Shown here piece after piece: positions 1-64,000 of a stretch of DNA of 64,000 nucleotides. The DNA lies in contig JAKIZI010000001.1 of assembly GCA_022708105.1 (NCBI GenBank), forward strand, positions 16,942 through 80,941, in the 5' to 3' direction. The notes under the pieces are model-generated. The model had not been told where the DNA came from and ran no database searches. It saw nothing but the letters and a program-made list of their open reading frames with translations. The number at the start of each line of letters is the position of its first letter. Positions within the stretch are counted from its first letter, which is position 1. The DNA comes from Bacteroidota bacterium. GTDB lineage: Bacteria > Bacteroidota > Bacteroidia > Bacteroidales > WCHB1-69. A program made the position numbers and the translations under genes.

Positions 1-2121
1 TCAGAAAGAGCCCTTCAATATTCTTCAATTTTTATGGATAAGAAATCGTGCATTATGAATATTATCATTCAAGAATTCATTGATGCAGAAAAAGCCGGAG
101 TATGTTTTACTTCAGACCCGAATGGCAATAAAGATTGTTTCTTGATTGAAGCTGTAAACGGATGGGGAGAAAATCTTGTGAATGGTTCTACCAATGCAGA
201 TCGCTACAGTATTCGCCGCAAAGAAGTCACACATTCTCTCGAAACCTATACGAACTTTTGCACCTCAACAAACACCCTGACCAAAGATGAGCTTCATCTT
301 ATTTGTCAAGATTTAGAGCGTGCAACCAATCAGTTTGCCTATGAAATAGATTTAGAGTGGGCGATTGGAAAAAACGGCACTTTGTATTGGCTGCAAGCTC
401 GACCCATTACGACTATGGATACTCCTATGATAGATGAATTCGACTGTCGACTTAACCTTAGTAATCAAGTTATTACAAGATGTAATGTTGGGGAAATGCT
501 ACCTAATGCCGTAACCCCACTTTCTCTATCCACAAGTGTATACAGCATAGATTGGGGAATGCGAAAAATGTTTGTAAATATTGGCGTCTTTAGTTCCATG
601 GACGACATCCCTCCTACTTCTTGCATCGTAAGTATTAAGAATCATTTATTTATCAACTTATCCAGTATCTACTATTTAGGAAAAAGAATGTATGGTACTG
701 GCAAAGAGGGGGTAGATCTTTCAATATGCGGAAAAATTCTTTCAGATTATCCTGATATTGATATTCCACCTGCGAATACAATCAAACGTATTATCAATTT
801 TTTTAAATACGTAAACACACTTTTTTCAAAAAACAAAGCAATTAAAAACCTAACCCGTCTTGCCGATGAATTGGTTTTTCATCCCACTCACAATATCGAA
901 GAACAATACGATCAAATTACATCTAAGATGGATTATATGTATCGTTCTTTATATTACCACTATATTACTTCATCCTATTCAGGAAGTATGAGTAGTGCAT
1001 TAACTATTACGCTTTCTAAAGATTTTTCTGACCAGCAAGAACTCAAAGCAAAAGTTGCAGGCGTATTGGAAAACATTGAAGACATAGAAAGTGTTGATAT
1101 TCTTCGTTCTTTGAGAAACATCTCACGATATCTATTCGAAGAAAATCCTGATGCGCTCAACTACTCTAGCGAAGAAATATCTGCTTATTTGGAACATTGC
1201 GGTCCTTTGACTCAAAAAGCGTATAATGATTTTATAAAAAGACACGGACATCGTGCCATAAGAGAAGCTGAATTAAGGAGCAAATCATGGGCTGATGATC
1301 CACTTTTATTGGCAGGGTATTTAAAAATGGTCATATCCACAATAAGTTCCTATAGAGAAGTACCCCAAGTTGATTGGGAAGAAAATATGAAAACATTGAT
1401 TTCTCCCTATAATTTTATCAAAAAACGAATCATCTCCTATTTAATTAAACAATCTCGTTTTGGGGTTAAAGCAAGAGAATTTTCAAAATCAAAAATCATT
1501 AAAGTTATCGATCAATTTAAAAAAGAATATCGTTCGCTGGCAGAGGAACTAACACGACAACATCTTCTCATTGATGAAGACAGTATATTCTTTTTAACCC
1601 ATGAAGAAATTGGACAATTAATTAAAAATAATGATCGATCTTTGGTAAAAAAAGCACTTGCACGACGCAGATTATTAGAGGAACAAAAGCGATTAACATT
1701 CCCTGAAGTTTCTCTTGGGACTCCTATTCCTATAGAAAAAAATAGATTTCAGACAGACAGCACCACATTCAAGGGGGTTCCCATAAGCAGAGGAATTGCA
1801 TACGGGAAAGCGAGAATAGTAAAAAGTGTTGAAGACGCAAAGCATATAGAGAAGGGAGATATTATGATTGCCGTATTCACAGATATCGGTTGGTCCCCTT
1901 ATTATTGTCTAATCAATGGACTCATCACAGAAGTCGGTTCGGTTTTATCACATGGAGCAGTTGTAGCCCGCGAGTATTCTCTTCCTCTCATTTCTAACCT
2001 TCCTTTTGTCACGCAAAATATTAAAACAGGAGATCATTTATTTATGGATGGGAATACAGGAGAAGTCAGAATTTTGGATGATGTTGAAATATCTGAACTT
2101 AGAAAAAAAGCGGTATCCTAA
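1..2121 (+). CDS. PEP-utilising-enzyme family phosphotransferase (ATP-grasp plus C-terminal swivel-His domain, rifampicin-phosphotransferase-like layout); 5' end outside window
   Basis: Track ORF 34..2121, but frame 1 is open from nt 1 (SERALQYSSIF precedes the listed Met), so the gene is cut by the window edge. It has the C-terminal mobile His-domain motif TEVGSVLSHGAVVAREYSLP and an N-terminal ATP-grasp/PPDK_N-like stretch. No PEP/pyruvate TIM barrel follows the His domain. Confidence 0.6.
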   Translation, partial: SERALQYSSIFMDKKSCIMNIIIQEFIDAEKAGVCFTSDPNGNKDCFLIEAVNGWGENLVNGSTNADRYSIRRKEVTHSLETYTNFCTSTNTLTKDELHLICQDLERATNQFAYEIDLEWAIGKNGTLYWLQARPITTMDTPMIDEFDCRLNLSNQVITRCNVGEMLPNAVTPLSLSTSVYSIDWGMRKMFVNIGVFSSMDDIPPTSCIVSIKNHLFINLSSIYYLGKRMYGTGKEGVDLSICGKILSDYPDIDIPPANTIKRIINFFKYVNTLFSKNKAIKNLTRLADELVFHPTHNIEEQYDQITSKMDYMYRSLYYHYITSSYSGSMSSALTITLSKDFSDQQELKAKVAGVLENIEDIESVDILRSLRNISRYLFEENPDALNYSSEEISAYLEHCGPLTQKAYNDFIKRHGHRAIREAELRSKSWADDPLLLAGYLKMVISTISSYREVPQVDWEENMKTLISPYNFIKKRIISYLIKQSRFGVKAREFSKSKIIKVIDQFKKEYRSLAEELTRQHLLIDEDSIFFLTHEEIGQLIKNNDRSLVKKALARRRLLEEQKRLTFPEVSLGTPIPIEKNRFQTDSTTFKGVPISRGIAYGKARIVKSVEDAKHIEKGDIMIAVFTDIGWSPYYCLINGLITEVGSVLSHGAVVAREYSLPLISNLPFVTQNIKTGDHLFMDGNTGEVRILDDVEISELRKKAVS

Positions 2122-2136
2122 AATCCGGAATAAATT

Positions 2137-3732
2137 CTATAACATATCATTAATTACCTGATTAACATCACGATGTTCAGGATAATCGAGAGAAAAGTGT
2201 AATCCTCTGCTCTCTTTTCGTTCCATAGCATTTTTAATAATCAAATAGCCCACATTAATCATATTTCTCAACTCGCATATTTCGGGGAAAAGAATAGATT
2301 TTTTGTAGAGATCTTCTGTTTCACGATACAGAATTTCCAATCTGTCGAATGCTCTTTGCAATCTCAAATTAGAGCGGACAATTCCTACATAATTGGACAT
2401 AATTGTTTGGAGTTCTTTTTTAGTTTGGGTAATCAGCACCATTTCCTCGTTAAGTACCGTTCCTTCGCTATCCCATTCAGGAACATCATCACAAAAATCG
2501 ATTTTCTGAACTTCTTCAACGGCATTCAGACAAGCGCGGTGAGAAAAGACCAAAGCTTCAAGCAACGAATTAGAGGCCAATCTATTGGCGCCATGAAGTC
2601 CTGTAGAAGCACATTCTCCGGAGGCATAGAGATTCAGAATTGTAGATCTTCCCCATTCATCCGTTTTTATTCCCCCGCATGAATAATGGGCAGCGGGCAC
2701 AACCGGAATCATATCCCGCGTAATATCAATTCCCACACTCAAACATTTGGCATAAATATTGGGAAAATGTTCAAAAATAATTTGACGATTAATAGAAGTA
2801 GCATCAAGGAAAAGATGGTCTGCACCGGAAATTTTCAATTCATTATCGATGGCTCGTGCCACTATATCACGTGGAGCCAATGAGCCCCGCGGATCGTAAT
2901 TAGCCATAAATTCAATACCATCAGTATTTTTCAGAATTGCTCCGGCACCTCTCATCGCTTCTGTAATTAAGAATGAAGGAGATTCTTTTGGATTATACAA
3001 TGTTGTAGGATGAAATTGCACGAACTCCATTCCTTCGACAGCACCTTTGGCGCGATAGACCATAGCTACTCCGTCTCCGGTAGCAATATCCGGATTTGTA
3101 GTATGCCCATAAACGGTTCCGATTCCACCAGTTGCCATCATGGTCACTTTTGAAAGAATTGTTTGCACCTTTTTCGTATTCGGATTATATACATAGGCTC
3201 CGAAGCAAGCAATATCAGTTGTTTTTCTGCTCACTTCAATCCCAAGATGGTGTTGGGTAATAATTTCAATGGCCAAATGATTCTCTAAAATTTCAATATT
3301 AGGATGTCTCTTGGAAGCAAGAATCAATTTTTTTTCTATTTCCGATCCGGTAATATCTTTATGATGCAATACTCTAAATTCTGAATGTCCTCCTTCTTTT
3401 GCCAAGGAGAACTTCCCTGAATCTGTTTTATCAAAATCCACCCCCCACTCGACCAGTTCCATAACCCGGGCTGTAGATTCCCTGATGGTTATTTCCACAA
3501 TCTTCTTGTCTGAAAGTTCATCTCCGGCAACCATGGTATCCCGAATATGTTTTTCATACGTATCCGGATGATAGATTACGGCAGCGACACCACCTTGAGC
3601 ATATTTGGTTGCAGTATCATCAATATTGGCTTTGGTAATCAAACATACTTTTCCATAATTGGCAGCTTTAAGAGCAAAACACAAGCCTGCAATTCCGGAA
3701 CCCACCACTAAAAAATCAACTTTTTTACGCAT
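2137..3732 (-). CDS. nadB: L-aspartate oxidase
   Basis: FAD dinucleotide-binding motif DFLVVGSGIAGL, succinate-dehydrogenase/fumarate-reductase flavoprotein-like core, C-terminal ESRGLHFSLDYP. The track start at 3750 is a TTG. The ATG at 3732 (MRKKVDFLVVG) is the more likely start. Confidence 0.85.
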   Translation of the reverse strand: MRKKVDFLVVGSGIAGLCFALKAANYGKVCLITKANIDDTATKYAQGGVAAVIYHPDTYEKHIRDTMVAGDELSDKKIVEITIRESTARVMELVEWGVDFDKTDSGKFSLAKEGGHSEFRVLHHKDITGSEIEKKLILASKRHPNIEILENHLAIEIITQHHLGIEVSRKTTDIACFGAYVYNPNTKKVQTILSKVTMMATGGIGTVYGHTTNPDIATGDGVAMVYRAKGAVEGMEFVQFHPTTLYNPKESPSFLITEAMRGAGAILKNTDGIEFMANYDPRGSLAPRDIVARAIDNELKISGADHLFLDATSINRQIIFEHFPNIYAKCLSVGIDITRDMIPVVPAAHYSCGGIKTDEWGRSTILNLYASGECASTGLHGANRLASNSLLEALVFSHRACLNAVEEVQKIDFCDDVPEWDSEGTVLNEEMVLITQTKKELQTIMSNYVGIVRSNLRLQRAFDRLEILYRETEDLYKKSILFPEICELRNMINVGYLIIKNAMERKESRGLHFSLDYPEHRDVNQVINDML

Positions 3733-3763
3733 AACATTATTCTTTAACAAAAAGTAATTTCAA

Positions 3764-4558
3764 TTAAAACAAGTCTATTACTTTCCCATCATTTTTTTCT
3801 TTTCGTTTTTCTTCTCTCTTCTTATATCTTTCTTCAGCAGCTTCAATACTTTCCTCATCAAATTTTATCTTCCCAACTTTCAAAGAAATGTGTCTGATTC
3901 GCGCAGCTCGATTCAAAAGATACCCGGTTGGAGCTCCGGGATTACGATCAAGAGGATTGGGATATGCGGCTGTAATCAGGGACGCTTCACGTCGAGATAC
4001 AGACTGTGCATCTTTATTAAAATAGTATTGAGAGGCTGCTTCACATCCGTAAATACCATTTCCCATTTCAATCACATTCAGATAAACTTCCATGATTCTT
4101 TCTTTACTCCAAAAAGTTTCGATAAGAAAAGTAAAATAGACTTCGCAACCTTTTCGCAACCAAGACCGTTTTGGCCACAGAAAAACATTTTTTGCCGTCT
4201 GTTGTGAAATGGTACTTGCCCCCCGAGAGGTTTTTCCATGTTCGCGATCATCAAGGACTTTTTGAATCGCTCCAAAATCAAAACCTTTATGAGCTAAAAA
4301 ATTATTATCTTCTGCCGCCACGGCATAATTGATAAAATAGGGGGATATTTCATCAATATCCACCCATTTTTTATCAATTGGAGCATCATTTGTTACTTTT
4401 CGAATAATCATTAACGGAGTAATAGGCGGATTAACCCATCGATATAAAATAGTGAGCAGTAAAGAAAAAATGATTAATCCCACCACTATTTTCCCCAACA
4501 GCACTATAATGCGTTTAAGAAAATTCTTTTTACTTTTAGATTTTCTTTTTTTTGCCAT
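3764..4558 (-). CDS. mtgA: monofunctional peptidoglycan glycosyltransferase
   Basis: N-terminal TM anchor, then GT51 motifs AAEDNNF, GASTISQQTAKNVFLWP and RKGCEVYFTFLIE. Confidence 0.85.
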   Translation of the reverse strand: MAKKRKSKSKKNFLKRIIVLLGKIVVGLIIFSLLLTILYRWVNPPITPLMIIRKVTNDAPIDKKWVDIDEISPYFINYAVAAEDNNFLAHKGFDFGAIQKVLDDREHGKTSRGASTISQQTAKNVFLWPKRSWLRKGCEVYFTFLIETFWSKERIMEVYLNVIEMGNGIYGCEAASQYYFNKDAQSVSRREASLITAAYPNPLDRNPGAPTGYLLNRAARIRHISLKVGKIKFDEESIEAAEERYKKREEKRKEKNDGKVIDLF

Positions 4559-4571
4559 TAGGAATATATTA

Positions 4572-5828
4572 TTAATGATGAATCTCTTTTATGGCATCAG
4601 GATTATGTTTATACTTAAACACCAATCCAAAGACAATCGCAACCACAAGGGCATAACCAGCAAAAATAAACCATGCCACATCCCATCCCATCGGGCTACC
4701 TGCAGGATTAGGAACAAAATTCTTCACAACTGCACCTGCGGCAAACGAACCAATAGTTGCGCCGAAGCCATTGGTCATAATCATAAACAATCCTTGTGCA
4801 CTTGAGCGAATAGCAGGAGATGTTTCCTGATTTACAAAAAGAGCTCCTGAAATATTAAAGAAATCGAAAGCCATTCCGTAAACCAACATAGAAAGGACAA
4901 GCATCCATATTCCCGAACCCGGATCTCCGGTGCCAAACAAAGCAAAGCGAAGTACCCATGCAAACATACTTAACAACATCACTTTCTTTATTCCAAAACG
5001 TTTCAGAAAGAATGGGATCAATAAAATACATAGTGTTTCTGATATTTGAGATAATGAAATAAGCATCACCGAATGTTTAACGCCCCATGCATCTGCGAAT
5101 AAGGGATCATTAGCAAAGCTATTAATATATAAATCTCCGAATCCGTTTGTAATTTGCAATGCAGCACCCAAAAGCATCGAAAAAATAAAGAAAATAGCCA
5201 TTTTACTATCTTTAAATAAAGTAAAAGCTTTTAACCCCAAAGCTTCAATAAAAGATTTCTTTTCAACAGATTTATTAACCGGACAGTGAGGTAAAGTAAA
5301 TGAATAAATTCCTAATAAAAGAGAAGCAATTGCGGAAACATAAAATTGCAATTCAGACACTTTAAAACCGGTAAGGTCAACTGTCCACATGGCAGCAATA
5401 AAGCCTATTGTACCAAATACTCGAATCGGCGGAAAATCTTTAATCGTATCGAATCCGAATTTTTCAAGTGCAAAATAGGCTACAGAATTAGAAAGAGCAA
5501 TTGTCGGCATATAAAATGCAACACCGAGAAAGATAAAAGAATACAATGTATTATAATCGGTTGCAAAAGCTGCCATAAAAATAAATAGTCCTCCCAGCAG
5601 GTGACATATTCCCAAGAGTTTTTGAGCCGGAATCCATCTATCTGCAACAATTCCCATTACAGCAGGCATAAAGAGTGAGGTAATCCCCATAATGGCATAA
5701 AAACTTCCGATTTGAACTCCGTTAAACCCTAAGGCTCCTCCCAAATAACTTCCTAAGGAAATGAGCCAAGCCCCCCAAATAAAGTATTGGAGAAAATTCA
5801 TTACAATTAATCGCATTTTTAAATTCAT
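4572..5828 (-). CDS. nupG: nucleoside:H+ symporter, MFS NupG family
   Basis: Colinear with E. coli NupG as I remember it: MNLK..L..FLQYFIWGAW, DFPPIRVFGTIGF, MAIFFIFSMLLGAALQITN, ISETLCILLIPFFLKRFGIKKVM, AFDFFNISG, SPAIRSSAQG, FKYKH. Confidence 0.85.
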   Translation of the reverse strand: MNLKMRLIVMNFLQYFIWGAWLISLGSYLGGALGFNGVQIGSFYAIMGITSLFMPAVMGIVADRWIPAQKLLGICHLLGGLFIFMAAFATDYNTLYSFIFLGVAFYMPTIALSNSVAYFALEKFGFDTIKDFPPIRVFGTIGFIAAMWTVDLTGFKVSELQFYVSAIASLLLGIYSFTLPHCPVNKSVEKKSFIEALGLKAFTLFKDSKMAIFFIFSMLLGAALQITNGFGDLYINSFANDPLFADAWGVKHSVMLISLSQISETLCILLIPFFLKRFGIKKVMLLSMFAWVLRFALFGTGDPGSGIWMLVLSMLVYGMAFDFFNISGALFVNQETSPAIRSSAQGLFMIMTNGFGATIGSFAAGAVVKNFVPNPAGSPMGWDVAWFIFAGYALVVAIVFGLVFKYKHNPDAIKEIHH

Positions 5829-5859
5829 AGTTCTTCTTTTTGGTGGATAATAATTAATG

Positions 5860-6471
5860 TTATTTTATTTTAAAATCTAGAAATTTCTCATCCTCAATAA
5901 ATCCTTGTAAATGGTCATTGATATGAAGTGTCCCTACACCCGCAGGAGTTCCTGTAAAAATAATATCTCCCGTTTTAAAAGTTACAAATCGGGATACATA
6001 AACGATTATGTCGTCAATTCCCCATAGCATTTCCGAACTATTGCCTTTTTGGACACATTTATTATTTAACAACAGAGAAAAAGAGATGTTATGAATATCA
6101 GGAAAAAGCTCCTTTTTCACAAATTTGCTCACTACAGCAGAACCATCAAATCCTTTAGCGACTTCCCACGGGTGGCCTTGAGCCACACATTTTCTTTGTA
6201 AGTCTCTGGCTGTAATATCAATACCTAATCCTACCTCATCATAATAGGTATGAGCATATTTTTTTTGGATATATTTTCCCACTTTATTAATTCTGACTAA
6301 TAGTTCTACTTCATACTGAATATCTTCCGAAAAATCAGGCAGAAAAAATGGTCTATTTCTATTTAAAATAGAAGAATCTGGTTTGAAGAAAAAAACAGGA
6401 GTTTTAGGAGGTTGTTGGGCAAACTCCTGAATATGACTCAAATAATTTTTTCCTATACAGATAATCTTCAT
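5860..6471 (-). CDS. fumarylacetoacetate hydrolase (FAH) family protein
   Basis: About 200 aa with the FAH-fold pattern (KIICIGKNY, EVELLVRI, SSEMLWGIDDIIVYVSRFVTFKTGDIIFTGTPAGVG). Confidence 0.75.
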   Translation of the reverse strand: MKIICIGKNYLSHIQEFAQQPPKTPVFFFKPDSSILNRNRPFFLPDFSEDIQYEVELLVRINKVGKYIQKKYAHTYYDEVGLGIDITARDLQRKCVAQGHPWEVAKGFDGSAVVSKFVKKELFPDIHNISFSLLLNNKCVQKGNSSEMLWGIDDIIVYVSRFVTFKTGDIIFTGTPAGVGTLHINDHLQGFIEDEKFLDFKIK

Positions 6472-6541
6472 TGCCTCTATTTAAAGAATGCAAAAATACT
6501 AAAATAATTACAGCTTATTTTCTTATCTTTATGATTATTTT

Positions 6542-8290
6542 TTAATTATTATCTTCTTCTCTTTTTATGTTCTCCTCTTTCAAATTCAAGTTTGATAAAA
6601 AATAGGTCTCTATTTTAGAATAACGTTTAAATGCTTTTCTTGAAATAAAAATTATAAAAACAATTAATAATGCAATCACAATGATGAGCCATATAGAAAA
6701 TGTAAAATATTTTGAGAGAAGAATAATCACAAAAAAGACAACCAACATTGTACGCAAGATAATCCAACTCAACAAAAGATAACGGCCTGCTTTACTCTCT
6801 TTCCAAACCATGGCATAAAACTCAATATCTTTTTGTTTTCCGGTCATAAGCCCCACCAAAAAAGGAGCAATCATGCTTAACGGCACCAGTACATTTACAA
6901 ACATTGCCCAATTATGAGGAATTCTATGGGTAATTGTCGTGTAAATAAAAGGATTTAAATAAGAAAAACAGAACAGCAAAATAGCAACAATAATTACGGA
7001 GAGGACAATCATTCTAGCCAAAACGTGTTTAATAATCTTACTTTTAACCGTTTCTTTTTTAATATTTTGAGCTTCTCTTTCGTAATTATTCAAAAATCGC
7101 TTTACTTTAGGAGAAAATCTCGGCAAAATCCAAGTAGCAAATGGAGCTGCAAAACGAATGGCATAAGGAGTCGTAAAAATCGTAATGACAGATGCCGCTA
7201 CAATAATAGGATAAATTTCAGGACGCATAACATTCAACGATACCCCTACAGAGGCAATAATAAATGCAAATTCTCCTACTTGAGACAAACTAAATCCTGA
7301 GCGCACAGCCACTTTAAATGGTTCTCCTGCAATTAATACTCCTGCAGTAGAAATAAATCCTTTGACAAAAATCGATAATACAGAAATTACAATAATAGTA
7401 CCCCAGTATTGACTGATAATCGTAACATCCATCAACATGCCTACCGAAACAAAAAAAATAGCACCAAAAAGCACCTTAATTCCCTTGATTAAATTCTGTA
7501 TTTTTTCTCCTTCGATTGTTTCCGCCAAAATCGAGCCCATCACAAATGCCCCAAGAGCGGTTGAGAATCCTAAATAGTTAGCTAATGCAACCATCCCGAA
7601 ACAAAGTCCGATTGAAAAGATTAGCAATGTTTCATCGTTAATCCATTTTTTTAATTTCTTAAAAAAAGTCGGTAAGAATGCTATTCCAACAACAAACCAA
7701 AGAATAAGGAAGAATACCAACTTCATCAGCAATATCAGCAGGGTTTCTCCTTCAAAATGCTGACTTGCTGCTGTTGTAGACAACATAACCATCATAATAA
7801 TGGCCACTAAATCCTGAAGAATAAGTATTACCATCACCACATCCGAAAAGCGTTCTTTGGAGAGGTTCAGTTCTTCAAAAACTTTAATGATAATCATGGT
7901 CGATGACATCGCCAACATTCCTCCGAGAAAAAGACTCTCCATTCCACTCCAGCCCAACAATTGACCTGTAATAAATCCTATAAAAATCATCCCAAGAATC
8001 TCAATCCCTGCAGCAATAAAAGCAGAATTTCCTATTCTGAATAATTTTTTAAAACTAAAATCAAGTCCTAATGCAAAAAGGAGAAAAATTATCCCGATTT
8101 CAGACCATTCATGAACATTTTCCATATCCATAACCGTAGGGAAAATACTGCAATAAGGACTTACTAAAAACCCGGCTAAGATATAACCGGGAACAAGAGG
8201 TTGTTTTAATAATTTAAAAATAATCGTAACAAACCCTGCAGATATAAGAATTAGGGCTAAATCTGAAAGAAAATGAAATTCTTCAGACAT
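6542..8290 (-). CDS. cation:proton antiporter (CPA2/Kef-type Na+/H+ exchanger family)
   Basis: Polytopic membrane protein of at least 12 TM segments. N-terminus (LSDLALILISAGFVTIIFKLLKQPLVPGYILAGFLVSP) is typical of the sodium/hydrogen exchanger family. Confidence 0.75.
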   Translation of the reverse strand: MSEEFHFLSDLALILISAGFVTIIFKLLKQPLVPGYILAGFLVSPYCSIFPTVMDMENVHEWSEIGIIFLLFALGLDFSFKKLFRIGNSAFIAAGIEILGMIFIGFITGQLLGWSGMESLFLGGMLAMSSTMIIIKVFEELNLSKERFSDVVMVILILQDLVAIIMMVMLSTTAASQHFEGETLLILLMKLVFFLILWFVVGIAFLPTFFKKLKKWINDETLLIFSIGLCFGMVALANYLGFSTALGAFVMGSILAETIEGEKIQNLIKGIKVLFGAIFFVSVGMLMDVTIISQYWGTIIVISVLSIFVKGFISTAGVLIAGEPFKVAVRSGFSLSQVGEFAFIIASVGVSLNVMRPEIYPIIVAASVITIFTTPYAIRFAAPFATWILPRFSPKVKRFLNNYEREAQNIKKETVKSKIIKHVLARMIVLSVIIVAILLFCFSYLNPFIYTTITHRIPHNWAMFVNVLVPLSMIAPFLVGLMTGKQKDIEFYAMVWKESKAGRYLLLSWIILRTMLVVFFVIILLSKYFTFSIWLIIVIALLIVFIIFISRKAFKRYSKIETYFLSNLNLKEENIKREEDNN

Positions 8291-8308
8291 CGATATTATT
8301 TTTAATTT

Positions 8309-9784
8309 TTAATAAGCACGAGCAAAAAGCACTCTTTGGTGAGAAGGCTTTCCTGTTAAAATACATTTCCCCTCTTCCTTGGGTGCATCAAAAGGAATTG
8401 CACGAATTGTAGCTTTCGTTTTTTCTTTGATAAGTTCTTCTGTTTCTGCCGTCCCATCCCAATGAGCCAATACAAATCCAGGGTGGTTATCCAGGATGGA
8501 TACAAACTCTTCCCAAGTATCTGCTTTTCGGGTATTTTCTTCTCTAAATTTCAATGCTTTTTGATAAATATTTTGTTGAATTTCATCCAATAATGCTTGA
8601 ATATTCTCCGGCAATCCTTCCATAGACATGGATACTTTCTCAAGGGTATCCCTTCTGGCCACTTCCACTCTGTTTTGTTCTAAATCTCTCGGACCGATGG
8701 CAATTCTCACCGGAACCCCTTTCATTTCATATTCATTAAATTTCCATCCGGAGCGTTTTGAATCGTCATCATCATATTTCACTGTAATATTTTTAGCTTT
8801 AAGTTGACTTATCAAAGGTTCCACAACTGCAGAGATTGCTTGTAATTGTTCTTCTGTTTTATAGATTGGAATAATAACTACTTGCAAAGGTGCTAATTTT
8901 GGAGGCAACACCAAGCCGTTATCATCGGAATGTGTCATAATCAGTGCACCTATCAAACGGGTTGAAACGCCCCACGAAGTTGCCCATACATATTCCAATT
9001 GATTCTCTTTATTTAAAAATTTAACGTCAAAAGCTTTTGCAAAATTCTGACCAAGAAAATGAGAAGTTCCGGCTTGTAGGGCCTTTCCATCTTGCATGAG
9101 CGCCTCAATGCAATAGGTATCTTCTGCACCGGCGAACCGTTCATTGGGAGATTTATATCCTTTAATCACCGGAATACCCATAAAGTTTTCGGCAAAATCG
9201 GCATAAACATGTAACATTTTGCGCGTTTCTTCAATGGCTTCCTCACGAGTAGCATGAGCTGTATGTCCTTCCTGCCATAAAAACTCAGCAGTTCTAAGAA
9301 AAAGACGGGTACGCATTTCCCATCGCACCACATTTGCCCACTGATTACACAAAACAGGTAAATCTCTATAAGATTGAATCCAATTTTTATAAGTATCCCA
9401 AATGATCGTCTCTGAAGTTGGCCTTACAATTAATTCTTCTTCTAACTTTGCATCAGGATCCACAATGATACCGTCTCCATCAGGATTATTTTTCAATCGA
9501 TAATGCGTAATAACCGCACATTCCTTTGCAAATCCTTTAACATGACTGGCTTCTTTACTAAAAAAAGATTTAGGTATAAAGAGTGGGAAGTAGGCATTCA
9601 CATGACCAGTATCTTTAAACATTTTATCAAGAACAGACTGCATTTTCTCCCAAATGGCATATCCATAGGGTTTAATTACCATACATCCTCTTACTGCAGA
9701 ATTTTCAGCAAGATCAGCTTTTTTCACAATATCATTGTACCATTGTGCATAATTTTCTTCGCGTGTTGTAAAACTTTTCGCCAT
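8309..9784 (-). CDS. proS: proline--tRNA ligase (archaeal/eukaryote-like class II type)
   Basis: Start at [20 protein letters not shown], then class II motifs ([27 protein letters not shown]) and a C-terminal ProRS-C domain ending FARAY. The track start at 9856 adds 24 implausible residues. An ATG is present at 9784. Confidence 0.9.
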
Positions 9785-9813
9785 TATTTTTCGTTTATAA
9801 ATTAACTTTTTAC

Positions 9814-9821
9814 TATCTTTG
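9814..9821 (+). promoter_or_regulatory. Bacteroidota -7 promoter box (TAnnTTTG)
   Basis: TATCTTTG lies 72 nt upstream of the ATG at 9894. Confidence 0.4.
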
Positions 9822-9843
9822 TAGTCTACAATATTAAATCGTG

Positions 9844-9851
9844 CAAAAATA
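9844..9851 (-). promoter_or_regulatory. Bacteroidota -7 promoter box (TAnnTTTG) for proS
   Basis: Minus-strand TATTTTTG lies 59 nt upstream of the proS ATG at 9784. It lies inside the 24-codon N-terminal extension implied by the track start at 9856. Confidence 0.45.
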
Positions 9852-9893
9852 AACAATAAAAAGCAATAAATTTAAAGGATAGGAGATATAGCC

Positions 9894-11693
9894 ATGAAAA
9901 AAAATATTTTTATCATAATTGCCATGACTGCATTCATCGCAACTTCATGTAAATTAGGCTCTTTAACCTATTATGATGACATATACACTACTTCCTCTGA
10001 CCAACAATATCAAAAAGTAAGTAAAGAAACTCAAGCTGTAACTTATTCTGAAGAGGCACCCCAATATCAATCGTATGAAAGTAATAATGGTTATTACGAT
10101 TATGAAGCAGATGCCAATAACAATTACAATAATAATGTTAATTATTCAGACTCCATTACTTATTACGAAGAAAGCGCAGGAAATACATATATCGTAAATA
10201 ATTATAATTATTATGATGAAGATGATTATTACGATTATTACTACACTTCTCGCATACGCCGTTTCCACAATGATTCATACACCAATTGGGGTTATTACGA
10301 TCCTTACTATACCAATTTGTATTGGTATGACTATTCACCTTCCAGTTGGGGAATGAGTATTTATTTAGGATATGATTGGTGGTGGCCGAACTCATATTAC
10401 CGTCCACATTATTATGGGTACGGATATTACTCATATGGTTTTAATTACGGATGGGGATGGGGATGTCATCGTCCTTACTGGGGAGGATATTGGAACGGAT
10501 ACAATAACGGTTATTATGATGGCTACTACGCAGGTTATTATGCTGGTTATTATCACAACTATTATGACAACAACCGCTCCTATTTCTACGGACACCGTAA
10601 TCGTATTGGAAGTTCGAATGGAATTGCAGCAAACAACAATTCAAGAGGCGAAAGACCTGAGGATTATGGAAGAGGAAGTAATGGGCCTGCTTCGGGTTCC
10701 ACCTCACATTCGTTAACTCCTGTAAGTTTCAATGAAAGATATGATCAAATTATAGCCAATGGAGCAACTTCTCATATTTCCGGAAATGGAACTTCAACTA
10801 TTGCAAATCAAAAAGCCACAAATCCTTCTACTCCTAAAACAGGAACTGCAACTGCAGTGAAAGAGATTGTTCCTCCTACCAATAACGCTCCTACAGGTGA
10901 AAAAACTAAAGTCGAAAATCCCATGCCCGGGAAGACTCCAGGAGTTAATTCAGGAACTAACAACGATGCTCGGGTAAATAAAACACCTCCGTCTAATACT
11001 ACACCATCTTCACCGACTGCCGGAACAAAACCGAATACTAATAACAATACTGCTCCAAACAAACAAACTCCTCCCACGAATGTAAACACAAATAGTAATC
11101 AAAATAGTCCTGTCAACAAAACGACACCAACACCTAATTACAACACACCACAGAGACAAGCTCCTTCTGCACCAAGGACAAATCCCACACCAAACAATCC
11201 TAACTATAATCGTCAAAGTACACCTCCTTCACGCAATACGGATTACAATCGGAGTAATACTGCCCCTTCTAACAGCAATCGTAATTATGATGGTTATCGT
11301 CCTTCAAATGCAAGACCAACCTATAATAGAGACAATAGCGGTTCTTCATATACCGCACCTTCTAATTCTTCCGGAAATTCGAGATACTCAGCACCCGCCA
11401 ACTCCAATTCTTCTTCACGTCCCTCTTATTCAACACCTCAAAATACCAATAGCAACTCTTCATACTCAAGACCTTCCAACTCTTCATCTAATCGCTCTTC
11501 ATACTCAAGTCCTTCCAACTCTTCATCCAATCGCTCTTCATACTCAAAACCTTCCAACTCTTCATCCAATCGTTCTTCGTATTCCGGATCAAGTAGTTCG
11601 TCAAGCAGATCTTCTTATTCTTCGCCAAGTTCTAGTCGCAGTTCCTCATCTTCATCTTCCGGTAGCAGCAGTTCCTCAAGAAGAGGCAGATAA
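9894..11693 (+). CDS. low-complexity lipoprotein (Tyr/Asn/Gly/Trp-rich, then Pro/Thr/Asn-rich, then Ser-rich repeat tail)
   Basis: Signal peptide plus lipobox (MKKNIFIIIAMTAFIATSC). The 599-codon ORF has strongly biased composition, and 13-aa repeats SYS.PSNSSSNRS are encoded by 39-bp DNA repeats. Alternative-frame ORFs here are compositional shadows. Confidence 0.65.
   Translation: MKKNIFIIIAMTAFIATSCKLGSLTYYDDIYTTSSDQQYQKVSKETQAVTYSEEAPQYQSYESNNGYYDYEADANNNYNNNVNYSDSITYYEESAGNTYIVNNYNYYDEDDYYDYYYTSRIRRFHNDSYTNWGYYDPYYTNLYWYDYSPSSWGMSIYLGYDWWWPNSYYRPHYYGYGYYSYGFNYGWGWGCHRPYWGGYWNGYNNGYYDGYYAGYYAGYYHNYYDNNRSYFYGHRNRIGSSNGIAANNNSRGERPEDYGRGSNGPASGSTSHSLTPVSFNERYDQIIANGATSHISGNGTSTIANQKATNPSTPKTGTATAVKEIVPPTNNAPTGEKTKVENPMPGKTPGVNSGTNNDARVNKTPPSNTTPSSPTAGTKPNTNNNTAPNKQTPPTNVNTNSNQNSPVNKTTPTPNYNTPQRQAPSAPRTNPTPNNPNYNRQSTPPSRNTDYNRSNTAPSNSNRNYDGYRPSNARPTYNRDNSGSSYTAPSNSSGNSRYSAPANSNSSSRPSYSTPQNTNSNSSYSRPSNSSSNRSSYSSPSNSSSNRSSYSKPSNSSSNRSSYSGSSSSSSRSSYSSPSSSRSSSSSSSGSSSSSRRGR
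11456..11572 (+). repeat. 3 x 39-bp near-perfect in-frame tandem repeat (13-aa unit SYS[RSK]PSNSSSNRS)
   Basis: Units at 11456-11494, 11495-11533 and 11534-11572 read ctcttcatactcaagNccttccaactcttcatcNaatcg. They differ at two or three positions, with degenerate copies on both flanks. Confidence 0.9.
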
Positions 11694-11743
11694 TTTACCA
11701 CATATAATTAATCATTAAAAAATCACACTATTAATTTATAATT

Positions 11744-13192
11744 ATGAAAAAGGGAATTTTTTTAATCAGCTTTATTTTATGCATTTTTTTTCTTAACACA
11801 AAAGGTCAAAATGACATAGATGCATTTAGATTTTCTCAAACAGATTGGAGTGGGACTGCAAGATTTATTGGAGCGGGGGGTGCTTTTGGTGCTGTAGGTG
11901 CTGAATTTTCAGCCTTAGCTACGAATCCGGCTTCGATTGGTGTGTTCAAAAAAAGTGAAGTTACTTTTACTCCATTGGTAGTTACCATTATGAATTCATC
12001 TTCATCGTATAACAAAAATTTATCCAAATATCTTTCCAATAATTATCATTTATCCAATGCAGGTGTTGTCTTGGCTTTTTCAACAAAGGAAACTTCCAAT
12101 TGGAAAGGAGTTCAATTTGGATTCGGGTATAATAGAATTGCTGATTTTAATAATGAACTCCGCATTGAAGGTACAAGTGCAAATAGTTCGATTATGGATG
12201 AATTTGTGAATGCAGCCAATCAATCAAGCAGAGATTTGTCTGAATCGGGACCTTTTGATACATACTTGGCTTGGAATACATGGCTACTGGATTATGATTC
12301 AACTCAAGGGGCATACTATAGTCCATTGGAAAAACAATCCTTAAAACAATCAAAATATATTCACACTAGCGGATCTATTGACGAGATGAATTTTTCATTA
12401 GGAGGAAATTACGGGGACAAATTATACCTTGGAGGAACTATTGGTGTTCCATTCATCAATTATATTGAAAAATCCACCTATGAAGAAGTAGATGAAACAG
12501 ATTCCATCGGAGGATTTGAAAATTTTGAGATGGAAGATTATTTATATACTCGAGGAACCGGAATTAATTTTAAAATAGGTCTTCTTTATCAACCTGTTGA
12601 TTTTATGCGTTTTGGGTTTGCCTTTCATACACCTACATTTTTCAATAGTTTAAAAGATACATACAGAAGAGATCTTATTGCCAATTATAGTGATAGAACT
12701 TACTCGGATGAATCTCCGGAGCAATATTACAGATACAAATTAACCACTCCTTTACGCATTATGGGTAATCTTGCTTTTTTTATAAAGAAAAGGGCATTTA
12801 TCAGTGCGGAATATGAATTTGCAAACTACGGAATGAGTTCATTATTTGCTAATGATTATTCCTTTTCGGATGAGAATCAAGACATTCGGAATAAATACGG
12901 AGCGCAACATTCTGTGAGAGTTGGCGGCGAAGTTGCCCTGAATGAAAATTTCTTAATAAGATTAGGATATAACTATAAAAGCAGTCCATATAAAGAAAAC
13001 ATCAATGATGGATCTTCTCATACTGCATCAGGAGGTATAGGATTCCGTAGCAAAAGTTTTTTCTTAGACCTTGCATATGCTTTAAAATTATCCAAAGAAA
13101 AATATTGGTTATATAATCCTATATATGTCAATGCAGCTGAAACTGAATATGCATATCACAAAATTGCTTTAACCGCAGGATTTAAATTCTAA
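11744..13192 (+). CDS. FadL/OmpP1-like outer-membrane beta-barrel protein
   Basis: Signal peptide. N-terminal stretch SGTARFIGAGGAFGAVGAEFSALATNPASIGVF resembles the FadL/TodX family hatch region. Alternating beta-strand pattern and a C-terminal aromatic residue (TAGFKF). Confidence 0.5.
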   Translation: MKKGIFLISFILCIFFLNTKGQNDIDAFRFSQTDWSGTARFIGAGGAFGAVGAEFSALATNPASIGVFKKSEVTFTPLVVTIMNSSSSYNKNLSKYLSNNYHLSNAGVVLAFSTKETSNWKGVQFGFGYNRIADFNNELRIEGTSANSSIMDEFVNAANQSSRDLSESGPFDTYLAWNTWLLDYDSTQGAYYSPLEKQSLKQSKYIHTSGSIDEMNFSLGGNYGDKLYLGGTIGVPFINYIEKSTYEEVDETDSIGGFENFEMEDYLYTRGTGINFKIGLLYQPVDFMRFGFAFHTPTFFNSLKDTYRRDLIANYSDRTYSDESPEQYYRYKLTTPLRIMGNLAFFIKKRAFISAEYEFANYGMSSLFANDYSFSDENQDIRNKYGAQHSVRVGGEVALNENFLIRLGYNYKSSPYKENINDGSSHTASGGIGFRSKSFFLDLAYALKLSKEKYWLYNPIYVNAAETEYAYHKIALTAGFKF

Positions 13193-13195
13193 AAA

Positions 13196-14239
13196 TTAAT
13201 CAGTGGTAGAGAAAGGGGAAAACTCTTGTGCTGTTAATGGAATTTGCTTTTCATCATTGGTAATCAAATTACAGCCGGAGTTTTTGTCTTTTATATAACC
13301 AATAACACTAATTTCCTTAATGCCACTTATTTTTTCGTAATCCGATTGCGATATTGTAAACAGAATTTCATTATCATCCCCACCATTAAGAGCAATTGTT
13401 GTTGGAACAATATTTAGCTCTTTTAATGTTTGAAAAGTTAAAATATCAATAGGAAGTTTTTCTTCAAAAATTCGGCAACCTACTTGAGAAGCTCGGCATA
13501 TATGAATTGCAGCAGCAGCCAATCCGTGAGTAACATGAGTCATTGCAGAGGGCTGAATATCAGATTCTTTAAGACTTTTAATAATATTGAATCTTGGTTC
13601 CGGTTTAAGTTGTCTCTCCAACAAGTAATCATATCCTGCAAAATCAGGTTGCGATTGAGGATTCACTTGAAAAACTTTCTTCTCTCTTTCCAAAAGGAGC
13701 AACCCCGCATAAGCAGCAGCCAGATCTCCTGAAACACAAATAAGGTCGTTTTCTTTAGCTCCGTCTCTCAAGACTTTCTTCGATGCCTCAACTTCTCCGT
13801 ATGCAGTAACTGAAGCCACAAGGCCTTGACATGAAGGCTCAACATCCAACTGAATCAAATCAAGTTTATATTGTTGACAACAATACTTCACCCCAAACAT
13901 AATTTCTTCAACAGCAGCCAATGAAAAACGATTTGAAACCCCAAGATGAATCATTAAATGGGTTGGGATACCATTCATCGCCAAAATATCGGATATCGTA
14001 ATTGAAACAATTTTATAGCCCAAATGCTTGAGCGGGAAATATGTTAAATCGAAATGTATCGCATCAAGAAACAATTTTGTAGAAATCAGCGTGTGACGTT
14101 TATCTTGTAAAATTGTTGCTGCATCATCTTCTTCTTTATCGGTAGATTTATGATACTTTTTAAATTCTTTTCTGATACTTTGCAGCCAATCAAATTTTCC
14201 TTGAGAAGACAACATCTCCCCTACTTTTGTTTCATCCAT
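13196..14239 (-). CDS. thiL: thiamine-monophosphate kinase (AIR synthase-related fold)
   Basis: EDDAAT (GDDAA-like) motif, DAIHFDL, GYKIVSITISDILAMNG and a C-terminal AIRS_C-like half. Confidence 0.7.
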   Translation of the reverse strand: MDETKVGEMLSSQGKFDWLQSIRKEFKKYHKSTDKEEDDAATILQDKRHTLISTKLFLDAIHFDLTYFPLKHLGYKIVSITISDILAMNGIPTHLMIHLGVSNRFSLAAVEEIMFGVKYCCQQYKLDLIQLDVEPSCQGLVASVTAYGEVEASKKVLRDGAKENDLICVSGDLAAAYAGLLLLEREKKVFQVNPQSQPDFAGYDYLLERQLKPEPRFNIIKSLKESDIQPSAMTHVTHGLAAAAIHICRASQVGCRIFEEKLPIDILTFQTLKELNIVPTTIALNGGDDNEILFTISQSDYEKISGIKEISVIGYIKDKNSGCNLITNDEKQIPLTAQEFSPFSTTD

Positions 14240-14269
14240 ACACGATATATTTACAAATTTATAATTACT

Positions 14270-15241
14270 CTATTGGTCAGGGTGAGTTGCCATTTCAACA
14301 ACACTTTTCACTACTTCGAAATGAGATGAAATTGAAGTATGTTCCAGAACACTTCTAATTACTTCTGCAAAAATGTAGGAAACGGAAATCACTTCAAATT
14401 TGGAAGATTGTCTTTTCAGTGGTATAGAATCTGTTACAATAATTTTATCGAGCACTGAATTTTCAAGTTTATCCATTGCATTATCCGACAATACTGCGTG
14501 GGTACACATCGCCATAACACTTTTTGCCCCCAGTTCTTTAATTCTTTGAGCCGCTCTGCAAATAGTCCCTCCGGTATCAATAATATCATCAATGAGAATA
14601 ACATCTTTATTAACGACATCACCAATAATTTGAAGACTTTCCACTTCATTCGCTTTTACTCTTTGTTTATAACCTATAGCAAAGTCACATTCAAGCCATT
14701 TAGAATACGAAACCGCTCTTTTAGTACCGCCGGTATCCGGAGACACCATACATAATTCTTTGAATCCTTGATTCATGATATGGGGAAGAAAAACAGTAGA
14801 AGCATATAAATGATCTACCGGGAATTCAAAAAATCCCTGAATTTGATCTGCATGTAAATCCATGGTAATCAATCTATCAACTCCCGCAGCCGTCAAAAGA
14901 TTAGCCATTAGTTTTGCACCAATAGATGTTCTGGATTTATCCTTTCGATCTTGACGGGCATAACCAAAATAAGGAATAACTGCAATAATCTTATCTGCAG
15001 AAGCTCTTTTAGCTGCATCAACAAGCATGAGTAATTCCATTATATTTTCCGCAGGAGCAAAAGTAGATTGAATAATAAAAACATGTTTTCCTCGGATTGT
15101 TTCATCATAATTGGCTTGTATCTCTCCGTCTTTAAATTGTTCAATTACAGTTTTTAAAATCGGGACACCAAGATAATTAGAAATCTTTATTGCCAATTCG
15201 ATGCTGGCCCTACCCGCAACAATCGCAAATTCTTCTTTCAT
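14270..15241 (-). CDS. prs: ribose-phosphate diphosphokinase
   Basis: PRPP synthetase motifs: GYARQDRK, DLHADQIQGFF, and the PRPP-binding loop VILIDDIIDTGGT. Confidence 0.9.
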   Translation of the reverse strand: MKEEFAIVAGRASIELAIKISNYLGVPILKTVIEQFKDGEIQANYDETIRGKHVFIIQSTFAPAENIMELLMLVDAAKRASADKIIAVIPYFGYARQDRKDKSRTSIGAKLMANLLTAAGVDRLITMDLHADQIQGFFEFPVDHLYASTVFLPHIMNQGFKELCMVSPDTGGTKRAVSYSKWLECDFAIGYKQRVKANEVESLQIIGDVVNKDVILIDDIIDTGGTICRAAQRIKELGAKSVMAMCTHAVLSDNAMDKLENSVLDKIIVTDSIPLKRQSSKFEVISVSYIFAEVIRSVLEHTSISSHFEVVKSVVEMATHPDQ

Positions 15242-15350
15242 AAATAAATGATTATTAATATTTTATTTAAACTAATATTGATTTTGCAAAGGTAGTTTTT
15301 TTTTTTCAATCCTGCTCATAAAAAATTGATTTCTTAATCCGTTTTTTTAC

Positions 15351-15358
15351 TAACTTTG
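15351..15358 (+). promoter_or_regulatory. Bacteroidota -7 promoter box (TAnnTTTG)
   Basis: TAACTTTG lies 66 nt upstream of the ATG at 15425. Confidence 0.4.
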
Positions 15359-15424
15359 CAGTCTTTTTCAACTTAATCATACACATTTTTGATTTATTAT
15401 ATAAATTCATTAAAAAAAAATACC

Positions 15425-16285
15425 ATGAAAATTAAAGATTCTGAACTTCCGCTTCAACCATCCGGAGCAGTATATCATCTAAATCTATTCCCCGATGAGA
15501 TCGCAGATAACATTATTGTAGTGGGAGACCCGAATCGGGTTGCCAAAGTTTCTTCTCATTTTGACCATATTGACGTAAAACGAGAAAATCGTGAAATTTT
15601 TACCCATACGGGCAGTTACAAAGGAAAGAACATCTCAGTTTTGTCAACAGGCATGGGAACTGACAATATTGACATTGTCCTCAATGAATTAGATGCTTTA
15701 GCAAATATAGACCTTAAAACCAGAGAGATTAAAGCGACCGGTCGCAGTTTCAATATTGTTCGCATTGGCACTTGCGGTGCGTTGCAGCCTGATATTCCGG
15801 TTAATTCATTTATTGCTTCCGAAGCAGGTTTTGGTTTTGATGGTTTGTTACATTTTTATGATTATAAAAATATTTCAGATGAAGCATTGGTTGAATCCTT
15901 TGTTGCTCAAACCGGTTGGAATGAAAGATTACCTTATCCTTATTGTGTTGATGGAGATTCCGGGCTGATGAAAAAAATCGGTTATGATATGATTCACGGC
16001 ATCACAGCAAGCGCCGGCGGCTTTTACGGTCCGCAAGGGAGAGAACTTCGCGGAAAATTAAAATATCCTGAACTCAATGGGAAAATTGAACAATTTAATT
16101 ACCAAGGGAAGAGAATTACGAACCTTGAAATGGAGACCTCAGCCTTATACGGATTAAGTAGAATGTTCGGACATAAAGCACTTACTGTTTGTGTTGCTAT
16201 TGCCAATAGAGTTACTAAAGATTTCTCAAAAGATTACAAACCCTACGTTGAAAAATTAATTCAAACCGTTCTCGATAGAATATAA
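15425..16285 (+). CDS. nucleoside phosphorylase (PNP/UDP_1 family)
   Basis: VVGDPNRV, STGMGTDNIDIVLNEL, RIGTCGAL, NLEMETSALYG. The track start at 15389 is upstream of the -7 box, so the ATG at 15425 is preferred. Confidence 0.7.
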   Translation: MKIKDSELPLQPSGAVYHLNLFPDEIADNIIVVGDPNRVAKVSSHFDHIDVKRENREIFTHTGSYKGKNISVLSTGMGTDNIDIVLNELDALANIDLKTREIKATGRSFNIVRIGTCGALQPDIPVNSFIASEAGFGFDGLLHFYDYKNISDEALVESFVAQTGWNERLPYPYCVDGDSGLMKKIGYDMIHGITASAGGFYGPQGRELRGKLKYPELNGKIEQFNYQGKRITNLEMETSALYGLSRMFGHKALTVCVAIANRVTKDFSKDYKPYVEKLIQTVLDRI

Positions 16286-16289
16286 TATC

Positions 16290-16814
16290 ATGAAAAAAAA
16301 ATTTTGTTTCGTATTATTGATTTCTATATCCTTATTCTGTTTTGTAAGTTGTCATCAAAAAGAAAAACAAACACCAGAAGTTCTGGTCTCCTTTAATCCG
16401 GAAGACACAGCTTCGGTTGATGCTTTATTTGACTTTTACATCTCAAACGACATCATTCTTCCAGAAATGTTAAGAGACTCTGCCGCAATAAATACAGATT
16501 TTTTGCACACTTACGATTGTCTTATAGAAGGTTGCGAAATTACACATGATTATCTTCAAGATTCTTTGTCAGGCTATTTTTTCATGGAATTAAATTGCTT
16601 GTCCGGCACTTGTGGAAATAACATCTATATTATCCTCAAAGATAGCCTTCAATTCAATATTTTATATAATGAATGCGGCGTAATCGACCCTGATTTAGGA
16701 CCTGATACCACAATCAACAACTTCAAGATAATCTATTATACCAAAGAGGGTGAAAATTACAGATTATTCTATGATGGCAAGAACTTTACTTCCCAATTAA
16801 TGGAAGTAAGTTGA
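16290..16814 (+). CDS. hypothetical lipoprotein
   Basis: Signal peptide with lipobox-like FVSC. No recognisable domain. Starts 4 nt after the upstream gene. Confidence 0.45.
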   Translation: MKKKFCFVLLISISLFCFVSCHQKEKQTPEVLVSFNPEDTASVDALFDFYISNDIILPEMLRDSAAINTDFLHTYDCLIEGCEITHDYLQDSLSGYFFMELNCLSGTCGNNIYIILKDSLQFNILYNECGVIDPDLGPDTTINNFKIIYYTKEGENYRLFYDGKNFTSQLMEVS

Positions 16815-16832
16815 TCCAAAACATTTTCTCCT

Positions 16833-17279
16833 CTAAATTTTATTTTTCTTATCTAAAGCATTAAAGATCAATTGGTCTATTGAATATTTTCCGGGTCCGG
16901 TAATAATCAACATTAAATAAACGGAACCATATAGTAAGGATAATTCTTTGGATGCAAAAGGATCTGCTCCGTGTACCATTAATCCTGCCACCAGCATTCC
17001 TATCAACAAAGGGATTGCTGACAAACGCGTTGCTACACCAAAGATTAAGAAAATAGAGCATAGAAATTCCGCCAATACAATCAAGAATAAAGAAGCCGTT
17101 GCTCCTATTCCGATTGGATCGGGGAACATTGCAGTGTTCCCGCCCAATAACATCATCAATTTTCCGAATCCATGAGTCAACATAAACGCTCCGACAATAA
17201 TCCGAACCATCAATAATCCGATTGATTCAAAGGAGGTATTAATCCCCGGATGAAATATTTTTTTAATTATCTCTTTCAT
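16833..17279 (-). CDS. DoxX family membrane protein
   Basis: 148-aa protein with 4 TM segments and the DoxX-like pattern (LLMVRIIVGAFMLTHGFGK...). Confidence 0.65.
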   Translation of the reverse strand: MKEIIKKIFHPGINTSFESIGLLMVRIIVGAFMLTHGFGKLMMLLGGNTAMFPDPIGIGATASLFLIVLAEFLCSIFLIFGVATRLSAIPLLIGMLVAGLMVHGADPFASKELSLLYGSVYLMLIITGPGKYSIDQLIFNALDKKNKI

Positions 17280-17443
17280 TTTATTATATTTTAAAATTCG
17301 ACATTAAAATCATCATTAATTCACATAAATTATTCATAATAAAAACATTAAAAAATAATCTATCTTAAATTAATAAGATAACACATATGAAACAAACAAT
17401 ACAAATTCATTGTTCAATGCCTCACTTCAGCCAGAAGAAAAAG

Positions 17444-18391
17444 TTACTTTTTGATCAATTTAGCCCTATAAATTGTTTGTTCGTCTTGAAGAACTTTAAC
17501 TAAATAAAAACCTGCTGAGAATTGCTCGATATTAATCGTATTGACCCCATTTTGCAGCAATTCGGATTTCAATAATTTTCCTGACATATCATACAGAAGC
17601 AGTTCTTGATTCCCTGAAACATCACTTGTTTGAACCATAAACGAATTCGCAGCGGGATTTGGTCCAAGAAGTACATTTGAATATGAGGAAGTTTGAATTG
17701 AAGAGGATTGCTGTTGGTCTATTACAGAAAAATCATCCACATAATAGGTGCCGAAGTTGGTACCTCCGGTTAAATTATCGAGACATCCTGCATAGAAATT
17801 AATAGCAGCAAGACGTTTGATTCCTTGCTCCGTACCGGCGGCAAGATTACTGAATTTCCAATTTTTAATTTGATTTCCGGCAATAGTTAACATAATAGAA
17901 TCCAAATCCAGATTAACATCCAATTGAACATCCATCCATGTATTAGGGGTAAACGTAAAAGGATTCTGAACTTCTTGCAAATAAAGAACTCCATTTCCGG
18001 CAGCATCCATATAGCATTCAAAAGCCCACTCGCTTGATGTTCCTGCCAGAGTATGCAGCATATTGAAATAAGCACCATTTCCGCTGGCTACAACATACCA
18101 CTTAAAAGATACCAAATAGTGACCTGTTGTCAGATTTCCGAAAGGATAAATAATGTCGTTGGTTCCAGTAATTTTAAGAGAATTGGGAAGAGACAAAGCA
18201 ATCTCTGTAGAGATCGTTGCATCATCACTTCCCCCCGGAGTTTCGCTCCATGTTGTCCAATTTGTAGGATTTTGCGCCGCCAACATTCCTCCGGCAGTGT
18301 AAGAATCAAAATTATCGCTAAAAACTACTGTTTGTGTCCACCCGACCATACTGGTCATCATGGCAATTAAAAAAAGATAAAATTTTTTCAT
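17444..18391 (-). CDS. secreted protein with T9SS type-A C-terminal sorting domain
   Basis: Signal peptide MKKFYLFLIAMMTSMVGWTQ from the ATG at 18391. C-terminal about 75 aa match the Por_Secre_tail pattern (GPNPAANSF...LLLYDMSGKLL...FSAGFYLVKV...AKLIKK). The track start at 18502 adds 37 implausible residues. Confidence 0.7.
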   Translation of the reverse strand: MKKFYLFLIAMMTSMVGWTQTVVFSDNFDSYTAGGMLAAQNPTNWTTWSETPGGSDDATISTEIALSLPNSLKITGTNDIIYPFGNLTTGHYLVSFKWYVVASGNGAYFNMLHTLAGTSSEWAFECYMDAAGNGVLYLQEVQNPFTFTPNTWMDVQLDVNLDLDSIMLTIAGNQIKNWKFSNLAAGTEQGIKRLAAINFYAGCLDNLTGGTNFGTYYVDDFSVIDQQQSSSIQTSSYSNVLLGPNPAANSFMVQTSDVSGNQELLLYDMSGKLLKSELLQNGVNTINIEQFSAGFYLVKVLQDEQTIYRAKLIKK

Positions 18392-18537
18392 AATCATAAT
18401 TTTTGGTGAATAATTATTGCAAGTATAATTAAAAAAAGTAATAAAACAAAAAAAAAGAAAAAAGAGATTCCTATTCAATATCATTGATTTTCTTACGTTC
18501 ACAATGTTATATAGTTGTTTTTTTGCTTAAAAAAATA

Positions 18538-18545
18538 TATTTTTG
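18538..18545 (+). promoter_or_regulatory. Bacteroidota -7 promoter box (TAnnTTTG)
   Basis: TATTTTTG lies 22 nt upstream of the ATG at 18568. Confidence 0.5.
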
Positions 18546-18567
18546 CACCAAAAAAAAGAAAAAATCG

Positions 18568-19500
18568 ATGAAATCTAAAAGACTGATTATAATAATATTA
18601 TTTATTTTCTCAGCAGGTTTAAGTTTTGGACAATCCTATTCCATTTCTACACAATTGGACAGTTCAAAATATTTAATCGGGGATTATCTTAAATTTCAAT
18701 TATTAATCACTGTTCCTAATAATGCTTCGTTTATTTTTCCGCAAGTTACAGAAACGCAATTAGGATTATTGGAATTCATTGAGAAATCTTCTATTGATAC
18801 CATTCATGAAAAAACACAGACAAAATTTAGACAAACAATCACCGTAACGATTTTTGATACAGGACAATATAAATTTCCTTCTTTACAACTTTTGTCAACG
18901 GATTCAATAATCTTAGCTCAATCAGATTCAATTTTATTCACAATCACAACTCTTCCCGTTGATACCACGTTGGCGATTAAAGATATTAAGCCGATGGCGA
19001 ATGTACCGATAACATTCAAAGAATTACTCCCCTACATCCTTATTGGTATAGGGATAATCGCGTTTATTGTACTTTTTTTATGGTTTTATACAAAATATGG
19101 CAAAAAAAGGCATTCCAGACCTACACGAGTTTCTTCAAAACCTAAAGAAAAAGCTCACATTATAGCTTTTAAAAAATTGGAAAAATTAAGATTACGCAAA
19201 TTATGGCAGGAAGGTCAAGTGAAATTATATTATTCAGAATTGACTGATATTGTGCGGAGATATTATAAAGATCGTTGGAATATTGATGCAATGGAAATGA
19301 CTTCAGCAGAAATTTTAGAACAATCCGAAAATATCGGCATCAAAGAAGACCTTTTAAATAAACTTCATTTTTTGTTTACTACAGCAGATTTAGTGAAATT
19401 TGCAAAGTCTGAACCTTTACCTAATGATCATGACACCAGTTTCAAAAACGCACACATATTTATTTCCGAAACAGCAGAAGCAGACAATAATTCTAATTAA
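18568..19500 (+). CDS. membrane protein with DUF4381-like C-terminal region (Bat/aerotolerance-cluster associated)
   Basis: Signal peptide, beta-rich ectodomain, one TM (LLPYILIGIGIIAFIVLFLWFY), and a cytoplasmic tail with the pattern LEKLRLRKLWQEGQVKLYYSELTDIVRRYYKDRWNIDAMEMTSAEIL. Lies directly upstream of a batA-like gene. ATG at 18568. Confidence 0.45.
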   Translation: MKSKRLIIIILFIFSAGLSFGQSYSISTQLDSSKYLIGDYLKFQLLITVPNNASFIFPQVTETQLGLLEFIEKSSIDTIHEKTQTKFRQTITVTIFDTGQYKFPSLQLLSTDSIILAQSDSILFTITTLPVDTTLAIKDIKPMANVPITFKELLPYILIGIGIIAFIVLFLWFYTKYGKKRHSRPTRVSSKPKEKAHIIAFKKLEKLRLRKLWQEGQVKLYYSELTDIVRRYYKDRWNIDAMEMTSAEILEQSENIGIKEDLLNKLHFLFTTADLVKFAKSEPLPNDHDTSFKNAHIFISETAEADNNSN

Positions 19501-19520
19501 GTATTCAAATAGACACAGAG

Positions 19521-20534
19521 ATGAATTTTCTTTCAAATTTTCGGACAAATTTTCATGAAATTTCATTTGCAGATCCATATTATTTCTTACTTTTATTAAT
19601 TATTATTCCAATCATTGGATGGCAAATATGGAAACGGCACAAGATACGACCAGGGATGTATATATCAACTACGCAATCTTTTGAAGGAAGCAAAAAGAGT
19701 TGGAAACAAAAATTTTCATGGCTCCCATTATTTTTCAGGATAATGGTTATCATCTGTATTGTTTTTGCTTTGGCACGGCCACAATCCCCACTCCGTCGGA
19801 ATCAAATTGATGTTGAAGGAGTTGATATCGTATTGGCACTTGATATTTCAGGAAGTATGAAAATGATGGATTTTACTCCAAACCGATTGGAAGCATCTAA
19901 AAAGGTCGCCATTGAATTTATTGAAGGACGTCCCAATGACCGAATCGGATTGGTCGTATATGCCGGAGAAGCCTATACTCAGTGTCCACTGACTTCAGAT
20001 CACAACACGTTATTAGGCCTATTAAAAAAAGTTACATTTGACATCGTAGAAGACGGAACTGCTATTGGAGATGGTTTAGGAACCGCTATCAATCGTTTAC
20101 GTGATAGCGAAGCTAAGAGCAAAATCATCATTTTACTTTCAGACGGAGTCAATAATGCCGGTTATCTTGACCCCTATTCATCAGCAGAAATGGCTAAAGA
20201 ATTTGGGATCAAAGTATACACTATCGGCTGCGGCACAAACAACGGACAAGCGCCATTTCCAACACCATTTGGCCCTGTTTATATGAAAACCGAGTTGGAT
20301 GAAAATTTATTGAGCACAATTGCACTTAATACAGGAGGAGAATATTTTAGAGCAACAAATAACCAAAAACTAAAAAACGTTTACACAGAAATAGATCAGA
20401 TGGAAAAGACAAAAATCAGTGAAACTGTATTTGAGAATAAAGCAGATGAATTTGCAATTTTCTTGATATTGGCATTAATTTTCATTTCCATAGAATTTCT
20501 TTTCCGATACAGAATTCTCCGGGGAGCTTGTTAA
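19521..20534 (+). CDS. batA: VWA domain-containing aerotolerance protein BatA
   Basis: Two N-terminal TM segments and a VWA domain with the MIDAS motif DISGSM...LLSDGVNN, plus a C-terminal TM. Confidence 0.75.
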   Translation: MNFLSNFRTNFHEISFADPYYFLLLLIIIPIIGWQIWKRHKIRPGMYISTTQSFEGSKKSWKQKFSWLPLFFRIMVIICIVFALARPQSPLRRNQIDVEGVDIVLALDISGSMKMMDFTPNRLEASKKVAIEFIEGRPNDRIGLVVYAGEAYTQCPLTSDHNTLLGLLKKVTFDIVEDGTAIGDGLGTAINRLRDSEAKSKIIILLSDGVNNAGYLDPYSSAEMAKEFGIKVYTIGCGTNNGQAPFPTPFGPVYMKTELDENLLSTIALNTGGEYFRATNNQKLKNVYTEIDQMEKTKISETVFENKADEFAIFLILALIFISIEFLFRYRILRGAC

Positions 20535-20548
20535 ATTAAAAAAAACTC

Positions 20549-20556
20549 TATTTTTG
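20549..20556 (+). promoter_or_regulatory. Bacteroidota -7 promoter box (TAnnTTTG)
   Basis: TATTTTTG lies 50 nt upstream of the ATG at 20607. Confidence 0.45.
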
Positions 20557-20606
20557 CATATTCATTTCCATTTAAAAAATATATTTATAGAATAGAAAAT
20601 AACACT

Positions 20607-21356
20607 ATGAAAAAACAGACATTCTTTATCTTATTCGCAATCTGCATGATTGGGCAAGTTTTTGTTTCTGCTCAAAATACAGGAAGTTACAAACAACCAC
20701 AACCAACACAAATTCAATCCAATCCAAATAATAACAAGAATGGCAGCATTGTTATTTTTGTAGCCCATCCTTCTTTAAAAGAATCCAAAGCGAATGCAGC
20801 ATTATTGACTGAAGCTCGTTTAATTCCATCCGTAAGAGTTGTTGATCTTTATATAAATCCTAAAAAAGATTTCAACCTTGAAGAACACACTCAAATTGTA
20901 AGTGAAGCATCTGCAATTGTGTTGCAATTTCCTTTTTATTTTGCATCTGCTCCTTCGCAAATGAAAAAATGGATAGACGAAGTTTTTTATACTTTTTCTC
21001 AAAAAGAGATTATTCGGGACAAACCATTATTGGTTGTAACTACTACCGGTTCTGAAGAGAGTGCATACAGGTCCGGAGGTAGAAATATGTTCACTATGGA
21101 CGAACTATTGCGTCCTTACCAACTTATGACCACCTATTCGGGAATGGAATGGAGAACTCCTTTTGTAGTTTATGGTATGTCCACAGAGCAAGCTGATGAA
21201 AATTTAGCTACTGCATGTAAGCAATATAAAGAAGTCCTTCTTTCTTTATTAACCACACAACGCTCAACACTTGTTCGGCCGGCAAAAAAAACTGTTCCGA
21301 AATTAAGTGCTCCTAAAGATAGAGAATTGACTCCGGAGAAACGGAGTATTAATTAA
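20607..21356 (+). CDS. flavodoxin-like fold NAD(P)H oxidoreductase homologue (YwrO/KefG-like) with N-terminal signal peptide
   Basis: The core IVIFVAHPSLKESKANAALL...IVLQFPFYFASAPSQMKKWIDEVF...TTTGSEESAYRSGGRNMFTMDELLRPY matches the Flavodoxin_2 family. It is preceded by MKKQTFFILFAICMIGQVFVSAQ and a Q/P/N-rich linker. Confidence 0.6.
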   Translation: MKKQTFFILFAICMIGQVFVSAQNTGSYKQPQPTQIQSNPNNNKNGSIVIFVAHPSLKESKANAALLTEARLIPSVRVVDLYINPKKDFNLEEHTQIVSEASAIVLQFPFYFASAPSQMKKWIDEVFYTFSQKEIIRDKPLLVVTTTGSEESAYRSGGRNMFTMDELLRPYQLMTTYSGMEWRTPFVVYGMSTEQADENLATACKQYKEVLLSLLTTQRSTLVRPAKKTVPKLSAPKDRELTPEKRSIN

Positions 21357-21362
21357 TCTTGA

Positions 21363-22295
21363 TTATTTGCGATAAGAGTCTACATGCCTCTTTTTCTTCT
21401 CATCATAAATGTCACGAATTGTGATTAGAATTGCAATTTCTTCGACTTCTCCAAACTCTTTATTGGCGGATGCTCCGAAATATTGCATGGTGGGTGACAA
21501 AGATATATAAGTTTTGATTAAAGGAGGAATTGTCTCTTTCAAATCGCGAATATTTTTATTCAGAAGTTTAAAATCTTCAGCTAAAGAATTATTAAAAAAA
21601 GCTTTAACTCCTCTTTTTTCCCGCTCAAGAGAAACCGGTTCAAAAGGTGCAACTAAAGATTCATCTCCTTTGAAGTGCCTTTCAAGAAAATTAAGAATCA
21701 TATTTCTGGCCATACGATTATAACTATCATACATCGTCATTTTACCAAAGAAATAATCCATTTCGGGATAATCTACAATGAGCGTTCCTAAGCCGTCCCA
21801 AATATTATCAAGCGAAAAGAGTCCCAATCGGAGACTAACGGTAGCCTGGTATTTGGGTTGAACAAAACTTCTGCCCAATTCGATTGTTTTTTGCCATTGA
21901 TTTTGAATAAACTGAGGCGAAAAATTAAACAATTTAGACGTTGGGGTATGTGGATACCCATTTTCATCCAACGGCACATCTTTTCCAAGAATAAACCGGT
22001 AGGCACTGATGAGTTCTTCATTTTCCTCATCCCAAACGATTAGTTGTTTAAATGGTACTGGAGCCGTATCATAATCATCAATATCCACATCATTCCCTGT
22101 TCCGCCACCGGCCATACGAAAAGTATATTCTCTCAACCGGCCTATTTCAAGCATTACATTGGGAGAATTGTGGGCATCAATCATATAGATGACATTTTCA
22201 CCCGCATTGGTTCTCCGCAGCATTTTATCTTTAGTAAGTTCAGCCCTAAGCAGTTTTCTGTCAACCGGTTCAATTATGTTCTTCATGTATCTCAA
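21363..22295 (-). CDS. GNAT-fold N-acyltransferase, OlsB/GlsB-like (N-acyl amino acid synthase)
   Basis: About 310 aa with the hemolysin-like/OlsB pattern (AHNSPNVMLEIGRLREYTFR, AYRFILG, ELGRSFV). Lies 3 nt downstream of a PlsC-family acyltransferase on the same strand. Confidence 0.55.
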   Translation of the reverse strand: MRYMKNIIEPVDRKLLRAELTKDKMLRRTNAGENVIYMIDAHNSPNVMLEIGRLREYTFRMAGGGTGNDVDIDDYDTAPVPFKQLIVWDEENEELISAYRFILGKDVPLDENGYPHTPTSKLFNFSPQFIQNQWQKTIELGRSFVQPKYQATVSLRLGLFSLDNIWDGLGTLIVDYPEMDYFFGKMTMYDSYNRMARNMILNFLERHFKGDESLVAPFEPVSLEREKRGVKAFFNNSLAEDFKLLNKNIRDLKETIPPLIKTYISLSPTMQYFGASANKEFGEVEEIAILITIRDIYDEKKKRHVDSYRK

Positions 22296-22298
22296 TAT

Positions 22299-23099
22299 TT
22301 ATTTAAGTGCATAAACTTGTTCTTTTAACCACGCTGCCCATTGACGATCATTTTTAGAAGAATCAAAAGTTTGATACGAAATCGGCTCTCCGAATTTAAT
22401 ATCAAAAGTTTTACCTCTATGTCTAAACATTTCATCTGGTAAAAATAACATTTCTATATTAAATTTCAAGCCTATTTTCTTTCTAAAATTAGCTAAATTA
22501 TAAAATCGAGCAGAATTTTCACCTTTAAAGTGAACAGGAATGATATCTCGTTGATATTGCTTTGCTTTTGTAATAACCGTTTTCTTCCATTCCAAATCAC
22601 AAATAACGCCATTTTGTCTTCTGGAGCACAATCCGGCGGGGAAATAAAATATCAATTCATCCGAGGCAAAAACTTCATTAAGCTGTTTTACCGCTTCTTG
22701 ACTATTTTGTCCATGTTTATTTATTGGAATAAAAACTTCTTTCAATTGATCAAAACTTAAAAGGATATCATTCACCGGAAACTTGATATCATTACGATAC
22801 TGTCCTACAACGGAAATAAGTGCAATACCATCGAATCCTCCTAAAGGATGATTAGACACGACAATATATCTTCCGGTGCGCGGGATATTTTCTTCCTGAA
22901 TAATATTGACATTCACATCAAAAGATTTCAAAAAATTTTGAGCAAACTTTATTGATGATTCTCCCTGATGCTGCGAAAGATATTGATTCATCTCTTTTTG
23001 ATGGATAATACGTTCAATCCATTTTATTACAAAAGAGGGCAACCATTTATGCAGTTTTGGATTTTTTTGTTTTAAAGTTGCATCAACATCTAAATACAT
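22299..23099 (-). CDS. lysophospholipid (PlsC-family) acyltransferase, OlsA/GlsA-like
   Basis: Acyltransferase HX4D-type motif region VVSNHPLGGFDG and FPAGLCSR. Confidence 0.6.
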   Translation of the reverse strand: MYLDVDATLKQKNPKLHKWLPSFVIKWIERIIHQKEMNQYLSQHQGESSIKFAQNFLKSFDVNVNIIQEENIPRTGRYIVVSNHPLGGFDGIALISVVGQYRNDIKFPVNDILLSFDQLKEVFIPINKHGQNSQEAVKQLNEVFASDELIFYFPAGLCSRRQNGVICDLEWKKTVITKAKQYQRDIIPVHFKGENSARFYNLANFRKKIGLKFNIEMLFLPDEMFRHRGKTFDIKFGEPISYQTFDSSKNDRQWAAWLKEQVYALK

Positions 23100-23240
23100 T
23101 ATAATCTTATTTTCAAGGTAATTTTAATACTCTTAACTTTTATTATGAATTTAACTTGCAAAAATATAAAAAATTAACATAAACCTCTTCAAGTATGCGA
23201 ATAATTTCGGGTTTATTTAAAAAAAATGTATTTTTGCGTT

Positions 23241-24143
23241 ATGAAAAAAAACATAGTCATCGTTGGATTATTAATTACACTCTTTTCCTTGGATGTAATG
23301 GGGCAAGATAAGGGGAAAAGCACTACTGAACACAAAATCAGCAATCAGGGAGTTGATTTTTATATAAGCGGAGGCGTATTTTTCGGAAATAAATATACAG
23401 CAGCTTACTATAACGGTGCTCCGTTCAATGAAAATAACTTATCTTATATTTTTGATAATTATTCCTGGAAACAATCGATAGATAATTTGATTACCCGTAA
23501 TAATCATTTTATTTCAAGCAGTGATCCCAAAATTAAGTTACATGAATATCCTACAAATGTAAAATATACTCCTGCATTTTCTATTCAATTAGCTGCTAAA
23601 TATCGTTTTAATAAGCATTGGGGAATTTCACTCTCCTATTCTTTTGCCAGATTAAAAGCCCAAGACATCTTTACGGTTTCATACAATAAAGTAACAACAG
23701 GAAACGATATCCCCGATTATCTCTATTATGACATCGTTGCAGAAGAGAATCGTTCTTTTTTTGATTTATCTGCAATATACCTTTTTGAAACCAAAAGTAT
23801 TGTAAAACCGTTTATTGAAATTGGAGCTCAATTCAACTTTGTGCGGGTAAAAAGTTTTGATGCTATTATTGAAGGACAAGATTTTTCATTACTCGATATT
23901 TATGGAGGAAGCACTTATGTTGCCAACTCGAATATGCAGACATTTAACACCAAATACGGGGGCCCCGGATTCGGATTTTCCGGAGCATTTGGTCTTAAAT
24001 TGGCATTCAATCAATATGTATCTCTGGATCCTGCTTTTTATGTGGCCGTAACTCGATTGGGACTCAAGGGATATTCCGATTTTGCATTCAATTATGGACT
24101 GATGGTCAGGATTGTAATGAATGATTCTTTTTTTTCAAAATAA
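23241..24143 (+). CDS. hypothetical secreted/outer-membrane protein
   Basis: Signal peptide MKKNIVIVGLLITLFSLDVMGQ and alternating beta-like pattern. No recognised motif. Confidence 0.35.
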   Translation: MKKNIVIVGLLITLFSLDVMGQDKGKSTTEHKISNQGVDFYISGGVFFGNKYTAAYYNGAPFNENNLSYIFDNYSWKQSIDNLITRNNHFISSSDPKIKLHEYPTNVKYTPAFSIQLAAKYRFNKHWGISLSYSFARLKAQDIFTVSYNKVTTGNDIPDYLYYDIVAEENRSFFDLSAIYLFETKSIVKPFIEIGAQFNFVRVKSFDAIIEGQDFSLLDIYGGSTYVANSNMQTFNTKYGGPGFGFSGAFGLKLAFNQYVSLDPAFYVAVTRLGLKGYSDFAFNYGLMVRIVMNDSFFSK

Positions 24144-24176
24144 TTTTTTTTCATTTAATAATTTAAAAATAAATTG

Positions 24177-24184
24177 TATCTTTG
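24177..24184 (+). promoter_or_regulatory. Bacteroidota -7 promoter box (TAnnTTTG) for rho
   Basis: TATCTTTG lies 122 nt upstream of the rho ATG, which implies a long leader. Confidence 0.45.
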
Positions 24185-24306
24185 CGGCGTAGTTTTTTTC
24201 ACATCTTATACAAACTACGAATTGGATTTCATAATTGATTTCACATTGAAAACATCTTTTACAATTAATAATTAACATTTTTCATTCATTTTTATTTATT
24301 ATCATT

Positions 24307-26100
24307 ATGCTGAATTCATCTGAACAAAAGCCTAAGAGAAAGAGAATTAGTATATCTCAGAATACTCCTGTAGCTACATCTAACGAACAAAAAATTGCAG
24401 ATGGCGTTGTCTCCAATGGAAATAAGGAAAATACAACCATAAAGAAAAAAAACAAAAAAAACTCTGATAAGAAAACCGGGAAAGAAAAAGCAGAACTTTT
24501 ATTTTCTGAAGATGTAAATTCAAAAAAAATATCAATAGAATATGTTCATGAATTGCAAGAAGAGTTCAATCCTAAATTAATTGTGGAGGATCAATCAAAA
24601 GAAATAAAAGAAGAGGAAGCTCTTATCAATAAGGAAATGACAAATTCTGCAAGAGAAGAAGAAAAAAGTTTTCAGCCAAAAAATCCCAAAGAACGAATCA
24701 AGAAAAAAAACAACAAAAATAGCACCATTCTGCAAGAGGAAGATATCGAATTAGAGAAGCAAAAATCACTTGAATTAATAAATAACACTTTACTTGATGA
24801 TGAAACTCTTATATTGATTTCTCAAGAAAACACAACAGAAGAGACTCTTGATTTGCTCAGTGAACCACATCCGGCCACAGATCAATTGACTGCTGATGAA
24901 CAAAATGCAATGGAAGCAGCCGCAGCAGAAAAAGTTCCTTCAATTTTAGCCGAACAATGGAGACTTGTTGCAGAAGCTACTTTTGAAGGCGAAATTACTG
25001 CAGAAGGCGTTTTAGAGATATCTCATGATAATTGCGGCTTTCTAAGATCTTCCGATTACAACTATCTCAATTCTCCTGATGACATCTATGTTTCTATGTC
25101 ACAAATTAAATTATTCGGACTGAAAAACGGAGATACTATTCAAGGAATCATACGTCCCCCAAAAGAGGGAGAAAAGTTTTTTCCTTTAATAAAAGTACAA
25201 AAAATCAACGGCCGTCTTCCCGAAGAGATTCGTGACAGAATTCCGTTTGACTATCTCACTCCGATGTTTCCAGATCAAAAGATTAAGTTAACAGGGCATG
25301 GAAATGAAACTTTAAGCACACGTGTTATAGATCTCTTTTCTCCGATTGGAAAAGGACAGCGCGGGTTAATTGTAGCACAGCCTAAAACCGGGAAGACCGT
25401 TCTTTTAAAAGAGATTGCGAATGCCATTGCAGCCAATCATCCGGAAATATATCTTATTATTTTATTGATAGATGAGCGTCCTGAAGAGGTAACCGATATG
25501 CAGCGGGATGTAAAAGCGGAAGTAATCTCTTCAACATTTGATGAACCTGCAGAACGTCATGTCAGAATTGCAAATATTGTTTTGGAAAAGGCCAAAAGAA
25601 TGGTCGAATGTGGACGTGATGTTTGCATCCTTTTAGATTCCATTACACGTTTGGCAAGGGCATTTAATACCATTGCTCCTGCATCTGGAAAAGTTCTTTC
25701 CGGAGGTGTCGAAGCCAATGCTCTTCAAAAACCAAAACGTTTTTTCGGAGCTGCAAGAAATATTGAAAATGGTGGTTCCCTAACCATAATATCAACTGCA
25801 CTTATCGAAACGGGTTCCAGAATGGATGAAGTTATTTTTGAAGAATTTAAAGGGACTGGTAATATGGAACTTCAATTAGATCGTAAATTATCCAATAAAC
25901 GAATTTATCCTGCCGTGGATATTGTAGCCTCCAGTACTCGACGAGATGATTTATTGCATAATGCTGAAATATTACGAAAAATATGGATTCTTCGCAATCA
26001 TTTGGCAGATATGACTCCTATTGAAGCCATGACCTTTATTAAAGATAAGATGAGTTTGACCAAAACAAATGAAGAATTTCTCATTTCGATGAACGGTTAA
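24307..26100 (+). CDS. rho: transcription termination factor Rho with about 215-aa Lys/Glu/Asn-rich N-terminal extension
   Basis: RNA-binding CSD region ([15 protein letters not shown]...[17 protein letters not shown]), Walker A (QPKTGKT), [33 protein letters not shown]. Confidence 0.9.
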
Positions 26101-26138
26101 AAAACAGCGTTTCAATTTCTATTTTGTAAAAAAACGTG

Positions 26139-26146
26139 TATCTTTG
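26139..26146 (+). promoter_or_regulatory. Bacteroidota -7 promoter box (TAnnTTTG)
   Basis: TATCTTTG lies 16 nt upstream of the ATG at 26163. A TTTG lies about 13 nt further upstream. Confidence 0.5.
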
Positions 26147-26162
26147 CAAAAATTATTTTTAA

Positions 26163-27410
26163 ATGGATTTAATTGCAATCAAACAACGTTTTGGTATTAT
26201 CGGGCACAATGAGGTGCTTGATCACGCAATTGAAATTGCTGTACAAGTAGCCGTTACGGATCTATCTGTATTGATTACAGGAGAAAGTGGCGTCGGAAAA
26301 GATAATTTTTCAAAAATTATTCATCAATATAGCAAATATAAACACGGAGAATATATTGCAGTTAATTGTGGCGCCATCCCTGAAGGAACTATTGATTCCG
26401 AACTTTTCGGTCATGAGAAAGGGGCATTTACAGGAGCCACCGAAGCAAGAAAAGGGTACTTTGAAGTCGCCAATCATGGTACTATTTTTTTGGATGAAAT
26501 TGCAGATTTACCTTTGGGAACTCAAGCACGTTTGTTAAGAGTTCTAGAAAATGGAGAATTTATAAGGGTTGGGTCTTCTAAAGTTTCTACTACAAAGGTC
26601 AGAGTGATTGCAGCCACCAATGTCAATCTGGCACATAAAATTGCAGCCGGAAAATTTAGAGCCGATCTTTATTACAGATTAAACTCGGTTCCAATTTATC
26701 TCCCGCCGTTACGTGAACGCAAAGAAGATATCTTCCTCTTATTTACTAAATTTGCTTCCGATTTTTCCGAGAAGTATCAAGTTCCGCCCATTCAACTTAC
26801 ACCCAATGCGGTTGAATTTCTTAGCAACCATAACTGGCCGGGAAATATTAGAGAATTAAAAAATATTACGAAACAAATTTCCATTCTTGAGAAGAATCGA
26901 ATTATTGATAAAGTAACTCTTTCCAAGTATATTGAAAAAAATAATTTATCCGGTCTTCCCATGCTTATGCAAAAAGATGAGGAAAAAAATGAACATTTTG
27001 AACGGGAAATCATCTATAAGTTTCTAATTGATTTGAAAAGAGAGATAACAGAACTCAAAATGCAGGTCAATAAAATCATGAACAAAGAAGACGATGCCTC
27101 GAAAATTAAAGAATCCAATATTCAAAGACAAATAGGTAGTTTTCCAATAGATGATTTTCACACGGATCCAATAGAAACTTATAAAATTATCGAAAAGGAT
27201 AATTTATTTAAACCAAAAGAAAGAGAAGATAACGTTCCCTTTATTGATGAATCTATCGTTATTGAGGACAATTTTTCTTTGATAGAATCGGAAAAAGAAA
27301 TGATTAGAAAAGCATTAGATAAATATGGCAGCAAAAGAAAAGATGCTGCTAAAGAGTTGGGAATTTCTGAAAGAACCTTATATCGCAAAATTAAAGAATA
27401 CAATTTATAA
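26163..27410 (+). CDS. sigma-54-dependent transcriptional activator (AAA+ plus Fis-type HTH, no receiver/sensor domain)
   Basis: GESGVGKD Walker A about 40 aa from the N-terminus, GAFTGA loop (EKGAFTGA), FLDEI, NIRELKN, and C-terminal HTH AAKELGISERTLYRKIKEY. Confidence 0.85.
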   Translation: MDLIAIKQRFGIIGHNEVLDHAIEIAVQVAVTDLSVLITGESGVGKDNFSKIIHQYSKYKHGEYIAVNCGAIPEGTIDSELFGHEKGAFTGATEARKGYFEVANHGTIFLDEIADLPLGTQARLLRVLENGEFIRVGSSKVSTTKVRVIAATNVNLAHKIAAGKFRADLYYRLNSVPIYLPPLRERKEDIFLLFTKFASDFSEKYQVPPIQLTPNAVEFLSNHNWPGNIRELKNITKQISILEKNRIIDKVTLSKYIEKNNLSGLPMLMQKDEEKNEHFEREIIYKFLIDLKREITELKMQVNKIMNKEDDASKIKESNIQRQIGSFPIDDFHTDPIETYKIIEKDNLFKPKEREDNVPFIDESIVIEDNFSLIESEKEMIRKALDKYGSKRKDAAKELGISERTLYRKIKEYNL

Positions 27411-27413
27411 ACC

Positions 27414-27941
27414 ATGAAGGAACCATTAATTCGCTTGCATTCGCTAATACAGGGCTCCATATTCCTTGTCTTGTTGCTTCTTTCTGCATGCAAAATGTCG
27501 GTTTCTTTAACAGGCGGGGATATTCATCCAAATGCGAAGACGGTATCAGTAGCCACTTTTGTAAATAATGCCACTCTTGTTAATCCAACGCTAAGTCAGG
27601 ATTTCACTACTGCACTCAAAGACATGATTCAACGCCAAACGCCCCTAAACATCGTTAATCGTTCCGGAGATTATACTTTTGAAGGAGAAATTACAGCTTA
27701 TACCATTTCACCCGTTGCCATCCAAGGAAATGAAACTGCTGCTATGAATAGATTATCCATTTCGGTAAATGTTCGATTTTATAACAAATTTGATGAAAAC
27801 AAAAACTTTGAACAAACGTTCAGCCGCTACGTGGACTATCCAAGCAGTCAAAATTTCACATCTATTGAAAGTTCATTGGTTGCACAAATTAATGAAGCAA
27901 TAACAGATGATATTTTTAATAAAGCATTCGTCAATTGGTAA
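27414..27941 (+). CDS. LptE-like LPS-assembly lipoprotein
   Basis: Lipobox LLSAC. Size and pattern (KTVSVATFVNNA...[16 protein letters not shown]...RLSISVNVRF) resemble the LptE family. Confidence 0.5.
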   Translation: MKEPLIRLHSLIQGSIFLVLLLLSACKMSVSLTGGDIHPNAKTVSVATFVNNATLVNPTLSQDFTTALKDMIQRQTPLNIVNRSGDYTFEGEITAYTISPVAIQGNETAAMNRLSISVNVRFYNKFDENKNFEQTFSRYVDYPSSQNFTSIESSLVAQINEAITDDIFNKAFVNW

Positions 27942-27959
27942 TCATACAAGTTCGTCAAT

Positions 27960-28529
27960 ATGAATTCAATCAAAACATTTTTTTCAGGTTCTGTAACCAA
28001 CTTTAATCCGCAGAAGGTGGAAATAGAGCAGTTAAAACTTCTCCGGGAACATTATCCGGCCTCCGGGTTAGTTGTTTTTTTATATGCTCAAGCATTGAAA
28101 AATCTCCTACCTGAAGAATATAATTTGCTCAAATCAAAATTATTACTTTCCATACTTGATCGAAAAAAATACCAACATTATAAAATAATCCCCCAAGAAG
28201 AATCTCGCAATGCTATTCCTGAAAAAACGAAAACTCCACAACCTCAACCCGAAAAAGAGATTATCATTGACGGACTCATAGAAAAATTTTCTGCTGACCC
28301 ACCAAAGATTCGTTTTAATCCCGAAATTCATGATGACAGTATTAACTATGGAAAGGCCAGTTGTGTAGAGAATCCTGAGATTATTTCTGAAACTTTGGCA
28401 AAAATTTATGCAGAACAAGGATATACCGGAAAAGCTATAAAAATATATAAAAAATTGGCCTTGCAAAATCCGGAAAAAAGTTGTTACTTTGCAGACCAAA
28501 TTAATAAACTCAAGACAGTAAAAAAATAA
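27960..28529 (+). CDS. hypothetical protein with one TPR-like C-terminal motif
   Basis: [31 protein letters not shown]. In-line with the flanking genes (18-19 nt gaps). Confidence 0.4.
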
Positions 28530-28548
28530 TCATTAAAAACACTGAAAA

Positions 28549-28827
28549 ATGTTTGTATTTATAGTAGTTATAATCATTTTAGCTTGTATCGTTTTAGGTT
28601 TCTTTGTTCTAATTCAAGATTCAAAAGGCGGGGGCTTAGCTTCTAATTTTGCCTCTTCCAATCAAATAATGGGGGTTCGTAAAACTACTGACTTTTTGGA
28701 AAAAGCCACGTGGGGATTGGCAACCGGAATCATTATTCTCTGTTTAGTTTGTGCTTTTATGACTAAATCAGAATTTACAAAAGAAGAACCTGCTGCTGAA
28801 CCCGAAACAGAACAAACCGATCTTTAA
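28549..28827 (+). CDS. secG: preprotein translocase subunit SecG
   Basis: 92 aa with 2 TM segments and the characteristic LIQDSKGGGLASNF motif after TM1. Confidence 0.7.
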   Translation: MFVFIVVIIILACIVLGFFVLIQDSKGGGLASNFASSNQIMGVRKTTDFLEKATWGLATGIIILCLVCAFMTKSEFTKEEPAAEPETEQTDL

Positions 28828-28844
28828 TAATTTCTTCTAGTTTA

Positions 28845-29624
28845 TTATTCAAAATTAAGGTAAGGCTCCAGTTTTTCGAGCAATTCTTTATAAGCATGTG
28901 TGCATTGCTGAAACTCTTGCAATGAGTTGATTTTTCCGGTTTTTTCTCTATATTTTATTACAGATTTTGCCAAATAAGCATCAAAATAAGGATGGCGAAC
29001 CAATTCTTTATAAGAATCTTTATTCACATATATTTGCTTTATTCCTTCCGGATTAACTTCAAAATATGTTTCCAGGTAATCCATTTCGATATCTTTAATT
29101 ATAAAAATTTCATGTAGTTGACTCAATTTTGCATACCCACCCAATCGTTCCCGATATTCTATAATTTTCAAAGCCCTCTTCACTCCAAATCGGGGAATTT
29201 TTACAATTTCATCCGTATCACAACTATTTAATTCAACTTTCATCAAACGATAAGCCGGACTTGACTTGATAGAAAATTGTCGCTTAGAAGTATCATTTTC
29301 TTTTTTTGAGATATAATCATTCCTTCTTTTTCTTTCGTAATATTCATAATTAAAGCGATTTTTTTTCTTATATGTAGAATATCGCTGTTCATAAGCTTCC
29401 TGTCTCTTCTCTCGTTCTCTTGCATGCGAATCTGCAAGGAAAAGTTGTTGTTTTTCAAACTCATGAATTTCATTTTGATAGCCAATCAGATCAAAATCAG
29501 AATCTGTATGCTCTTCATACAAATAGTAAATCAGAAATGAAAAAAGAATAAGAAGTAAAAGTAGTATAATTGCACTCCATTCTCCTCTTGAAAAATTAAA
29601 ATAGTTTTTGAATTGTAAAGCCAT
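28845..29624 (-). CDS. ComEA-like helix-hairpin-helix DNA-binding protein
   Basis: N-terminal TM and two HhH-like units (DEIVKIPRFGVKRALKIIEYRERLGGY; AYLAKSVIKYREKTGKINSLQEF). Confidence 0.55.
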   Translation of the reverse strand: MALQFKNYFNFSRGEWSAIILLLLLILFSFLIYYLYEEHTDSDFDLIGYQNEIHEFEKQQLFLADSHAREREKRQEAYEQRYSTYKKKNRFNYEYYERKRRNDYISKKENDTSKRQFSIKSSPAYRLMKVELNSCDTDEIVKIPRFGVKRALKIIEYRERLGGYAKLSQLHEIFIIKDIEMDYLETYFEVNPEGIKQIYVNKDSYKELVRHPYFDAYLAKSVIKYREKTGKINSLQEFQQCTHAYKELLEKLEPYLNFE

Positions 29625-29837
29625 ATCACATATTTTTGTTCCAGGTTCATAAATACAAATATACTACATTTATTAATGATTTGTTATTTTATTATATTGT
29701 TTTGAATAAATAATAATTCTTTTACACTCTTCTTCTTTTATTTATACTAATTAATCAAGATTAAAAAGAAAACATTTTCTGAAGCGTAATTTCATCTTTT
29801 TAGAAACAATTCGAAAGAATCGTATAATAAAAATACC

Positions 29838-29845
29838 TATTTTTG
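29838..29845 (+). promoter_or_regulatory. Bacteroidota -7 promoter box (TAnnTTTG)
   Basis: TATTTTTG lies 45 nt upstream of the ATG at 29891. Confidence 0.45.
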
Positions 29846-29890
29846 TAGTTTCAATAAATTTATATTGAATTACACTGATAAATCAATGGT

Positions 29891-30547
29891 ATGAATAAGC
29901 TTATCCGAACAACATTACTTATCATCATCATCTTTACTTTCCACGCATGTACTCGTACAGAAACGGCATATCATCCGAATGGAGCGGTAAAATCGGTCAT
30001 CACATATAAAGGGAAGAAAGAGCACGGATTAATGACCTATTATCGGGCAGATGGCGTTAAAGAACTTGAAATCAATATGGTCAATGGAAAAAAGGAAGGA
30101 AAAATGACACGTTGGTTCAATGCCAATAAAATTGAATCGAAAACTGATTATAAAAATGATCTTAAAGATGGTGTTGAAATTTTATATAATATAGACGGAT
30201 ATAAAAGCATGGAAACTTACTATAAAGAGGGAAAAAAGCATGGTTATTACGCTACTTGGCACAATAAAGATCAGATTAAAGAAGAAGGTGCTTTTTGGAA
30301 TGACCTTTTTGATGGGCAATGGAATTATTATGATCAACGAGGGTTTCCGGTCGGTGAAGCAAATTTCAACAAAGGAGCAGGCGAACAGATTGCTTTTGAT
30401 CTTCAGGGAAATCTAATGCAAATTACCACATACAAGGATAATAAAAAAAATGGAAAAGAGATTGAGTTTAATCCAAAAGGAGATACAATCAGAATAACTA
30501 TTTTCGAAAACGAGCGTATTCTTGACCAACAAGAATTCAAACAATAG
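29891..30547 (+). CDS. MORN-repeat-variant / YwqK-family lipoprotein
   Basis: Lipobox-like FHAC. Repeated G.K.G....Y..nG units (KGKKEHGLMTYY, NGKKEGKMTRWF, LKDGVEILY, EGKKHGYYATWH, LFDGQWNYY, NKKNGKEIEF). Confidence 0.65.
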   Translation: MNKLIRTTLLIIIIFTFHACTRTETAYHPNGAVKSVITYKGKKEHGLMTYYRADGVKELEINMVNGKKEGKMTRWFNANKIESKTDYKNDLKDGVEILYNIDGYKSMETYYKEGKKHGYYATWHNKDQIKEEGAFWNDLFDGQWNYYDQRGFPVGEANFNKGAGEQIAFDLQGNLMQITTYKDNKKNGKEIEFNPKGDTIRITIFENERILDQQEFKQ

Positions 30548-30554
30548 CGATAAG

Positions 30555-32120
30555 ATGTCAACACCCAATTTCTTTTGCAAATCTACTTATATTTTTATCT
30601 TCTTATTAGGAATATTTCTATCTGTTTCCGCACAAAACAGTCCAAAAAAAATAAATTTCAGAGCTGATCGATTGGAATATGATGAAGCCTATTTGCCCGG
30701 AGTTGACCGTTTTAAAGGGAATGTCGTATTTACTCATGACCAAACAACCGGGTATTGCGATAGTGCACATTTTTACAAAGACAGAAACTATATGGAAGGA
30801 TTTGGCGAGCGAATCCGTATAGACCTCAACGATTCACTCACTCTTTATGGAAAACATCTCACTTATGACGCAGATCGGAAAATTATTACTATTTCACGTA
30901 ATGTCATTTTGCGAGATAATAATTCTGCTCTGTATACGGATAGTTTGGTCTATCATACAAATACAGAACACGGATACTACTTAACCGGGGGAAGAATGGT
31001 TAGCAAAGATAATATTCTTACAAGTTTAATAGGAAATTACTATACAAATTTAAATCGAATTATTTTAGAAGGCACAGTTAAATTGGTGAACAATTCCTAT
31101 CAAATGACCTGTGATTCTCTTTCTTATAACACAGAAACCGAAACCGCTTATTTCATTTCTCGAACAAAATTAATGTCCGAAGAAAATATCATTTATACTA
31201 ATTCGGGGTGGTACAACACGAAGAGAGATGTAACCTTGCTGGTAGACAGTGTTGAACTTCATAAGAAAGCCCAATTTCTCACGGGAGATAGTATTTATTA
31301 CGATAAAAATTTACGATTCGGAATTGGGCATCAAAATATTGTGGTAATTGATAGTTCTAAAAACTACATCATCAAAGGGAATTACTTAGAACATTATGAA
31401 TTGGGAGGGACCTCTGTCGTGACAGACAGCAGTTTAGTAATTCTTATTGAAAACGAGGATTCACTCTATCTTCATGCAGATACCATTAAAATCTTTTTTG
31501 ATTCGCTGCAAGAACCTCAACACATACAAGCCTATAATAAAGTTAAATTTTATCGGAATGACATGCAAGGGGCTTGCGATTCTCTATCATACCTTACACA
31601 TGATTCTATTCTAATCATGTATTATAATCCCGTCATTTGGTCGGGGATGAATCAACTTAGCGCTGACACAATACGTTTTTATATAGAAGATTCATCCAAT
31701 ATCCGCGTTCACCTTATCAAATCAGGATTTATTGTTTCATCTCTCTTTGAAGAAACAGAATTTAATCAAATTAAAGGTTTAACGATTACAGGTTATATTA
31801 AAAATCAAGAATTAAAGCGCGTTGATGTAAATGGGAATGCCGAGTGTCTTTATTATATCCAAGAAGAAGACAGCTCATTAGTGGGCATTAATTCATCTGC
31901 AACGAGTGAAATGCGTATTTTCTTAGAAAACAATGAAGTAACCTCCATCACTTTTTTCAATTCTCCTGACGGGATTCTCCATCCTGACAGTATGTTAACA
32001 CAAAAAGAAAGATTATTACGAGATTTCAGATGGTTAATCCAATACAGGGCTCTTAGTCCGAAAGACATTTTTCACACTCCTATTCCCAGGTACAAAGTTA
32101 TTCCCGAAGAGGAAAATTAG
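30555..32120 (+). CDS. OstA-like (LptA/LptD N-terminal fold) repeat protein
   Basis: Signal peptide from the ATG at 30555 (MSTPNFFCKSTYIFIFLLGIFLSVSAQ). Repeated beta-jellyroll-like segments (FKGNVVFTHD..., CDSLSY...) are typical of Bacteroidota OstA-like proteins. Confidence 0.45.
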   Translation: MSTPNFFCKSTYIFIFLLGIFLSVSAQNSPKKINFRADRLEYDEAYLPGVDRFKGNVVFTHDQTTGYCDSAHFYKDRNYMEGFGERIRIDLNDSLTLYGKHLTYDADRKIITISRNVILRDNNSALYTDSLVYHTNTEHGYYLTGGRMVSKDNILTSLIGNYYTNLNRIILEGTVKLVNNSYQMTCDSLSYNTETETAYFISRTKLMSEENIIYTNSGWYNTKRDVTLLVDSVELHKKAQFLTGDSIYYDKNLRFGIGHQNIVVIDSSKNYIIKGNYLEHYELGGTSVVTDSSLVILIENEDSLYLHADTIKIFFDSLQEPQHIQAYNKVKFYRNDMQGACDSLSYLTHDSILIMYYNPVIWSGMNQLSADTIRFYIEDSSNIRVHLIKSGFIVSSLFEETEFNQIKGLTITGYIKNQELKRVDVNGNAECLYYIQEEDSSLVGINSSATSEMRIFLENNEVTSITFFNSPDGILHPDSMLTQKERLLRDFRWLIQYRALSPKDIFHTPIPRYKVIPEEEN

Positions 32121-33083
32121 TTAAAAAATACCTTCTTTGATAATATCATGAAGGTGGATTACCCCTACATATTGTTCTTGATCGTTTATTACAAAAAGAT
32201 TGGTAATATTTTTCTTTTTCATTAGTTCAAGGGCTTCGATGGCAAGCGCATTGAAATGAATTTTTTTGGGATTACGCGTCATGATATCCTTTGCCAACAA
32301 GTGATCATAAGTTTCATTTTTCTCCAACATTCTTCTCAAATCACCATCGGTAATGGCACCCACAATTTTATTATCTTCCACAACTGCGGTGACTCCCAGG
32401 CATTTTCCTGAGATTTCAAGAATAGCAGCTTTAATTGAATCAGATTCTTTAATTTGAGGCAATTCATTGAATTTAGAAAGGTCATTAACTTTCACATAGA
32501 GTCTTTTTCCAAGAATTCCCCCCGGATGAAATTTTGCAAAATCTTTTGAAGAAAATCCTCGTCGTTCAATCAAGCAACTGGCTAAAGCATCCCCCATGGC
32601 CAATTGTGCCGTTGAACTGCAAGTTGGGGCTAAATTATTCGGGCAGGCTTCTTTTTCCACAGAGCAGTCCAAGACAAAATCGGCTTCTCCCGCCAAAAAG
32701 GAATTTCGATTTCCTACCATGGCAATTAATTTATTATGGCTCATTTTAAGAAAAGGAACCAAGACGGAAATTTCCGGAGTATTCCCACTTTTTGAAAGAC
32801 AGAGTACCACATCATCAGGTTGAATAATCCCTAAATCACCATGAATGGCATCTGCAGCATGCATGAAAACGGCAGGAGTCCCGGTAGAATTAAAGGTTGC
32901 CACAATTTTTTGAGCTATTATAGCGCTTTTGCCAATACCTGTAACCACAACCCTTCCTTTGGCTTGCATAATAAGCTCAACACTTTTAACAAAATCATCA
33001 TTAATAAATTGCTTTAAATGAAGTAATGAATCAGCTTCCATCTGAAGAACTTCAACGGCCAATTCCTTTATTTTCTCATTCAT
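32121..33083 (-). CDS. kdsD: arabinose-5-phosphate isomerase (KpsF/GutQ family, SIS plus 2 CBS)
   Basis: SIS motif VVVTGIGKSAIIAQKIVATFNSTGTPA, LSKSGNT, and tandem CBS domains at the C-terminus. Confidence 0.85.
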   Translation of the reverse strand: MNEKIKELAVEVLQMEADSLLHLKQFINDDFVKSVELIMQAKGRVVVTGIGKSAIIAQKIVATFNSTGTPAVFMHAADAIHGDLGIIQPDDVVLCLSKSGNTPEISVLVPFLKMSHNKLIAMVGNRNSFLAGEADFVLDCSVEKEACPNNLAPTCSSTAQLAMGDALASCLIERRGFSSKDFAKFHPGGILGKRLYVKVNDLSKFNELPQIKESDSIKAAILEISGKCLGVTAVVEDNKIVGAITDGDLRRMLEKNETYDHLLAKDIMTRNPKKIHFNALAIEALELMKKKNITNLFVINDQEQYVGVIHLHDIIKEGIF

Positions 33084-33100
33084 AATAAATCAGTTATTGC

Positions 33101-33883
33101 TTATTGTTTGTCAATTAATGGAGTGAATTTGGAAGGTATTCGGATGGTAGTGGGTCCCGGCACATTCATTTTCACATTTTTTAATTCTCCTTCCAATACC
33201 ATATCAAAACTTTCAACTTCCAGGCGAATTTTACTATAAAAAGGGAACCCGGAAATCATCTTGTATTCGTCATATCGTGCCAACAATGAATATCTTAAGC
33301 CAAGATCGGTAATTTCATTCATCGCCATTGTAAAATCAGGATTCAAAAGTACTTGTTGCATAATATTCATCTTTGCACTCGAGTGGGTTCTATGTGGTGA
33401 AGTCAGATGAAGCAAACTATCTTGTTCAAAAAAATCAAGTTCCGGAGTAAAACCTTTCAGATCAACAGCATTTAGTAAAGATTGCAGAAGATAAAAATCT
33501 ATGGGCACCCCAACTACAGATGTTAAAGGTTCATAACCTCCCTGATAATAGGACTCACTCATTTTATTCACGTAAATAACCTCATCCGGAGTGAAAACCA
33601 TTCGCAGTAATTCTATTCCTGATTTATTAAAATTCAAATAAATAATACTATCTATTCGATTAACCACAAAAATCTGAATTTGGGGAGGTTGTTCTTCCTC
33701 AGTAGTTATCTTGGCTTTTATTTGAAAAGAAATCCATTGATAGTTAATTTGTGGCAAAGAGAACTTGTCAGTTTTATCGTCTTGTATGTAAGTAGAATCT
33801 GAAGGTAAATCCTGAGCTAAAGAATTTATTACAGGGAATATAGCTATACTTAATAGCAAAAAAACAATTTTTCTATTCATCAT
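33101..33883 (-). CDS. DUF4292-like (LolB-fold) secreted protein
   Basis: Signal peptide. The pattern SIIYLNFNKSGIELLRMVFTPDEVIYVNK...DFYLLQSLL is recalled from the DUF4292 family. Confidence 0.4.
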   Translation of the reverse strand: MMNRKIVFLLLSIAIFPVINSLAQDLPSDSTYIQDDKTDKFSLPQINYQWISFQIKAKITTEEEQPPQIQIFVVNRIDSIIYLNFNKSGIELLRMVFTPDEVIYVNKMSESYYQGGYEPLTSVVGVPIDFYLLQSLLNAVDLKGFTPELDFFEQDSLLHLTSPHRTHSSAKMNIMQQVLLNPDFTMAMNEITDLGLRYSLLARYDEYKMISGFPFYSKIRLEVESFDMVLEGELKNVKMNVPGPTTIRIPSKFTPLIDKQ

Positions 33884-33912
33884 ATATCAATAACGCCTTA
33901 ATGGGGAATAAA

Positions 33913-35742
33913 TTATCTTATGACAGTTACAGTTCCTGTATATTTACGTTGAAATCCATCAATTGACTCAATTACAAAATGATACACATAGACATCTGCA
34001 GGCACAAGTTTGCCTTTTACTTTTCCATCCCAAGTACCGTAAAGTTCTGTTGTATAATAAATAAGTTCTCCAAAACTATTATATATAGACATTTCGTAAT
34101 TATTGGGAGAAACGCCCACCCCTGTAGGTGCAAAAACCTCATTCAATCCATTAATATTAGGAGTGAAGGCATTTGGAATATAAAATTCAAAAGGAGTCGT
34201 TACCGTAACAACTCTGCTGATAGAATCTTTACAATTCTCTACTGTAGAAACGACCAACCAAACAGTATAAATACCGGAATGAGTGTAAGAATAGCTTGGA
34301 GACATTTCAGACGATTGATTTCCTGTTGCATTGAAATCTCCGAAATTCCATGCCCATATATCTGCATCTTGAGATAAATTGGTAAAATTTGCTACTGCAA
34401 ATCCATTTTCGATTTCCAATTCTGCTTGTGAGATAGCAAAATCTGCTGCCGGAGAAGGATTGACCACAACTGATGCCGTTCCTGAACATCCATACGCATC
34501 TGTCACTGTAACCGTATAGGTCGTGGGAATATCAATATCAGGAAAGATAGAGGGAGATGTTTCTCCTGTATTCCACAAATAAGTATATTGCGGTGAATTG
34601 GGAGAAACAGTTATCGGTTTTCCTTCACAAACCGGTGAAGATAGTGTAACCACAGAGGCCTGACCTAACTCAGCTGTCGCTGTGGCTGTAGCAGAACATC
34701 CACCATTTGCAGTTCCGGTAACCGTATAAACAGTTGTAACGGTAGGGCTTACTGTAATGGATGGCGTAGTTTCACCGGTACTCCACAAATAGGTAGTTCC
34801 ACCGGAAGCAGTAAAGGTAACAGTATCTCCGGCGCATAAGCCTTGAAGAGAAGGGGTTATCACAATATTGGGTTGGGTTGTTATTAAAACCGTTGTAGAG
34901 GCAACACCTGTATCTCCGTCAAAGATCATTGTTAAAGTGTATTCACCTGACATCGAAGTTGTTGTATTTTGTATCACGGGATTTTGCAAATTAGATGTCC
35001 ACCCATTAGGACCTGTCCAAGAGTAAGTAGCTCCTGCTTCACTATTGTGACAAGTGAGATAGAGAGTAGCTCCCGCACACAAAGGTCCGTTGTTGCTCAC
35101 GGGAGCAAGCAAAGAACAATCGGTAGTAGCAGATGATACATTTTCCCGATTAAAAGTAATAATTCCGGCTTCCAATGAAAAGTTTGTTAAAATTATCAAA
35201 TAATACTCTCCTACCTGAGCATTGGGAATATAACACCATTCATAACCTGAAGGGTCAAAACTGCAATCCACAACATTTCCGGCCGGATAACCTCCCCATG
35301 TAGTCGGATCCGTTGGAGAATGATACCCATCATAAACAAAGTGACTCCCCATATCTTGATCATCAAGAGTGTAGCCTCCGGAGCACAAATTTTGAATAAA
35401 TTGTTCTTGTGTATTCGCTTGAAAAGGTCCCCAACAAGCAAAATCAACATCTAATTCATATCCTCCGTTAATAGATTGTTGTTCAATATAAATTAATAAA
35501 TCTCCCGGGGTAGCAATACGAAGATAGTAATAAGCAGGGGCAGGATAGCTATACAAACAACTATAACCATTCGGACCTAAAAAATCATCTGCAGAACCGC
35601 TGGTTGCCGTATAATAGGTTACACCATACGGATTTGCTTCTGTGCAAAACGGATGAATTCCATCAGGATCACAAGGAGATTGAGCGTAAATTGAATTCAA
35701 AAAAACACTTATCAAAAAAAGAATTAAATAATATTTTTTCAT
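33913..35742 (-). CDS. T9SS type-B (gliding-motility-associated) C-terminal domain surface protein, paralogue A
   Basis: Signal peptide from the ATG at 35742 (the track start at 35757 is a TTG). Cys-rich N-terminal module (SPCDPDGIHPFC...DVDFACWGPF), Ig-like repeats (YSWTGPNGWTSNLQNPVIQNTT), a PKD-like module, and C-terminal FTPNINGLNEVF...GTVTVIR. Confidence 0.75.
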   Translation of the reverse strand: MKKYYLILFLISVFLNSIYAQSPCDPDGIHPFCTEANPYGVTYYTATSGSADDFLGPNGYSCLYSYPAPAYYYLRIATPGDLLIYIEQQSINGGYELDVDFACWGPFQANTQEQFIQNLCSGGYTLDDQDMGSHFVYDGYHSPTDPTTWGGYPAGNVVDCSFDPSGYEWCYIPNAQVGEYYLIILTNFSLEAGIITFNRENVSSATTDCSLLAPVSNNGPLCAGATLYLTCHNSEAGATYSWTGPNGWTSNLQNPVIQNTTTSMSGEYTLTMIFDGDTGVASTTVLITTQPNIVITPSLQGLCAGDTVTFTASGGTTYLWSTGETTPSITVSPTVTTVYTVTGTANGGCSATATATAELGQASVVTLSSPVCEGKPITVSPNSPQYTYLWNTGETSPSIFPDIDIPTTYTVTVTDAYGCSGTASVVVNPSPAADFAISQAELEIENGFAVANFTNLSQDADIWAWNFGDFNATGNQSSEMSPSYSYTHSGIYTVWLVVSTVENCKDSISRVVTVTTPFEFYIPNAFTPNINGLNEVFAPTGVGVSPNNYEMSIYNSFGELIYYTTELYGTWDGKVKGKLVPADVYVYHFVIESIDGFQRKYTGTVTVIR

Positions 35743-35885
35743 GCTTAGAATGTTCAACTAATTTGAGTTAAAAAATCAACGTTTATTTTAGATTCATAAA
35801 TTAAAAACTAAAGAGTACCTGCAACTTGCCAGCTATTAGAAAAAATTAATCAGAACTACATTAAAAATTCAAAAAAAAGCGATAA

Positions 35886-37730
35886 TTATCTTATTAAAGT
35901 GACAGTTCCGTAATAAATCTTTTCATCTTCACTAAAATCATACAATGTAATTCTATAAACATATACTCCCAAAGGAGCAATTTCTCCATTGGGCAAAGAG
36001 CCATTCCACCCACCAAAAAGCTCATTCGTCTTAAATATTAATTGTCCGTATTGGTTATAAATTACCATTTCATAATTTTCAGGCATAATACCAATTCCTT
36101 TGGGTGCGAAAATATCATTAAGACCATTTTGACGATAAGGAGTAAATGAATTGGGAACATAAAAATTAAATGGAGTTGTAATGAGCACTCTTCGACAAAG
36201 AGTATCGGCACAATTATGAGCGGTAGAAACCACCTGACAAATATTGTACAATCCAGGTCTTGTATAAACATATAATGGGGAAGGCACATCAGAAAAATTT
36301 CCGGAAGCTCCCTGATCTCCGAAACTCCATTTCCAAAATTCAGTTCCTTCCGATAAGTCGGTAAAGTTAATCACAGCCATTCCTTCTTCCATCTCTTTGG
36401 AATACGCATCCGCAATAAAATCAGCAACAGGGGTTGGATAAACCATAATGGAGTCTGTCACAACACAACCATTGGTATCTGTTATAACTACAACGTATTG
36501 GGTAGGAACACTCACTTGAGGAAGGATTGAATAAGATGTTTCACCTGAATTCCAAACATAACGCACAGAAGGATCGTAGGGAGACACTGAAACTCTGTTC
36601 CCTGAGCAAATCTCATCAAGTAAAGAATAACTATTGGTTTGGCCGTATCTAATGGTAGCAGATGACGAAGAAACACACCCAAAATCAGAGGTAACCGTCA
36701 CAGAATATGTTTCAGTTTGTGTTGGAACAACCGTTATGATTGAATCGGTACTCCCGTTACTCCATTCATAAGTTCCGCCTCCGGAAGCTTGAAGAGAAAT
36801 CGTATCTCCGTCACAAACAGCAGGATTCGGAGGGGTAATATTGACAACTGGGAGTGGGTAAATTTGGACAGAGGTGCTTTCGGTAAAAGTTTCACCCTGA
36901 TGAATCATTTGAAATGTATATGTTCCGGACATTGCGGCAGTAGTATTCTGAATAACAGGATTTTGCAAATTTGAAGTCCAGTTATTCGGGCCTGTCCATG
37001 AATAGGTAGCTCCGGCTTGGTAATTGTCGCATGTAAAAATAAGTGTCTCCCCTTCGCACAAAGGTCCGTTATGGCTTACTGAAGCCAAGAGAGAACAGTC
37101 TGTATTTGCAGAACCAGAAGATTGGGAAAAAGTAATCGTTCCGGCGCTTCTCGAATAATTTGTAAGAAGTAAAATATAATATTGTCCTACTTGAGCATTG
37201 GGAATATAGCACCATTCAGTTCCGACAGCACTATAACTACAATCCACTAAATTTCCGTTTGGATAGCCCCCCCAAGAGCTTGGATTATTGGGGTCATGAT
37301 ATCCGCCTGAAGGCACATGGCTCCCGCTGGTCACGTTATCCAAATTATACTGTCCTGTACAAAGATTATTGATAAATGCAGATTCATTCGAAGCATTAAA
37401 AGGGCCCCAGCATGCAAAGTCAACATCAATTTCATATCCGCCAACTGATACTTGTCTTATATGAATTAAAAGATCTCCGGGAGAAGAAATTCTGAGATAG
37501 TAATAAGCAGGAGCTGGCATACTATACAAACAGGCATAACTGGAAGAACCAAAAAAAGAGGAAGCATCACCTGATGTTCCCGAATTATATGTGATTCCGT
37601 ATGGATTATCATCAGTACAGAATGGATTTATTCCATTAACATCACAAGGCGATTGCGCTCTTAACTGCTGTACCCCAGATATTAAGAAAAAGAGTCCGAT
37701 AAGAATGCAAAGAATACTTCGATTTTTCAT
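35886..37730 (-). CDS. T9SS type-B C-terminal domain surface protein, paralogue B
   Basis: 614 aa, colinear with paralogue A (SPCDVNGINPFC...DVDFACWGPF, YSWTGPNNWTSNLQNPVIQNTT, FTPYRQNGLNDIF...GTVTLIR). Confidence 0.75.
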   Translation of the reverse strand: MKNRSILCILIGLFFLISGVQQLRAQSPCDVNGINPFCTDDNPYGITYNSGTSGDASSFFGSSSYACLYSMPAPAYYYLRISSPGDLLIHIRQVSVGGYEIDVDFACWGPFNASNESAFINNLCTGQYNLDNVTSGSHVPSGGYHDPNNPSSWGGYPNGNLVDCSYSAVGTEWCYIPNAQVGQYYILLLTNYSRSAGTITFSQSSGSANTDCSLLASVSHNGPLCEGETLIFTCDNYQAGATYSWTGPNNWTSNLQNPVIQNTTAAMSGTYTFQMIHQGETFTESTSVQIYPLPVVNITPPNPAVCDGDTISLQASGGGTYEWSNGSTDSIITVVPTQTETYSVTVTSDFGCVSSSSATIRYGQTNSYSLLDEICSGNRVSVSPYDPSVRYVWNSGETSYSILPQVSVPTQYVVVITDTNGCVVTDSIMVYPTPVADFIADAYSKEMEEGMAVINFTDLSEGTEFWKWSFGDQGASGNFSDVPSPLYVYTRPGLYNICQVVSTAHNCADTLCRRVLITTPFNFYVPNSFTPYRQNGLNDIFAPKGIGIMPENYEMVIYNQYGQLIFKTNELFGGWNGSLPNGEIAPLGVYVYRITLYDFSEDEKIYYGTVTLIR

Positions 37731-37912
37731 ACAATAAAGCCTATTTTATATTTTTTTAGATACATGGCAAAAATACATTTATTTTCCAAAAAAACAATGC
37801 AAATTTTTCATATATTAGATTTGTAAATAATCCTTTTTATTCATCATTAAAATAGACAATATAAGTTATTCAATGTTGCCAATAATGAAATAAATTTTAT
37901 ATTATTTTAAAT

Positions 37913-37956
37913 AAAAAGAAAAAAACAGGTTGATAATATTAATTTATCAACCTGTT
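37913..37956 (-). terminator. intrinsic terminator downstream of tRNA-Ala
   Basis: Perfect 13-bp inverted repeat aacaggttgataa / ttatcaacctgtt (37924-37936 and 37944-37956) with a 7-nt loop. On the minus strand it is followed by a T-run (the A-run 37913-37925 on plus). Confidence 0.75.
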
Positions 37957-37966
37957 CATGTTTTTG

Positions 37967-38040
37967 TGGAGCGTACGGGAGTCGAACCCGTGACCTTTAG
38001 ACTGCCAGTCTAACGCTCTAGCCAACTGAGCTAACGCCCC
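37967..38040 (-). tRNA. tRNA-Ala (anticodon GGC)
   Basis: The reverse complement GGGGCGTTAGCTCAGTTGGCTAGAGCGTTAGACTGGCAGTCTAAAGGTCACGGGTTCGACTCCCGTACGCTCCA folds as a cloverleaf. It has a 7-bp acceptor stem with the G3:U70 alanine identity pair, anticodon loop CTGGCAG and T-loop GGTTCGA. CCA is not encoded. Confidence 0.9.
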
Positions 38041-38053
38041 AAAAACGAGATCG

Positions 38054-38061
38054 CAAAAGTA
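38054..38061 (-). promoter_or_regulatory. Bacteroidota -7 promoter box (TAnnTTTG) for tRNA-Ala
   Basis: Minus-strand TACTTTTG lies 13 nt upstream of the mature tRNA 5' end. Confidence 0.5.
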
Positions 38062-38105
38062 CAAAAAATATTAATATCACCAACATTAACTCCATTTTTC
38101 TTTCG

Positions 38106-38113
38106 TACCTTTG
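38106..38113 (+). promoter_or_regulatory. Bacteroidota -7 promoter box (TAnnTTTG) for xerD
   Basis: TACCTTTG lies 24 nt upstream of the ATG at 38138. Confidence 0.5.
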
Positions 38114-38137
38114 CACTATAATATATTTTAATCTGCA

Positions 38138-39043
38138 ATGGAACAACTTAATCAGTTTACTTCCGACATCTATGTCAAAATGTTTTACCAATATCTCCAA
38201 TTAGAGAAATCATATTCGTCTAAAACGATAGAGGCATATATGCATGATCTTAATAAATTATATCTCTTTTTAGAGGAAAAGAAAAGGCTTGAAGAGGTTG
38301 CTCTTGAGGATTTACATTCTTTTTTATCATATTTATATAAGCAACAAATTTCACCCCGAACTCAAGCACGCATCATTTCAGCACTCAAAGGTTTTTATCG
38401 CTATTTAATCTATGAACGAATAATTTCTGAAGATCCTACAGAATTATTAGAATCTCCGAAAATAGGGAGGCATCTCCCCGAAGTTCTTTCTATTCCGGAA
38501 ATTGAATCGATTATCAGAGCCGTTGATTTGAGCACAAATGAAGGACATCGCAACAAAGCCATTATTGAAGTTTTGTACGGGTGTGGTTTACGCGTAAGTG
38601 AACTCATTCAATTGAAAATTTCTCAACTCAGATTTCAGGAAGGATACATCAGAATTATCGGCAAGGGCAATAAGGAACGATTGGTTCCGATAGGTAAAAC
38701 CGCACAAAAAGCAATTCTCTTGTACATGGAAGACCGTTCAAATCTCACCATCAAGAGAGGAAATGAAGATATTCTCTTCCTTAACAGGCGTGGGGGACAA
38801 CTCACACGAGAAATGATTTTTATGATTGTCAAACAGTTAGTCCAACTATCCGGGGTTTCAAAAAATGTAAGTCCACATACTTTCCGGCATTCTTTCGCAA
38901 CTCATCTTATCGAAGGAGGAGCCGATTTGCGTGCCGTCCAAGAGATGTTGGGACACGAAAGCATCACTACAACCGAAATATACACCCACCTGGATAAAGA
39001 GTATATTAAAAGTAATATTTCTCTTTTTCATCCTCGATATTAG
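38138..39043 (+). CDS. xerD: site-specific tyrosine recombinase XerD
   Basis: N-terminal SAM-like domain (LEKSYSSKTIEAYMHDL) and catalytic residues in context (GLRVSEL, HTFRHSFATHLIEGGADLRAVQEMLGHESITTTEIYTH). Confidence 0.85.
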   Translation: MEQLNQFTSDIYVKMFYQYLQLEKSYSSKTIEAYMHDLNKLYLFLEEKKRLEEVALEDLHSFLSYLYKQQISPRTQARIISALKGFYRYLIYERIISEDPTELLESPKIGRHLPEVLSIPEIESIIRAVDLSTNEGHRNKAIIEVLYGCGLRVSELIQLKISQLRFQEGYIRIIGKGNKERLVPIGKTAQKAILLYMEDRSNLTIKRGNEDILFLNRRGGQLTREMIFMIVKQLVQLSGVSKNVSPHTFRHSFATHLIEGGADLRAVQEMLGHESITTTEIYTHLDKEYIKSNISLFHPRY

Positions 39044-39082
39044 AATCATAATTCTTTCTTTCTTTTGTATTTAAAAAAGTTG

Positions 39083-39090
39083 TAATTTTG
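39083..39090 (+). promoter_or_regulatory. Bacteroidota -7 promoter box (TAnnTTTG)
   Basis: TAATTTTG lies 67 nt upstream of the ATG at 39158. Confidence 0.4.
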
Positions 39091-39157
39091 CACATCTGAA
39101 TTTCATCATTTTTTAGCTATAATAGAGGAATTTAGTAACTGAAAAACAGAAAGAAAA

Positions 39158-39469
39158 ATGGTTTTGACAGACATTATGATTGGTGCACCGGGGTCAAATT
39201 TTTTTGAAGTACTGATGTTGATTTGTTTTGCTTGCAGTTGGCCTATTTCAATAATTAGAGCTTTACGAACAAAAATTGTAATTGGAAAGAGTCCTGTATT
39301 TATGATGATTATTATTGCCGGATACGGCTTCGGTATTGTGCATAAAGTTGTCAATGATTATGACTATGTTACTTATCTTTATGTATTCAATTTATTTTTA
39401 GTGGCTTTCGATCTTTTTCTCTATTTTTATTACATAAAAAAGAACAGAACAGAAATTCTAAAAAAATAA
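39158..39469 (+). CDS. small 3-TM membrane protein (possibly PQ-loop/SemiSWEET-like)
   Basis: 103 aa with three hydrophobic segments. CSWPISIIRALRTKIVIGKS loosely resembles a PQ-loop motif. Weak call. Confidence 0.3.
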   Translation: MVLTDIMIGAPGSNFFEVLMLICFACSWPISIIRALRTKIVIGKSPVFMMIIIAGYGFGIVHKVVNDYDYVTYLYVFNLFLVAFDLFLYFYYIKKNRTEILKK

Positions 39470-39490
39470 GTTTTATTAATCCCTTTTATT

Positions 39491-40771
39491 TTGGAAATAA
39501 TCATAGTTATTTTATTAATTTTACTGAACGGTTTTTTTTCGTTAAGTGAAATTGCCCTAATCTCCTCCAAAAAAATCAGATTGGAGCATTTAAAAGAGCA
39601 AAATTCAAAAGGAGCTAAATATGCGCTCAAATTATTGGACAATTCAGAAAATTTTCTCTCATCAATCCAAGTTGGAATTACACTGATTGGAATTATTGTC
39701 GGCTTTTACGGTGGAGTAAGTTTAGCCAGATATCTGACACCTTTATTTGTATGGATGAATGTTTCCCCGACTGCTTCTTACGGAATTTCCGTTACCATCA
39801 GCATTGCAGTCATTACGTTTTTTTCTATTGTTCTTGGCGAATTGGTTCCAAAAACGATTGCGCTGTCAAAACCCGAAAAGGCAGCTGTAAAAGTAGCCCC
39901 TACTATATACGTAGTCAGCACTTTATTCTTTCCACTTGTCAAATTATTAGCTTTCTCAACTCGTTTAATCAACAAGATGATGGGCATTTCTCCTCCTGAA
40001 AATCATGTGACAGAGGAAGAAATTCGCCAAATCATCAGATTTGCTTCTAAAGAAGGTGTTATCGAAGAAGAACAGAATGTGATTCATGAGAAATTGTTCT
40101 ATTTTTCTGATAAACGAGCAAAACACATCATGACTCATCGCTCAGAAATTGATTGGATTGACATCAACCTTCCTGAGGTGGAATTTACAGATCAGCTTTT
40201 GTCCTCTAAAAACAGCAAAGTGCTCATTTGCAATAAAGAATTGGATCAATACTTAGGCGTTTTGAAAATCAAAGAGTTTTTGATTAAAAAGATGATGAAT
40301 GAAGAGTTCCGTGTTGAAGAGCTGTTGGATGATCCTATAGTTTGCCCGGAAAATGCAGAAGCTCAAGATATCTTAAGTGAGTTTAGAAAAAAACAAACCT
40401 ATTTTTGCGTTGTAGTGGATGAATTCGGAACTATTGAAGGAATTATCACACTCCATGATGTATTGGAAAATATAGTCGGAGACTTACCTGAAGAAGAAGA
40501 TGTGGTAGAACCGGATATTTACGTTCGTGAAGACCAATCTGTTTTGGTTAATGGCGATGCTCCCATAGAAGTTTTGATGGATGTTATCGAAAACTTTGAA
40601 ATTGACTTTGAAGAGATTGATTATTCCACAGTTGCAGGATTTGTATTGGAATATATTGAAAAAATTCCGGAAATAGGAGACTCTTTTGATTTTAAAAATT
40701 ATCGCATTGAGGTTATTGATCTTGACCACAATCGTATTGATAAAGTATTAATTACGAAGAACGAGGAATAA
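39491..40771 (+). CDS. CNNM/TlyC-family hemolysin-like protein (DUF21 plus CBS pair plus CorC_HlyC)
   Basis: TTG start. N-terminus LLILLNGFFSLSEIALISS (DUF21), a CBS pair, and C-terminal transporter-associated domain (TVAGFVLEYIEKIPEIGDSFDF.NYRIEVIDLDHNRIDKV). Confidence 0.85.
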   Translation: MEIIIVILLILLNGFFSLSEIALISSKKIRLEHLKEQNSKGAKYALKLLDNSENFLSSIQVGITLIGIIVGFYGGVSLARYLTPLFVWMNVSPTASYGISVTISIAVITFFSIVLGELVPKTIALSKPEKAAVKVAPTIYVVSTLFFPLVKLLAFSTRLINKMMGISPPENHVTEEEIRQIIRFASKEGVIEEEQNVIHEKLFYFSDKRAKHIMTHRSEIDWIDINLPEVEFTDQLLSSKNSKVLICNKELDQYLGVLKIKEFLIKKMMNEEFRVEELLDDPIVCPENAEAQDILSEFRKKQTYFCVVVDEFGTIEGIITLHDVLENIVGDLPEEEDVVEPDIYVREDQSVLVNGDAPIEVLMDVIENFEIDFEEIDYSTVAGFVLEYIEKIPEIGDSFDFKNYRIEVIDLDHNRIDKVLITKNEE

Positions 40772-40774
40772 ATA

Positions 40775-41389
40775 GTGGCTGATAATAGAAAATTTTTAAT
40801 TGTAGGATTGGGCAATAGTGAAGCCAAATACGAAGGTACGCGTCACAATATCGGGTTTGAAGTCGTTGCCGCTTTGGCTAAAAAATTGGAAGCATCCTTC
40901 TCACAGGATCGATTTGCATATACAGCTCGTGCTCGCCACAAGGGAAAACAGATTATAATGATACTGCCGACCACCTTTATGAATTTAAGTGGAAAGGCCG
41001 TTCGTTATTGGCTCGATTCCGAGAATATAGAAATTGAGAATATGATAGTCGTTACAGATGATATTGATCTTCCTGTCGGAACAATCAGAATTAAGTCAAA
41101 AGGTAGCGGTGGTTCTCACAACGGCTTGAATCATATCATTGAAACTCTTGGTCACCAAAACTTTCCACGACTCCGCTTTGGCATCGGGAAAGATTATCCT
41201 AAAGGTTTTCAGATTGATTATGTATTGGGACGTTTTTCAAAAGAGGATTTAGAAGTGGTTAATCCCGCAATTGAGCGTTGTACGGAAGCAATTTACTCTT
41301 TTGTCAACAATGGCATCGCTCAAACCATGAATCATTTTAATACCAATCCTTCAATAAACAATAAAGAGGAATTCCATGAAAAACCATAG
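40775..41389 (+). CDS. pth: peptidyl-tRNA hydrolase
   Basis: GTG start. LIVGLGNSEAKYEGTRHNIGF, TFMNLSGKAV, DDIDLPVGTIRIKSKGSGGSHNGL. Confidence 0.9.
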   Translation: MADNRKFLIVGLGNSEAKYEGTRHNIGFEVVAALAKKLEASFSQDRFAYTARARHKGKQIIMILPTTFMNLSGKAVRYWLDSENIEIENMIVVTDDIDLPVGTIRIKSKGSGGSHNGLNHIIETLGHQNFPRLRFGIGKDYPKGFQIDYVLGRFSKEDLEVVNPAIERCTEAIYSFVNNGIAQTMNHFNTNPSINNKEEFHEKP

Positions 41390-41966
41390 CCGAATCTTTT
41401 TTCTTTTGATGAGCTCCTTCATCTTGCTAACAATATCATGCACGAACACAAACCAAGTCGACAGTCCGAAACCCAAAGGATATTATCGAATTGAATTGCC
41501 TCCGCATGCCTATCAGCAATTGGACACTGTATTCCCGTTTCGTTTTCCCTACTCTAAATATGCAACTTATCAATTCAAACAACGGCCAAACGGAGACTAT
41601 TGGATTTATATTAATTATACGCAATTTAATGCGGATATAAATATCACTTATGCTGCTTTAAACAAAGATTTACGTGAACGAATTATTGAAGAAGACAAAA
41701 TAGTATCCTTTCATTACAAAGTGGCTGATGATGTCGAATTTTCAATCATCTCAGATGCTGCATCCAATATTTTTGGACAGATTTATGATATAAAAGGAAT
41801 GAAAGTGGCTACTCCCATAAGCTTCTGGCTTACTGATAGTTCTAATCATTACTTACGTGGAGCACTCTATTTTAACAATCCGCCCAACAATGACTCTTTA
41901 CAACCGGTCATAGAATATATTCGTGAAGATATTCTTGAAATGATTAATGGTTTTGAGTGGAAATAG
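41376..41966 (+). CDS. gldD: GldD-like gliding-motility lipoprotein
   Basis: Lipobox LTISC. Size about 190 aa. The pattern PKPKGYYRIELPPHAYQ is recalled from the GldD family. Overlaps the pth stop by 14 nt. Confidence 0.5.
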   Translation: MKNHSRIFFLLMSSFILLTISCTNTNQVDSPKPKGYYRIELPPHAYQQLDTVFPFRFPYSKYATYQFKQRPNGDYWIYINYTQFNADINITYAALNKDLRERIIEEDKIVSFHYKVADDVEFSIISDAASNIFGQIYDIKGMKVATPISFWLTDSSNHYLRGALYFNNPPNNDSLQPVIEYIREDILEMINGFEWK

Positions 41967-41976
41967 AAAATAGCAA

Positions 41977-42627
41977 TTACTTTATTTTCACAATATTTTC
42001 CAACATTGGAACAAAAATAAAATTCCCGAAGGTTTCTTCTTTATAGTTTTGATCATCAATTTTAGTGATTCTTTTCATCACCTGTTCTCCTTGTCCGACA
42101 GGAATCACCAGAATTCCGTAAGGTTTTAATTGGTTCAAAAGGGATTCAGGCACTATCGGAGCTCCGCAGGTAACAATAATCTTATCGAAAGGAGCGTATT
42201 GAGGAAGCCCCGCAAACCCGTCTCCGTAGCAAGCAATAACACGAGGTGCCATCCGGTTGAGGAGCTTTTTGGTGATCTGATACAACTCGGCTTGTCTTTC
42301 TATGGTATAAACTTTTGCGCCCATTGCATTCAGGATAGCAGCCTGGAAACCGGAACCGGTTCCGATTTCCAGGATTTTATCTCCTTTATCAACCGACAAA
42401 AGTTGTGTCTGATAAGCAACCGTATAAGGTTGCGAAATTGTCTGATCACAATAAATGGGCAAAGGAATGTCTTCATAAGCTTTATGCCAAAAGAACGATT
42501 CTAAAAATTGATGTCTTTCTACGACAGAAAAAGCATTCAATACGTTATCATCTGAAATTCCTTTGTTTTTAAGTTTCTCTACTAATGCTTTTTGAGCGCC
42601 TTTAAGTAAGTAAGAATCCATTGCCAT
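41977..42627 (-). CDS. pcm: protein-L-isoaspartate O-methyltransferase
   Basis: QTISQPYTVAYQTQLL and the SAM-binding motif ILEIGTGSGFQAAIL, plus IVTCGAP. Confidence 0.85.
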   Translation of the reverse strand: MAMDSYLLKGAQKALVEKLKNKGISDDNVLNAFSVVERHQFLESFFWHKAYEDIPLPIYCDQTISQPYTVAYQTQLLSVDKGDKILEIGTGSGFQAAILNAMGAKVYTIERQAELYQITKKLLNRMAPRVIACYGDGFAGLPQYAPFDKIIVTCGAPIVPESLLNQLKPYGILVIPVGQGEQVMKRITKIDDQNYKEETFGNFIFVPMLENIVKIK

Positions 42628-42647
42628 CTATTGATATCAAGAAAAAA

Positions 42648-43607
42648 TTAAAAACTGTACCCTATTCCAACGCCGAGGACTTCTTTAAATTGTACTCTCG
42701 GCCCCACATTTCCGTTCTTTGTCGTCACCATCACCTCATCATAATATCTTAAAGTAGTATTAAGAGACACATTGAGCACTTTGAGGAAGCGATATGAAAT
42801 CAAAAAATCCCAATCCACATTGAAGTTTCCGAATTTTGAAGTATAGGGTGTAAAGAGCAACAGAGAAGTCATAATTTGAAGATTTTCGATACGTTTATAC
42901 ATTACGGCCGCTTTGAAGGTCATCCCGACTTGTGCCTTATAAGTTTTGTCGACAGGAACACCATATTTTGCGCGAAGCAAAGAATCGGTTGCCGTAGTAA
43001 GACGACCGGCTATCGGAGATATATAGAGAGAGAAAATTTCATTGGGTTTCCAGTCGATCCCGAGTGAAAGGTCTGTATAGGAGGGAGATACCCAATTAGA
43101 GTTATAAAGCGGTTCATCAAGTGTTTCCTTGTAGTCATAACCTGCAATATATTGCGACTTAAAGCCGCCTAAAAGAGTAAGGAACCAGGTCGGTTTAAAT
43201 TCCCATCCGAACTTAGTGGCAAAATTGATTTTATCATTCGATTTACGCCATGGGAACTTCGTTTCGGAAGCATACATCACGCCAAGGTCTGTATCAAGAT
43301 TCGAATCCCAGGCTATCTTATTCTTTTTATATCTCAGAAAAAGGTTTGCAAAAACCACACCGGTGAAATTATTATTTCCACCACCTGCCCAATTCCAAAG
43401 TTGAGTTTGGGAGAAATTCAATCCCGCAACACCTGAAAAATCCCAATTAAGGGAATCCGGTATCGCTTGTGTAGGAGTAACTGTCAATTTTGCAGCTGCT
43501 TCGGCAGCAGCAGCTGCTTCGGCGGCGCTAACTTCATCTTCTTGAGCAAACAACGAAAATGAAAATAGTACCATACTTAAAAAAAGAAATAACTTTTTCA
43601 TCATCAA
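42648..43607 (-). CDS. DUF3078-like outer-membrane beta-barrel protein
   Basis: Signal peptide, Ala/Glu-rich linker, beta-strand periodicity, and a C-terminal GVGIGYSF. Confidence 0.45.
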   Translation of the reverse strand: MMMKKLFLFLSMVLFSFSLFAQEDEVSAAEAAAAAEAAAKLTVTPTQAIPDSLNWDFSGVAGLNFSQTQLWNWAGGGNNNFTGVVFANLFLRYKKNKIAWDSNLDTDLGVMYASETKFPWRKSNDKINFATKFGWEFKPTWFLTLLGGFKSQYIAGYDYKETLDEPLYNSNWVSPSYTDLSLGIDWKPNEIFSLYISPIAGRLTTATDSLLRAKYGVPVDKTYKAQVGMTFKAAVMYKRIENLQIMTSLLLFTPYTSKFGNFNVDWDFLISYRFLKVLNVSLNTTLRYYDEVMVTTKNGNVGPRVQFKEVLGVGIGYSF

Positions 43608-43636
43608 TATTTTTTTAAGAAAATTAATTAATAGTA

Positions 43637-44065
43637 TTAATTCTTACTTTTCAATAAATCTCTTATTTCAGTAAGCAAAATCTCCTCTTTGGTTGGTGCC
43701 GCAGGAGGTGCCGCCTGAACTTCATCTTCTTTCTTTTTAGTCAGATTCTGAAGTTTGTTGATCAATCTGATAACCATAAAAATTGAAAATGCAATAATGG
43801 TAAAATCAATAATGGTTTGAATAAACATTCCATAATTGAGGGTAACCGCTTCAACTCCTTCTTTAACACTATTTGGATTGAGGACGGCCTTAAGCTCCGT
43901 GAAATTTACACCTCCTATCAACAATCCTATAGGCGGCATAATAACATCTGAAACCAATGACGCGACAACTTTTCCAAAACCACCTCCGATAATGATACCG
44001 ACAGCCATGTCAATAACACTTCCTTTCATTGCGAAAGCTTTAAATTCTTGTAGTAATTTTTTCAT
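43637..44065 (-). CDS. mscL: large-conductance mechanosensitive channel
   Basis: [41 protein letters not shown], a second TM, and a C-terminal helix. Confidence 0.9.
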
Positions 44066-44076
44066 AATATTACGTT

Positions 44077-45282
44077 TTAATTATTTAATTTATTATATGT
44101 TTTCCACCATCTCTCCGGAATTTTATCCTTACATGCAATTTCATAATCCTTTTTAGAACAAGGAAGGAAGTACTTTTGTTTGATATTTTTTTTAATATTT
44201 ATAATAGGTACAATAATCCACCATCTGCCGGTTTTTTTACTGCAATAAAAAACAATCTCATCTACAGCTTCGGAAACAGCAACACTGTACTTGACATATT
44301 GTTTCAAATCTTTAAAAGAGCAATCGTTTTGACGGTTAATAAAACCTTCTACAAAATACCAAAGAATATGGCTGATAAGCTGCGAGGTTTGGTTGGAATA
44401 ATCCAGCGTCGGATCATATTCATATATTCCGAAAGAGGTCAACTTATCATTTAATCCGGCATAGCGAATTACCTGACAAATCTCTTCCCCGTAAAAACCA
44501 TTGGCAGAATTGTGCGGATTCCCGCAGGCATCCGGACGCCTTACTACAGAAATATCCAACGAAACCATCTCCGCATTTCGTATAATCGGCTCCACTTCGG
44601 TCAAATCCCCGCGCATCATCCCCACACGATAAGTGTCAAGAAATAATTTGCTCATCAAATCAATCTCTTCTGGACTATTCAAATAGGTTTGATAACCAAT
44701 ATTCGAATAATTGAGCAAATAGTTCGGCTCTTCCAAAATAATTTTATTCAGATAGGCATTTGAAGCTATCGGAAGATTTTCGTTTCCGATATCAAAACGG
44801 GAATCAACTGCAACCACATTGACCACTTGCTCCAACTTTTTATAAGCCAAATAATTGGCATACGCCAAATCATTACTTCCTCCCAAAATAATGGGAATAA
44901 CATTATTAGCAATCAGGTGAGCCAAAATGTCCGAAACAAGATGGTAGGTATCTTCTACCGTGGCTCCCAACACAATATTTCCCAAGTCAATCATCCGAAC
45001 CGGCGTATTCCAACTATAAAGTTTGTAAAATTGACGCCTGATCTCGTCAGGCGCAAGTGAAGCAGCACTATTTTCGAATGCGTTACGGGATTCGGGCACT
45101 CCGATAATCGCTAAATCATACATCGAAAGATCAGGCTCTTCCTCCGAAGAAAAAAAATGAATACGTCGTGCAATGAGTGAGTTAGCGGATAGTGAATCCG
45201 GCAATTTAAGTTCCTCTAAATCAAATGGAATTAAATAAGGAGACAACAGCATATCTTCGAATTTTACAGTTTTTCTATGCAA
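44077..45282 (-). CDS. arginase/formimidoylglutamase-fold protein with substituted metal-ligand motifs
   Basis: Ureohydrolase-fold colinearity, but the motifs read GGSNDL, VDSRFD and [14 protein letters not shown]. Carries a C-terminal extension of about 90 aa. The track start is a TTG, and the ATG at 45252 is an alternative. Confidence 0.55.
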
Positions 45283-45378
45283 ATGTACAATTTTTCATTT
45301 CATTCCATTCCGGGCATTATAAATAAAAATAACGGCATAATGTTAATAACTTTATTTGAAACAAAACAAAAAATGATA

Positions 45379-45386
45379 TATTTTTG
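45379..45386 (+). promoter_or_regulatory. Bacteroidota -7 promoter box (TAnnTTTG) for dnaB
   Basis: TATTTTTG lies 37 nt upstream of the ATG at 45424. Confidence 0.45.
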
Positions 45387-45423
45387 AAAATGTAAAAATA
45401 AAGAGTATTTTGAGGGTTAATTT

Positions 45424-46965
45424 ATGGAAAAAGAGCAATTTATAGACAATAAAAGAGAAAATAAAATTTCTTTTAACACGGTTGAAAGTACATTTGGACT
45501 TACCGGCAAGCTAACTCCGCAAGCCGTTGACTTTGAAGAGGCAATCTTAGGCGCTTTGATGATTGATAAAGATGCGATTGCCTACATTGACTTTATTTCA
45601 TCCAAGATGTTCTATAAAGAGCAACATCAATTTATTTTTCAAGCCATTGCAGAATTATTCCAAAATAGTCTTCCTATTGACTTATTAACGGTTACAGATG
45701 TTTTGCGCAAGAAAAAACGTCTTGAATTCGTGGGAGGCCCCTCCTATTTGGCCTCTTTGACCAACCGTGTCGCCTCTTCTGCCAACATTGAGTACCACGC
45801 CCGTGTGGTGATGGAAAAGTTTGTGCTCCGAGAGTTGATTGTGATCTGTACTTCAATTATTAAAGACTCATACGAAGATGCAAAAGATGTATTGCAATTA
45901 TTAGACAAGGCAGAAACAGACCTTTTCGGGATCATCCAAAACAATTTTAAACGCGACAGTAAGCCTTTGGACGATGTGGTGAAAAAAGCGCTCGAAGAAT
46001 TAATTGAACTCAAAAATAAAGATGAAAATTATCAAGGTGTCCCAACCGGAATAAAGGCCTTAGATGAAAAAATCGGGGGTTGGCAAAAGTCCGATCTCGT
46101 TATCTTAGCCGCACGACCTGGGATGGGGAAAACATCCTTTATTCTATCTATTGCCCGAAATGCAGCTTTGGATTTTAAAAAACCGGTGGCACTCTTTTCT
46201 CTTGAAATGTCTGCTACCCAGTTGGCACATCGTCTATTTTCCATGGAATCCGGAATCTCTTCCGAGCGCATTTCCAAAGGGAATTTGGATGAAACCGAGT
46301 GGATTCGATTGATGGATAAAATTCAGATATTAAATGCCGCCCCACTGTTCATTGACGACACTCCGGCGCTCAGTGTGTTCGATTTGCGAGCCAAGTGCCG
46401 GCGGTTGAAACACCAGCACGACATTCAGTTGGTGATGGTCGATTATTTGCAATTGATGCAAGGAAACTCCGAAGACAATAAAGGAAAAGGAAACCGGGAA
46501 CAGGAAATCAGTTACATCTCCCGGTCGCTCAAAGCTTTAGCCCGTGAACTGAACATCCCCGTCATTGCGTTGTCGCAGTTGTCTCGTGAAGTGGAAAAAC
46601 GCCCCGGCTCCAAACGTCCGCAGCTTTCCGACTTGCGTGAATCAGGATCCATCGAACAAGATGCCGATATGGTTATCTTTATTTACAGACCTGAATATTA
46701 CGGACTTACAACTTTTGAAAAGGATGATGTTCCCTCCGAAGGACTTGCCGACATTATGATTGAGAAAAACCGTCACGGCGCTAACGACCGGATTCGCGTG
46801 CGATTTATCAAACAATATACTAAATTTACCGATGTGGAAGAAGGCTACTCTTTCAAATCCAATGAAGCCATCCCGCTCAATGAGCATTTTGATACCGCCA
46901 CTTTCGAATCGAGCATGAACGATGAAGTGTCCACAGAGGGCGATGATTTTAACTATCCGTATTAA
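45424..46965 (+). CDS. dnaB: replicative DNA helicase
   Basis: EEAILGALMID, Walker A ARPGMGKTSF, SLEMS, VMVDYLQLM, SQLSREVEKR, SDLRESGSIEQDADMV. No intein-sized insertion (513 aa). Confidence 0.92.
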   Translation: MEKEQFIDNKRENKISFNTVESTFGLTGKLTPQAVDFEEAILGALMIDKDAIAYIDFISSKMFYKEQHQFIFQAIAELFQNSLPIDLLTVTDVLRKKKRLEFVGGPSYLASLTNRVASSANIEYHARVVMEKFVLRELIVICTSIIKDSYEDAKDVLQLLDKAETDLFGIIQNNFKRDSKPLDDVVKKALEELIELKNKDENYQGVPTGIKALDEKIGGWQKSDLVILAARPGMGKTSFILSIARNAALDFKKPVALFSLEMSATQLAHRLFSMESGISSERISKGNLDETEWIRLMDKIQILNAAPLFIDDTPALSVFDLRAKCRRLKHQHDIQLVMVDYLQLMQGNSEDNKGKGNREQEISYISRSLKALARELNIPVIALSQLSREVEKRPGSKRPQLSDLRESGSIEQDADMVIFIYRPEYYGLTTFEKDDVPSEGLADIMIEKNRHGANDRIRVRFIKQYTKFTDVEEGYSFKSNEAIPLNEHFDTATFESSMNDEVSTEGDDFNYPY

Positions 46966-46986
46966 GAATCCCTCTTTTCTAAAAAC

Positions 46987-47154
46987 ATATTGGGTACCTC
47001 TTTTTGACTTTACTCTATAACCTATCGAGATAATAACATCAAGGTTCTAGTATTCAATTTTTCTTTCGATCCTTCTTTCTCCTTCATTTTGAACTATCGC
47101 AAAAATTGCAATAGTTGAAGTTTTGTCAAGTTCTCCTTCCTCAAAAACATTTAT
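46987..47154 (-). pseudogene. relic of a RhuM-family (virulence/Fic-associated) gene, about 56 codons with an in-frame TAG
   Basis: The minus-strand translation is INVFEEGELDKTSTIAIFAIVQNEGERRIERKIEY*NLDVIISIGYRVKSKRGTQY. It matches the conserved RhuM core as I recall it (..IFEEGEL....V.KF..VQ.EG.R.V.R.I..YNLD.IISVGYRV.S.RGTQFR). The stop is at 47047-47049. No start and no remainder of the gene are present. Confidence 0.55.
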
Positions 47155-47164
47155 TGTTGTCCGG

Positions 47165-47201
47165 TAAAAAAAAGAACTGCATCTTAAAAAAGTGCAGTTC
47201 T
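47165..47201 (-). terminator. intrinsic terminator downstream of serA
   Basis: 9-bp stem agaactgca / tgcagttct (47173-47181 and 47193-47201). On the minus strand it is followed by a run of eight T (47165-47172). Confidence 0.75.
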
Positions 47202-47230
47202 CTAAATGTTTCCAAAACAAGCAAACAATT

Positions 47231-48151
47231 CTATTTGTTTACCTGGAATGTTTTGTCACCGGTAGCAAAGAATTTTACAATTTGATTTGCGGCTGCCAAT
47301 CCTGCGTTAATATTGGCTTCGGCCGTCTCAGCACCCATTTTCTTGGGGGTAGCAAAGAAACGATTCCCGAATTTTGCAACCATATCTTCCTTATTATCGG
47401 GAGCAATGTCGGTGCAGTATTTGAGGTCGGCTCTCTCTTCGAGCACTTTCAGCATTTCTTCTTCGTGAATTACCTCTTTACGGGCGGTGTTGATCAAACA
47501 TCCACCTTTCGGCATCATGGAGAGCAATTTGTAGCCGATTGACTTTTTAGTTTGCTCATTGGCCGGAATATGAAGAGAAATGAAGTGGCAAGTCTTGTAA
47601 AGCTCTTCCACCGTATTCACCGGAATAATGCCGTCGGTTTTCATCTTTTCTGCAGGTACAAATGGGTCGAAAGCATACACTTCCATTCCAAATCCTTTGG
47701 CAATTTTGGCAGCAAGGCTTCCTACATGGCCATAGGCGTGGATTCCCAATTTTTTACCTTTAAGCTCTGTTCCCGTGCCGGGATTGAAAGCATTGCGGGA
47801 CATATACACCATCATTCCAAGGGCCAATTCAGCCACAGCGTTGGAGTTTTGACCGGGTGTATTCATGGCCACAATATTATTGGCAGTACAAGCAGCAAGG
47901 TCGAGGTTGTCGAAACCTGCACCGGCACGAACCACAATCTTAAGATTCTTCCCTGCATCAATCACTTGAGCCGTAACCTTATCGGAACGAACAATCAATG
48001 CATCCACATCGGCAACTGCCTTGTAGAAATCCTGCACATCGGCATATTTTTCCAATAACACCAATTCGAATTTTGCTTTTTCCACGATTTCGCGAATCCC
48101 GTCAACGGCGGTTTTGGCGAAAGGTTTTTCTGTTGCTAATAATACTTTCAT
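47231..48151 (-). CDS. serA: D-3-phosphoglycerate dehydrogenase (D-isomer 2-hydroxyacid dehydrogenase family)
   Basis: NAD-binding GIHAYGHVGSLAAKIAKGFGMEV, catalytic-region pattern NTARKEVI, and position directly downstream of serC. The ATG at 48151 (MKVLLATEKPF) is preferred over the track TTG at 48181, which would overlap serC. Confidence 0.8.
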   Translation of the reverse strand: MKVLLATEKPFAKTAVDGIREIVEKAKFELVLLEKYADVQDFYKAVADVDALIVRSDKVTAQVIDAGKNLKIVVRAGAGFDNLDLAACTANNIVAMNTPGQNSNAVAELALGMMVYMSRNAFNPGTGTELKGKKLGIHAYGHVGSLAAKIAKGFGMEVYAFDPFVPAEKMKTDGIIPVNTVEELYKTCHFISLHIPANEQTKKSIGYKLLSMMPKGGCLINTARKEVIHEEEMLKVLEERADLKYCTDIAPDNKEDMVAKFGNRFFATPKKMGAETAEANINAGLAAANQIVKFFATGDKTFQVNK

Positions 48152-48161
48152 GATATTAATT

Positions 48162-49235
48162 TTATTTATGTAATTTTTCAAATTTCTGCATACATTCTAC
48201 AAGAGCTTTAACACTATCGATAGGACAAGCATTGTAGAGAGACGCACGGAAGCCGCCCACGGAGCGGTGTCCTTTGATACCTACCATACCGTTTTCCTTG
48301 GCAAATGCCATGAAAGCATCTTCTTTGTCTTTATAGCCTTCGGCCATCACAAAACAAATATTCATCACGGAACGGCTCTCTTTTTCGGCAGTACCAACAA
48401 ACATAGGATTGCGGTCGATTTCATTGTACAGCAAGTCAGCTTTTTCCTTATTTATTTTTTGGATGGCTTTCAGTCCGCCACATCTTTTAACCCATTTCAA
48501 TGTTTCATTCATCACAAGAATTGAAAATACCGGAGGCGTATTGAACATGGAACCGTTTTCTATATGGGTTTTGTAATTTAACATCGTCGGTAAATAGCGA
48601 GATACTTTGCCGAGGGCATCTTCTTTCACAATAACAAATGTAACGCCGGCAGGACCTACATTCTTTTGTGCACCACCATAAATCATCACATATTTAGACA
48701 CATCCACCGGACGACTCATGATATCGGAAGACATATCGGCGATTAATGGAATAGGGCTGGTGATATCTTCGTGGATTTCGGTTCCGTAAATGGTGTTGTT
48801 GGTAGTAATATGAAAATAATCGGCATCCGTAGGAATGGTATATCCTTTAGGAATGTAGTTAAACGTCGTATCAGCCGAAGATGCAACGCAAACAGCTTCG
48901 CCAATGCCTTTGGCTTCTTTCAGTGCCTTCTTTGCCCAAACTCCGGTTTCAAGATAGGCCGCTTTTTTTTCCAAAAAGTTCATGGCCACCATCAGGAATT
49001 GCAAGGATGCACCGCCACCGAGAAATAAAACTTTGTAGCCATCGGGAATATTCAAAATCTCTTTCCACAAGGCCTCAGTTTCATCCATCACGGCTTGCCA
49101 CTCTTTCGAGCGATGAGAAACTTCAATTACCGACATTCCGGTTCCGGCAAAATCTTTCAACGCCTCAATTGCATTATTGATTGCTTCTTTGGGGAGGACA
49201 CAAGGTCCAGCATTAAAATTATGTACCTGTTTCAT
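48162..49235 (-). CDS. serC: phosphoserine aminotransferase
   Basis: [27 protein letters not shown] and [14 protein letters not shown] (PLP lysine region). Confidence 0.9.
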
Positions 49236-49350
49236 AATAAGATGTTTATGTTTATAATTAATACGTCATATTCTGTGGCAAAGATACACGATTTTTTGGA
49301 TTAACCTACTCTAAAAAAATAATTTAACTATTAAACTCGAAAGAAAAAAC

Positions 49351-49358
49351 TATTTTTG
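49351..49358 (+). promoter_or_regulatory. Bacteroidota -7 promoter box (TAnnTTTG)
   Basis: TATTTTTG lies 20 nt upstream of the ATG at 49379. Confidence 0.5.
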
Positions 49359-49378
49359 CACTCTTAATTTTAAATACC

Positions 49379-50608
49379 ATGCCTCTGCCCATTATTACGC
49401 TTCAAAACGGAATAAAATTGATTCATCAGGAGATCAATTCTCCGATTGCTCACTTCGGCATTTTGGTCAATGCCGGTACCCGCGATGAGACGGAAAATAA
49501 GATGGGATTAGCCCATTTTGTAGAACATACTATTTTTAAAGGAACTAAAAAACGAAAAGGATACCAAATCTTAAAACGACTCGAAAATGTCGGGGGGGAA
49601 CTCAATGCCTGCACTTCGAAAGAAGAAACTTACTTCCACGCCTCTTTCCTGTCGCAAGATTATCCCCGCGTCTTAGAACTATTGTCGGATATCTTTTTTA
49701 ATTCTACCTTCCCCGCGAAAGAACTCGAAAAGGAAAAAGATGTGATTCTCGAAGAAATTAACTACTACAAAGATACGCCCTCCGAATTTATTTTCGACGA
49801 ATTTGAAAGCGTCCTATTCTACAAGCATCCTTTAGCCATGAATATTCTCGGAACTAAAAAGTCGGTGAAAAATATAGGGCAAGCGGATATTTTCGATTTT
49901 ATAAAGAGGCAATATACGCCGGAACATATTGTGCTCTCATCCGTGGGACAAATCGACATACACCGGCTGCAAAAGCTTTGCGATCGCTATTTTGCGACAC
50001 ACGACTTTCATAGCGGAACGCGAGACCGACAGCCGTTCACCAAATACACCCCCCAAGCGGTTCGCAAACATAAATCAATTTCTCAATCGCATATTATGTT
50101 GGGCAATATCGCCTATTCGATACAGGACGACCGCAAAAATCCGTTTCTATTGCTCACCAATTTACTCGGCGGACAAGGAATGAGTACGCGGCTGAACATG
50201 GCTATTCGCGAAAAACGAGGATTGGCTTATTCCGTCGAAGCCAATTTCGTTCCGTTTTCGGATACCGGGCTCTTTAGCATCTATATCGGATGCGACCATG
50301 AGATGATTGATAAATGTATTGAATTGACATATAAAGAGTTGAATAATCTTGCAACCCAAAAGTTAGGGACTTTGCAACTTCATTATGCCAAAAAACAACT
50401 CATCGGACAAATGGCGATTTCGAGTGAATCAAAACTCAATGAAATGCTTACCAATGGACGTAGTGCGCTCTTTTTTGATGAAGCGGATACGTTAGAAGAG
50501 GCCATTCAAAAAGTCGAAATCATTACCGCAGAGGATATTTTGGTCGTAGCGAATGAGATTTTTCAACGCGAGCAATTCTCAACGCTCATCTATTCCGGTC
50601 GCCAATAA
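49379..50608 (+). CDS. M16-family (pitrilysin/insulinase-like) zinc peptidase
   Basis: Inverted zinc motif HFVEHTIFKG (HxxEH), a downstream Glu region, and two-domain size of about 410 aa. Confidence 0.8.
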   Translation: MPLPIITLQNGIKLIHQEINSPIAHFGILVNAGTRDETENKMGLAHFVEHTIFKGTKKRKGYQILKRLENVGGELNACTSKEETYFHASFLSQDYPRVLELLSDIFFNSTFPAKELEKEKDVILEEINYYKDTPSEFIFDEFESVLFYKHPLAMNILGTKKSVKNIGQADIFDFIKRQYTPEHIVLSSVGQIDIHRLQKLCDRYFATHDFHSGTRDRQPFTKYTPQAVRKHKSISQSHIMLGNIAYSIQDDRKNPFLLLTNLLGGQGMSTRLNMAIREKRGLAYSVEANFVPFSDTGLFSIYIGCDHEMIDKCIELTYKELNNLATQKLGTLQLHYAKKQLIGQMAISSESKLNEMLTNGRSALFFDEADTLEEAIQKVEIITAEDILVVANEIFQREQFSTLIYSGRQ

Positions 50609-51220
50609 ATAGGACTTCGACTCATTGCCTTTGTTACATAACAAGTCCAGTACCGACAACGCCGGTGTAAAGCCGAATTTTTCATCGAAGACCTGCCGAT
50701 AGGGAATGTCCGGCTTGAAAGGATAATCAGAGGTGCCGTACAACTTGGGATGAATCGTATAACGAGCATCTATTGAAGCCGTTTCATCATATTCCATAAA
50801 TTGCTCCGTATAGAAAATCTCCTTTTCTGTCCGTAACAATTTCAAAATCACCGCCAAAAGTTCCTGATTAAAATCCCATAAATATTTTATCTTTTTCTCG
50901 TAAAATGGCGCCAAAAAATCGCGGTAATAGATAAAAAACGGGCTATTATTGTATGCCGTCTCCATAGTACGCCAATGATGCCGCTGCCATTCGGTTTTGT
51001 AGTCGATTTCCACCTCTTTAATCATCATTTTCTGATACTTCTGCACCACAGGAATCGATAGCGATTGAGGTCCGTTCGCACTCAAAACAGTCATTCTATT
51101 GCGGTAAGACTGCTTTCTGTAATGCTCTTCGGCCTCCAGATAGATCGTTTCCGGACGCAGGAGCAACGCCATATACGCAATAGGCGGGAAGTAAGCGGAA
51201 GTCAAAAGAATTTTACTCAT
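50579..51220 (-). CDS. WbqC-family protein
   Basis: The N-terminus SAYFPPIAYMALL...EEHYRKQSYRNR is characteristic of WbqC-like proteins. Has a 30-nt convergent overlap with the M16 peptidase 3' end. Confidence 0.6.
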   Translation of the reverse strand: MSKILLTSAYFPPIAYMALLLRPETIYLEAEEHYRKQSYRNRMTVLSANGPQSLSIPVVQKYQKMMIKEVEIDYKTEWQRHHWRTMETAYNNSPFFIYYRDFLAPFYEKKIKYLWDFNQELLAVILKLLRTEKEIFYTEQFMEYDETASIDARYTIHPKLYGTSDYPFKPDIPYRQVFDEKFGFTPALSVLDLLCNKGNESKSYLLATGIDER

Positions 51221-51333
51221 AACCTGAGTTCGATTTATAAAATTCTGTATATCAATGAATTAAAGAGTTAAAATATTAAGTTAATTCAATGGGATTTATT
51301 ATCTTTATAACTGATAACCAACAAATTAAATAA

Positions 51334-51809
51334 AATCCCATAAATATAACCTGCGACAAAATTACGGAAATTTTCTATTTGGCAGATGATTTTTGCAAAG
51401 AATTTTATGCTGTTCTCGATAAGAATTCATTAGGAAAAAATCCAAAAAGAAAACCGATGATGTCTCACAGTAAAATTATAACGATTATGATTTTATTTCA
51501 CTATGGTTCTTTTCGTAATTTTAAGCACATTTACTCCTATTATGTTCCTTTTCATCTACGTTCATATTTTCCCAAAACAGTTTCTTACAATCGATTTGTT
51601 GAATTAATGGAAAAAGAAACATTAGCCTTGACAATAATGCTTCACATTTGTTGTTTAGGCCAAGATAACGGGATTGCTTTTGTAGATTCCACCCCAATAA
51701 GAGTGTGTAAAAATAAACGTATCGCAATAACGTATTTAAAGGTCTTGCTGCCATTGGCAAAAGCATCGTGGAATGGTTTCATGGATTCAAATTACATCTG
51801 ATTATTTAA
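51334..51809 (+). pseudogene. IS982-family transposase remnant (no ATG start, frameshifted, 3' half missing)
   Basis: KITEIFYLADDFCKEF...ITIMILFHYGSFRNFKHIYSYYV...FPKTVSYNRFVELMEK...IAFVDSTPIRVCKNKRI matches the IS982 transposase N-terminal half. Homology continues in the next reading frame (-1 relative to the first) from 51729 (NVFKGLAAIGKSIVEWFHGFKLHLII) and stops at 51807-51809. About 155 of roughly 290 codons are present. Confidence 0.65.
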
Positions 51810-51867
51810 TATCGAACTCCGATTGATACATAGAAAAGGATAACTTACTCTCAAATTATATTATTTT

Positions 51868-51999
51868 GTATTTTATAGAATACAATTTTTATATACTTTT
51901 GTATTTTAGAAAATACAAAAATTATATTATTTTGTATTATATAGAATACAATTTTTATATATCTTTGCATTTTATAAAATACATTTTATATCTTTGCAA
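51868..51999 (+). repeat. four 16-bp palindromes (GTATT-N6-AATAC) phased exactly 33 bp apart within a 66-bp tandem duplication
   Basis: gtattttatagaatac at 51868, gtattttagaaaatac at 51901, gtattatatagaatac at 51934, and gcattttataaaatac at 51967 (one arm mismatch). The 66-bp units 51853-51918 and 51919-51984 differ at a few positions. Confidence 0.85.
51989..51996 (+). promoter_or_regulatory. Bacteroidota -7 promoter box (TAnnTTTG), third of three tandem copies
   Basis: TATCTTTG lies 16 nt upstream of the ATG at 52013. Earlier copies are TACTTTTG at 51894-51901 and TATCTTTG at 51960-51967. Confidence 0.5.
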
Positions 52000-52012
52000 A
52001 AAAATAAAAACC

Positions 52013-53215
52013 ATGAAACAATTATTTTTAGCATTTTACCGCAAATTAGAAGAGACTGACATGCGTTTTGAACGATATTTAAAAAATCAAATCGACTGGA
52101 ACAATCGGCTAATTGCGATTACAGGGGCACGTGGAACAGGAAAAACCACCATGTTGTTGCAACACATCAAAGAACAATACGGCAATCATCCTGATCATGT
52201 ACTATTTGTGAGCTTAGATAACATTTATTTCAGCTCCCGAAATTTGTATTCATTGGCTGATGAATTTTATGCCTTCGGCGGAAAAGAATTATATTTGGAC
52301 GAAGTACATAAATATCCTACTTGGGCTCAAGAAATCAAAAATATATATGATGATTTTCCTAAAATAAAAATTATTTTTACAGGTTCATCCATGTTGCAAA
52401 TTTTGAAAGCAGATGCTGATTTAAGTCGTCGTATTCGGCATTTTCAATTATATGGTTTATCCTTTCGAGAATTTTTAATTTTCGAAGGACTTATTCAAAA
52501 GTCGCAAAGTCCATATTTACTTGAAGATATTCTTAAAAATCACTTGGCGATTGCTCAGAAATTTAATAAAGAATTTACCCCGTTACCGGCATTTCAGAAA
52601 TACCTTAAATTTGGATATTATCCTTATTATCAAGAAGATATTGCGGGTTATGGTGAACGTGTCTTGCAAACTTTCAATACCGTGATAGAGAGTGATCTGC
52701 CAAATGTTGAGCGTATTGATTTCTACTCAATCAACAGAATTAAAAAGCTGTTTTACATACTTTCGGAAATGGTTCCCTTTGCGCCAAATATTTCGCAATT
52801 GAGTCAAATGGTAGATGTAACCCGCACGAGTTTAATGAATTATCTTGGGCTTCTCGAAAAATCACATAGTATTTTATTACTTAAAAAGAAAGCGACGGGA
52901 ATAAGACAAATGGTTAAGCCGGAGAAGATTTACTTGCAAAACACCAACTATAATTATGCTCTTGCTCCGGAAAATCCACAAATCGGAAATGTACGGGAAA
53001 CTTTTTTCTTTAACCAACTACAACAAAATCACGATGTTAGCTTTACTGAAGAGACGGATTTTTGCATTGACGGAAAATACTATTTTGAGATAGGCGGCAA
53101 AAATAAAAGCAACATACAAGTAAGAAATTTAGAGTATGCATATTTGGCACTTGACGGTTTGACGATTGGTTTTCAGAACGAAATTCCTCTATGGTTATTT
53201 GGTTTTTTATATTAA
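52013..53215 (+). CDS. AAA-family ATPase (AAA_14 plus DUF4143-type architecture)
   Basis: Walker A ITGARGTGKTT and Walker B LYLDEVH, about 400 aa, typical of Bacteroidota 'ATP-binding protein' genes. The track start at 51866 translates the AT-rich repeat array, so the ATG at 52013 (MKQLFLAFYRKLEE) is preferred. Confidence 0.7.
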   Translation: MKQLFLAFYRKLEETDMRFERYLKNQIDWNNRLIAITGARGTGKTTMLLQHIKEQYGNHPDHVLFVSLDNIYFSSRNLYSLADEFYAFGGKELYLDEVHKYPTWAQEIKNIYDDFPKIKIIFTGSSMLQILKADADLSRRIRHFQLYGLSFREFLIFEGLIQKSQSPYLLEDILKNHLAIAQKFNKEFTPLPAFQKYLKFGYYPYYQEDIAGYGERVLQTFNTVIESDLPNVERIDFYSINRIKKLFYILSEMVPFAPNISQLSQMVDVTRTSLMNYLGLLEKSHSILLLKKKATGIRQMVKPEKIYLQNTNYNYALAPENPQIGNVRETFFFNQLQQNHDVSFTEETDFCIDGKYYFEIGGKNKSNIQVRNLEYAYLALDGLTIGFQNEIPLWLFGFLY

Positions 53216-53217
53216 CA

Positions 53218-53234
53218 TTTGAGATATTCTCAAA
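53218..53234 (+). terminator. weak hairpin after the ATPase gene
   Basis: tttgaga-tat-tctcaaa starts 3 nt after the stop. No clear T-run follows. Confidence 0.3.
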
Positions 53235-53285
53235 ATTCGGTTCAAACTACAATTAATGTATTGGTTTATTTAATGTGAAAAAAGA

Positions 53286-53293
53286 TTACATTT
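53286..53293 (+). promoter_or_regulatory. Bacteroidota -7 promoter box (TAnnTTTG) for radA
   Basis: TACATTTG lies 21 nt upstream of the ATG at 53315. Confidence 0.5.
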
Positions 53294-53314
53294 GCATCTT
53301 AAAACAGAATTTGT

Positions 53315-54703
53315 ATGGCGAAATTAAAATCTTCATTTTTTTGCAAAAATTGTGGTGCACAATCGGCTAAATGGATGGGACGTTGTCCCTCATGTGGCGA
53401 ATGGAATACGTTTGAGGAGGAGATTTTAGTCCGTGCAGACCCACCCAAAGGAAAATCTTCCGGAATGGGTATTCCTTCCTCTCCAAAGTTAATTGAGGAT
53501 ATTTCGCTTACGGAATTGCCCCGACTTAAATCAGGATTTCGAGAACTGGATGGGGTGCTGGGCGGCGGTATTGTGCGTGGCTCCATCATTCTGCTTGGAG
53601 GTGAACCCGGTATCGGAAAATCTACCTTATTGCTGCAAATGGCTATGGCCCTATCTGATACAAAGGTACTTTATGTTTCGGGTGAGGAGAGTGAAAGTCA
53701 GTTGAAAATGCGGGCAGAACGATTAGAAATCAATACCAACACAGAACATTGTTATATCCTTACGGAAACCAATACGCAAGAGATTTTTCAACATATCGAC
53801 CAACTTCGGCCGGATGTAATTATCATTGATTCCATACAAACGTTACAGAGCAACTTATTGGATTCTGCTTCTGGTTCAATTTCACAAATCAAGGAGTGTG
53901 CAGCGGAATTTCAGCACTTGGCAAAGACAACGGCCATCCCCGTCTTCTTAATTGGTCATATTACCAAAGATGGCACATTGGCCGGTCCGAAGATTTTGGA
54001 ACATATTGTGGATACGGTGTTGCAATTTGAAGGCGATCAACATTACGGATACAGGATTGTGCGTTGCACCAAGAACCGGTTCGGCTCTACTTCAGAGTTG
54101 GGTATTTTTGAGATGACCGGGAACGGTTTGCGCGAGGTTCTCAACTCTTCGGAAATATTGTTGTCTCAGCGGGACGAGGATTTTAGCGGAAATGCTATTG
54201 CGGCGATTCTTGAAGGAAATCGACCTTTGATGATTGAGACACAAGCACTGGTCAGCTCGGCAGTTTATGGCATGCCGCAGCGCTCCGCCACCGGATATGA
54301 TATTCGACGCATGAACATGTTGCTGGCAGTATTAGAAAAACGCTGTCGTTTCAAATTAGGAGCTAAAGATGTATTTATCAATATTGCCGGTGGTATTCAT
54401 GTGGAAGATCCGGCCATTAATCTCTCTATTGTAGCCGCTATTCTTTCTTCGGTCACCGACATTCCGATAGATGCCAAAACCTGCTTTGCGGGTGAAATGG
54501 GATTAAACGGAGAAATTCGTGCGGTAACTCGCATCGAACAGCGAATTACCGAAGCCGATAAATTGGGCTTTACCCGAATATTCCTTTCCAAATATAATAT
54601 GAAAGGACTGAAACAGAATCAATTTGGGATAGAACTCATTCCTATTGGGAAAATCGATGAAATCTTTGCGTTGCTTTTCGAACCCAGGGAAAGCAAATCC
54701 TGA
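53315..54703 (+). CDS. radA: DNA repair protein RadA/Sms
   Basis: Zinc finger CKNCGAQSAKWMGRCPSCGEWNT, Walker A GGEPGIGKSTL, the KNRFG motif, and a Lon-protease-like C-terminal domain. Confidence 0.92.
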   Translation: MAKLKSSFFCKNCGAQSAKWMGRCPSCGEWNTFEEEILVRADPPKGKSSGMGIPSSPKLIEDISLTELPRLKSGFRELDGVLGGGIVRGSIILLGGEPGIGKSTLLLQMAMALSDTKVLYVSGEESESQLKMRAERLEINTNTEHCYILTETNTQEIFQHIDQLRPDVIIIDSIQTLQSNLLDSASGSISQIKECAAEFQHLAKTTAIPVFLIGHITKDGTLAGPKILEHIVDTVLQFEGDQHYGYRIVRCTKNRFGSTSELGIFEMTGNGLREVLNSSEILLSQRDEDFSGNAIAAILEGNRPLMIETQALVSSAVYGMPQRSATGYDIRRMNMLLAVLEKRCRFKLGAKDVFINIAGGIHVEDPAINLSIVAAILSSVTDIPIDAKTCFAGEMGLNGEIRAVTRIEQRITEADKLGFTRIFLSKYNMKGLKQNQFGIELIPIGKIDEIFALLFEPRESKS

Positions 54704-54764
54704 TAATTTCTTAGAATTGCTTTGAACTCGAATAAAGGTAAAATGAACGAAAAAAAATATAAAT

Positions 54765-55484
54765 TTACTTAATTTTGAGGAGATCCTCCGGAGTGTCAAT
54801 GGCTATATTTTCATGGAAACACTCGGCCACGGAAATGGAATAGCCGTAGTCGATCCAGCGGAGTTGTTCCAACTTTTCGGCTTCTTCTAAGGACGATTTC
54901 GGGAGCAGGATTAATTCCTTCAGCGTTTTATACCTATAAGCGTAAATGCCGATATGTTTGTATCGATTTACCGAAACCGAAGATTCATCACGGACAAACG
55001 GAATCGGAAACCTGCTGAAATAGATAGCTTGATGCTTTTGAGAGAAGAGCACTTTCACCATATTGGGATTTTGAACATCCTCCGTCGCGGGGTCTATTTT
55101 TTTTACAAGGGTGGCAATCCGGACTTGCTCCGATTTAAATTCGGCCATCAGCAATTCAATCTCCTCTTTTCGAATAAAGGGTTCATCGCCCTGAATATTG
55201 ATGACCACATCCTCCTCCGTCAGTCCGAGCAAACGAGCAGCTTCGCCGCAGCGGTCGGTTCCGGAGGGATGTTCCGGAGAAGTCATCACCACTTCTCCCC
55301 CAAAATCGAGAACAACTTTCCGAATGCGCTCATCATCGGTAGCAACAACTACTTTGCTTAAGGAAGCACTGTTTACTTGTTCATACACCCATTGAATCAT
55401 GGGCTTCCCTTTAATCAGGGCTAATGGTTTTCCTGGAAAACGGGAAGAGGCGTAGCGTGCCGGGATAATACCTATAAAAGCCAT
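54765..55484 (-). CDS. kdsB: 3-deoxy-manno-octulosonate cytidylyltransferase (CMP-KDO synthetase)
   Basis: IIPARYASSRFPGKPL, VVVATDDERI, INIQGDEPF, HIGIYAYR. Confidence 0.88.
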   Translation of the reverse strand: MAFIGIIPARYASSRFPGKPLALIKGKPMIQWVYEQVNSASLSKVVVATDDERIRKVVLDFGGEVVMTSPEHPSGTDRCGEAARLLGLTEEDVVINIQGDEPFIRKEEIELLMAEFKSEQVRIATLVKKIDPATEDVQNPNMVKVLFSQKHQAIYFSRFPIPFVRDESSVSVNRYKHIGIYAYRYKTLKELILLPKSSLEEAEKLEQLRWIDYGYSISVAECFHENIAIDTPEDLLKIK

Positions 55485-55496
55485 AATCCGGTATGT

Positions 55497-56114
55497 TTAT
55501 TTGAAAAGGCCGTATAGTTCGGCATTAATTTTTTCGATTACAATACCAAAATCTTCGGCTTTTTCTCCAAATTTGATCGTATTAACATCCACAACAAGGA
55601 GTTTTCCTCTGTTGTAGTTATTAATCCAATTTTCATATCGTTCATTAAGATGTTGCAAGTAGTCGATTCGGATTGAATTTTCATAGTCTCGACCTCTTTT
55701 TTGAATTTGAGCGACCAACGTTGAGGTATCTGCTTTGAGATAGATGAGCAGGTCGGGGGCTTGCAGGAATTGAGCCATCAGTTCAAAGAGAGAGGCATAA
55801 TTTTCAAAATCTCGCGTAGGCATAAGTCCCATAGCATGAAGATTCGGGGCAAAAATGTAAGCATCTTCGTATATTGTTCGGTCTTGAATTACATCTTTTT
55901 TCTTCTGTCGAATTTCGATAACTTGTCGAAAGCGATTATTCAAGAAGTAAACTTGCAAATTAAAAGACCAACGTTGCATGTCTTCATAAAAACTTGCAAG
56001 GTAGGGATTATTGTCTACACTTTCGTACATGGGCTCCCATCCGTAATGTTTGGCCAGCATGTTGGTTAGTGTGGTTTTTCCAGAACCGATGTTTCCTGCT
56101 ACAGCGATATGCAT
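55497..56114 (-). CDS. deoxynucleoside kinase
   Basis: P-loop IAVAGNIGSGKTTL and a dNK-family ERS-like region (QDRTIYED) with the lid region. Confidence 0.8.
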   Translation of the reverse strand: MHIAVAGNIGSGKTTLTNMLAKHYGWEPMYESVDNNPYLASFYEDMQRWSFNLQVYFLNNRFRQVIEIRQKKKDVIQDRTIYEDAYIFAPNLHAMGLMPTRDFENYASLFELMAQFLQAPDLLIYLKADTSTLVAQIQKRGRDYENSIRIDYLQHLNERYENWINNYNRGKLLVVDVNTIKFGEKAEDFGIVIEKINAELYGLFK

Positions 56115-56192
56115 AAAATATATGATTAAATTTATAAAAATTGATAATATCAGAGGGTTGAAATGGTTTGTGACAAAGATAAAAAAAAATGT

Positions 56193-58190
56193 TTATTCCG
56201 TCAGATTATTTTTTGTTTTTGTTTTCAGAGAGTGTGATACAAGATAGGTGCATAGTAGAAGGAACATAACGATAGACAACACATTAAACGGAGCAGAGCC
56301 GATCCATTGTGCCGAAATATTCGGTTCAATTCCGGCATATTTAAGGATGGCGCTCACAACTCCCATGATAGCTCCGCCGGCCAACAATCCCGAAGCGAGC
56401 AGGGTCCCTTTTTCTTTACGTGCTTTATTGAGTGCTTCGTTTTTACTTCTGCTGCTAATCAGCCAAGCGATAAATCCACCCACGAGCAATGGAATATTCA
56501 GTTGAAGCGGAATAAACATCCCTAGAGAGAACGCAAGAGCAGGAATGCCGATACGGTCAAGGACGATAGCGAGGATAGCCCCGATGATATAGAGCATCCA
56601 AGGGGTTTGTCCTCCGAACATTAGCGGTTCGATGATGGCAGCCATGGCGTTGGCTTGTGGAGCTACTAACGAATTTTCACCGGTGTATCCGTAAGTTTTG
56701 GAAAGAATAATGATTACACCGCCTACCGTCAGAGCAGAAACAAACGTTCCGAGGAACTTGAGGGCTTGTTGTTTATATGGAGAAGAACCTATCCAGTAGC
56801 CGATTTTAAGGTCAGTGATAAAGCCCCCGGCCATAGCCAACGCAGAGCATACAATCCCGCCCACGATCAAGGCCGTTATAATCCCGGTTCCGCCTTGTAA
56901 ACCCACTGCAGACAAAATAAATGAAGAGAGAATCAGCGTCATCATGGTCATCCCTGACACAGGGTTGGTTCCTACGGTAGCAATGGCCGTTGCAGCTACT
57001 GTCGTAAAGAGAAACGCAAAAATAAAAATAACCAGAAGTCCCACAATTATTTGGGTAAGATTCATACTCAAACCACCAAACAAAAAGAATACGAAAATAA
57101 GCAGTGCCACGGCAAGGAATCCAAAGAGAATAATTTTCATAGAGATATCTCGTTGGGTTCTCAGTATTTTATGGTCATCGTCGTCGTGTTTGGATTTACT
57201 TGCTTTAAAAACCACTCCGAAAGAAGACTTAATCACCCCTGCGGATTTGATTACCCCAATAATTCCGGCCATTGCGATCCCACCGATGCCGATATATCTT
57301 ACATAGTTAGAAAATATCATTTCGGGGTCGAGGGTTTGCATCAGAATGCCGTCTGCGGTTACTCCGTATTGTCCGAGCAAGGGCACGATAAACCACCATG
57401 AGAGCAAGGAACCAGCGCAAATAATCACCGAATATTTGAGTCCTATCAGGAAGCCCGTACCGAGCAGAATGGAACCGGCATTCATTTTAAATACAAATTT
57501 GTAGTCCATGGCCAATTTTTCTCCGAAAGAGGACATCCGAGAGGAGATATTTTCTGCCCACAGTTGGAAGGTCGTCATAAGGAAATCGTAAAGACCACCG
57601 ATGAGCCCACTGATTAGCAATAATTTAGCTTGAGAGCCCCCTTTGGCACCGGAAACTAAAATTTCGGTGGTAGCCGTTGCTTCGGGGAAGGGATACTTCC
57701 CGTGCATATCGGAAACAAAATATTTCCTAAAAGGAATGAGGAACAAAATCCCGAGAAAACCACCGAAAAGGGAGGCTAAGAATATTTGGAAGAAGTTGAT
57801 TTGCATATTGATATCGGGATTCTTCTCCTGGATGATGTATATTGCCGGGAGTGTAAAGATGGCTCCGGCGACAATCACACCCGAACTTGCTCCGATGGAT
57901 TGTATAATCACATTCTCAGAGAGAGGGCTTTTGCGTTTAGCCACAGTGGAGATGCCCACCGCGATAATGGCAATGGGAATGGCGGCCTCGAACACTTGTC
58001 CGAATCGTAGCCCCGAGTAAGCTGTTGCCGCGGAAAAAATTACGGCCATCAGGATTCCCCAAAGGACGGTCCATGTATTGATTTCAGGATATTTTTTAGA
58101 GGAGAGTAAAACCGGTTTGTATTCTTCGCCCTCTTTCAGTTCAGAATAGGCGTTATCGGCTAATTTAATTTCTTTTTCTTCTTCTGCCAT
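56193..58190 (-). CDS. OPT-family oligopeptide transporter
   Basis: 665-aa polytopic membrane protein. The N-terminal region (ELKEGEEYKP...TWTVLWGILMAVIFSAATAYSGLRFG) and overall pattern resemble the OPT superfamily. Confidence 0.75.
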   Translation of the reverse strand: MAEEEKEIKLADNAYSELKEGEEYKPVLLSSKKYPEINTWTVLWGILMAVIFSAATAYSGLRFGQVFEAAIPIAIIAVGISTVAKRKSPLSENVIIQSIGASSGVIVAGAIFTLPAIYIIQEKNPDINMQINFFQIFLASLFGGFLGILFLIPFRKYFVSDMHGKYPFPEATATTEILVSGAKGGSQAKLLLISGLIGGLYDFLMTTFQLWAENISSRMSSFGEKLAMDYKFVFKMNAGSILLGTGFLIGLKYSVIICAGSLLSWWFIVPLLGQYGVTADGILMQTLDPEMIFSNYVRYIGIGGIAMAGIIGVIKSAGVIKSSFGVVFKASKSKHDDDDHKILRTQRDISMKIILFGFLAVALLIFVFFLFGGLSMNLTQIIVGLLVIFIFAFLFTTVAATAIATVGTNPVSGMTMMTLILSSFILSAVGLQGGTGIITALIVGGIVCSALAMAGGFITDLKIGYWIGSSPYKQQALKFLGTFVSALTVGGVIIILSKTYGYTGENSLVAPQANAMAAIIEPLMFGGQTPWMLYIIGAILAIVLDRIGIPALAFSLGMFIPLQLNIPLLVGGFIAWLISSRSKNEALNKARKEKGTLLASGLLAGGAIMGVVSAILKYAGIEPNISAQWIGSAPFNVLSIVMFLLLCTYLVSHSLKTKTKNNLTE

Positions 58191-58424
58191 AAGTATATAT
58201 TTTTTAGAAAATAGTGCTACAAAAATAAAATAAAAAGTTGAACATACAAGAAAAAAAAGAGATAAAATAACTTTTATCGGGATTGTTAGAAGCGCCCTGA
58301 AAAGTTAATGTTTTAAGGGTAATGAGGTTTATCTGAGATTATTTGTAGATTGGTAGTGTTTCAAAAGATGAAATAGTCTGTTGCACCTTTTATACTATAT
58401 ATTGTATTAATCAGAATAAACCCA

Positions 58425-58432
58425 TATTTTTG
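58425..58432 (+). promoter_or_regulatory. Bacteroidota -7 promoter box (TAnnTTTG)
   Basis: TATTTTTG lies 12 nt upstream of the ATG at 58445, which argues against the track TTG start at 58430. Confidence 0.45.
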
Positions 58433-58444
58433 TGCACAAAAAAT

Positions 58445-59410
58445 ATGGGCATGAAAACCATAAAAGAATTTAAAGGATTAGCCGGTATATCAAAGAAATT
58501 TGAAAATTACAACTGGCTTTATTCCCTTATTATTTGTGCTTGTTTTTTCCCATTTATGTCACCGGCAATTGCTTTATTTATTGGCTTACTGTTTTCTATT
58601 ATCGGACTCAGGCATGAAAATTTACATAAGTACACCTCAAAAATTCTTCAGGCATCCATAGTTTTAATGGGTTTCGGGATGAGTCTTGAAACTGTAATTT
58701 CATCCTCAAAAACGGGTTTTATGGAGACGATTGTTTCTGTAACTACGGTCATGTTATTAGGGATTTTCCTGGGAAGATTGTTTAAAGTTGAAAAAAATAT
58801 TGCATTGCTTATTTCTACGGGAACGGCTATTTGTGGAGGAAGTGCCATCGCTGCTGTGGCACCGATACTTAACAGCAAAAACTATCAAACCTCGTTTGCA
58901 CTTATCGTAGTTTTTGTGCTGAATGCAGTAGCTTTATTTTTGTTCCCGTTTATCGGACATCAATTAGGGTTAAGTCAGGAAACTTTCGGAAATTGGGCGG
59001 CCATTGCTATTCATGATACCAGTTCGGTGGTTGGTGCCGGGGCAATTTATGGGGAACAGGCATTGCAGGTAGCTACCACGGTAAAACTTATCCGGGCTTT
59101 GTGGATTATTCCGTTAGCCCTCGTAATTGCACTTATGACTAAAGGCGGAGAAAAAAAATCAATTAAATTTCCATGGTTTATTTTGTTTTTCGTATTAGCC
59201 ATTTTATTTGCCCATATATTCCCCATATTCGAGACAAGTTACGAGCATTTTAACTGGTTAGGCAAACGCGGAATGGTGATTGCTTTATTTCTGATAGGTT
59301 CAAATATCACCGTAAATGAAATTAAACAATCAGGAACAAAAAGTTTTGTATTTGGAATTATTTTATGGATTGTTATTACTCTGGGTTCGTTGTTTTTTTT
59401 AACACGATGA
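58445..59410 (+). CDS. YeiH/UPF0324-family putative sulfate exporter
   Basis: About 320-aa polytopic membrane protein with GTAICGGSAIAAVAP and AIHDTSSVVGA motifs. Confidence 0.65.
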   Translation: MGMKTIKEFKGLAGISKKFENYNWLYSLIICACFFPFMSPAIALFIGLLFSIIGLRHENLHKYTSKILQASIVLMGFGMSLETVISSSKTGFMETIVSVTTVMLLGIFLGRLFKVEKNIALLISTGTAICGGSAIAAVAPILNSKNYQTSFALIVVFVLNAVALFLFPFIGHQLGLSQETFGNWAAIAIHDTSSVVGAGAIYGEQALQVATTVKLIRALWIIPLALVIALMTKGGEKKSIKFPWFILFFVLAILFAHIFPIFETSYEHFNWLGKRGMVIALFLIGSNITVNEIKQSGTKSFVFGIILWIVITLGSLFFLTR

Positions 59411-59596
59411 GCAATGGTCATGAAAACTAATGCAAGCAAAAGAAAGCTACTAAAAGTCGGTAAAGTTGATGAAAAACCGAGGGTGTTTTAAATTTGTTAT
59501 TCATTAACTATTTAATACAATAATAAACCTCTTGCGACGTTGAACAAATAGCTGAATTAAACCTTATAAAGATAGTAATTTTTAGATTAAAAGAAT

Positions 59597-61384
59597 ATGA
59601 AAAAAAAGATTGAATTTTGTCTATTGTATCGGGATATGTGGCAATCCTCCGGAAAATATGTACCCAGAGTGGATCAATTGAAAGAGATTGCTCCGGTGAT
59701 TGTGAAGATGGGATGTTTTTCGAGAATTGAATCGAACGGTGGGGCATTTGAGCAGGTGAACTTATTGTATGGAGAGAATCCGAACACCGCGGTAAGAGAG
59801 TGGGTAAAGCCGTTCAATGAAGCGGGCATCAAGACCATGATGTTGGAGCGGGCGTTGAACGGATTGAGGATGTATCCGGTGCCTGCAGATGTGCGTCAAT
59901 TGATGTTTAAAGTGAAAAAAGCTCAGGGGGTGGACATTGCCCGTTCGTTTTGCGGGTTGAACGATCCACGGAACCTCGAACTTTCAGTAAAATATGCCAA
60001 AGAGGCTGGGATGATTTCACAGGCGGCACTCAGCATCACCTATTCGGAAATCCATACCGTAGAATATTACATGAGTGTAGTAGATGAGGTGGTGAAATTC
60101 GGAGCCGATGAGATTGCCTTAAAAGATATGGCGGGTGTTGGAAGACCGGTTATGTTAGGACGATTAGTGAAAGCCATTAAAGATAAGTACCCCCATATTT
60201 TGGTGCAGTACCATGGACACTCCGGACCGGGTTTTTCGGTAGCTTCGATGTTGGAAGTAGCCAAAAACGGGGTTGATATTATAGATGTGGCAATGGAACC
60301 GCTCTCTTGGGGAATGGTTCATCCTGATGTTATTACCATTCAGGCCATGTTGAAAGATGCCGGTTTCGATGTGCCGGAAATTAATATGAATGCTTACATG
60401 GAAGCAAGAAGTTTAACGCAGAAGTTCATTGATGACTTTTTGGGTTACTTTATTGACTCTAAAAATAAGATGATGTCTTCCTTGTTGGTCGGTTCAGGTT
60501 TGCCCGGAGGAATGATGGGATCGATGATGGCCGATTTGAAGGGTGCCCACAATGGGATCAATATGTTTTTACGAAATGCCGGAAAAAAGGAGTTGACGGA
60601 AGATGAATTATTGGTTCAATTGTTTGAAGAGGTAAGTTATGTATGGCCTAAATTGGGAAATCCTCCGTTGGTTACGCCTTTCAGTCAGTATGTAAAAAAT
60701 GTGGCGTTGATGAATATTCTCCAGATGTCGCAGGGCAAAGAGCGATACAGTCAGATTGATAAAAATACATGGGACATGATATTGGGCAGAACCGGTAAAT
60801 TGCCGGGCACGTTGGCACCGGAGATTGTAGCTTTGGCGGAAGAGAAAGGGTATGAATTCTTTACCGGAGTTCCTCAGGACAACTATCCTGATGAATTGCC
60901 TGCTTTCCGTAAAGAGATGGAAGAGCAAGGCTGGGATTTGGGACAAGATGAAGAGGAATTATTCGAGTTGGCTATGCATGATCGCCAATACCGAGATTAT
61001 AAATCAGGAGTTGCCAAGAAGAAGTTTGAAGAGGAGTTGGAAAAAGCGAAGAATAGTTCTGATATCAAAGTGGTGATTAAAGAGGTGAAAGCGCCGGAAG
61101 TGATTAAAGAGGAGCTGATTACAAAAATCAAGCAAGAACATCCGGAGGCGAAACCGGTGATCGCAACGGTTTCAGGGACGGTATTGTGGGAGTTGGCGAT
61201 AGATGAGCCTTCCATTGAGAAACCGGTGGGAACCAAGTTCGAAGAAGGTGATTTGGTATGCTTTGTTTCGGCCTATTTTGGCAATGAAGAGATCAAGGCT
61301 TTATACCCGGGAAGACTATGCTCTATAATCGCCAAACAAGGCGATAAAGTGATGAAAGGCGAAATAATTGCATTTATAGAATAA
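59597..61384 (+). CDS. carboxyltransferase 5S / oxaloacetate-decarboxylase-alpha-like protein with C-terminal biotinyl-like domain lacking the biotinylation lysine
   Basis: HMGL-like TIM-barrel homology (GADEIALKDMAGVGRP, VQYHGHSGPGFSVASMLEVAKNGVDIIDVAMEPLS) and a conserved carboxylase domain. The C-terminal hybrid-barrel region reads GDLVCFVSAYFGNEEIKA where EAMKM is expected. Confidence 0.65.
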   Translation: MKKKIEFCLLYRDMWQSSGKYVPRVDQLKEIAPVIVKMGCFSRIESNGGAFEQVNLLYGENPNTAVREWVKPFNEAGIKTMMLERALNGLRMYPVPADVRQLMFKVKKAQGVDIARSFCGLNDPRNLELSVKYAKEAGMISQAALSITYSEIHTVEYYMSVVDEVVKFGADEIALKDMAGVGRPVMLGRLVKAIKDKYPHILVQYHGHSGPGFSVASMLEVAKNGVDIIDVAMEPLSWGMVHPDVITIQAMLKDAGFDVPEINMNAYMEARSLTQKFIDDFLGYFIDSKNKMMSSLLVGSGLPGGMMGSMMADLKGAHNGINMFLRNAGKKELTEDELLVQLFEEVSYVWPKLGNPPLVTPFSQYVKNVALMNILQMSQGKERYSQIDKNTWDMILGRTGKLPGTLAPEIVALAEEKGYEFFTGVPQDNYPDELPAFRKEMEEQGWDLGQDEEELFELAMHDRQYRDYKSGVAKKKFEEELEKAKNSSDIKVVIKEVKAPEVIKEELITKIKQEHPEAKPVIATVSGTVLWELAIDEPSIEKPVGTKFEEGDLVCFVSAYFGNEEIKALYPGRLCSIIAKQGDKVMKGEIIAFIE

Positions 61385-61411
61385 AAATCCTTGTCATTTT
61401 CATTTTTTTCT

Positions 61412-61419
61412 TACTTTTG
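61412..61419 (+). promoter_or_regulatory. Bacteroidota -7 promoter box (TAnnTTTG)
   Basis: TACTTTTG lies 67 nt upstream of the GTG at 61487. Confidence 0.4.
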
Positions 61420-61486
61420 CATGGAAATGGGCAACTTATCATAAGAGGAGTTGTCTATTTCCATAATAAAGAATAGGATTTAAATA

Positions 61487-64000
61487 GTGAAATTGGTGAG
61501 CATATTCAGAGGCAAAATATTTTACTCTTTTTTTTGGGTTTTATGCTTAATGATGATATCTTTTTCCGTTTCGGGACAAGGTATGGGTAATTATTACCTG
61601 AGAACAAACACTATTGTAAGTATAACTTCATGTGCCGGTTTTATCTATGATAGCGGGGGACCTAACGCCAACTATTCCGACAATTCCGATGCACGGATTG
61701 AAGTCTTTTCGGCGCAGTCGGGATTTATGGTAACCGTCAGTGGTACTATCTGGTTGGAGACCGGAGATACCTTGATTATATATGACGGAGCAGGTATCGG
61801 AGGAACGATTCTCTTTAAAGGAACCAGCCCATCGAATGGTACTGCTTTAACCATTCCGACATACACATCAACGACAGGTCCGTTAACCATTCGTTTTATC
61901 ACCAACGGCAGCGGAAATGCACAGGGGGTGGAGTTGATGATCAGTTGCATAGACCAGAATGTTTACGTAGAAGATCCGCCTGAAGACACAGCAAGTTGTA
62001 TTAATTTTACCGACCTGACAGGTAGTCAAGTTACATGTTACTATGGTGATTTTTCAAATCCTTATGCAAATACCGGAGTTGCTGCGGGGCGGCATCAGGT
62101 AATTACAAATGTTAATCAGGTAGATCCTTACTCAAATGGGGGGTTATATTGCGTAAGACCGGGAGAAATCGCTTCGGTTCAATTAGGAAATTCTTCCGTA
62201 GGTGCACAAGCAGAGGCCATCATGTATGAGTATTATGTAGATACGAACAATTACGATATTTTGGTATTAAAATATGCAGCCGTCCTTCAAGACCCGAGTC
62301 ATACTGCTGCACAGCAGCCAAGATTTACATTCCAAATATTAAATTCTCAAAATGTGGAGATAGATCCGGTTTGCGGGTCTGCCGATTTTATATCAGGAAA
62401 TACTACGGACGGGTGGCATAATGTCAATAGCCTTTTTTGGAAAGACTGGACCAGTGTGGGAATAGACTTGTCCGCTTACCACAGACAAACCATTCGGATA
62501 CGTTTAACAACCTACGATTGCAGTCAGAGTGGTCATTTTGGCTATGCTTATTTTTCGTTTGAGTGTAAAAAGCGTAAAATTTCGGTAGAAACTTGCGGAA
62601 ATATTCAACAGAACACCTATACAGCACCCGACGGATTCCATTATAGGTGGTACTATTCCGATGATCCGGGCGTAACCTTATCCACAAATCGGAGTTATAC
62701 AGCTACGGTCGGGATGCAATCTCATATCTTATATTGCGATGTCTCTTTTGTGGACAATGCTTCATGTCATTTTACATTATTTGTAAATGTATCCCCGAGG
62801 TATCCGCTGGCAGATTTTACATACAGCAGGGTAGGGTGCAGCAACACCTTGTTTTTGAACAACACCAGCAGAACTTCTGCCGATGGGCTAACGCCGGACG
62901 GGAGCGGAAATTGGTGCGAAACGGCCTATTGGGATTTTGGGAACGGCACCACGTCAAATCTCTATTCCCCCACGGCGATTACCTATCCCGCTCCGGGAAC
63001 CTATACCATTACTATGATTGCCGGATTGGCGAACAATCAGTGTTTGGATACCGTCAGGAAGGTCGTCACGATTTTTCCCAATACAGTTCAGATTGCCGGA
63101 AATGCAGAAATTTGTAAAGGGGATACAACCACTTTGAGTGTAGCTGCCGGAGATTATGTTTATTGGAATTCAGGCCAAACTACGCATACCATCACGGTAG
63201 CTCCGGAGTCGGACAGAACCTATACGGTGGCAGCAACAACCGCCGACGGTTGTTATGCTACAGGAAGAATTGACGTACATGTCCACCCAACCTATTATTC
63301 TGAACAAATGGTTACCCTTGAAGATAACCAAACCTATTTCTTTAATGGGCAATGGATTAATTCTACAGGTGTTTATTATGAACAGCACCAAACAGTTCAT
63401 GGATGTGACAGCATTATTAAATTGACTATCCATCGCCGAATCAATCAATATGTCTCCATTTGCAGTACAGAAGTGTACTCGTTTATGGGGATGAACTTAA
63501 GTCAAACGGGCGTTTATACCGATAGTGTGCGATTTGCCAATGGTTGCGATAGTGTCTATCGGCTCCATTTAATAGTTAATCCGATATACTTCTTTCAAAC
63601 CAACCACAATATGTGTGATAATCAATCCTTCTTATGGAGGGATTCTTTGGTTGAAAATTTACCGGCAGGTTTACATTTACTCTATGATTCTATGCAAACT
63701 GCTGCAGGTTGCGATAGTATCTATTGTCTCCGCTTAATTGTCAGACCTACGACACGCATTTATGTCTATGATACCATTTGTCAAGGACAAAGTTTGCGCT
63801 TTTTGACCCAAAACTACACGGTCGAAGGGGTTTATGAAGTCACGCAAGTGCAAGCCAACGGCTGCGACCGTGTTCTGCAACTCAATCTGAAAGTTCACCC
63901 TGTCTATTTAATTCAAGACACGATTGCGATTTGCGATGACCAAACTTATAATTTCAGGGGAAGAATTCTCTCTCAACCGGGAATTTATTATGACAGTCTG
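61487..64000 (+). CDS. large secreted adhesin-like protein (signal peptide, CUB-like module, PKD-like module, Ig-like module, tandem Cys repeats); 3' end outside window; not in the supplied ORF track
   Basis: Manual translation shows the frame is open from the TAA at 61481-61483 to nt 64000 (838 codons). A signal peptide (VKLVSIFRGKIFYSFFWVLCLMMISFSVSGQG) exists only if GTG 61487, TTG 61493 or GTG 61496 initiates. PKD-like WDFGNGTTSNLYSPTAITYPAPGTYTITMIA starts at 62930. A GHFGYAYF module is present. GCD[SR] repeats at 63401, 63542, 63707 and 63860 are all in frame. Confidence 0.75.
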   Translation, partial: MKLVSIFRGKIFYSFFWVLCLMMISFSVSGQGMGNYYLRTNTIVSITSCAGFIYDSGGPNANYSDNSDARIEVFSAQSGFMVTVSGTIWLETGDTLIIYDGAGIGGTILFKGTSPSNGTALTIPTYTSTTGPLTIRFITNGSGNAQGVELMISCIDQNVYVEDPPEDTASCINFTDLTGSQVTCYYGDFSNPYANTGVAAGRHQVITNVNQVDPYSNGGLYCVRPGEIASVQLGNSSVGAQAEAIMYEYYVDTNNYDILVLKYAAVLQDPSHTAAQQPRFTFQILNSQNVEIDPVCGSADFISGNTTDGWHNVNSLFWKDWTSVGIDLSAYHRQTIRIRLTTYDCSQSGHFGYAYFSFECKKRKISVETCGNIQQNTYTAPDGFHYRWYYSDDPGVTLSTNRSYTATVGMQSHILYCDVSFVDNASCHFTLFVNVSPRYPLADFTYSRVGCSNTLFLNNTSRTSADGLTPDGSGNWCETAYWDFGNGTTSNLYSPTAITYPAPGTYTITMIAGLANNQCLDTVRKVVTIFPNTVQIAGNAEICKGDTTTLSVAAGDYVYWNSGQTTHTITVAPESDRTYTVAATTADGCYATGRIDVHVHPTYYSEQMVTLEDNQTYFFNGQWINSTGVYYEQHQTVHGCDSIIKLTIHRRINQYVSICSTEVYSFMGMNLSQTGVYTDSVRFANGCDSVYRLHLIVNPIYFFQTNHNMCDNQSFLWRDSLVENLPAGLHLLYDSMQTAAGCDSIYCLRLIVRPTTRIYVYDTICQGQSLRFLTQNYTVEGVYEVTQVQANGCDRVLQLNLKVHPVYLIQDTIAICDDQTYNFRGRILSQPGIYYDSL
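63281..64000 (+). repeat. protein-level tandem repeat (47-55 aa) ending GCD[SR]-[IV]-x2-L-x-L-x-V-x-P, at least 4.5 copies
   Basis: Units read ...NQTYFFNGQWINSTGVYYEQHQTVHGCDSIIKLTIH / CSTEVYSFMGMNLSQTGVYTDSVRFANGCDSVYRLHLIVNP / CDNQSFLWRD...LLYDSMQTAAGCDSIYCLRLIVRP / CQGQSLRFLTQNYTVEGVYEVTQVQANGCDRVLQLNLKVHP / CDDQTYNFRGRILSQPGIYYDSL... Confidence 0.8.

Follow-up and report, generated by a model that had tools for sequence, protein, structure and literature searches.

The locus

The window considered here is the whole stretch of 64,000 nucleotides, with positions counted from its first letter. Its forward strand encodes a lipoprotein followed by an outer-membrane barrel, and the prolyl-tRNA synthetase gene proS lies upstream of both on the opposite strand. 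The features of the locus are as follows.

8309..9784, minus strand: proS (prolyl-tRNA synthetase), from the list of open reading frames; divergently transcribed neighbour of the lipoprotein gene, for which no functional link is claimed.
9894..11693, plus strand: lipoprotein gene, 599 aa, from the same list; member of an unannotated Bacteroidia family, predicted to be largely disordered; the head is acidic and rich in Tyr, the tail basic and rich in S/T/N/P/R.
9894..9950, plus strand: signal peptide with lipobox (…IATS-C19), read directly; the lipobox Cys is present in at least 90% of the family.
9951..10013, plus strand: post-Cys segment KLGSLTYYDDIY, with a YDD(I/V)Y motif and no canonical lipoprotein export signal (alignments A1 and A3).
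10209..10613, plus strand: aromatic core, residues 106-240, reading DDYYDYYYTSRIRRFH … YYDPYYTNLYWY … WGMSIYLGYDWWWP … GYY repeats … YHNYYDNN (alignment A1 and ortholog identity).
10614..10793, plus strand: short linker with a second conserved motif, (S/T)F(N/G)(E/D)(R/K)Y(D/N) (translations and alignment).
10794..11303, plus strand: variable Pro/Thr/Asn-rich linker, residues 301-470, net charge +12 (composition and ortholog identity).
11304..11693, plus strand: basic Ser-rich tail, residues 471-599, net charge +13, ending SSSSRRGR (composition).
11456-11578, plus strand: 39-nt tandem repeat inside the lipoprotein tail (repeat search).
11694..11743, plus strand: AT-rich intergenic spacer of 50 nt.
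11744..13192, plus strand: FadL-fold outer-membrane barrel gene, 482 aa, with an N-terminal hatch (Pfam, AF2 and Foldseek).
11807..11950, plus strand: hatch region of the barrel, with the mature N-terminus at Q22-NDIDAFRFSQ… and NPA at residues 61-63 (conservation table and alignment to E. coli FadL).

A first-pass annotation, made from the letters alone, had described a 599-residue lipoprotein frame with the lipobox MKKNIFIIIAMTAFIATSC and a 482-residue barrel gene just downstream on the same strand. Both are present as described, the second starting after 50 nt. No terminator-like site or hairpin was found in the 11694-11743 spacer, which is consistent with co-transcription; the two genes are probably co-transcribed.

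An orphan lipoprotein family

The lipoprotein is an extreme outlier among the 50 window ORFs of at least 150 aa, with z-scores of +3.3 for Tyr, +4.6 for Ser, -4.0 for aliphatic content and -4.6 for entropy. Since intact orthologous ORFs occur in 489 species-level genomes, and since the core is 77-95% identical among orthologs, the gene is real, and a spurious ORF or low complexity arisen by chance is ruled out. The family comprises 896 clusters at 50% identity, and protein length ranges from 419 to 869 aa among its loci. When the window protein and three relatives were compared with the Pfam-A and NCBIfam models, no family was found at E-values up to 1. The precomputed Pfam field is likewise empty for all listed homologs except one (P0165), whose match to PF17780 is probably compositional, and our literature searches returned no description of this lipoprotein family.

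The signal peptide ends in a lipobox (C19), as expected of a bacterial lipoprotein. The lipobox Cys is present in 59/59 full-length family members, with alignment columns at least 90% conserved; one relative (P0143) lacks it.

Counts over residues 106-240, 301-470 and 471-599 bear out the three compositional zones that the first-pass annotation had proposed: the core is 30% Y, 13% G and 7% W, the linker 20% N, 18% T and 17% P, and the tail 51% S. Together N, Q, Y, G and S make up 55% of the protein. The tail contains a tandem repeat with a 39-nt (13-aa) unit, present 3.2 times at 94% identity. The division into an acidic head and a basic tail is conserved in all 59 family members, of which 57 end in R and 46 in RR.

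Conservation is concentrated in a few places. Alignment A1 contains 26 invariant columns in the aromatic core; in the YDD(I/V)Y motif that follows the Cys, D28 is conserved at 90% or above and D29 and Y31 are invariant; and the second conserved motif reads SFNERYDQI in the window protein. The linker, by comparison with the core, is only 18-32% identical among orthologs, and it carries many indels. The protein had earlier been called prion-like. This holds as a description of composition; the core, however, keeps a specific sequence under strong conservation, unlike a low-complexity region that drifts.

An AF2 model built with 83 sequences shows no autonomous fold (pLDDT 47.5, pTM 0.16), and on these grounds we reject an autonomously folded domain in the head. 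Within the core, pLDDT is below 50 save for a low-confidence helix over DDYYDYYYTSRIRRFH. The lipoprotein is thus predicted to be mostly disordered. A core under such constraint, modelled with such low confidence, is what one would expect if the segment acquired its fold upon binding a partner or within a membrane.

The barrel

The call of a FadL/OmpP1-like barrel stands. The protein scores 36 bits against Pfam Toluene_X (PF03349), above the gathering score of 29.7, and two relatives (P0090 and the L174 barrel) match the same family. Its AF2 model is confident (pLDDT 87.2, pTM 0.82) and consists of N-terminal helices followed by an array of strands. The model indicates a FadL-type beta-barrel with an N-terminal hatch in the lumen, 14 strands being the count in solved family members. 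Foldseek matches the model with probability 1.00 to FadL, TodX, TbuX and BamG (TM 0.5-0.66), the best matches being B. thetaiotaomicron BamG (9hiv_F, E = 1.4e-16) and FadL homologues (about 1e-14). Queries of PDB sequences, made with the barrel itself and with its profile, returned only marginal FadL homologues (3dwo, and TbuX 3bry).

The window barrel shares with FadL, TodX and TbuX (PF03349) the fold, the hatch, the NPA motif and an equivalent of Phe3, but is only 10-14% identical to them. In the hatch, N61 and P62 are invariant and A63 occurs in 39 of 40 barrel sequences; this NPA aligns with that of E. coli FadL, F28 aligns with FadL F3, and, relative to E. coli FadL, the mature protein has only 4 additional residues at its N-terminus. 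Members of the FadL family have a lateral opening formed by a kink in strand S3 and transport hydrophobic substrates. A hatch that so resembles that of a working FadL channel would suit a transporter that needs no partner.

Among NCBIfam models the best match is the BamG equivalog (NF053685), at 41.8 bits against a cut-off of 250; barrel orthologs from Flavobacteriales-labelled, marine and soil sources do not match it. Scores against PorV_fam (NF033709, 34.9 bits, cut-off 90) and PorQ (NF033711, 31.2 bits, cut-off 220) are lower still, and PorV is absent from the 50 Foldseek matches listed. The cut-offs of these models, together with the length of the N-terminal extension, rule out that the barrel is BamG, PorV or PorQ. 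We conclude that the barrel belongs not to a well-defined transport family with a known substrate, as had been raised at the outset, but to a distinct clade of the FadL superfamily in Bacteroidia, which comprises more than 1,800 relatives and has no NCBIfam name.

Conservation of the gene pair

Of the 69 lipoprotein loci that could be evaluated, 48 carry the barrel gene as the next gene downstream, on the same strand and a median of 41 nt away. The arrangement of divergent proS, lipoprotein and barrel recurs in MAGs labelled Bacteroidales, Flavobacteriales and Sphingobacteriaceae, and on contigs from soil, marine and activated-sludge samples. In the Flavobacteriales-labelled MAG the gap is 3 nt and the barrel is 33% identical to that of the window (E = 4e-89). 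Genes beyond this block vary between loci. The gene pair is therefore conserved, which is what the first-pass annotation had set as the test of its proposal. Its word 'dedicated' is too strong, however, because in a number of lineages the genes stand apart: the lipoprotein lacks an adjacent barrel in 21/69 evaluable loci and the barrel lacks an adjacent lipoprotein in 31/52, where its neighbours are unrelated (among them T9SS cargo and a GH3-type enzyme). This unlinking counts against a cognate module.

The unpaired barrels group into about three coherent clades, which lie within a background of paired ones, the outgroup being paired as well; on this evidence the pairing is ancestral. The gene proS adjoins the lipoprotein gene in 69/78 loci and in five of six distant loci; a search for an RNA element or tRNA that might explain this adjacency found none. 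Because the junction between proS and the lipoprotein gene is as conserved as that between lipoprotein and barrel, some of the linkage could be inherited gene order.

Pairwise distances of lipoprotein and barrel co-vary beyond those of proS (partial r = 0.72, Mantel p of about 0.001), which is weak evidence; this mirror-tree signal may reflect a slow rate of evolution in proS.

Topology of the lipoprotein

In Bacteroidota, the position of the signal that directs lipoproteins to the cell surface is critical; we scored it as at least two acidic residues among the six that follow the lipidated Cys (PMC5080379; PMC12578637). Within +1 to +6, 42 of the 59 family members have no acidic residue and 17 have a single one, so that none reaches two; the invariant DD sits at +10/+11. 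By this rule the lipoprotein is predicted to face the periplasm, which would be the default topology. No Pfam match to the C-terminal Por_Secre_tail domain of T9SS cargo was found either, the C-terminus being low-complexity. The surface-display or adhesive module that the first-pass annotation had suggested is only partly supported. The general O-glycosylation sequon, D(S/T)(A/I/L/V/M/T), occurs about once per protein, so that heavy general O-glycosylation of the tail is unlikely.

A candidate barrel-lipoprotein module

Our leading reading, which we hold tentatively, is that the two genes form an ancient envelope module of Bacteroidia, resembling BamG-BamH, in which a FadL-fold barrel is served by a cognate outer-membrane lipoprotein. 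The lipoprotein would be anchored by its N-terminal lipid and intrinsically disordered when alone, and its invariant aromatic core would dock with the barrel, at its surface or inside it, or with the membrane around it, becoming ordered only there. In the core, DDYYDY.Y..RIRRFH is a putative interfacial helix and WG.SIYLGY an amphipathic segment that may form a beta-strand, with Trp/Tyr 'girdles' on both sides. The Pro/Thr/Asn/Ser/Arg tail, of about +24 net charge and with its RR end, would remain flexible and, as a polycation, could bind anionic polymers or lipids of the envelope. For any surface exposure, the barrel would need to carry part of the lipoprotein chain across.

It is also conceivable, if rather unlikely, that the genes are independent neighbours: a self-sufficient FadL-type channel for hydrophobic molecules beside an unrelated, periplasm-facing lipoprotein, for example a polycationic tether or spacer to peptidoglycan or the inner membrane, their adjacency being old gene order around proS. 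The hatch, with its invariant NPA, its Phe3 equivalent and an N-terminal extension of only 4 residues, suits this reading, as do the FadL and TodX structures, which fit the barrel model about as well as BamG does. So do the unlinked loci of both genes with their varied neighbours, a proS adjacency at least as conserved as that of the barrel, and the lack of an export signal across the family. However, a same-strand pair with gaps of 3-60 nt, kept from a Flavobacteriales-labelled MAG to Bacteroidales despite changing outer flanks, is unusual for unrelated genes, and the unlinking is confined to few clades. Moreover, a strongly conserved core that cannot fold alone needs a binding partner, and no other is evident. 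These points argue for the cognate module.

Improbable, in our view, is the proposal of the first-pass annotation that the lipoprotein acts on the cell surface as an adhesive, a matrix component or a phase-separating protein, and that the barrel is dedicated to exporting or anchoring it. Its Tyr-rich acidic head, Arg-bearing basic tail and richness in N, Q, Y, G and S would suit such a role, as would the conserved pairing with an outer-membrane barrel. The recent expansion of the 39-nt repeat and the wide range of lengths are often seen in surface proteins, and a flexible extracellular loop of BamA, rich in Tyr, Gly and Asn, demonstrates that such a composition occurs on the cell-surface side (PMC12578637). 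Against this, the export signal, whose position is critical, is missing throughout the family, the lipoprotein has no T9SS C-terminal domain, and there is about one glycosylation sequon per protein; the core is a fixed motif; and the conserved hatch plugs the FadL lumen, which makes export of a polypeptide through the barrel unlikely.

A more speculative and quite improbable picture is that of a lipid-anchored disordered 'block' organiser of the envelope, with an acidic head of Tyr/Trp stickers and a basic Arg/Ser tail. Its amphipathic strand might insert beside or through the cognate barrel without an export signal, and its tail might act at the outer membrane as a Tyr-Arg-driven brush or condensate that gates or conditions a channel for lipids or hydrophobic molecules.

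A role for the barrel as a BamG-like accessory to BAM or to some other Omp85 machine, with the lipoprotein as its BamH-like client or subunit, is very improbable: BamG heads both the Foldseek and the NCBIfam matches, and in one lineage the gene 1 nt after an unpaired barrel encodes an Omp85-like protein that matches POTRA weakly, but the score lies far below the BamG cut-off, distant orthologs (the Flavobacteriales-labelled one included) do not match that model, the N-terminal extension that marks BamG is absent, the lipoprotein has neither a BamH-like fold nor an export signal, and the Omp85-like gene is found only in loci L005/L006, not in the window or elsewhere, for which reason we also reject it as a general partner of the barrel.

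Relation to known systems

The outer membrane of Bacteroidota is built around complexes of barrels and lipoproteins (SusCD, BamG-BamH, PorV), and the means by which lipoproteins join barrels and traverse the membrane are still a live question. FadL-like barrels that dock lipoproteins or cargo are known within the phylum, as in BamG-BamH and PorV, which gives the proposed module a precedent, and the genes for BamG2 and BamH2 (Bt1785 and Bt1786) are adjacent (PMC12611786; PMC12578637). The pair in the window resembles BamG-BamH in joining a FadL-fold barrel to a lipoprotein, with adjacent genes as in the BamG2/BamH2 paralogs. It differs in that the barrel lacks the N-terminal extension of BamG, whose 10-12 residues thread the lateral opening (PMC12578637), and in that BamH is folded, carries an export signal and sits on the cell surface, whereas the window lipoprotein is predicted to be disordered, with neither that signal nor a detectable fold. 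PorV and PorQ, the T9SS shuttle and anchor proteins, are likewise FadL-like barrels from Bacteroidota with protein partners; the window barrel matches their models weakly, far below cut-off, and barrels of its type lie downstream of T9SS cargo genes in some lineages, but its lipoprotein has no T9SS C-terminal domain. Unlike proteobacterial FadL systems, the window barrel has a conserved, putatively cognate lipoprotein gene upstream.

New here is a widespread, wholly unannotated lipoprotein-barrel pair, conserved from Flavobacteriales-labelled MAGs to Bacteroidales, in which the lipoprotein partner is a conserved aromatic motif within a disordered, charge-segregated chain and not a folded domain. 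If the two proteins interact, they would add a third case of docking on a FadL-like barrel, structurally of a new kind, and a tractable case of a conserved disordered protein in the bacterial envelope. If they do not, two families are newly defined all the same, and the pair stands as a warning that deep synteny need not mean function.

Other likenesses are looser. In RcsF-OmpA/C/F, a lipoprotein with a disordered linker is threaded through a barrel, and FUS-like Tyr/Arg low-complexity proteins and FG-nucleoporins combine aromatic 'stickers' with polar spacers and Arg-rich blocks; these resemble the window lipoprotein conceptually, in composition and architecture only, and share no homology with it. 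The extracellular loop EL3 of Bacteroidota BamA is Tyr/Gly/Asn-rich, 38 residues long, flexible and unresolved in the structure (PMC12578637). It shares with the lipoprotein this unusual composition, the outer-membrane setting and the phylum, but is a loop within BamA as opposed to a separate lipoprotein; the likeness is compositional, and homology is not claimed.

A 260-aa secreted protein, which has no family assignment and is not encoded in the window, was rejected as a third gene of the module; in 31 pair loci of one clade it forms the third gene of the operon.

Two adjacent genes and their composition

The two co-oriented ORFs of the first-pass annotation lie exactly where it had placed them:

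9894-11693, + strand: lipoprotein gene, an ORF of 599 aa starting MKKNIFIIIAMTAFIATSC, a signal peptide with lipobox Cys19
11694-11743: intergenic spacer of 50 nt, AT-rich, with no terminator-like hairpin
11744-13192, + strand: barrel gene, an ORF of 482 aa

The three compositional zones described for the lipoprotein are borne out by a count of residues. The aromatic core (aa 106-240) is 30% Tyr, 13% Gly and 7% Trp; the linker (aa 301-470) is 20% Asn, 18% Thr and 17% Pro, with a net charge of +12; and the tail (aa 471-599) is 51% Ser, with a net charge of +13 and an internal tandem repeat of 39 nt (13 aa) in 3.2 copies at 94% identity. Measured against the window's 49 other ORFs of 150 aa or more, the lipoprotein is the extreme outlier, with z-scores of +3.3 for Tyr, +4.6 for Ser, -4.0 for aliphatic content and -4.6 for entropy.

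A constrained core in an undescribed family

No Pfam or NCBIfam model matches the lipoprotein. Its N-terminal 260 aa retrieve 147 relatives and a profile of its core 245, and HMMER, run exhaustively over 1.84 billion representatives, yields 896 clusters at E ≤1e-3, or 558 at 1e-10, throughout which a single architecture is found: proteins of 230-706 aa whose core begins at about residue 60-160. A relative is encoded in 489 species-level genomes, the nearest being a Lentimicrobiaceae MAG (identity 90% for the lipoprotein, 95% for the barrel and 96% for ProRS, the prolyl-tRNA synthetase encoded divergently from the lipoprotein gene), which places the window in this Bacteroidales lineage. The lipoprotein gene is real, and it belongs to an unannotated family that fits none of those described.

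Three elements stand out in the family alignments: YDD(I/V)Y, conserved some ten residues past the lipobox Cys; an invariant core, D-Y-D..Y..R..RF … YY…T.YWY … G.SIY..Y.WW … Y.N..D; and another short motif, (S/T)F(N/G)(E/D)(R/K)Y(D/N). The tail cannot be aligned across the family and has a GGRR-like terminus. Close orthologs share 77-95% identity in the core but 18-32% in the linker, where indels are numerous; therefore, the description of an extreme low-complexity protein is right as to composition, but in the core it hides a strongly constrained motif. In all 59 full-length members the head is acidic (median charge -14, 23% Tyr) and the tail basic (median +23; 63% S/T/N/P, 8% Arg), and 57 of them end in Arg.

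In some orthologs (P0223, P0230, P0207 and P0177), long His runs such as HHHHHHHHPHH replace the GYY/GWG repeats found at about aa 170-225 of the window's lipoprotein. These runs could reflect drift from Tyr to His at TAY/CAY codons, or a metal-binding variant.

Conservation of the gene pair

We surveyed the pair from both sides. Around the lipoprotein, among 80 species-dereplicated loci (11 not evaluable), the barrel lies immediately downstream on the same strand in 48, at a median gap of 41 nt (range 14-325), while 21 loci have room for a barrel but carry unrelated downstream genes; ProRS is the divergent upstream neighbor in 69 of 78. Around the barrel, 52 of 80 metagenome loci could be evaluated: the lipoprotein is upstream in 21, and in the other 31 its place is taken by T9SS cargo genes, a GH3-type enzyme or small unrelated genes. 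These raw counts, which the densely sampled termite and rumen lineages inflate, amount at face value to a loose association.

The block of divergent proS, lipoprotein and barrel is also found in five of six distant loci. In a Flavobacteriales-labelled MAG the gap is 3 nt, and the full-length barrels align at 33% identity (E = 4e-89); the other blocks come from two further MAGs, one labelled Sphingobacteriaceae and one an activated-sludge Bacteroidetes, and from two contigs, one of soil and one of marine origin, and the genes flanking these blocks differ from the Bacteroidales flanks. In a neighbor-joining tree of 121 barrels, the unpaired barrels form three coherent clades: a GH3-adjacent clade, a miaA-adjacent clade lacking the lipoprotein, and a third, small group. 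Since these clades are nested among paired ones, with the distant paired loci outside them, the pairing is the ancestral state, disrupted on only a few occasions. The pairing that had been put forward is thus conserved.

One termite metagenome holds both barrel-less lipoprotein loci (e.g. L065) and lipoprotein-less barrel loci (L006), which is consistent with relocation of the unlinked genes rather than loss, the loci sharing a metagenome and not necessarily one genome. Once ProRS distances are accounted for, those of lipoprotein and barrel still correlate (partial r = 0.72, Mantel p ~0.001); because ProRS evolves much more slowly, we treat this correlation as weak support for a partnership.

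Family and fold of the barrel

The barrel passes the Pfam Toluene_X model (36 bits, threshold 29.7), and its AlphaFold2 model is confident (pLDDT 87.2, pTM 0.82). The top Foldseek match in the PDB is B. thetaiotaomicron BamG (1.4e-16); FadL, TodX, TbuX and the BamG chains of P. gingivalis and F. johnsoniae follow at 1e-11 to 1e-15, with 9-14% identity. The NCBIfam scores fall far below the cut-offs for BamG (41.8, cut-off 250), PorV_fam (34.9, cut-off 90) and PorQ (31.2, cut-off 220), and the BamG model has no match at all in the distant Flavobacteriales-labelled, marine and soil orthologs. We therefore conclude that the barrel represents a distinct, unnamed clade of the FadL superfamily, belonging to no named subfamily.

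Its most conserved region is the N-terminal hatch. The NPA motif at 61-63 (N61 and P62 in 40/40 sequences, A63 in 39/40) aligns with the NPA of E. coli FadL (from NC_000913.3), and FadL Phe3 aligns with F28. The mature N-terminus, Q22-NDIDAFRFSQ, exceeds that of FadL by four residues only, and the hallmark of BamG is an N-terminal extension of 10-12 residues (PMC12578637). Judged by sequence, the hatch is nearer to transport-competent FadL channels than to BamG.

A possible mechanism and its alternatives

AlphaFold2 finds no fold for the lipoprotein (83 sequences; pLDDT 47.5, pTM 0.16), its sole element being a low-confidence helix across DDYYDYYYTSRIRRFH. Since the core is strongly conserved yet unfoldable alone, has a strict hydrophobic/small alternation in W-G-x-S-I-Y-L-G-Y with Trp/Tyr clusters on both sides, and includes a possible interfacial helix, it may stay disordered until it meets a partner or enters the membrane. 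The obvious candidate partner would be the cognate barrel, with the tail remaining a flexible polycation. In Bacteroidota, FadL-like barrels are recurrent docking platforms: the BamG2/BamH2 genes are adjacent, and PorV binds cargo (PMC12611786; PMC12578637). We give docking of the core on the barrel, the likeliest of the readings, slightly less than an even chance.

The main rival holds that a working FadL-type channel merely neighbors an unrelated periplasmic tether. The FadL-like hatch is on its side and the ancestral pairing is not, and we consider it rather unlikely, if a serious contender. A surface adhesin, to which the extreme composition might point, is improbable. The surface display formerly suggested requires exposure, yet the Bacteroidota lipoprotein export signal (at least two acidic residues in the six positions after the anchor Cys) occurs in 0/59 family members, the invariant DD sitting at +10/+11, and the lipoprotein lacks a T9SS C-terminal domain; general O-glycosylation sequons number about one per family protein. 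By this rule, the lipoprotein would face the periplasm unless the barrel supplies another route. A BAM or Omp85 accessory, for all the structural match to BamG, is very improbable for a barrel scoring so far below the BamG cut-off.

In structure the nearest system is BamG-BamH, and under docking it would also function alike, although the module's barrel falls outside BamG on both score and N-terminal extension and the lipoprotein does not resemble BamH. The nearest compositional parallel to the lipoprotein is loop EL3 of Bacteroidota BamA, which is Tyr/Gly/Asn-rich. A FadL-like barrel with a lipoprotein is a known type of pairing; what is new is the lipoprotein family. The anatomy and conservation of the module are solid, and surprising in detail; its function is what we infer.

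Neighboring genes and other observations

A possible third operon member, which the 64-kb window lacks, occurs at 31 pair loci belonging to a single Bacteroidales clade: a protein of ~260 aa encoded ~10 nt past the barrel on the same strand (L014:8151-8933 (+); also e.g. L022, L026, L053, L070). It carries a signal peptide, matches no family and shows weak beta-propeller hints only. Outside Bacteroidales, a conserved protein of ~225 aa follows proS on the proS strand (L170:2735-3409 (-), L172:1676-2362, L173:1631-2326, L174:1737-2405), so that the conserved block there is four genes; this protein lacks a signal peptide, matches nothing in Pfam or NCBIfam, and has no homolog in the window or the Bacteroidales loci.

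At barrel-less lipoprotein loci, a small lipoprotein (~136-139 aa) ending …DYDEFDSTR often lies ~10-60 nt past the disordered one (L023:6729-7139, L050:7380-7799, L052, L057, L064, L085). In a termite-gut lineage, a 519-aa Omp85-like protein (L005:7484-9043 (+), L006:6570-8129) with a weak POTRA match (16.8 bits) is encoded 1 nt downstream of an unpaired barrel (P0090), an adjacency that recalls BamG-BamA at these two loci only. In the miaA-adjacent unpaired clade, a T9SS cargo gene (~1,250-1,480 aa; domains Cleaved_Adhesin, CarboxypepD_reg and Por_Secre_tail) lies 120-260 nt upstream of the barrel on the same strand (L087:414-4808, L088:373-4809, and 10 metagenome loci: L101-L109, L115, L143, L144).

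Within the window, GC content is 0.40-0.44 at 46001-50000 and 54001-64000, higher than the 0.31-0.39 of most other parts, with no rRNA or other Rfam family in these high-GC stretches; GC skew goes positive near 58-62 kb. The ORF at 17444-18502 (-), of 352 aa, has a C-terminus resembling a T9SS type-A sorting domain, …GFYLVKVLQDEQTIYRAKLIKK, which suggests that the source organism has a type IX secretion system.

What the first reader, a model, noticed from the sequence alone, without database searches (positions are those of the whole stretch)
51853..52012. Four 16-bp palindromes phased exactly 33 bp apart, interleaved with triplicated promoter boxes, upstream of an AAA/DUF4143 ATPase
The site GTATT-N6-AATAC occurs at 51868, 51901, 51934 and 51967. 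The last copy has one arm mismatch. The spacing is a constant 33 bp, about three helical turns, so all four sites face the same side of the helix. The array derives from a 66-bp tandem duplication (51853-51918 and 51919-51984) plus a partial third copy. It also yields three TAnnTTTG -7 boxes, at 51894, 51960 and 51989. Two palindromes start on the terminal G of a -7 box, so a bound dimer would occlude the promoter.

This looks like a cooperative operator array or an iteron-like set, next to an Orc/Cdc6-related ATPase and an IS relic. No annotated regulator lies adjacent, so autoregulation by the ATPase's C-terminal domain, or a relic plasmid/element origin, are the inferences to test.
Basis: partly seen in the sequence, partly recalled or inferred. 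Interest (0 to 1): 0.55.

Follow-up and report, generated by a model that had tools for sequence, protein, structure and literature searches.

The report
Phased self-operators of ATPase-nuclease gene
Four evenly spaced palindromes in front of a solitary ATPase-nuclease gene are most likely the sites where that protein binds its own promoter. The same 33-bp-spaced design, with site and protein changing together, recurs in front of its relatives from Bacteroidota to archaea.

Summary
GTATT-N6-AATAC occurs at 51868, 51901 and 51934, with a one-mismatch copy at 51967, all exactly 33 bp apart; 0.11 exact matches are expected in 64 kb. The 66-bp duplication is also real, but it is not the source of the phasing. 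39 of 44 orthologous loci carry a dyad pair exactly 33 bp apart, mostly near -80 and -47 from the ATG. Relatives at 24-50% identity carry different palindromes at the same 32-33 bp spacing, including Haloferax.

The promoter-proximal dyad fills the spacer between the Bacteroidota -33 (TTTG) and -7 (TAnnTTTG) elements. The gene (52013-53215) belongs to AAA_14/DUF4143, PADLOC candidate PDC-S01. A confident AlphaFold model shows an AAA+ domain, a central winged helix and a C-terminal nuclease-like domain. Its best structural matches are Orc1/Cdc6 bound to origin DNA. The putative recognition helix changes together with the half-site.

The conserved unit is array plus promoter plus ORF, with no conserved neighbour. 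The best reading is autogenous operators bound cooperatively by the gene's own product. Nothing supports a replication origin. Orphan arrays and arrays 3' of the gene in some relatives remain unexplained. No description of this design was found in the searchable literature.

The parts
51864..51887 (.). Dyad 1, the most distal (core GTATT-N6-AATAC at 51868-51883)
   Evidence: Exact match. It aligns with dyad 2 of the 5-dyad array in L043.
51897..51920 (.). Dyad 2 (core 51901-51916), the best palindrome: TTTTGTATTTT-AG-AAAATACAAAA
   Evidence: I23: 11-nt arms, 100% complementary.
51930..51953 (.). Dyad 3 (core 51934-51949). It corresponds to the conserved distal dyad of orthologues, about -80 from the ATG.
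51963..51986 (.). Dyad 4 (core GCATT-N6-AATAC at 51967-51982), promoter-proximal. It corresponds to the conserved dyad about -47 from the ATG and fills the -33/-7 spacer.
51853..51984 (+). 66-bp tandem duplication (51853-51918 and 51919-51984) that raised the array from 2 to 4 dyads
   Evidence: TRF period 66, 2.0 copies, 92%. Orthologues mostly have 2 dyads. L043 has one more 33-bp unit.
51964..51996 (+). Probable working promoter: -33 TTTG (51964-51967), 21-nt spacer, -7 TATCTTTG (51989-51996). The inferred transcription start is near 52001.
   Evidence: It is the only TTTG-N21-TAnnTTTG in the window. The -7 box is conserved in orthologues. The consensus and the -12..-5 register come from PMC6847099. 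The start site is inferred.
51894..51901 (+). Upstream -7-like box TACTTTTG, made by the duplication; probably weak or inactive
   Evidence: Sequence. It lies 25 nt from the preceding TTTG. It is not conserved in 2-dyad orthologues.
51960..51967 (+). Upstream -7-like box TATCTTTG; its G begins dyad 4
   Evidence: Sequence. The same fusion of a -7 box to a dyad arm is the native arrangement in the L052 clade.
52013..53215 (+). Gene for a 400-aa AAA+ / winged-helix / PD-(D/E)XK-like protein (AAA_14 plus DUF4143; PADLOC PDC-S01)
   Evidence: Pfam, PADLOC, AF2 model with pLDDT 92, invariant residues.
52721..52936 (+). Coding region of the predicted winged-helix domain (residues 237-308). The putative recognition helix is residues 271-283, nt 52823-52861.
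   Evidence: Secondary structure H237-253, H260-267, H271-283, E287-290, E305-308. Homologue P0263 passes Pfam HTH_24 at the aligned residues. The helix varies with the half-site.
51379..51801 (+). IS982-family transposase relic. It is not part of the module, but it marks the synteny break at the left edge of the array.
   Evidence: NCBIfam NF033520, 5e-18, truncated. Homology to L043 starts at 51853.

Best explanation
The four dyads are an expanded set of autogenous operators for the gene at 52013-53215.

Its product has an AAA+ ATPase domain, a central winged helix and a C-terminal PD-(D/E)XK-type nuclease domain. It most likely binds each 16-24 bp palindrome as a dimer through the winged helix.

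Dimers on neighbouring dyads, 33 bp apart (three turns of 11 bp), are probably held together through the ATPase domains, so binding would be cooperative. The promoter-proximal dyad (51963-51986) covers the -33 element and the whole spacer up to the -7 box. Occupancy would therefore exclude RNA polymerase and keep a potentially harmful nuclease at a low, self-limited level.

The ancestral design is two dyads. In this lineage, 33/66-bp tandem duplications produced four here and five in the closest relative.

Shown by computation: the sites, their phasing, their conservation, their position relative to promoter elements, the change of half-site with protein clade, the single-gene module, and the predicted winged helix.

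Inferred: that the gene's own product binds the sites, that binding is cooperative, that the outcome is repression, and where transcription starts.
For: 1. Enrichment and phasing in the window.

2. Conservation in orthologues. 39 of 44 loci at 61-94% protein identity have a dyad pair exactly 33 bp apart, in most of them near -80 and -47 from the ATG. Both dyads and the -7 box are conserved, while the 7-10 nt between the dyads are not, giving a footprint-like profile.

3. Generality with changed specificity. Homologues at 39-50% identity carry other palindromes at 32-33 bp spacing: TGTTTA..TAAACA, TGTTGA..TCAACA, TGCTAT..ATAGCA, TTACTT..AAGTAA and TGCACA..TGTGCA. 46 of 78 upstream regions have phased repeated palindromes. 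The controls give 2 of 1560 shuffles and 0 of 69 and 0 of 78 control regions. 84 of 109 adjacent spacings are 33 and 7 are 32.

4. Deep relatives. Haloferax (24% identity) has GTTGTA-N10-TACAAC sites at -116, -83 and -50. Methanosphaera has three repeats at a 32-bp period. Emticicia shows 33 and Methanomethylovorans 32.

5. Promoter overlap. TTTG-N21-TAnnTTTG lies at 51964-51996 with dyad 4 inside it (consensus from PMC6847099).

6. A DNA-binding domain in the product. The AF2 model (pLDDT 92, pTM 0.90) has a canonical winged helix. The top PDB matches are Orc1/Cdc6 bound to DNA. Homologue P0263 exceeds the Pfam HTH_24 threshold at the aligned helix.

7. The start of helix 3 differs between half-site classes: TR.S for GTATT, NRAT for GTTTA, DRQT for GTTGA, NRNR for GCTAT. 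The half-site class does not simply follow overall identity. Proteins 39-44% identical to the window protein share GTATT, while proteins 46-50% identical use GTTTA.

8. An autonomous module. Homology to other loci starts at the dyads and ends at the stop codon. No flanking protein family recurs in more than 3 loci.

9. One MAG holds paralogues with different dyads: L029 has GTATT and L055 has GTTTA.

10. In a metagenome scan for the double dyad, 39 hits sit at the 5' end of ATPase homologues of 22-100% identity.
Against: There is no binding, footprint or expression data. Site and protein are physically linked, so their joint divergence is partly phylogenetic inertia.

About 30 double dyads of the same extended type in metagenomes have no adjacent ATPase gene. 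10 of 70 loci tested (all of them orthologues) carry one or two dyads directly after the stop codon, as does L024. Simple autorepression does not need either feature.

Some distant members show no array: Thermococcus, Parabacteroides (33%), Runella rosea and Sulfuricurvum. Alphaproteobacterial members have 22-bp direct repeats instead of dyads.

The direction of control (repression or activation) is inferred from position only. The same GTATT-N6-AATAC pair also precedes unrelated Fic genes, so the motif is not unique to this protein family.
Confidence: 0.68

Rival explanations
1. The dyads are loading or anchoring sites, comparable to Orc1/Cdc6 origin recognition boxes. The AAA+ protein would assemble on them into a higher-order nucleoprotein complex as its main activity. 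Examples would be a poised defence sensor parked on self DNA, or a complex that loops 5' and 3' arrays. Promoter control would be secondary or absent.
For: The best structural matches are Orc1/Cdc6 on origin DNA. The rigid 32-33 bp phasing is kept across very different half-sites and across domains of life, which suggests oligomer geometry. Arrays of up to 5 dyads occur. There are orphan arrays and arrays after the stop codon.
Against: In nearly all loci one dyad overlaps the core promoter of the gene itself. Two dyads is the norm. Nothing indicates a further function. This reading is compatible with autoregulation rather than exclusive of it.
Confidence: 0.15
2. The dyad pairs are cis-acting recombination or homing sites of a mobile single-gene cassette moved by its own nuclease. 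Orphan pairs would be empty or excised sites.
For: 80-85% protein identity is shared across MAGs assigned to different classes of Bacteroidota, in unrelated contexts. Dyad pairs lie on both sides of the gene in L024, L035, L139, L145, L161 and L167. Orphan pairs have flanks resembling the left flank of a 5' array and the right flank of a 3' array. Some deletion derivatives retain the array plus the last codons of the gene (L107, L141, L155). In the window, synteny breaks at the array edge.
Against: Most loci have dyads only upstream (60 of 70). No matched filled/empty pair in otherwise identical flanks was found; L137 and L168 turned out to match L024's separate upstream orphan array and then end. 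No target-site duplications were seen. Homologous recombination between direct repeats, and ordinary gene decay, explain the orphans more simply. MAG binning errors could inflate the apparent taxonomic spread.
Confidence: 0.08
3. The dyads are bound by an unlinked host regulator, and the ATPase gene is just one member of its regulon.
For: The same GTATT-N6-AATAC pair occurs upstream of Fic genes and at orphan sites.
Against: The half-site differs between paralogues in one MAG and between clades, in step with the ATPase's own helix 3. The design persists from Bacteroidota to Haloferax. No conserved neighbouring regulator exists. There is no other exact site in the 64-kb window.
Confidence: 0.05
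4. The array is a relic plasmid or element replication origin with iterons. Alternatively it is a functionless tandem duplication whose palindromes matter only as hairpins.
For: The stretch is AT-rich and repetitive and lies next to an Orc/Cdc6-like gene and an IS relic. The window's cumulative GC skew has its minimum at about 51-52 kb. The RNA fold z-score is -6.0.
Against: DnaA boxes are at chance level and not clustered (23 found, 22.2 expected). The family is rare on plasmids (40 of 72,556) and phages (1 of 50,697) and occurs in several copies per genome. Sequence-specific conservation across 40+ loci excludes a neutral duplication. The dyads lie upstream of the -7 box, so they are not transcribed from the conserved promoter. 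Any palindrome gives a strong fold z-score.
Confidence: 0.03

Closest known systems
PADLOC candidate PDC-S01 (COG1373; Pfam AAA_14 + DUF4143), an ATPase fused to a PD-(D/E)XK domain
   Same: The window protein matches PDC-S01 models (6.8e-27) and AAA_14 (3.6e-30). It has the conserved acidic and lysine residues in the C-terminal domain. Like this locus, PDC-S01 is a single-gene system (PMC12988326).
   Different: The family is known only as an abundant, experimentally unvalidated defence candidate (PMC12988326, PMC13356809). No cis-element, winged helix or autoregulation was found described for it in the searchable literature.
Archaeal Orc1/Cdc6 initiators and their origin recognition boxes
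   Same: Both have an AAA+ domain followed by a winged helix. The top Foldseek hits are 2qby_A and 2v1u_A, both DNA-bound. Repeated dyad-containing sites lying next to the initiator's own gene are a feature recalled from my own knowledge.
   Different: This protein has an extra nuclease-like domain and gives no Pfam Cdc6 hit. The sites overlap the gene's own promoter at a fixed 33-bp spacing. There are many paralogues per genome. There is no evidence for an unwinding element, DnaA boxes or replication.
Controller (C) proteins of restriction-modification systems and their C-boxes (own knowledge)
   Same: Paired palindromic operators overlap the promoter and are bound cooperatively. This gives autogenous control that limits expression of a nuclease.
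   Different: A C protein is a separate small HTH protein. Here the DNA-binding domain is built into the ATPase-nuclease itself, and the operators are 33 bp apart rather than adjacent.
Winged-helix regulators of defence systems such as BrxR and CapW (own knowledge)
   Same: A wHTH protein binds inverted repeats upstream of a defence operon and represses it until triggered.
   Different: Those are dedicated regulators with WYL sensor domains encoded beside the system. Here no separate regulator exists.
Iteron plasmids with winged-helix Rep proteins such as pPS10 RepA (own knowledge)
   Same: In both, a winged-helix protein acts through a palindromic operator overlapping its own promoter. Phased repeats occur at multiples of 11 bp. 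Alphaproteobacterial relatives even show 22-bp direct repeats.
   Different: There is no replication context. The repeats here are dyads, not direct iterons. The setting is chromosomal and multi-copy.

Membership tests
PDC-S01 / COG1373 (AAA_14 + DUF4143) | N-terminal AAA_14 P-loop ATPase domain | tested here: met
   PF13173 at 3.6e-30, residues 30-155. The Walker A motif GxxGxGKT is invariant.
PDC-S01 / COG1373 (AAA_14 + DUF4143) | DUF4143 region following the ATPase | tested here: met
   The window protein is weak against PF13635 (4.3e-4, below the cutoff). Many orthologues carry a precomputed PF13635 hit. PADLOC PDC-S01 models match residues 22-351 at 6.8e-27.
PDC-S01 / COG1373 (AAA_14 + DUF4143) | Anti-phage activity | not testable with these tools
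PD-(D/E)XK nuclease superfamily | Alpha-beta-beta-beta-alpha-beta core with conserved acidic residues and lysine | tested here: inconclusive
   E329, D349, E359 and K365 are invariant. The predicted elements are H324-336, E350-352, E356-361, E376-380, E390-392 and H393-398. DUF4143 is listed as PD-(D/E)XK in PMC3424549. The whole-model fold search was dominated by the AAA+ part, so the domain was not matched on its own.
Orc1/Cdc6 initiators | AAA+ module followed by a winged-helix DNA-binding domain | tested here: met
   AF2 model. Foldseek top hits are 2qby_A (5.6e-8) and 2v1u_A (1.6e-7) over about 380 columns, but TM is only about 0.32.
Orc1/Cdc6 initiators | Sequence membership and origin function (adjacent unwinding element, replication) | tested here: not met
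   No Cdc6/ORC Pfam family appears among the hits. There is no DnaA-box cluster and only a weak skew signal. There are several paralogues per genome. Replication activity itself is not testable here.
Iteron-type plasmid origin | Tandem direct repeats bound by a Rep protein, in a plasmid or element context | tested here: not met
   The repeats are dyads. The neighbours are housekeeping genes. The family is present in only 40 of 72,556 plasmid records.
Autogenous operator (self-repressed gene) | Sites overlap the core promoter of the gene | tested here: met
   Dyad 4 lies within TTTG-N21-TAnnTTTG at 51964-51996. The same position is conserved in orthologues.
Autogenous operator (self-repressed gene) | The product has a sequence-specific DNA-binding domain whose specificity tracks the site | tested here: met
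   A winged helix is predicted with confidence. HTH_24 is above threshold in homologue P0263. The helix-3 / half-site table supports tracking. This is correlation, not proof.
Autogenous operator (self-repressed gene) | The product binds the sites and lowers transcription | not testable with these tools
   This needs EMSA or footprinting and reporter assays.

The most novel reading that the evidence does not exclude
The 33-bp-phased dyad arrays may be more than operators. They could be the defining cis partner of a very large family of Orc1/Cdc6-like ATPase-nucleases (PDC-S01/COG1373), shared by bacteria and archaea.

On this reading the protein polymerises on its own array in an 11-bp register. 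The array-protein pair would then act as a self-contained unit: either a poised sensor released on infection, or a mobile or addictive cassette whose arrays serve as recombination or homing sites.

This would account for arrays 3' of the gene, dispersed orphan arrays, and near-identical cassettes in distant Bacteroidota.
Probability: 0.15. Interest if true: 0.85.

Novelty: new variant of a known kind. Interest (0 to 1): 0.62.

Why it matters
PDC-S01 is reported as the fourth most common defence system detected across prokaryotes, but it is an unvalidated candidate (PMC12988326). It is also the most frequent individual defence locus in rumen genomes (PMC13356809). Nothing is known about how it works.

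If each gene carries its own co-diverging, rigidly phased operator array, several things follow:

- The central domain is a sequence-specific winged helix.
- The protein probably works as an oligomer with a fixed 33-bp (3 x 11) footprint.
- Expression of the nuclease is self-limited, which bears on toxicity and activation.
- Paralogues in one genome are insulated by different half-sites.

The half-site / helix-3 table gives a natural set of specificity variants for testing a recognition code. The arrays are also a simple genomic marker for the family. The orphan and 3' arrays raise the question of whether the family is really a defence system or a selfish cassette.

Tried and rejected
- The sigma-70 promoter/terminator scan is irrelevant for Bacteroidota promoters and gave nothing useful.
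- PDB sequence searches with the protein and with a profile found only P-loop similarity.
- The first AlphaFold run, with a shallow alignment, left residues 228-325 below pLDDT 50, and its fold search gave only generic AAA+ hits. I replaced it with a 114-sequence alignment.
- RNA folding of the array gives z = -6.0. Any palindrome array does this, and the dyads lie upstream of the conserved -7 box, so I did not use it.
- The replication-origin idea fails. DnaA boxes are at chance level. The GC-skew minimum at about 52 kb is shallow and dominated by gene-level effects at 58-62 kb.
- 'Empty site' evidence for mobility did not hold. L137 and L168 looked like gene-less versions of L024, but they align to L024's separate upstream orphan array and then the contigs end.
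- A search for gene remnants next to orphan arrays found C-terminal codons in only 3 of 44.
- A search for a conserved partner or regulator gene in the flanks found none.
- Literature searches for DUF4143, COG1373, PDC-S01, AAA_14/PF13173 and the guilt-by-embedding preprint found no description of these arrays.
- The viral contig hit for the double dyad (L080) belongs to an unrelated small ORF.
Full report
**1. What is in the window**

The stretch 51853-52012 was read directly. The dyads are:

- GTATTTTATAGAATAC at 51868
- GTATTTTAGAAAATAC at 51901
- GTATTATATAGAATAC at 51934
- GCATTTTATAAAATAC at 51967, with one arm mismatch

The start-to-start spacing is 33, 33, 33. The three exact matches are the only ones in 64 kb, against 0.11 expected; none of 100 dinucleotide shuffles reaches three. 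With one mismatch allowed there are 9 against 3.66.

Tandem Repeats Finder reports period 33 (4.2 copies) and period 66 (2.0 copies, 92% matches, 51853-51983). The best is TTTTGTATTTT-AG-AAAATACAAAA at 51897-51920.

The three TAnnTTTG boxes are at the stated positions, and two of them end on the G that begins a dyad. Two small corrections apply. The ATG is at 52013. The partial third repeat is offset by 29 nt, not 33.

**2. The gene and its surroundings**

The ORF at 52013-53215 encodes 400 aa with an AAA_14 domain (3.6e-30) and a weak DUF4143 match. It matches the PADLOC candidate family PDC-S01 (6.8e-27).

The neighbours are ordinary chromosomal genes. They include an M16 peptidase, WbqC, radA, kdsB, a deoxynucleoside kinase and an OPT transporter. 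An IS982-family transposase relic lies at 51379-51801.

The nearest relative in the genome collection is L043, an uncultured Lentimicrobiaceae MAG with 94% protein identity. It is syntenic from 51853 rightwards at 91% nucleotide identity. Its left neighbour is a different gene. L043 has five dyads, and the window's four align with its dyads 2-5.

**3. The phasing predates the local duplication**

I fetched 79 loci encoding relatives and read their upstream regions. In 39 of the 44 loci with 61-94% identity, a pair of GTATT-N6-AATAC-like dyads lies exactly 33 bp apart. In most of them the pair sits near -80 and -47 from the ATG.

Four of the other five loci keep a recognisable but degenerate distal dyad. 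In L010 the 5' region has been replaced.

I anchored the regions on the proximal dyad and computed column conservation. Both dyads and the following TAtcTTTG box are highly conserved, while 7-10 nt between the dyads carry no information. That profile looks like a footprint.

In the orthologue clade, arrays have 2 dyads in 32 loci, 3 in 3, 4 in 3 and 5 in 2. The window is therefore an expanded version of a two-dyad ancestor. The 66-bp duplication explains the copy number, not the 33-bp spacing.

**4. The design is family-wide and the site changes with the protein**

Relatives at 39-50% identity have different palindromes in the same place and at the same spacing:

- TGTTTA-N6-TAAACA (Pedobacter and others)
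- TGTTGA-N6-TCAACA (rumen Prevotellaceae)
- TGCTAT-N5-ATAGCA (Saprospiraceae)
- TTACTT-N4-AAGTAA, TGCACA-N6-TGTGCA and TTGCTG-N8-CAGCAA
- TTGTC-N10-GACAA (a Treponema MAG)

A de novo test looked for an exact 6-nt-arm palindrome with a second copy 31-34 bp away. It is positive in 46 of 78 upstream regions. The controls give 2 of 1560 shuffles, 0 of 69 regions 1.2 kb upstream and 0 of 78 coding regions. Of 109 adjacent-site spacings, 84 are 33 and 7 are 32, and most of the rest are about 66.

More distant members found on plasmid records show the same thing:

- Haloferax larsenii (24% identity) has GTTGTA-N10-TACAAC sites at -116, -83 and -50 and a weaker one at -149. The last site abuts a TATA-like TTATAC.
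- Emticicia shows 33 bp and Methanomethylovorans 32 bp.
- Methanosphaera has three repeats at a 32-bp period.

Two alphaproteobacterial members (21% identity) instead have direct repeats ACTTTnAAnTGGTCG exactly 22 bp apart. Both 22 and 33 are multiples of 11.

No array was evident for Thermococcus, a 33% Parabacteroides paralogue or Runella rosea, and Sulfuricurvum showed no clear repeated array. The feature is therefore common but not universal.

**5. Position relative to the promoter**

Bacteroidota promoters use -33 TTTG and -7 TAnnTTTG, the latter spanning -12 to -5 (PMC6847099). In the window, TTTG-N21-TAnnTTTG occurs exactly once, at 51964-51996. Dyad 4 (51967-51982) lies inside it, and its left arm supplies the -33 TTTG.

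This predicts a start near 52001 and a 12-nt leader. The arrangement is conserved in the orthologues.

The two upstream boxes lie 25 nt from the preceding TTTG and are absent from two-dyad orthologues. I therefore regard them as by-products of the duplication. In the L052 clade, however, a -7 box fused to a dyad arm is the native arrangement, so some activity cannot be excluded.

**6. The protein has a plausible reader for these sites**

A first AlphaFold run with a shallow alignment left the middle of the protein unresolved. With 114 sequences spanning 42-94% identity, the model reaches pLDDT 92 and pTM 0.90.

It shows an AAA+ module (1-232). A canonical winged helix follows: H237-253, H260-267, H271-283, and strands 287-290 and 305-308 around a less confident wing. 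A C-terminal alpha/beta domain completes the protein.

In the C-terminal domain, E329, D349, E359 and K365 are invariant. This agrees with the classification of DUF4143 as PD-(D/E)XK (PMC3424549).

The best PDB matches are archaeal Orc1/Cdc6 proteins bound to origin DNA: 2qby_A at 5.6e-8 and 2v1u_A at 1.6e-7. A homologue, P0263, exceeds Pfam's threshold for HTH_24 at the residues that align with helices 2-3.

The wH segment is the most variable part of an otherwise well-conserved protein. The start of helix 3 sorts with the half-site: (V/T)TR.S with GTATT, INRAT with GTTTA, CDRQT with GTTGA, LNRNR with GCTAT, and so on.

The half-site class is not a simple function of overall similarity. Proteins 39-44% identical to the window protein use GTATT, whereas proteins 46-50% identical use GTTTA. 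This is correlation between linked sequences, not proof of contact.

**7. The unit is autonomous**

Nucleotide homology between the window and all non-syntenic orthologues begins at the dyads (about 51897-51933) and ends at the stop codon (53213-53221). Among the flanks of orthologue loci, no protein family recurs in more than three loci. There is therefore no partner regulator.

One MAG (JAISHW01) carries two paralogues with different dyads: L029 with GTATT and L055 with GTTTA. This fits insulated protein-operator pairs and argues against a shared host regulator.

The protein is 80-85% identical in MAGs assigned to several classes of Bacteroidota. That points to horizontal spread, although binning errors cannot be excluded. 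The family is rare on plasmids (40 of 72,556 records) and in phages (1 of 50,697).

**8. Test of exclusivity**

I scanned metagenome contigs for two exact GTATT-N6-AATAC sites 33 bp apart. They sort as follows:

| Class | Loci |
|---|---|
| At the 5' end of an ATPase homologue (22-100% identity), including a 435-aa canonical AAA_14+DUF4143 gene | 39 |
| Directly 3' of such a gene | 5 |
| Too close to a contig end to judge | 23 |
| Internal, with no adjacent ATPase gene | 53 |

In a sixth locus (L145), dyad pairs flank the gene on both sides. One search scored it in the internal class.

Among the 53, I judged about 25 by eye to be unrelated tandem or coding repeats, and 5 belong to Fic genes. 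By the extended TGTATT/AATACA test, about 30 of the 53 are orphan pairs of the same type as the window's dyads.

Some orphans are deletion derivatives that retain the last codons of the gene. Others have conserved flanks and occur several times in one genome, one of them right after the ATPase stop codon (L024).

In the locus set, 10 of 70 testable loci, all orthologues, have one or two dyads immediately after the stop codon. The window does not. The association with the gene is thus very strong but not exclusive, and the orphan and 3' arrays are not explained by simple autoregulation.

**9. Interpretation**

The most economical reading is an autogenous operator array. The gene's own product would bind the dyads through its winged helix. 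Neighbouring dimers would be coupled at a fixed three-turn distance through the ATPase part. The proximal site would occlude the promoter, holding a nuclease-bearing protein at a low level.

I put this at about 0.68. The rivals are:

- Recombination or homing sites of a mobile cassette: 0.08.
- An unlinked regulator: 0.05.
- A relic origin or a neutral duplication: 0.03.

The origin idea was tested and finds no support. DnaA boxes are at chance level (23 against 22.2 expected) and not clustered. The GC-skew minimum near 52 kb is shallow.

**10. Comparison with what is known**

By domain content the protein is a member of PDC-S01/COG1373. Recent surveys rank that family among the most abundant defence candidates, still unvalidated, and describe it only as an ATPase fused to a PD-(D/E)XK domain (PMC12988326, PMC13356809).

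Functionally the arrangement works like C-protein/C-box control of restriction enzymes, or like BrxR/CapW control of defence operons. The difference is that the DNA-binding domain is part of the effector itself.

Structurally it resembles Orc1/Cdc6 with its recognition boxes, but it fails the membership test for an initiator. I found no description of these arrays in the searchable literature. That library is incomplete.

I rate the finding as a new variant of a known kind, with interest 0.62.

Noticed in passing
L024 3398-3450 and 5214-5262; L113 9637-9685; L163 3590-3638; L132 7846-7894: Orphan GTATT dyad pairs occur without an ATPase gene. They have conserved flanks (..tccga.c...tt [pair] aatac.aatttttctgatttgg..) and occur several times in one genome. 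In L024 one sits directly after the ATPase stop codon and another about 500 bp upstream of the gene's own array.
   Followed up: partly
L035, L139, L145, L161, L167 (pairs); L003, L005, L023, L028, L193 (single): Dyads of the locus's own type start 0-5 nt after the ATPase stop codon in 10 of 70 loci tested (all orthologues). The window has none at 53216-53315.
   Followed up: partly
L212 (Bacteroides finegoldii record NZ_OY725921.1), about 55-88 nt upstream of the gene: Hybrid dyads TTGTATT-N6-TAAACAA and TTGTTTA-N6-AATACAA lie 33 bp apart. They combine the half-sites of two clades into one larger palindrome. They sit in front of a 55%-identical gene that is annotated as two fragments.
   Followed up: no
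L210 -89/-67/-45/-23 and L205 -28/-6 relative to the ATG: Alphaproteobacterial distant homologues (21% identity) carry direct repeats ACTTTnAAnTGGTCG exactly 22 bp apart instead of dyads. This is iteron-like and again a multiple of 11 bp.
   Followed up: partly
L125 639-687, L153 3516-3564, L184 7046-7094, L190, L199: Fic genes (DUF4172 + Fic + C-terminal HTH) in GC-rich contigs have two GTATT-N6-AATAC dyads 33 bp apart, ending 5 nt before their ATG. This is a second, unrelated family with the same site design.
   Followed up: partly
L083, L098, L103, L104, L120, L148, L149, L165, L181, L198, L200; compare L109: Mostly human-gut metagenome contigs share an orphan dyad pair about 13 nt past the 3' end of a Fic gene. 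In L109 the same pair lies 180 nt upstream of a 435-aa AAA_14+DUF4143 gene, so the ATPase is variably present at this site.
   Followed up: partly
L080 1826-1874 (IMG/VR contig IMGVR_UViG_3300046507_000657): Two TGTATTGCAAACAATACA dyads lie 33 bp apart upstream of a small ORF starting near 1910 on a viral contig. No ATPase is nearby.
   Followed up: no
window 51379-51801 and 51802-51852: An IS982-family transposase relic (truncated, 140-aa ORF) ends about 50 bp before the array. Synteny with the closest relative, L043, breaks exactly at 51853, the left edge of the array.
   Followed up: partly
window 50000-54000: The cumulative GC skew of the window has its minimum at about 51-52 kb. DnaA boxes are at chance level and unclustered, so I do not read this as an origin.
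   Followed up: yes
L030 1500-2693 and 2786-3988; L015, L023, L039 flanks: Paralogous COG1373-type ATPase genes sometimes lie in tandem or next to the orthologue. They are the only recurrent neighbour, seen in 3 loci.
   Followed up: no
L110, L115, L154, L169, L195: Unrelated 33-bp tandem repeats contain GTATTGGGATCAATAC in long arrays, in metagenome contigs of unknown nature. They were picked up only because of the search pattern.
   Followed up: no

Follow-up and report, generated by a model that had tools for sequence, protein, structure and literature searches.

The 64-kb stretch of DNA analysed here, the window, poses in its final 2.5 kb the question whether a large gene is hidden behind a nearly empty ORF list, and if so, what its product does. 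The ORF listing returned exactly four short ORFs for this part (61672..61950, 62424..62687 and 63170..63448 on the minus strand, 62734..63117 on the plus strand), the same four that an earlier note on this DNA had counted. That note had instead proposed a large adhesin-like gene with a non-ATG start that runs off the window, an interpretation which is supported overall by the present analysis.

Coding evidence and the start of the gene

Translation of the frame of nt 61487 gave 838 codons without a stop, open to nt 64000 as had been read before; the in-frame stop upstream is a TAA at 61481. The remaining five frames contained 29 to 68 stops each across 61487-64000, and the chance probability of an 838-codon open frame at the base composition found here is about 4e-23. 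Scored by codon-usage log-odds, with 33 long ORFs of the window as the training set, the adhesin frame came out highest (+0.129); it also outscored the four short ORFs span by span (0.237 vs 0.05; 0.04 vs -0.165; 0.119 vs -0.142; 0.14 vs -0.101). Neither a misread stop nor a lack of domain matches together with better coding statistics for the short ORFs, which the earlier note had named as points against its own proposal, was found. The dN/dS of the frame was 0.088-0.10 in comparison to the 93-94 % identical relatives L003, L084 and L085, and third codon positions held 112 of the 153 differences to L003. Four hundred sixteen database homologues of the 838-aa fragment were obtained, the best with 66 % identity at 98 % query coverage. 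Conserved and under purifying selection, this frame is coding; it represents the 5' part of the adhesin gene and has no stop inside the window (61487..64000, plus strand). The gene is absent from the ORF list because ORFs running off either end of the source sequence are left out, a mechanical omission in line with the suspected reason, the lack of a stop codon within the window.

The in-frame ATGs at 61550 and 61553 (M22 and M23) would remove the signal peptide, as had been claimed: translation from these codons leaves just MMISFSVSG ahead of the cleavage site, thus a non-ATG start is required. Three starts had been considered, GTG 61487, TTG 61493 and GTG 61496. In the comparison with relatives either GTG codon was favoured, while TTG 61493 is disfavoured and not conserved, L084 having a TCG at that position; GTG 61487 is taken as the start codon, with GTG 61496 as the alternative. 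The Sec signal peptide (aa 1-30, 61487..61576, plus strand), described earlier as a hydrophobic segment ending in SVSGQG, was recognized by inspection and hydrophobicity: a basic n-region (MKLVSIFRGK) is followed by an 18-residue hydrophobic core with a mean Kyte-Doolittle value of 2.11 and by a predicted SPase I cleavage site between VSG and QG. Cleavage would expose a glutamine at position +1, in agreement with the Q-rule of Bacteroidetes signal peptides, a Gln after the cleavage site (PMC5837995). Throughout the family alignment this Gln hardly varies.

A TAnnTTTG box (TACTTTTG) with a T-run ahead of it was read at 61412..61419 (plus strand). It occurs at the same place in L003, L084, L083, L004 and L001, and many family genes have such a box upstream. 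We take it to be the -7 consensus of the Bacteroidota sigma-A factor, i.e., a putative promoter. Directly after the box, the 5' leader contains a stem-loop of about 14-17 bp (61421..61464, plus strand) with an RNA minimum free energy of -24.2 kcal/mol (z -5.45). Among six relatives 92.8 % of the cells were paired, with compensatory changes in three pairs, in comparison to 38-51 % in slid controls. Only the closest subgroup has the hairpin, which is therefore no trait of the family as a whole. A search for long inverted repeats marking an invertible promoter revealed just the leader hairpin and weak pairs.

Head, stalk and C-terminus

The HMM searches that the earlier note had proposed for the 838-aa fragment placed PKD above the Pfam cut-off and Ig_7 below it; CUB was recovered via a family profile. 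NCBIfam yielded no match for the 838 aa, and phmmer against the PDB only weak PKD matches. The CUB module (aa ~45-156, 61619..61954, plus strand) aligned in BLASTP with both CUB domains of the protein P0011 (35 % identity at E 5e-15, and E 3e-12), which scored 45 bits on the Pfam CUB model. When the N-terminal modules of the family were combined into a profile, the window copy forming the first row, solved CUB domains of cubilin (6e-21), neuropilin-1/2 (7e-16 for neuropilin), enteropeptidase, PCPE-1 and TSG-6 were matched. PF00431 was matched by 10 of 16 family modules and, even at E<=1, not by the window copy alone; the CUB-like module of about 110 aa announced before is hence supported by the P0011 alignment and the profile matches, not by a direct Pfam match. 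Classical eukaryotic CUB domains have four conserved cysteines in two disulfides, whereas the window module has just two, C49 and C154; several family members have four.

The family-defining module is a jelly-roll beta-sandwich of about 200 aa (aa ~170-361, 61994..62569, plus strand) with the signature C..FTDL ... TTYDC..GHFGYAYF..C. It had been noted as a module ending in GYAYFSFEC, and proved to be a real, highly conserved domain: 50-60 % identity over 118 homologues, 11 invariant residues and an AF2 model with a pLDDT of 93.8. Neither Pfam nor NCBIfam has a model for it. The module was present in 3,311 cluster representatives among 1.84 billion, and proteins carrying it reach a length of 5,742 aa. 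Foldseek retrieved only generic carbohydrate-binding module (CBM), cleaved-adhesin, MAM and Eph-LBD folds (TM 0.35-0.47, ~10 % identity); the 72 PDB structure matches at E<=1e-3, CBM61 first, are to be read at this TM range as fold class only. The closest structural neighbours, CBMs and the gingipain 'cleaved adhesin' modules (CBM61 2xom, CBM27 1pmj, Kgp K1 4itc, Kgp K2 3km5), appear to share the class of beta-sandwich jelly-roll folds, but with RMSD values of 5-11 A and no sequence-family membership. Such weak matches would indicate a beta-sandwich binding module, with no specificity assigned.

Next follows a small beta module (aa ~363-440, 62573..62806, plus strand) seen as conserved alignment columns, ETCG..TYTAP.GF.Y.WY; it has no family match in Pfam, and we only infer an Ig-like fold. 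The PKD domain (aa ~441-530, 62807..63076, plus strand), rightly anticipated as a PKD-like module, just passed the cut-off of PF00801 with 23.7 vs 23.5 bits at aa 479-516, a marginal pass on a partial model stretch. On PKD_4 (PF18911) the window scored 20.9 bits, under the cut-off of 27. The aligned region in homologues reached 38-44 bits, up to 44 on PKD_4, and a weak PDB sequence match pointed to the PKD domain 4l9d. The last head module is an Ig-like one of a CHU_C-associated type (Ig_7-like; aa ~531-603, 63077..63295, plus strand). Its score on Ig_7 (PF19081) was 17.7 bits, under the cut-off of 27.3, with P0001 reaching 27.4, and the HMM of the adjoining repeats matched it weakly (21.6 bits). 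Thus the Ig-like module claimed before stands as a resemblance to Ig_7, judged from sub-threshold scores, and not as a confirmed membership.

The Cys repeats reported in the earlier note are real and have a period of 51 aa. The start of this 'GCDS' array covers 63302..64000 (plus strand), with copies at aa 606-650, 652-702, 703-757 and 758-808 and another one (809-838) that is interrupted by the end of the window. Each is a two-cysteine beta repeat; the AF2 model of the region is all-beta with a pLDDT of 89.2. The repeat profile had no sequence relative in the PDB and no Pfam family. Matches of FAXC_N and TACI-CRD2 on P0001, in which no stretch reached significance, were set aside as noise caused by the repeat composition. 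C-D-S-[AILMTV] was present in 415 of 439 repeats, and the most conserved motif of the repeat, C-D-S-[ILVT], coincides with the Bacteroidota O-glycosylation motif D(S/T)(A/I/L/V/M/T...) (PMC8729774). This coincidence gives a concrete, testable prediction, O-glycosylation at C-D-S. The conserved D-S after the cysteine could instead have a structural role; abundant T9SS cargo of P. gingivalis tends to avoid O-glycosylation (PMC8729774).

The C-terminus had to be sought outside the window. An exact 60-mer from the window end was absent from genome contigs and metagenome contigs, and the extension of the gene was obtained by protein-guided scans. Nucleotides 1-800 of the metagenome contig L085 correspond to window positions 63201-64000 at 93 % nucleotide identity, with 95 % amino acid identity across the 266-aa overlap. 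Its ORF runs 1,995 aa to a stop and contains 35 copies of the 51-aa repeat, with 92 sites of the O-glycosylation motif vs 9.8 +/- 3.0 expected. In the last 90 aa, CHU_C (PF13585) scored 52.6 bits against a cut-off of 27, and the 'T9SS type B sorting domain' model TIGR04131 scored 42.9 bits against a cut-off of 35. The T9SS C-terminal domain (CTD) that the earlier note had suggested to look for at the true C-terminus is therefore present, as a type B CTD, in a near-identical orthologue. Spliced in this way, the full-length protein would comprise about 2,567-2,570 aa and 288 kDa, the window presumably holding the 5' third of the gene. The CTD and most of the stalk were read from the contig of another strain, and the number of repeats may differ in the source strain. 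Only this one metagenome contig supplied the C-terminus; most short-read contigs with the gene or close relatives, among them L001, L002, L003 and L084, end inside the gene, and for this reason the full-length protein is under-represented in databases. Among the best 120 of the 416 homologues, the precomputed Pfam annotation showed CHU_C in 92, a type A tail (PF18962) in 16 and neither in 12; at least 3 of these 12 are labelled partial.

Proposed export, anchoring and function

With a probability of roughly 75 %, the gene codes for a giant Bacteroidales surface protein, a glycosylated fibrillar adhesin that is exported by the T9SS, is anchored to the outer membrane and has a head that probably binds glycans. 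The precursor would cross the inner membrane by Sec and be cut between VSG and QG, and the new N-terminal Gln would be cyclised according to the Q-rule. The type B CTD would take the protein through the T9SS translocon and pass it on to an outer-membrane protein of the PorP/SprF type, whose gene would lie elsewhere in the genome and which would keep the adhesin on the cell surface. The repeats may build a long stalk stapled by disulfides; this stalk would probably be densely O-glycosylated, would measure tens of nanometres when scaled from GhpA, and would hold the N-terminal head (CUB, jelly roll, Ig-like, PKD) away from the cell. The head would bind a ligand there, most likely a glycan exposed on plant fibre, on a particle or on another cell.

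Three further T9SS cargo ORFs were present in the window, all on the minus strand: 17444-18502 with a Por_Secre_tail, and 33913-35757 and 35886-37730 with PKD and CHU_C, i.e., one type A and two type B CTDs. None of the 27 window ORFs scanned was a T9SS machinery gene (sprA/sov, porK-N, porV). All relatives belong to the Bacteroidales. Upstream of the adhesin gene lies an oxaloacetate-decarboxylase-like gene; in L085 the gene is followed by GAPDH-like and PPDK-like genes of the opposite strand. A wrap-around via the PPDK-like gene at window 34-2121 as the downstream gene of L085 was ruled out by an identity of only 24 %. A PorP/SprF-like gene adjoining the adhesin gene was found neither in the window nor in L085 nor consistently across the family loci. 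The 61 family loci shared no neighbour gene throughout; recurring neighbours, judged by reading the sequences, were tandem paralogues or genes of housekeeping look. Four candidate neighbours were scanned for PorP/SprF: three had no Pfam match and one was Fib_succ_major, an unrelated family. Type B cargo is anchored by PorP-like proteins (PMC9143113, PMC12618676), and an adjacent shuttle gene is frequent, but not obligatory, since orphans exist (PMC12618676). An experimentally supported model for this kind of surface anchoring is PG1035 of Porphyromonas gingivalis, which has a type B CTD and is retained by PorP-PorE (PMC9143113); however, its passenger domains are unrelated to the window protein, and it is much smaller and has no repeat fibre.

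A type B CTD fibre may also be mobile, driven along the cell surface by the gliding machinery as in the motility adhesin SprB of Flavobacterium johnsoniae, which has a type B CTD and is bound by the PorP-like protein SprF (PMC9143113). The window protein resembles SprB as a giant repetitive surface protein, and the orthologue L085 carries the TIGR04131/CHU_C type B CTD, named 'gliding motility-associated'. We consider a motility function unlikely, however: the window protein has no SprB repeat (PF13573), its repeat type and head domains differ, and no sprF or gld neighbour was present at the loci scanned. The family is found in genomes of anaerobic rumen, gut and digester Bacteroidales assembled from metagenomes, and type B CTDs are also carried by non-motility proteins, e.g., PG1035 (PMC9143113).

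The grappling-hook protein A (GhpA) of Aureispira sp. CCB-QB1 (PDB 9flp, 9flw) offers another model. In this Sec/T9SS substrate of 5,898 aa, an adhesin-like head is joined to 52 Ig-like repeats, which contain disulfides and bear O-glycans, and a sorting domain forms the C-terminus; GhpA assembles into heptamers and is encoded upstream of PorP/PorE homologues (ghpB/ghpC) (bioRxiv 10.1101/2024.01.29.577165). By analogy, protomers lying side by side would build a glycosylated rod, rigid and hollow, that ends in a catching device. Fragments of the GhpA neck and stem were the two best Foldseek matches of the repeat region (E 4e-8 and 5e-7), the O-glycosylation motif is dense, and the plan is shared: a Sec signal peptide, an adhesin-like head, a stem of small disulfide-containing beta repeats and a T9SS sorting domain. 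Yet with a TM of ~0.35 and 14-16 % identity, the likeness of the stalks would be one of fold only, with no relation at the sequence level. In contrast to GhpA, the present protein would measure about 2,567 aa; its 35 repeats, as counted in L085, belong to a distinct 51-aa type, its head consists of CUB, jelly roll and PKD, and no PorP/PorE pair lies downstream in L085. A multimeric appendage of this kind appears quite improbable.

Even less probable is a secreted degradative enzyme with the 200-aa module as catalytic domain and the other modules as carbohydrate-binding parts or spacers. Hydrolases are often exported by T9SS, and a large number of His, Asp, Glu and Arg positions in the jelly roll hardly vary (H41, D51, E81, D90, H110, R117, D165, D182, H188). 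However, Pfam, NCBIfam and the PDB revealed no catalytic family match, the fold matches are non-catalytic binding modules (CBM61, 27, 28, 11, Kgp K1/K2, FBA, MAM, Eph LBD), and a stalk of 35 repeats with a cell-anchoring type B CTD suits an adhesin better. A chance open frame, a pseudogene or an assembly artefact, with the short listed ORFs as the real genes, has its sole points in the absence from the ORF list and the missing ATG start, and is refuted by the minute chance probability, a codon usage better than in the four short ORFs, a dN/dS of ~0.09, hundreds of homologues and the conserved promoter box and leader.

A widespread family of probable Bacteroidales adhesins

The proposed fibrillar adhesin has true homologues of 35-66 % identity among Bacteroidales proteins annotated as 'gliding motility-associated C-terminal domain-containing' or 'PKD domain-containing' (P0019, P0023, P0004). 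These share the jelly roll, the small beta module, PKD, the GCDS repeats and the CTD; the annotated homologues vary in the number of N-terminal CUB/fn3 domains, in the CTD type and in the repeat number, 1-18 in the sampled set vs 35 in L085. The names of these homologues point to no experimentally studied member. A literature search for a CUB, T9SS, Bacteroidales and PKD architecture retrieved no paper describing the family. Among uncultured Bacteroidales of rumen, gut and digester the family is very common, with at least 588 loci in species-representative genomes and often several per genome.

Annotations that drop partial ORFs or require an ATG would miss a 288-kDa surface protein. Giant T9SS fibres determine the surfaces to which Bacteroidota attach, and two domains absent from the libraries underlie the present family. 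These uncatalogued domains leave the kind of system unchanged: it is a T9SS-anchored repeat adhesin. More speculatively, and with considerable doubt on our side, the jelly-roll module and the 51-aa C-D-S repeat, as two uncatalogued domain families, may define widespread, heavily O-glycosylated and possibly multimeric, GhpA-like fibres of anaerobic rumen, gut and digester Bacteroidales, and the leader hairpin would provide them with a post-transcriptional control of their own. These bacteria could use such fibres as a principal means of attachment to plant fibre or partner cells.

Coding frame, predicted start codon and leader of the proposed adhesin gene

Translation from nt 61487 ran through 838 codons to nt 64000 (+) without meeting a stop, as the earlier note had stated, and the closest in-frame stop on the 5' side is TAA at 61481. 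The remaining five frames of 61487-64000 contain 29-68 stops, and at the local base composition an open frame of 838 codons has a chance probability of about 4e-23. ORF calling yielded exactly the four short ORFs that the note had listed for this region; it skips ORFs running off the ends of the source, thus the omission of the adhesin gene was mechanical and due to the missing stop codon, as suspected. Scored by codon-usage log-odds, with 33 long ORFs from the remainder of the window as training set, the adhesin frame ranked highest and exceeded each short ORF across that ORF's span; better coding statistics of the short ORFs were not observed. Close relatives of the gene are present on public contigs: L003 has 93.6 % identity to 60776-64000 and the same upstream gene, L084 is syntenic with 51683-63150, and nt 1-800 of L085 correspond to 63201-64000 at 93 % identity. 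In the proposed frame, 112 of the 153 differences to L003 fell on third codon positions, and dN/dS was 0.088 against L003, 0.095 against L084 and 0.10 against L085. The adhesin frame is a gene on which selection acts.

The only in-frame ATGs, 61550 and 61553, would remove the signal peptide, as had been argued: only MMISFSVSG would be left in front of the cleavage site, by its sequence no signal peptide. Three non-ATG starts had been proposed instead. The start region reads ATA GTG AAA T(T/C)G GTG in the window, L003 and L084, with ATA at 61484-61486, the codon before GTG 61487, common to all three. TTG 61493 is not conserved because it is replaced by TCG in L084. In two further relatives, L083 (70 % identical) and L004, the codon aligned with ATA 61484 is ATG, followed by GTG AAA; an ancestral ATG at 61484-61486 seems to have been lost in the window lineage, leaving the adjacent GTG. 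The annotated ATG of another relative, L001, aligns near GTG 61496. The comparison therefore retains GTG 61487 or GTG 61496 as predicted start and disfavours TTG 61493.

All close relatives keep a TAnnTTTG box (TACTTTTG, 61412-61419), 68 nt upstream of GTG 61487, which we take to be the Bacteroidota -7 promoter consensus. Directly 3' of it, at the outset of the predicted 5' leader, lies a stem-loop (61421-61464; MFE -24.2 kcal/mol, z -5.45). In a small sample of six relatives 92.8 % of its pairs were kept, with three compensatory pairs, compared to 38-51 % in slid controls. These compensatory pairs, together with G.U pairs in the stem, point to an RNA-level element, which is confined to the closest subgroup and missing 5' of more distant paralogues.

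Domain architecture

Residues are numbered from GTG 61487. The predicted signal peptide (aa 1-30), recognized by inspection of the sequence, agrees with the earlier proposal of one ending SVSGQG: a basic n-region precedes an 18-residue hydrophobic core (mean Kyte-Doolittle 2.11) and the site VSG/QG, and the Gln following the site is nearly invariant in the family alignment. A Gln at the N-terminus after predicted signal-peptide cleavage is expected from the Bacteroidetes Q-rule (PMC5837995). The proposed CUB-like module (aa ~45-156) was substantiated by transitive and profile evidence, though Pfam gave no direct match for the window's own copy. This copy aligned with both CUB domains of the homologous protein P0011 (E 5e-15 and 3e-12), which scores 45 bits on PF00431, and a profile of 16 family N-terminal modules matched solved CUB domains of cubilin (6e-21) and neuropilin-2 (7e-16) as well as those of enteropeptidase, PCPE-1 and TSG-6.

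The core module of the family (aa ~170-361) is 50-60 % identical in 118 homologues; 11 positions are invariant and ~45 near-invariant, four cysteines among them. Neither Pfam nor NCBIfam has a matching model. AlphaFold2 predicted a confident beta-sandwich (pLDDT 93.8, pTM 0.90), for which Foldseek found generic relatives only (TM 0.35-0.47, ~10 % identity): CBM61, CBM27, CBM28, CBM11, the Kgp cleaved-adhesin domains K1/K2, sugar-binding F-box domains, MAM domains and the Eph ligand-binding domain. When 1.84 billion cluster representatives were searched exhaustively, 3,311 proteins contained the module at E<=1e-3, of which 2,124 at <=1e-10; they range from ~250 to 5,742 aa, and at times the module lies far inside giant proteins. 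A small conserved beta module (aa ~363-440) that matched no family is followed by a PKD module (aa ~441-530), also foreseen in the note, which was marginally above the Pfam cut-off (23.7 versus 23.5 bits) and scored higher in relatives. Of the suggested Ig-like module (aa ~531-603) a resemblance to Ig_7 persisted, at a sub-threshold 17.7 bits.

The reported Cys repeats are tandem two-cysteine units from aa 606 onwards; four are complete, and the window end truncates a fifth. Iterating an HMM on the family defined a unit of 51 aa with the consensus IEIYATICDGETYTWNGFNYTESGTYTQTLQTINGCDSIVTLNLTVNPTYL. Of the 119 sequences examined for it (118 homologues plus the protein of the window), 117 carried the unit, each 1-18 times. 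Conserved are the two cysteines, G-C-D-S and L-x-L-x-V-x-P; neither a Pfam model nor a PDB sequence relative was found. The AlphaFold2 model of aa 596-838 is all-beta (pLDDT 89.2), and its best PDB matches were two cryo-EM fragments of GhpA, the Aureispira grappling-hook protein (E 4e-8 and 5e-7; 14-16 % identity, TM ~0.35), ahead of generic Ig, cadherin and Rib domain strings. The Bacteroidota O-glycosylation motif D(S/T)(A/I/L/V/M/T...) (PMC8729774) is matched by C-D-S-[AILMTV], which 415 of 439 repeats carry. Candidate sites number 9 in the window's repeat part (0.8 expected) and 92 in the orthologue on L085 (9.8 +/- 3.0 expected).

The C-terminus, repeat number and total length were read from L085, the contig of another strain. 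Its ORF picks up at window aa 573 and reaches a stop after 1,995 aa; the 35 repeat copies in it keep an exact period of 51 aa and fall into two homogenised blocks. A Pfam scan of the last 300 aa returned CHU_C only and no family for the ~75-aa non-repeat stretch after the repeats. The final domain is the sorting domain (CTD) that the note had wanted sought at the true C-terminus, of type B: 52.6 bits for CHU_C (cut-off 27) and 42.9 bits for TIGR04131, 'T9SS type B sorting domain' (cut-off 35). The composite of window and L085 has 2,567 aa, 288 kDa and 90 cysteines, 70 within repeats. Among the 120 best of 416 homologues, 92 carried CHU_C, 16 a type A tail and 12 neither, of which at least three are labelled partial. 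Contigs L001, L002, L003 and L084 end inside the family gene: the first three break off among the repeats, L084 at aa 554. A stop codon is reached by only one of the five contigs considered, L085 with the C-terminal part (L083 was left out). Short-read assemblies probably break at the near-identical 153-nt repeats, and databases therefore contain few full-length sequences.

Family and genomic surroundings

The 416 homologues were obtained in a protein search with the window fragment, the best with 66 % identity over 98 % of the query; all named ones belong to Bacteroidales, Paludibacteraceae or Bacteroidetes MAGs, and the nearest named relatives of the adhesin's subfamily derive from a Lentimicrobiaceae MAG. 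Judged by these relatives, the source organism would belong to the Bacteroidales. At least 588 family loci were detected in species-representative genomes, the majority of them in MAGs from rumen, gut and digesters; one genome often carries several. By descent, the adhesin belongs to a large unstudied Bacteroidales family, named in databases only 'gliding motility-associated C-terminal domain-containing' or 'PKD domain-containing' protein. L003 (CAYNYC010000128.1, 3.5 kb) is binned in a MAG labelled 'uncultured Erysipelotrichaceae bacterium' and is almost certainly mis-binned Bacteroidales DNA.

Some family loci (L045, L053, L026, L075) carry tandem paralogues, the downstream gene beginning 4 nt before the preceding stop or less than 200 nt away. 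A conserved unannotated protein of ~310 aa is encoded directly 5' of the family gene in the Paludibacteraceae loci L028, L049 and L076, and a lipoprotein of ~217 aa directly 3' in L016, L019 and L027; Pfam had no family match for either. The divergence between the window (51683-63150) and L084 is mosaic: 95-100 % identity at 51.7-59.4 kb, 89 % in an oxaloacetate-decarboxylase-like gene (59597-61384; dS 0.73, dN/dS 0.018) and 94 % in the adhesin (dS 0.21). Between the two BLAST segments, L084 has ~283 nt and the window 86 nt (59409-59493), a difference suggestive of an indel and recombination there. Elsewhere in the window, a tRNA-Ala(GGC) (37966-38040, -) adjoins a 301-aa tyrosine recombinase (38138-39043, +) with Phage_integrase and SAM-like N-terminal domains. 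The recombinase may be XerC/D, or the site may mark where an integrated element ends. Pfam gave no match for a 338-aa ORF (18484-19500, +) overlapping 17444-18502 (-), nor, at E<=1e-5, for ORFs 9894-11693 (+; 599 aa) and 23226-24143 (+; 305 aa).

Predicted secretion and comparison with known adhesins

Three other CTD proteins are encoded in the window: a type A protein of 352 aa (17444-18502, -; Por_Secre_tail 43.4 bits, the tail being its sole assigned part) and two type B proteins of 614 aa with CHU_C and PKD domains (33913-35757 and 35886-37730, both -). From this cargo, the organism probably uses a T9SS. The 614-aa pair are tandem paralogues with 54 % identity. Both have a signal peptide ending A/QSPC, and their PKD region has 32-36 % identity to that of the adhesin.

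According to established knowledge of the T9SS (PMC9143113, PMC12618676), the adhesin would be exported by Sec and its signal peptide cleaved, the CTD would direct it through the T9SS, and a PorP/SprF-like protein would retain it on the surface. No PorP/SprF-like gene is adjacent in the window or L085, or consistently across the family loci; in the terminology of PMC12618676, the adhesin would count as an 'orphan' type B substrate. The stalk may keep the head distant from the cell, roughly by several tens of nm when scaled from GhpA (5,898 aa for 240 nm). The CUB, jelly-roll (core) and PKD modules of the head are binding-type folds, and our best guess for the ligand is a glycan.

In kind, the protein is most likely a giant T9SS-anchored repeat adhesin like GhpA or SprB, the gliding adhesin of Flavobacterium johnsoniae. 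GhpA, a substrate of Sec and the T9SS, has an adhesin-like head, then a stem of 52 Ig-like repeats that contain disulfides and O-glycans, and finally a C-terminal sorting domain; it assembles into heptameric hooks of 240 nm (bioRxiv 10.1101/2024.01.29.577165). The adhesin is a member of neither the GhpA nor the SprB family: it has no sequence relation to either, differs from both in repeats and head, and is without nearby partner genes. Its novelty is descriptive and consists in two uncatalogued domains and a repeat bearing a glycosylation motif.
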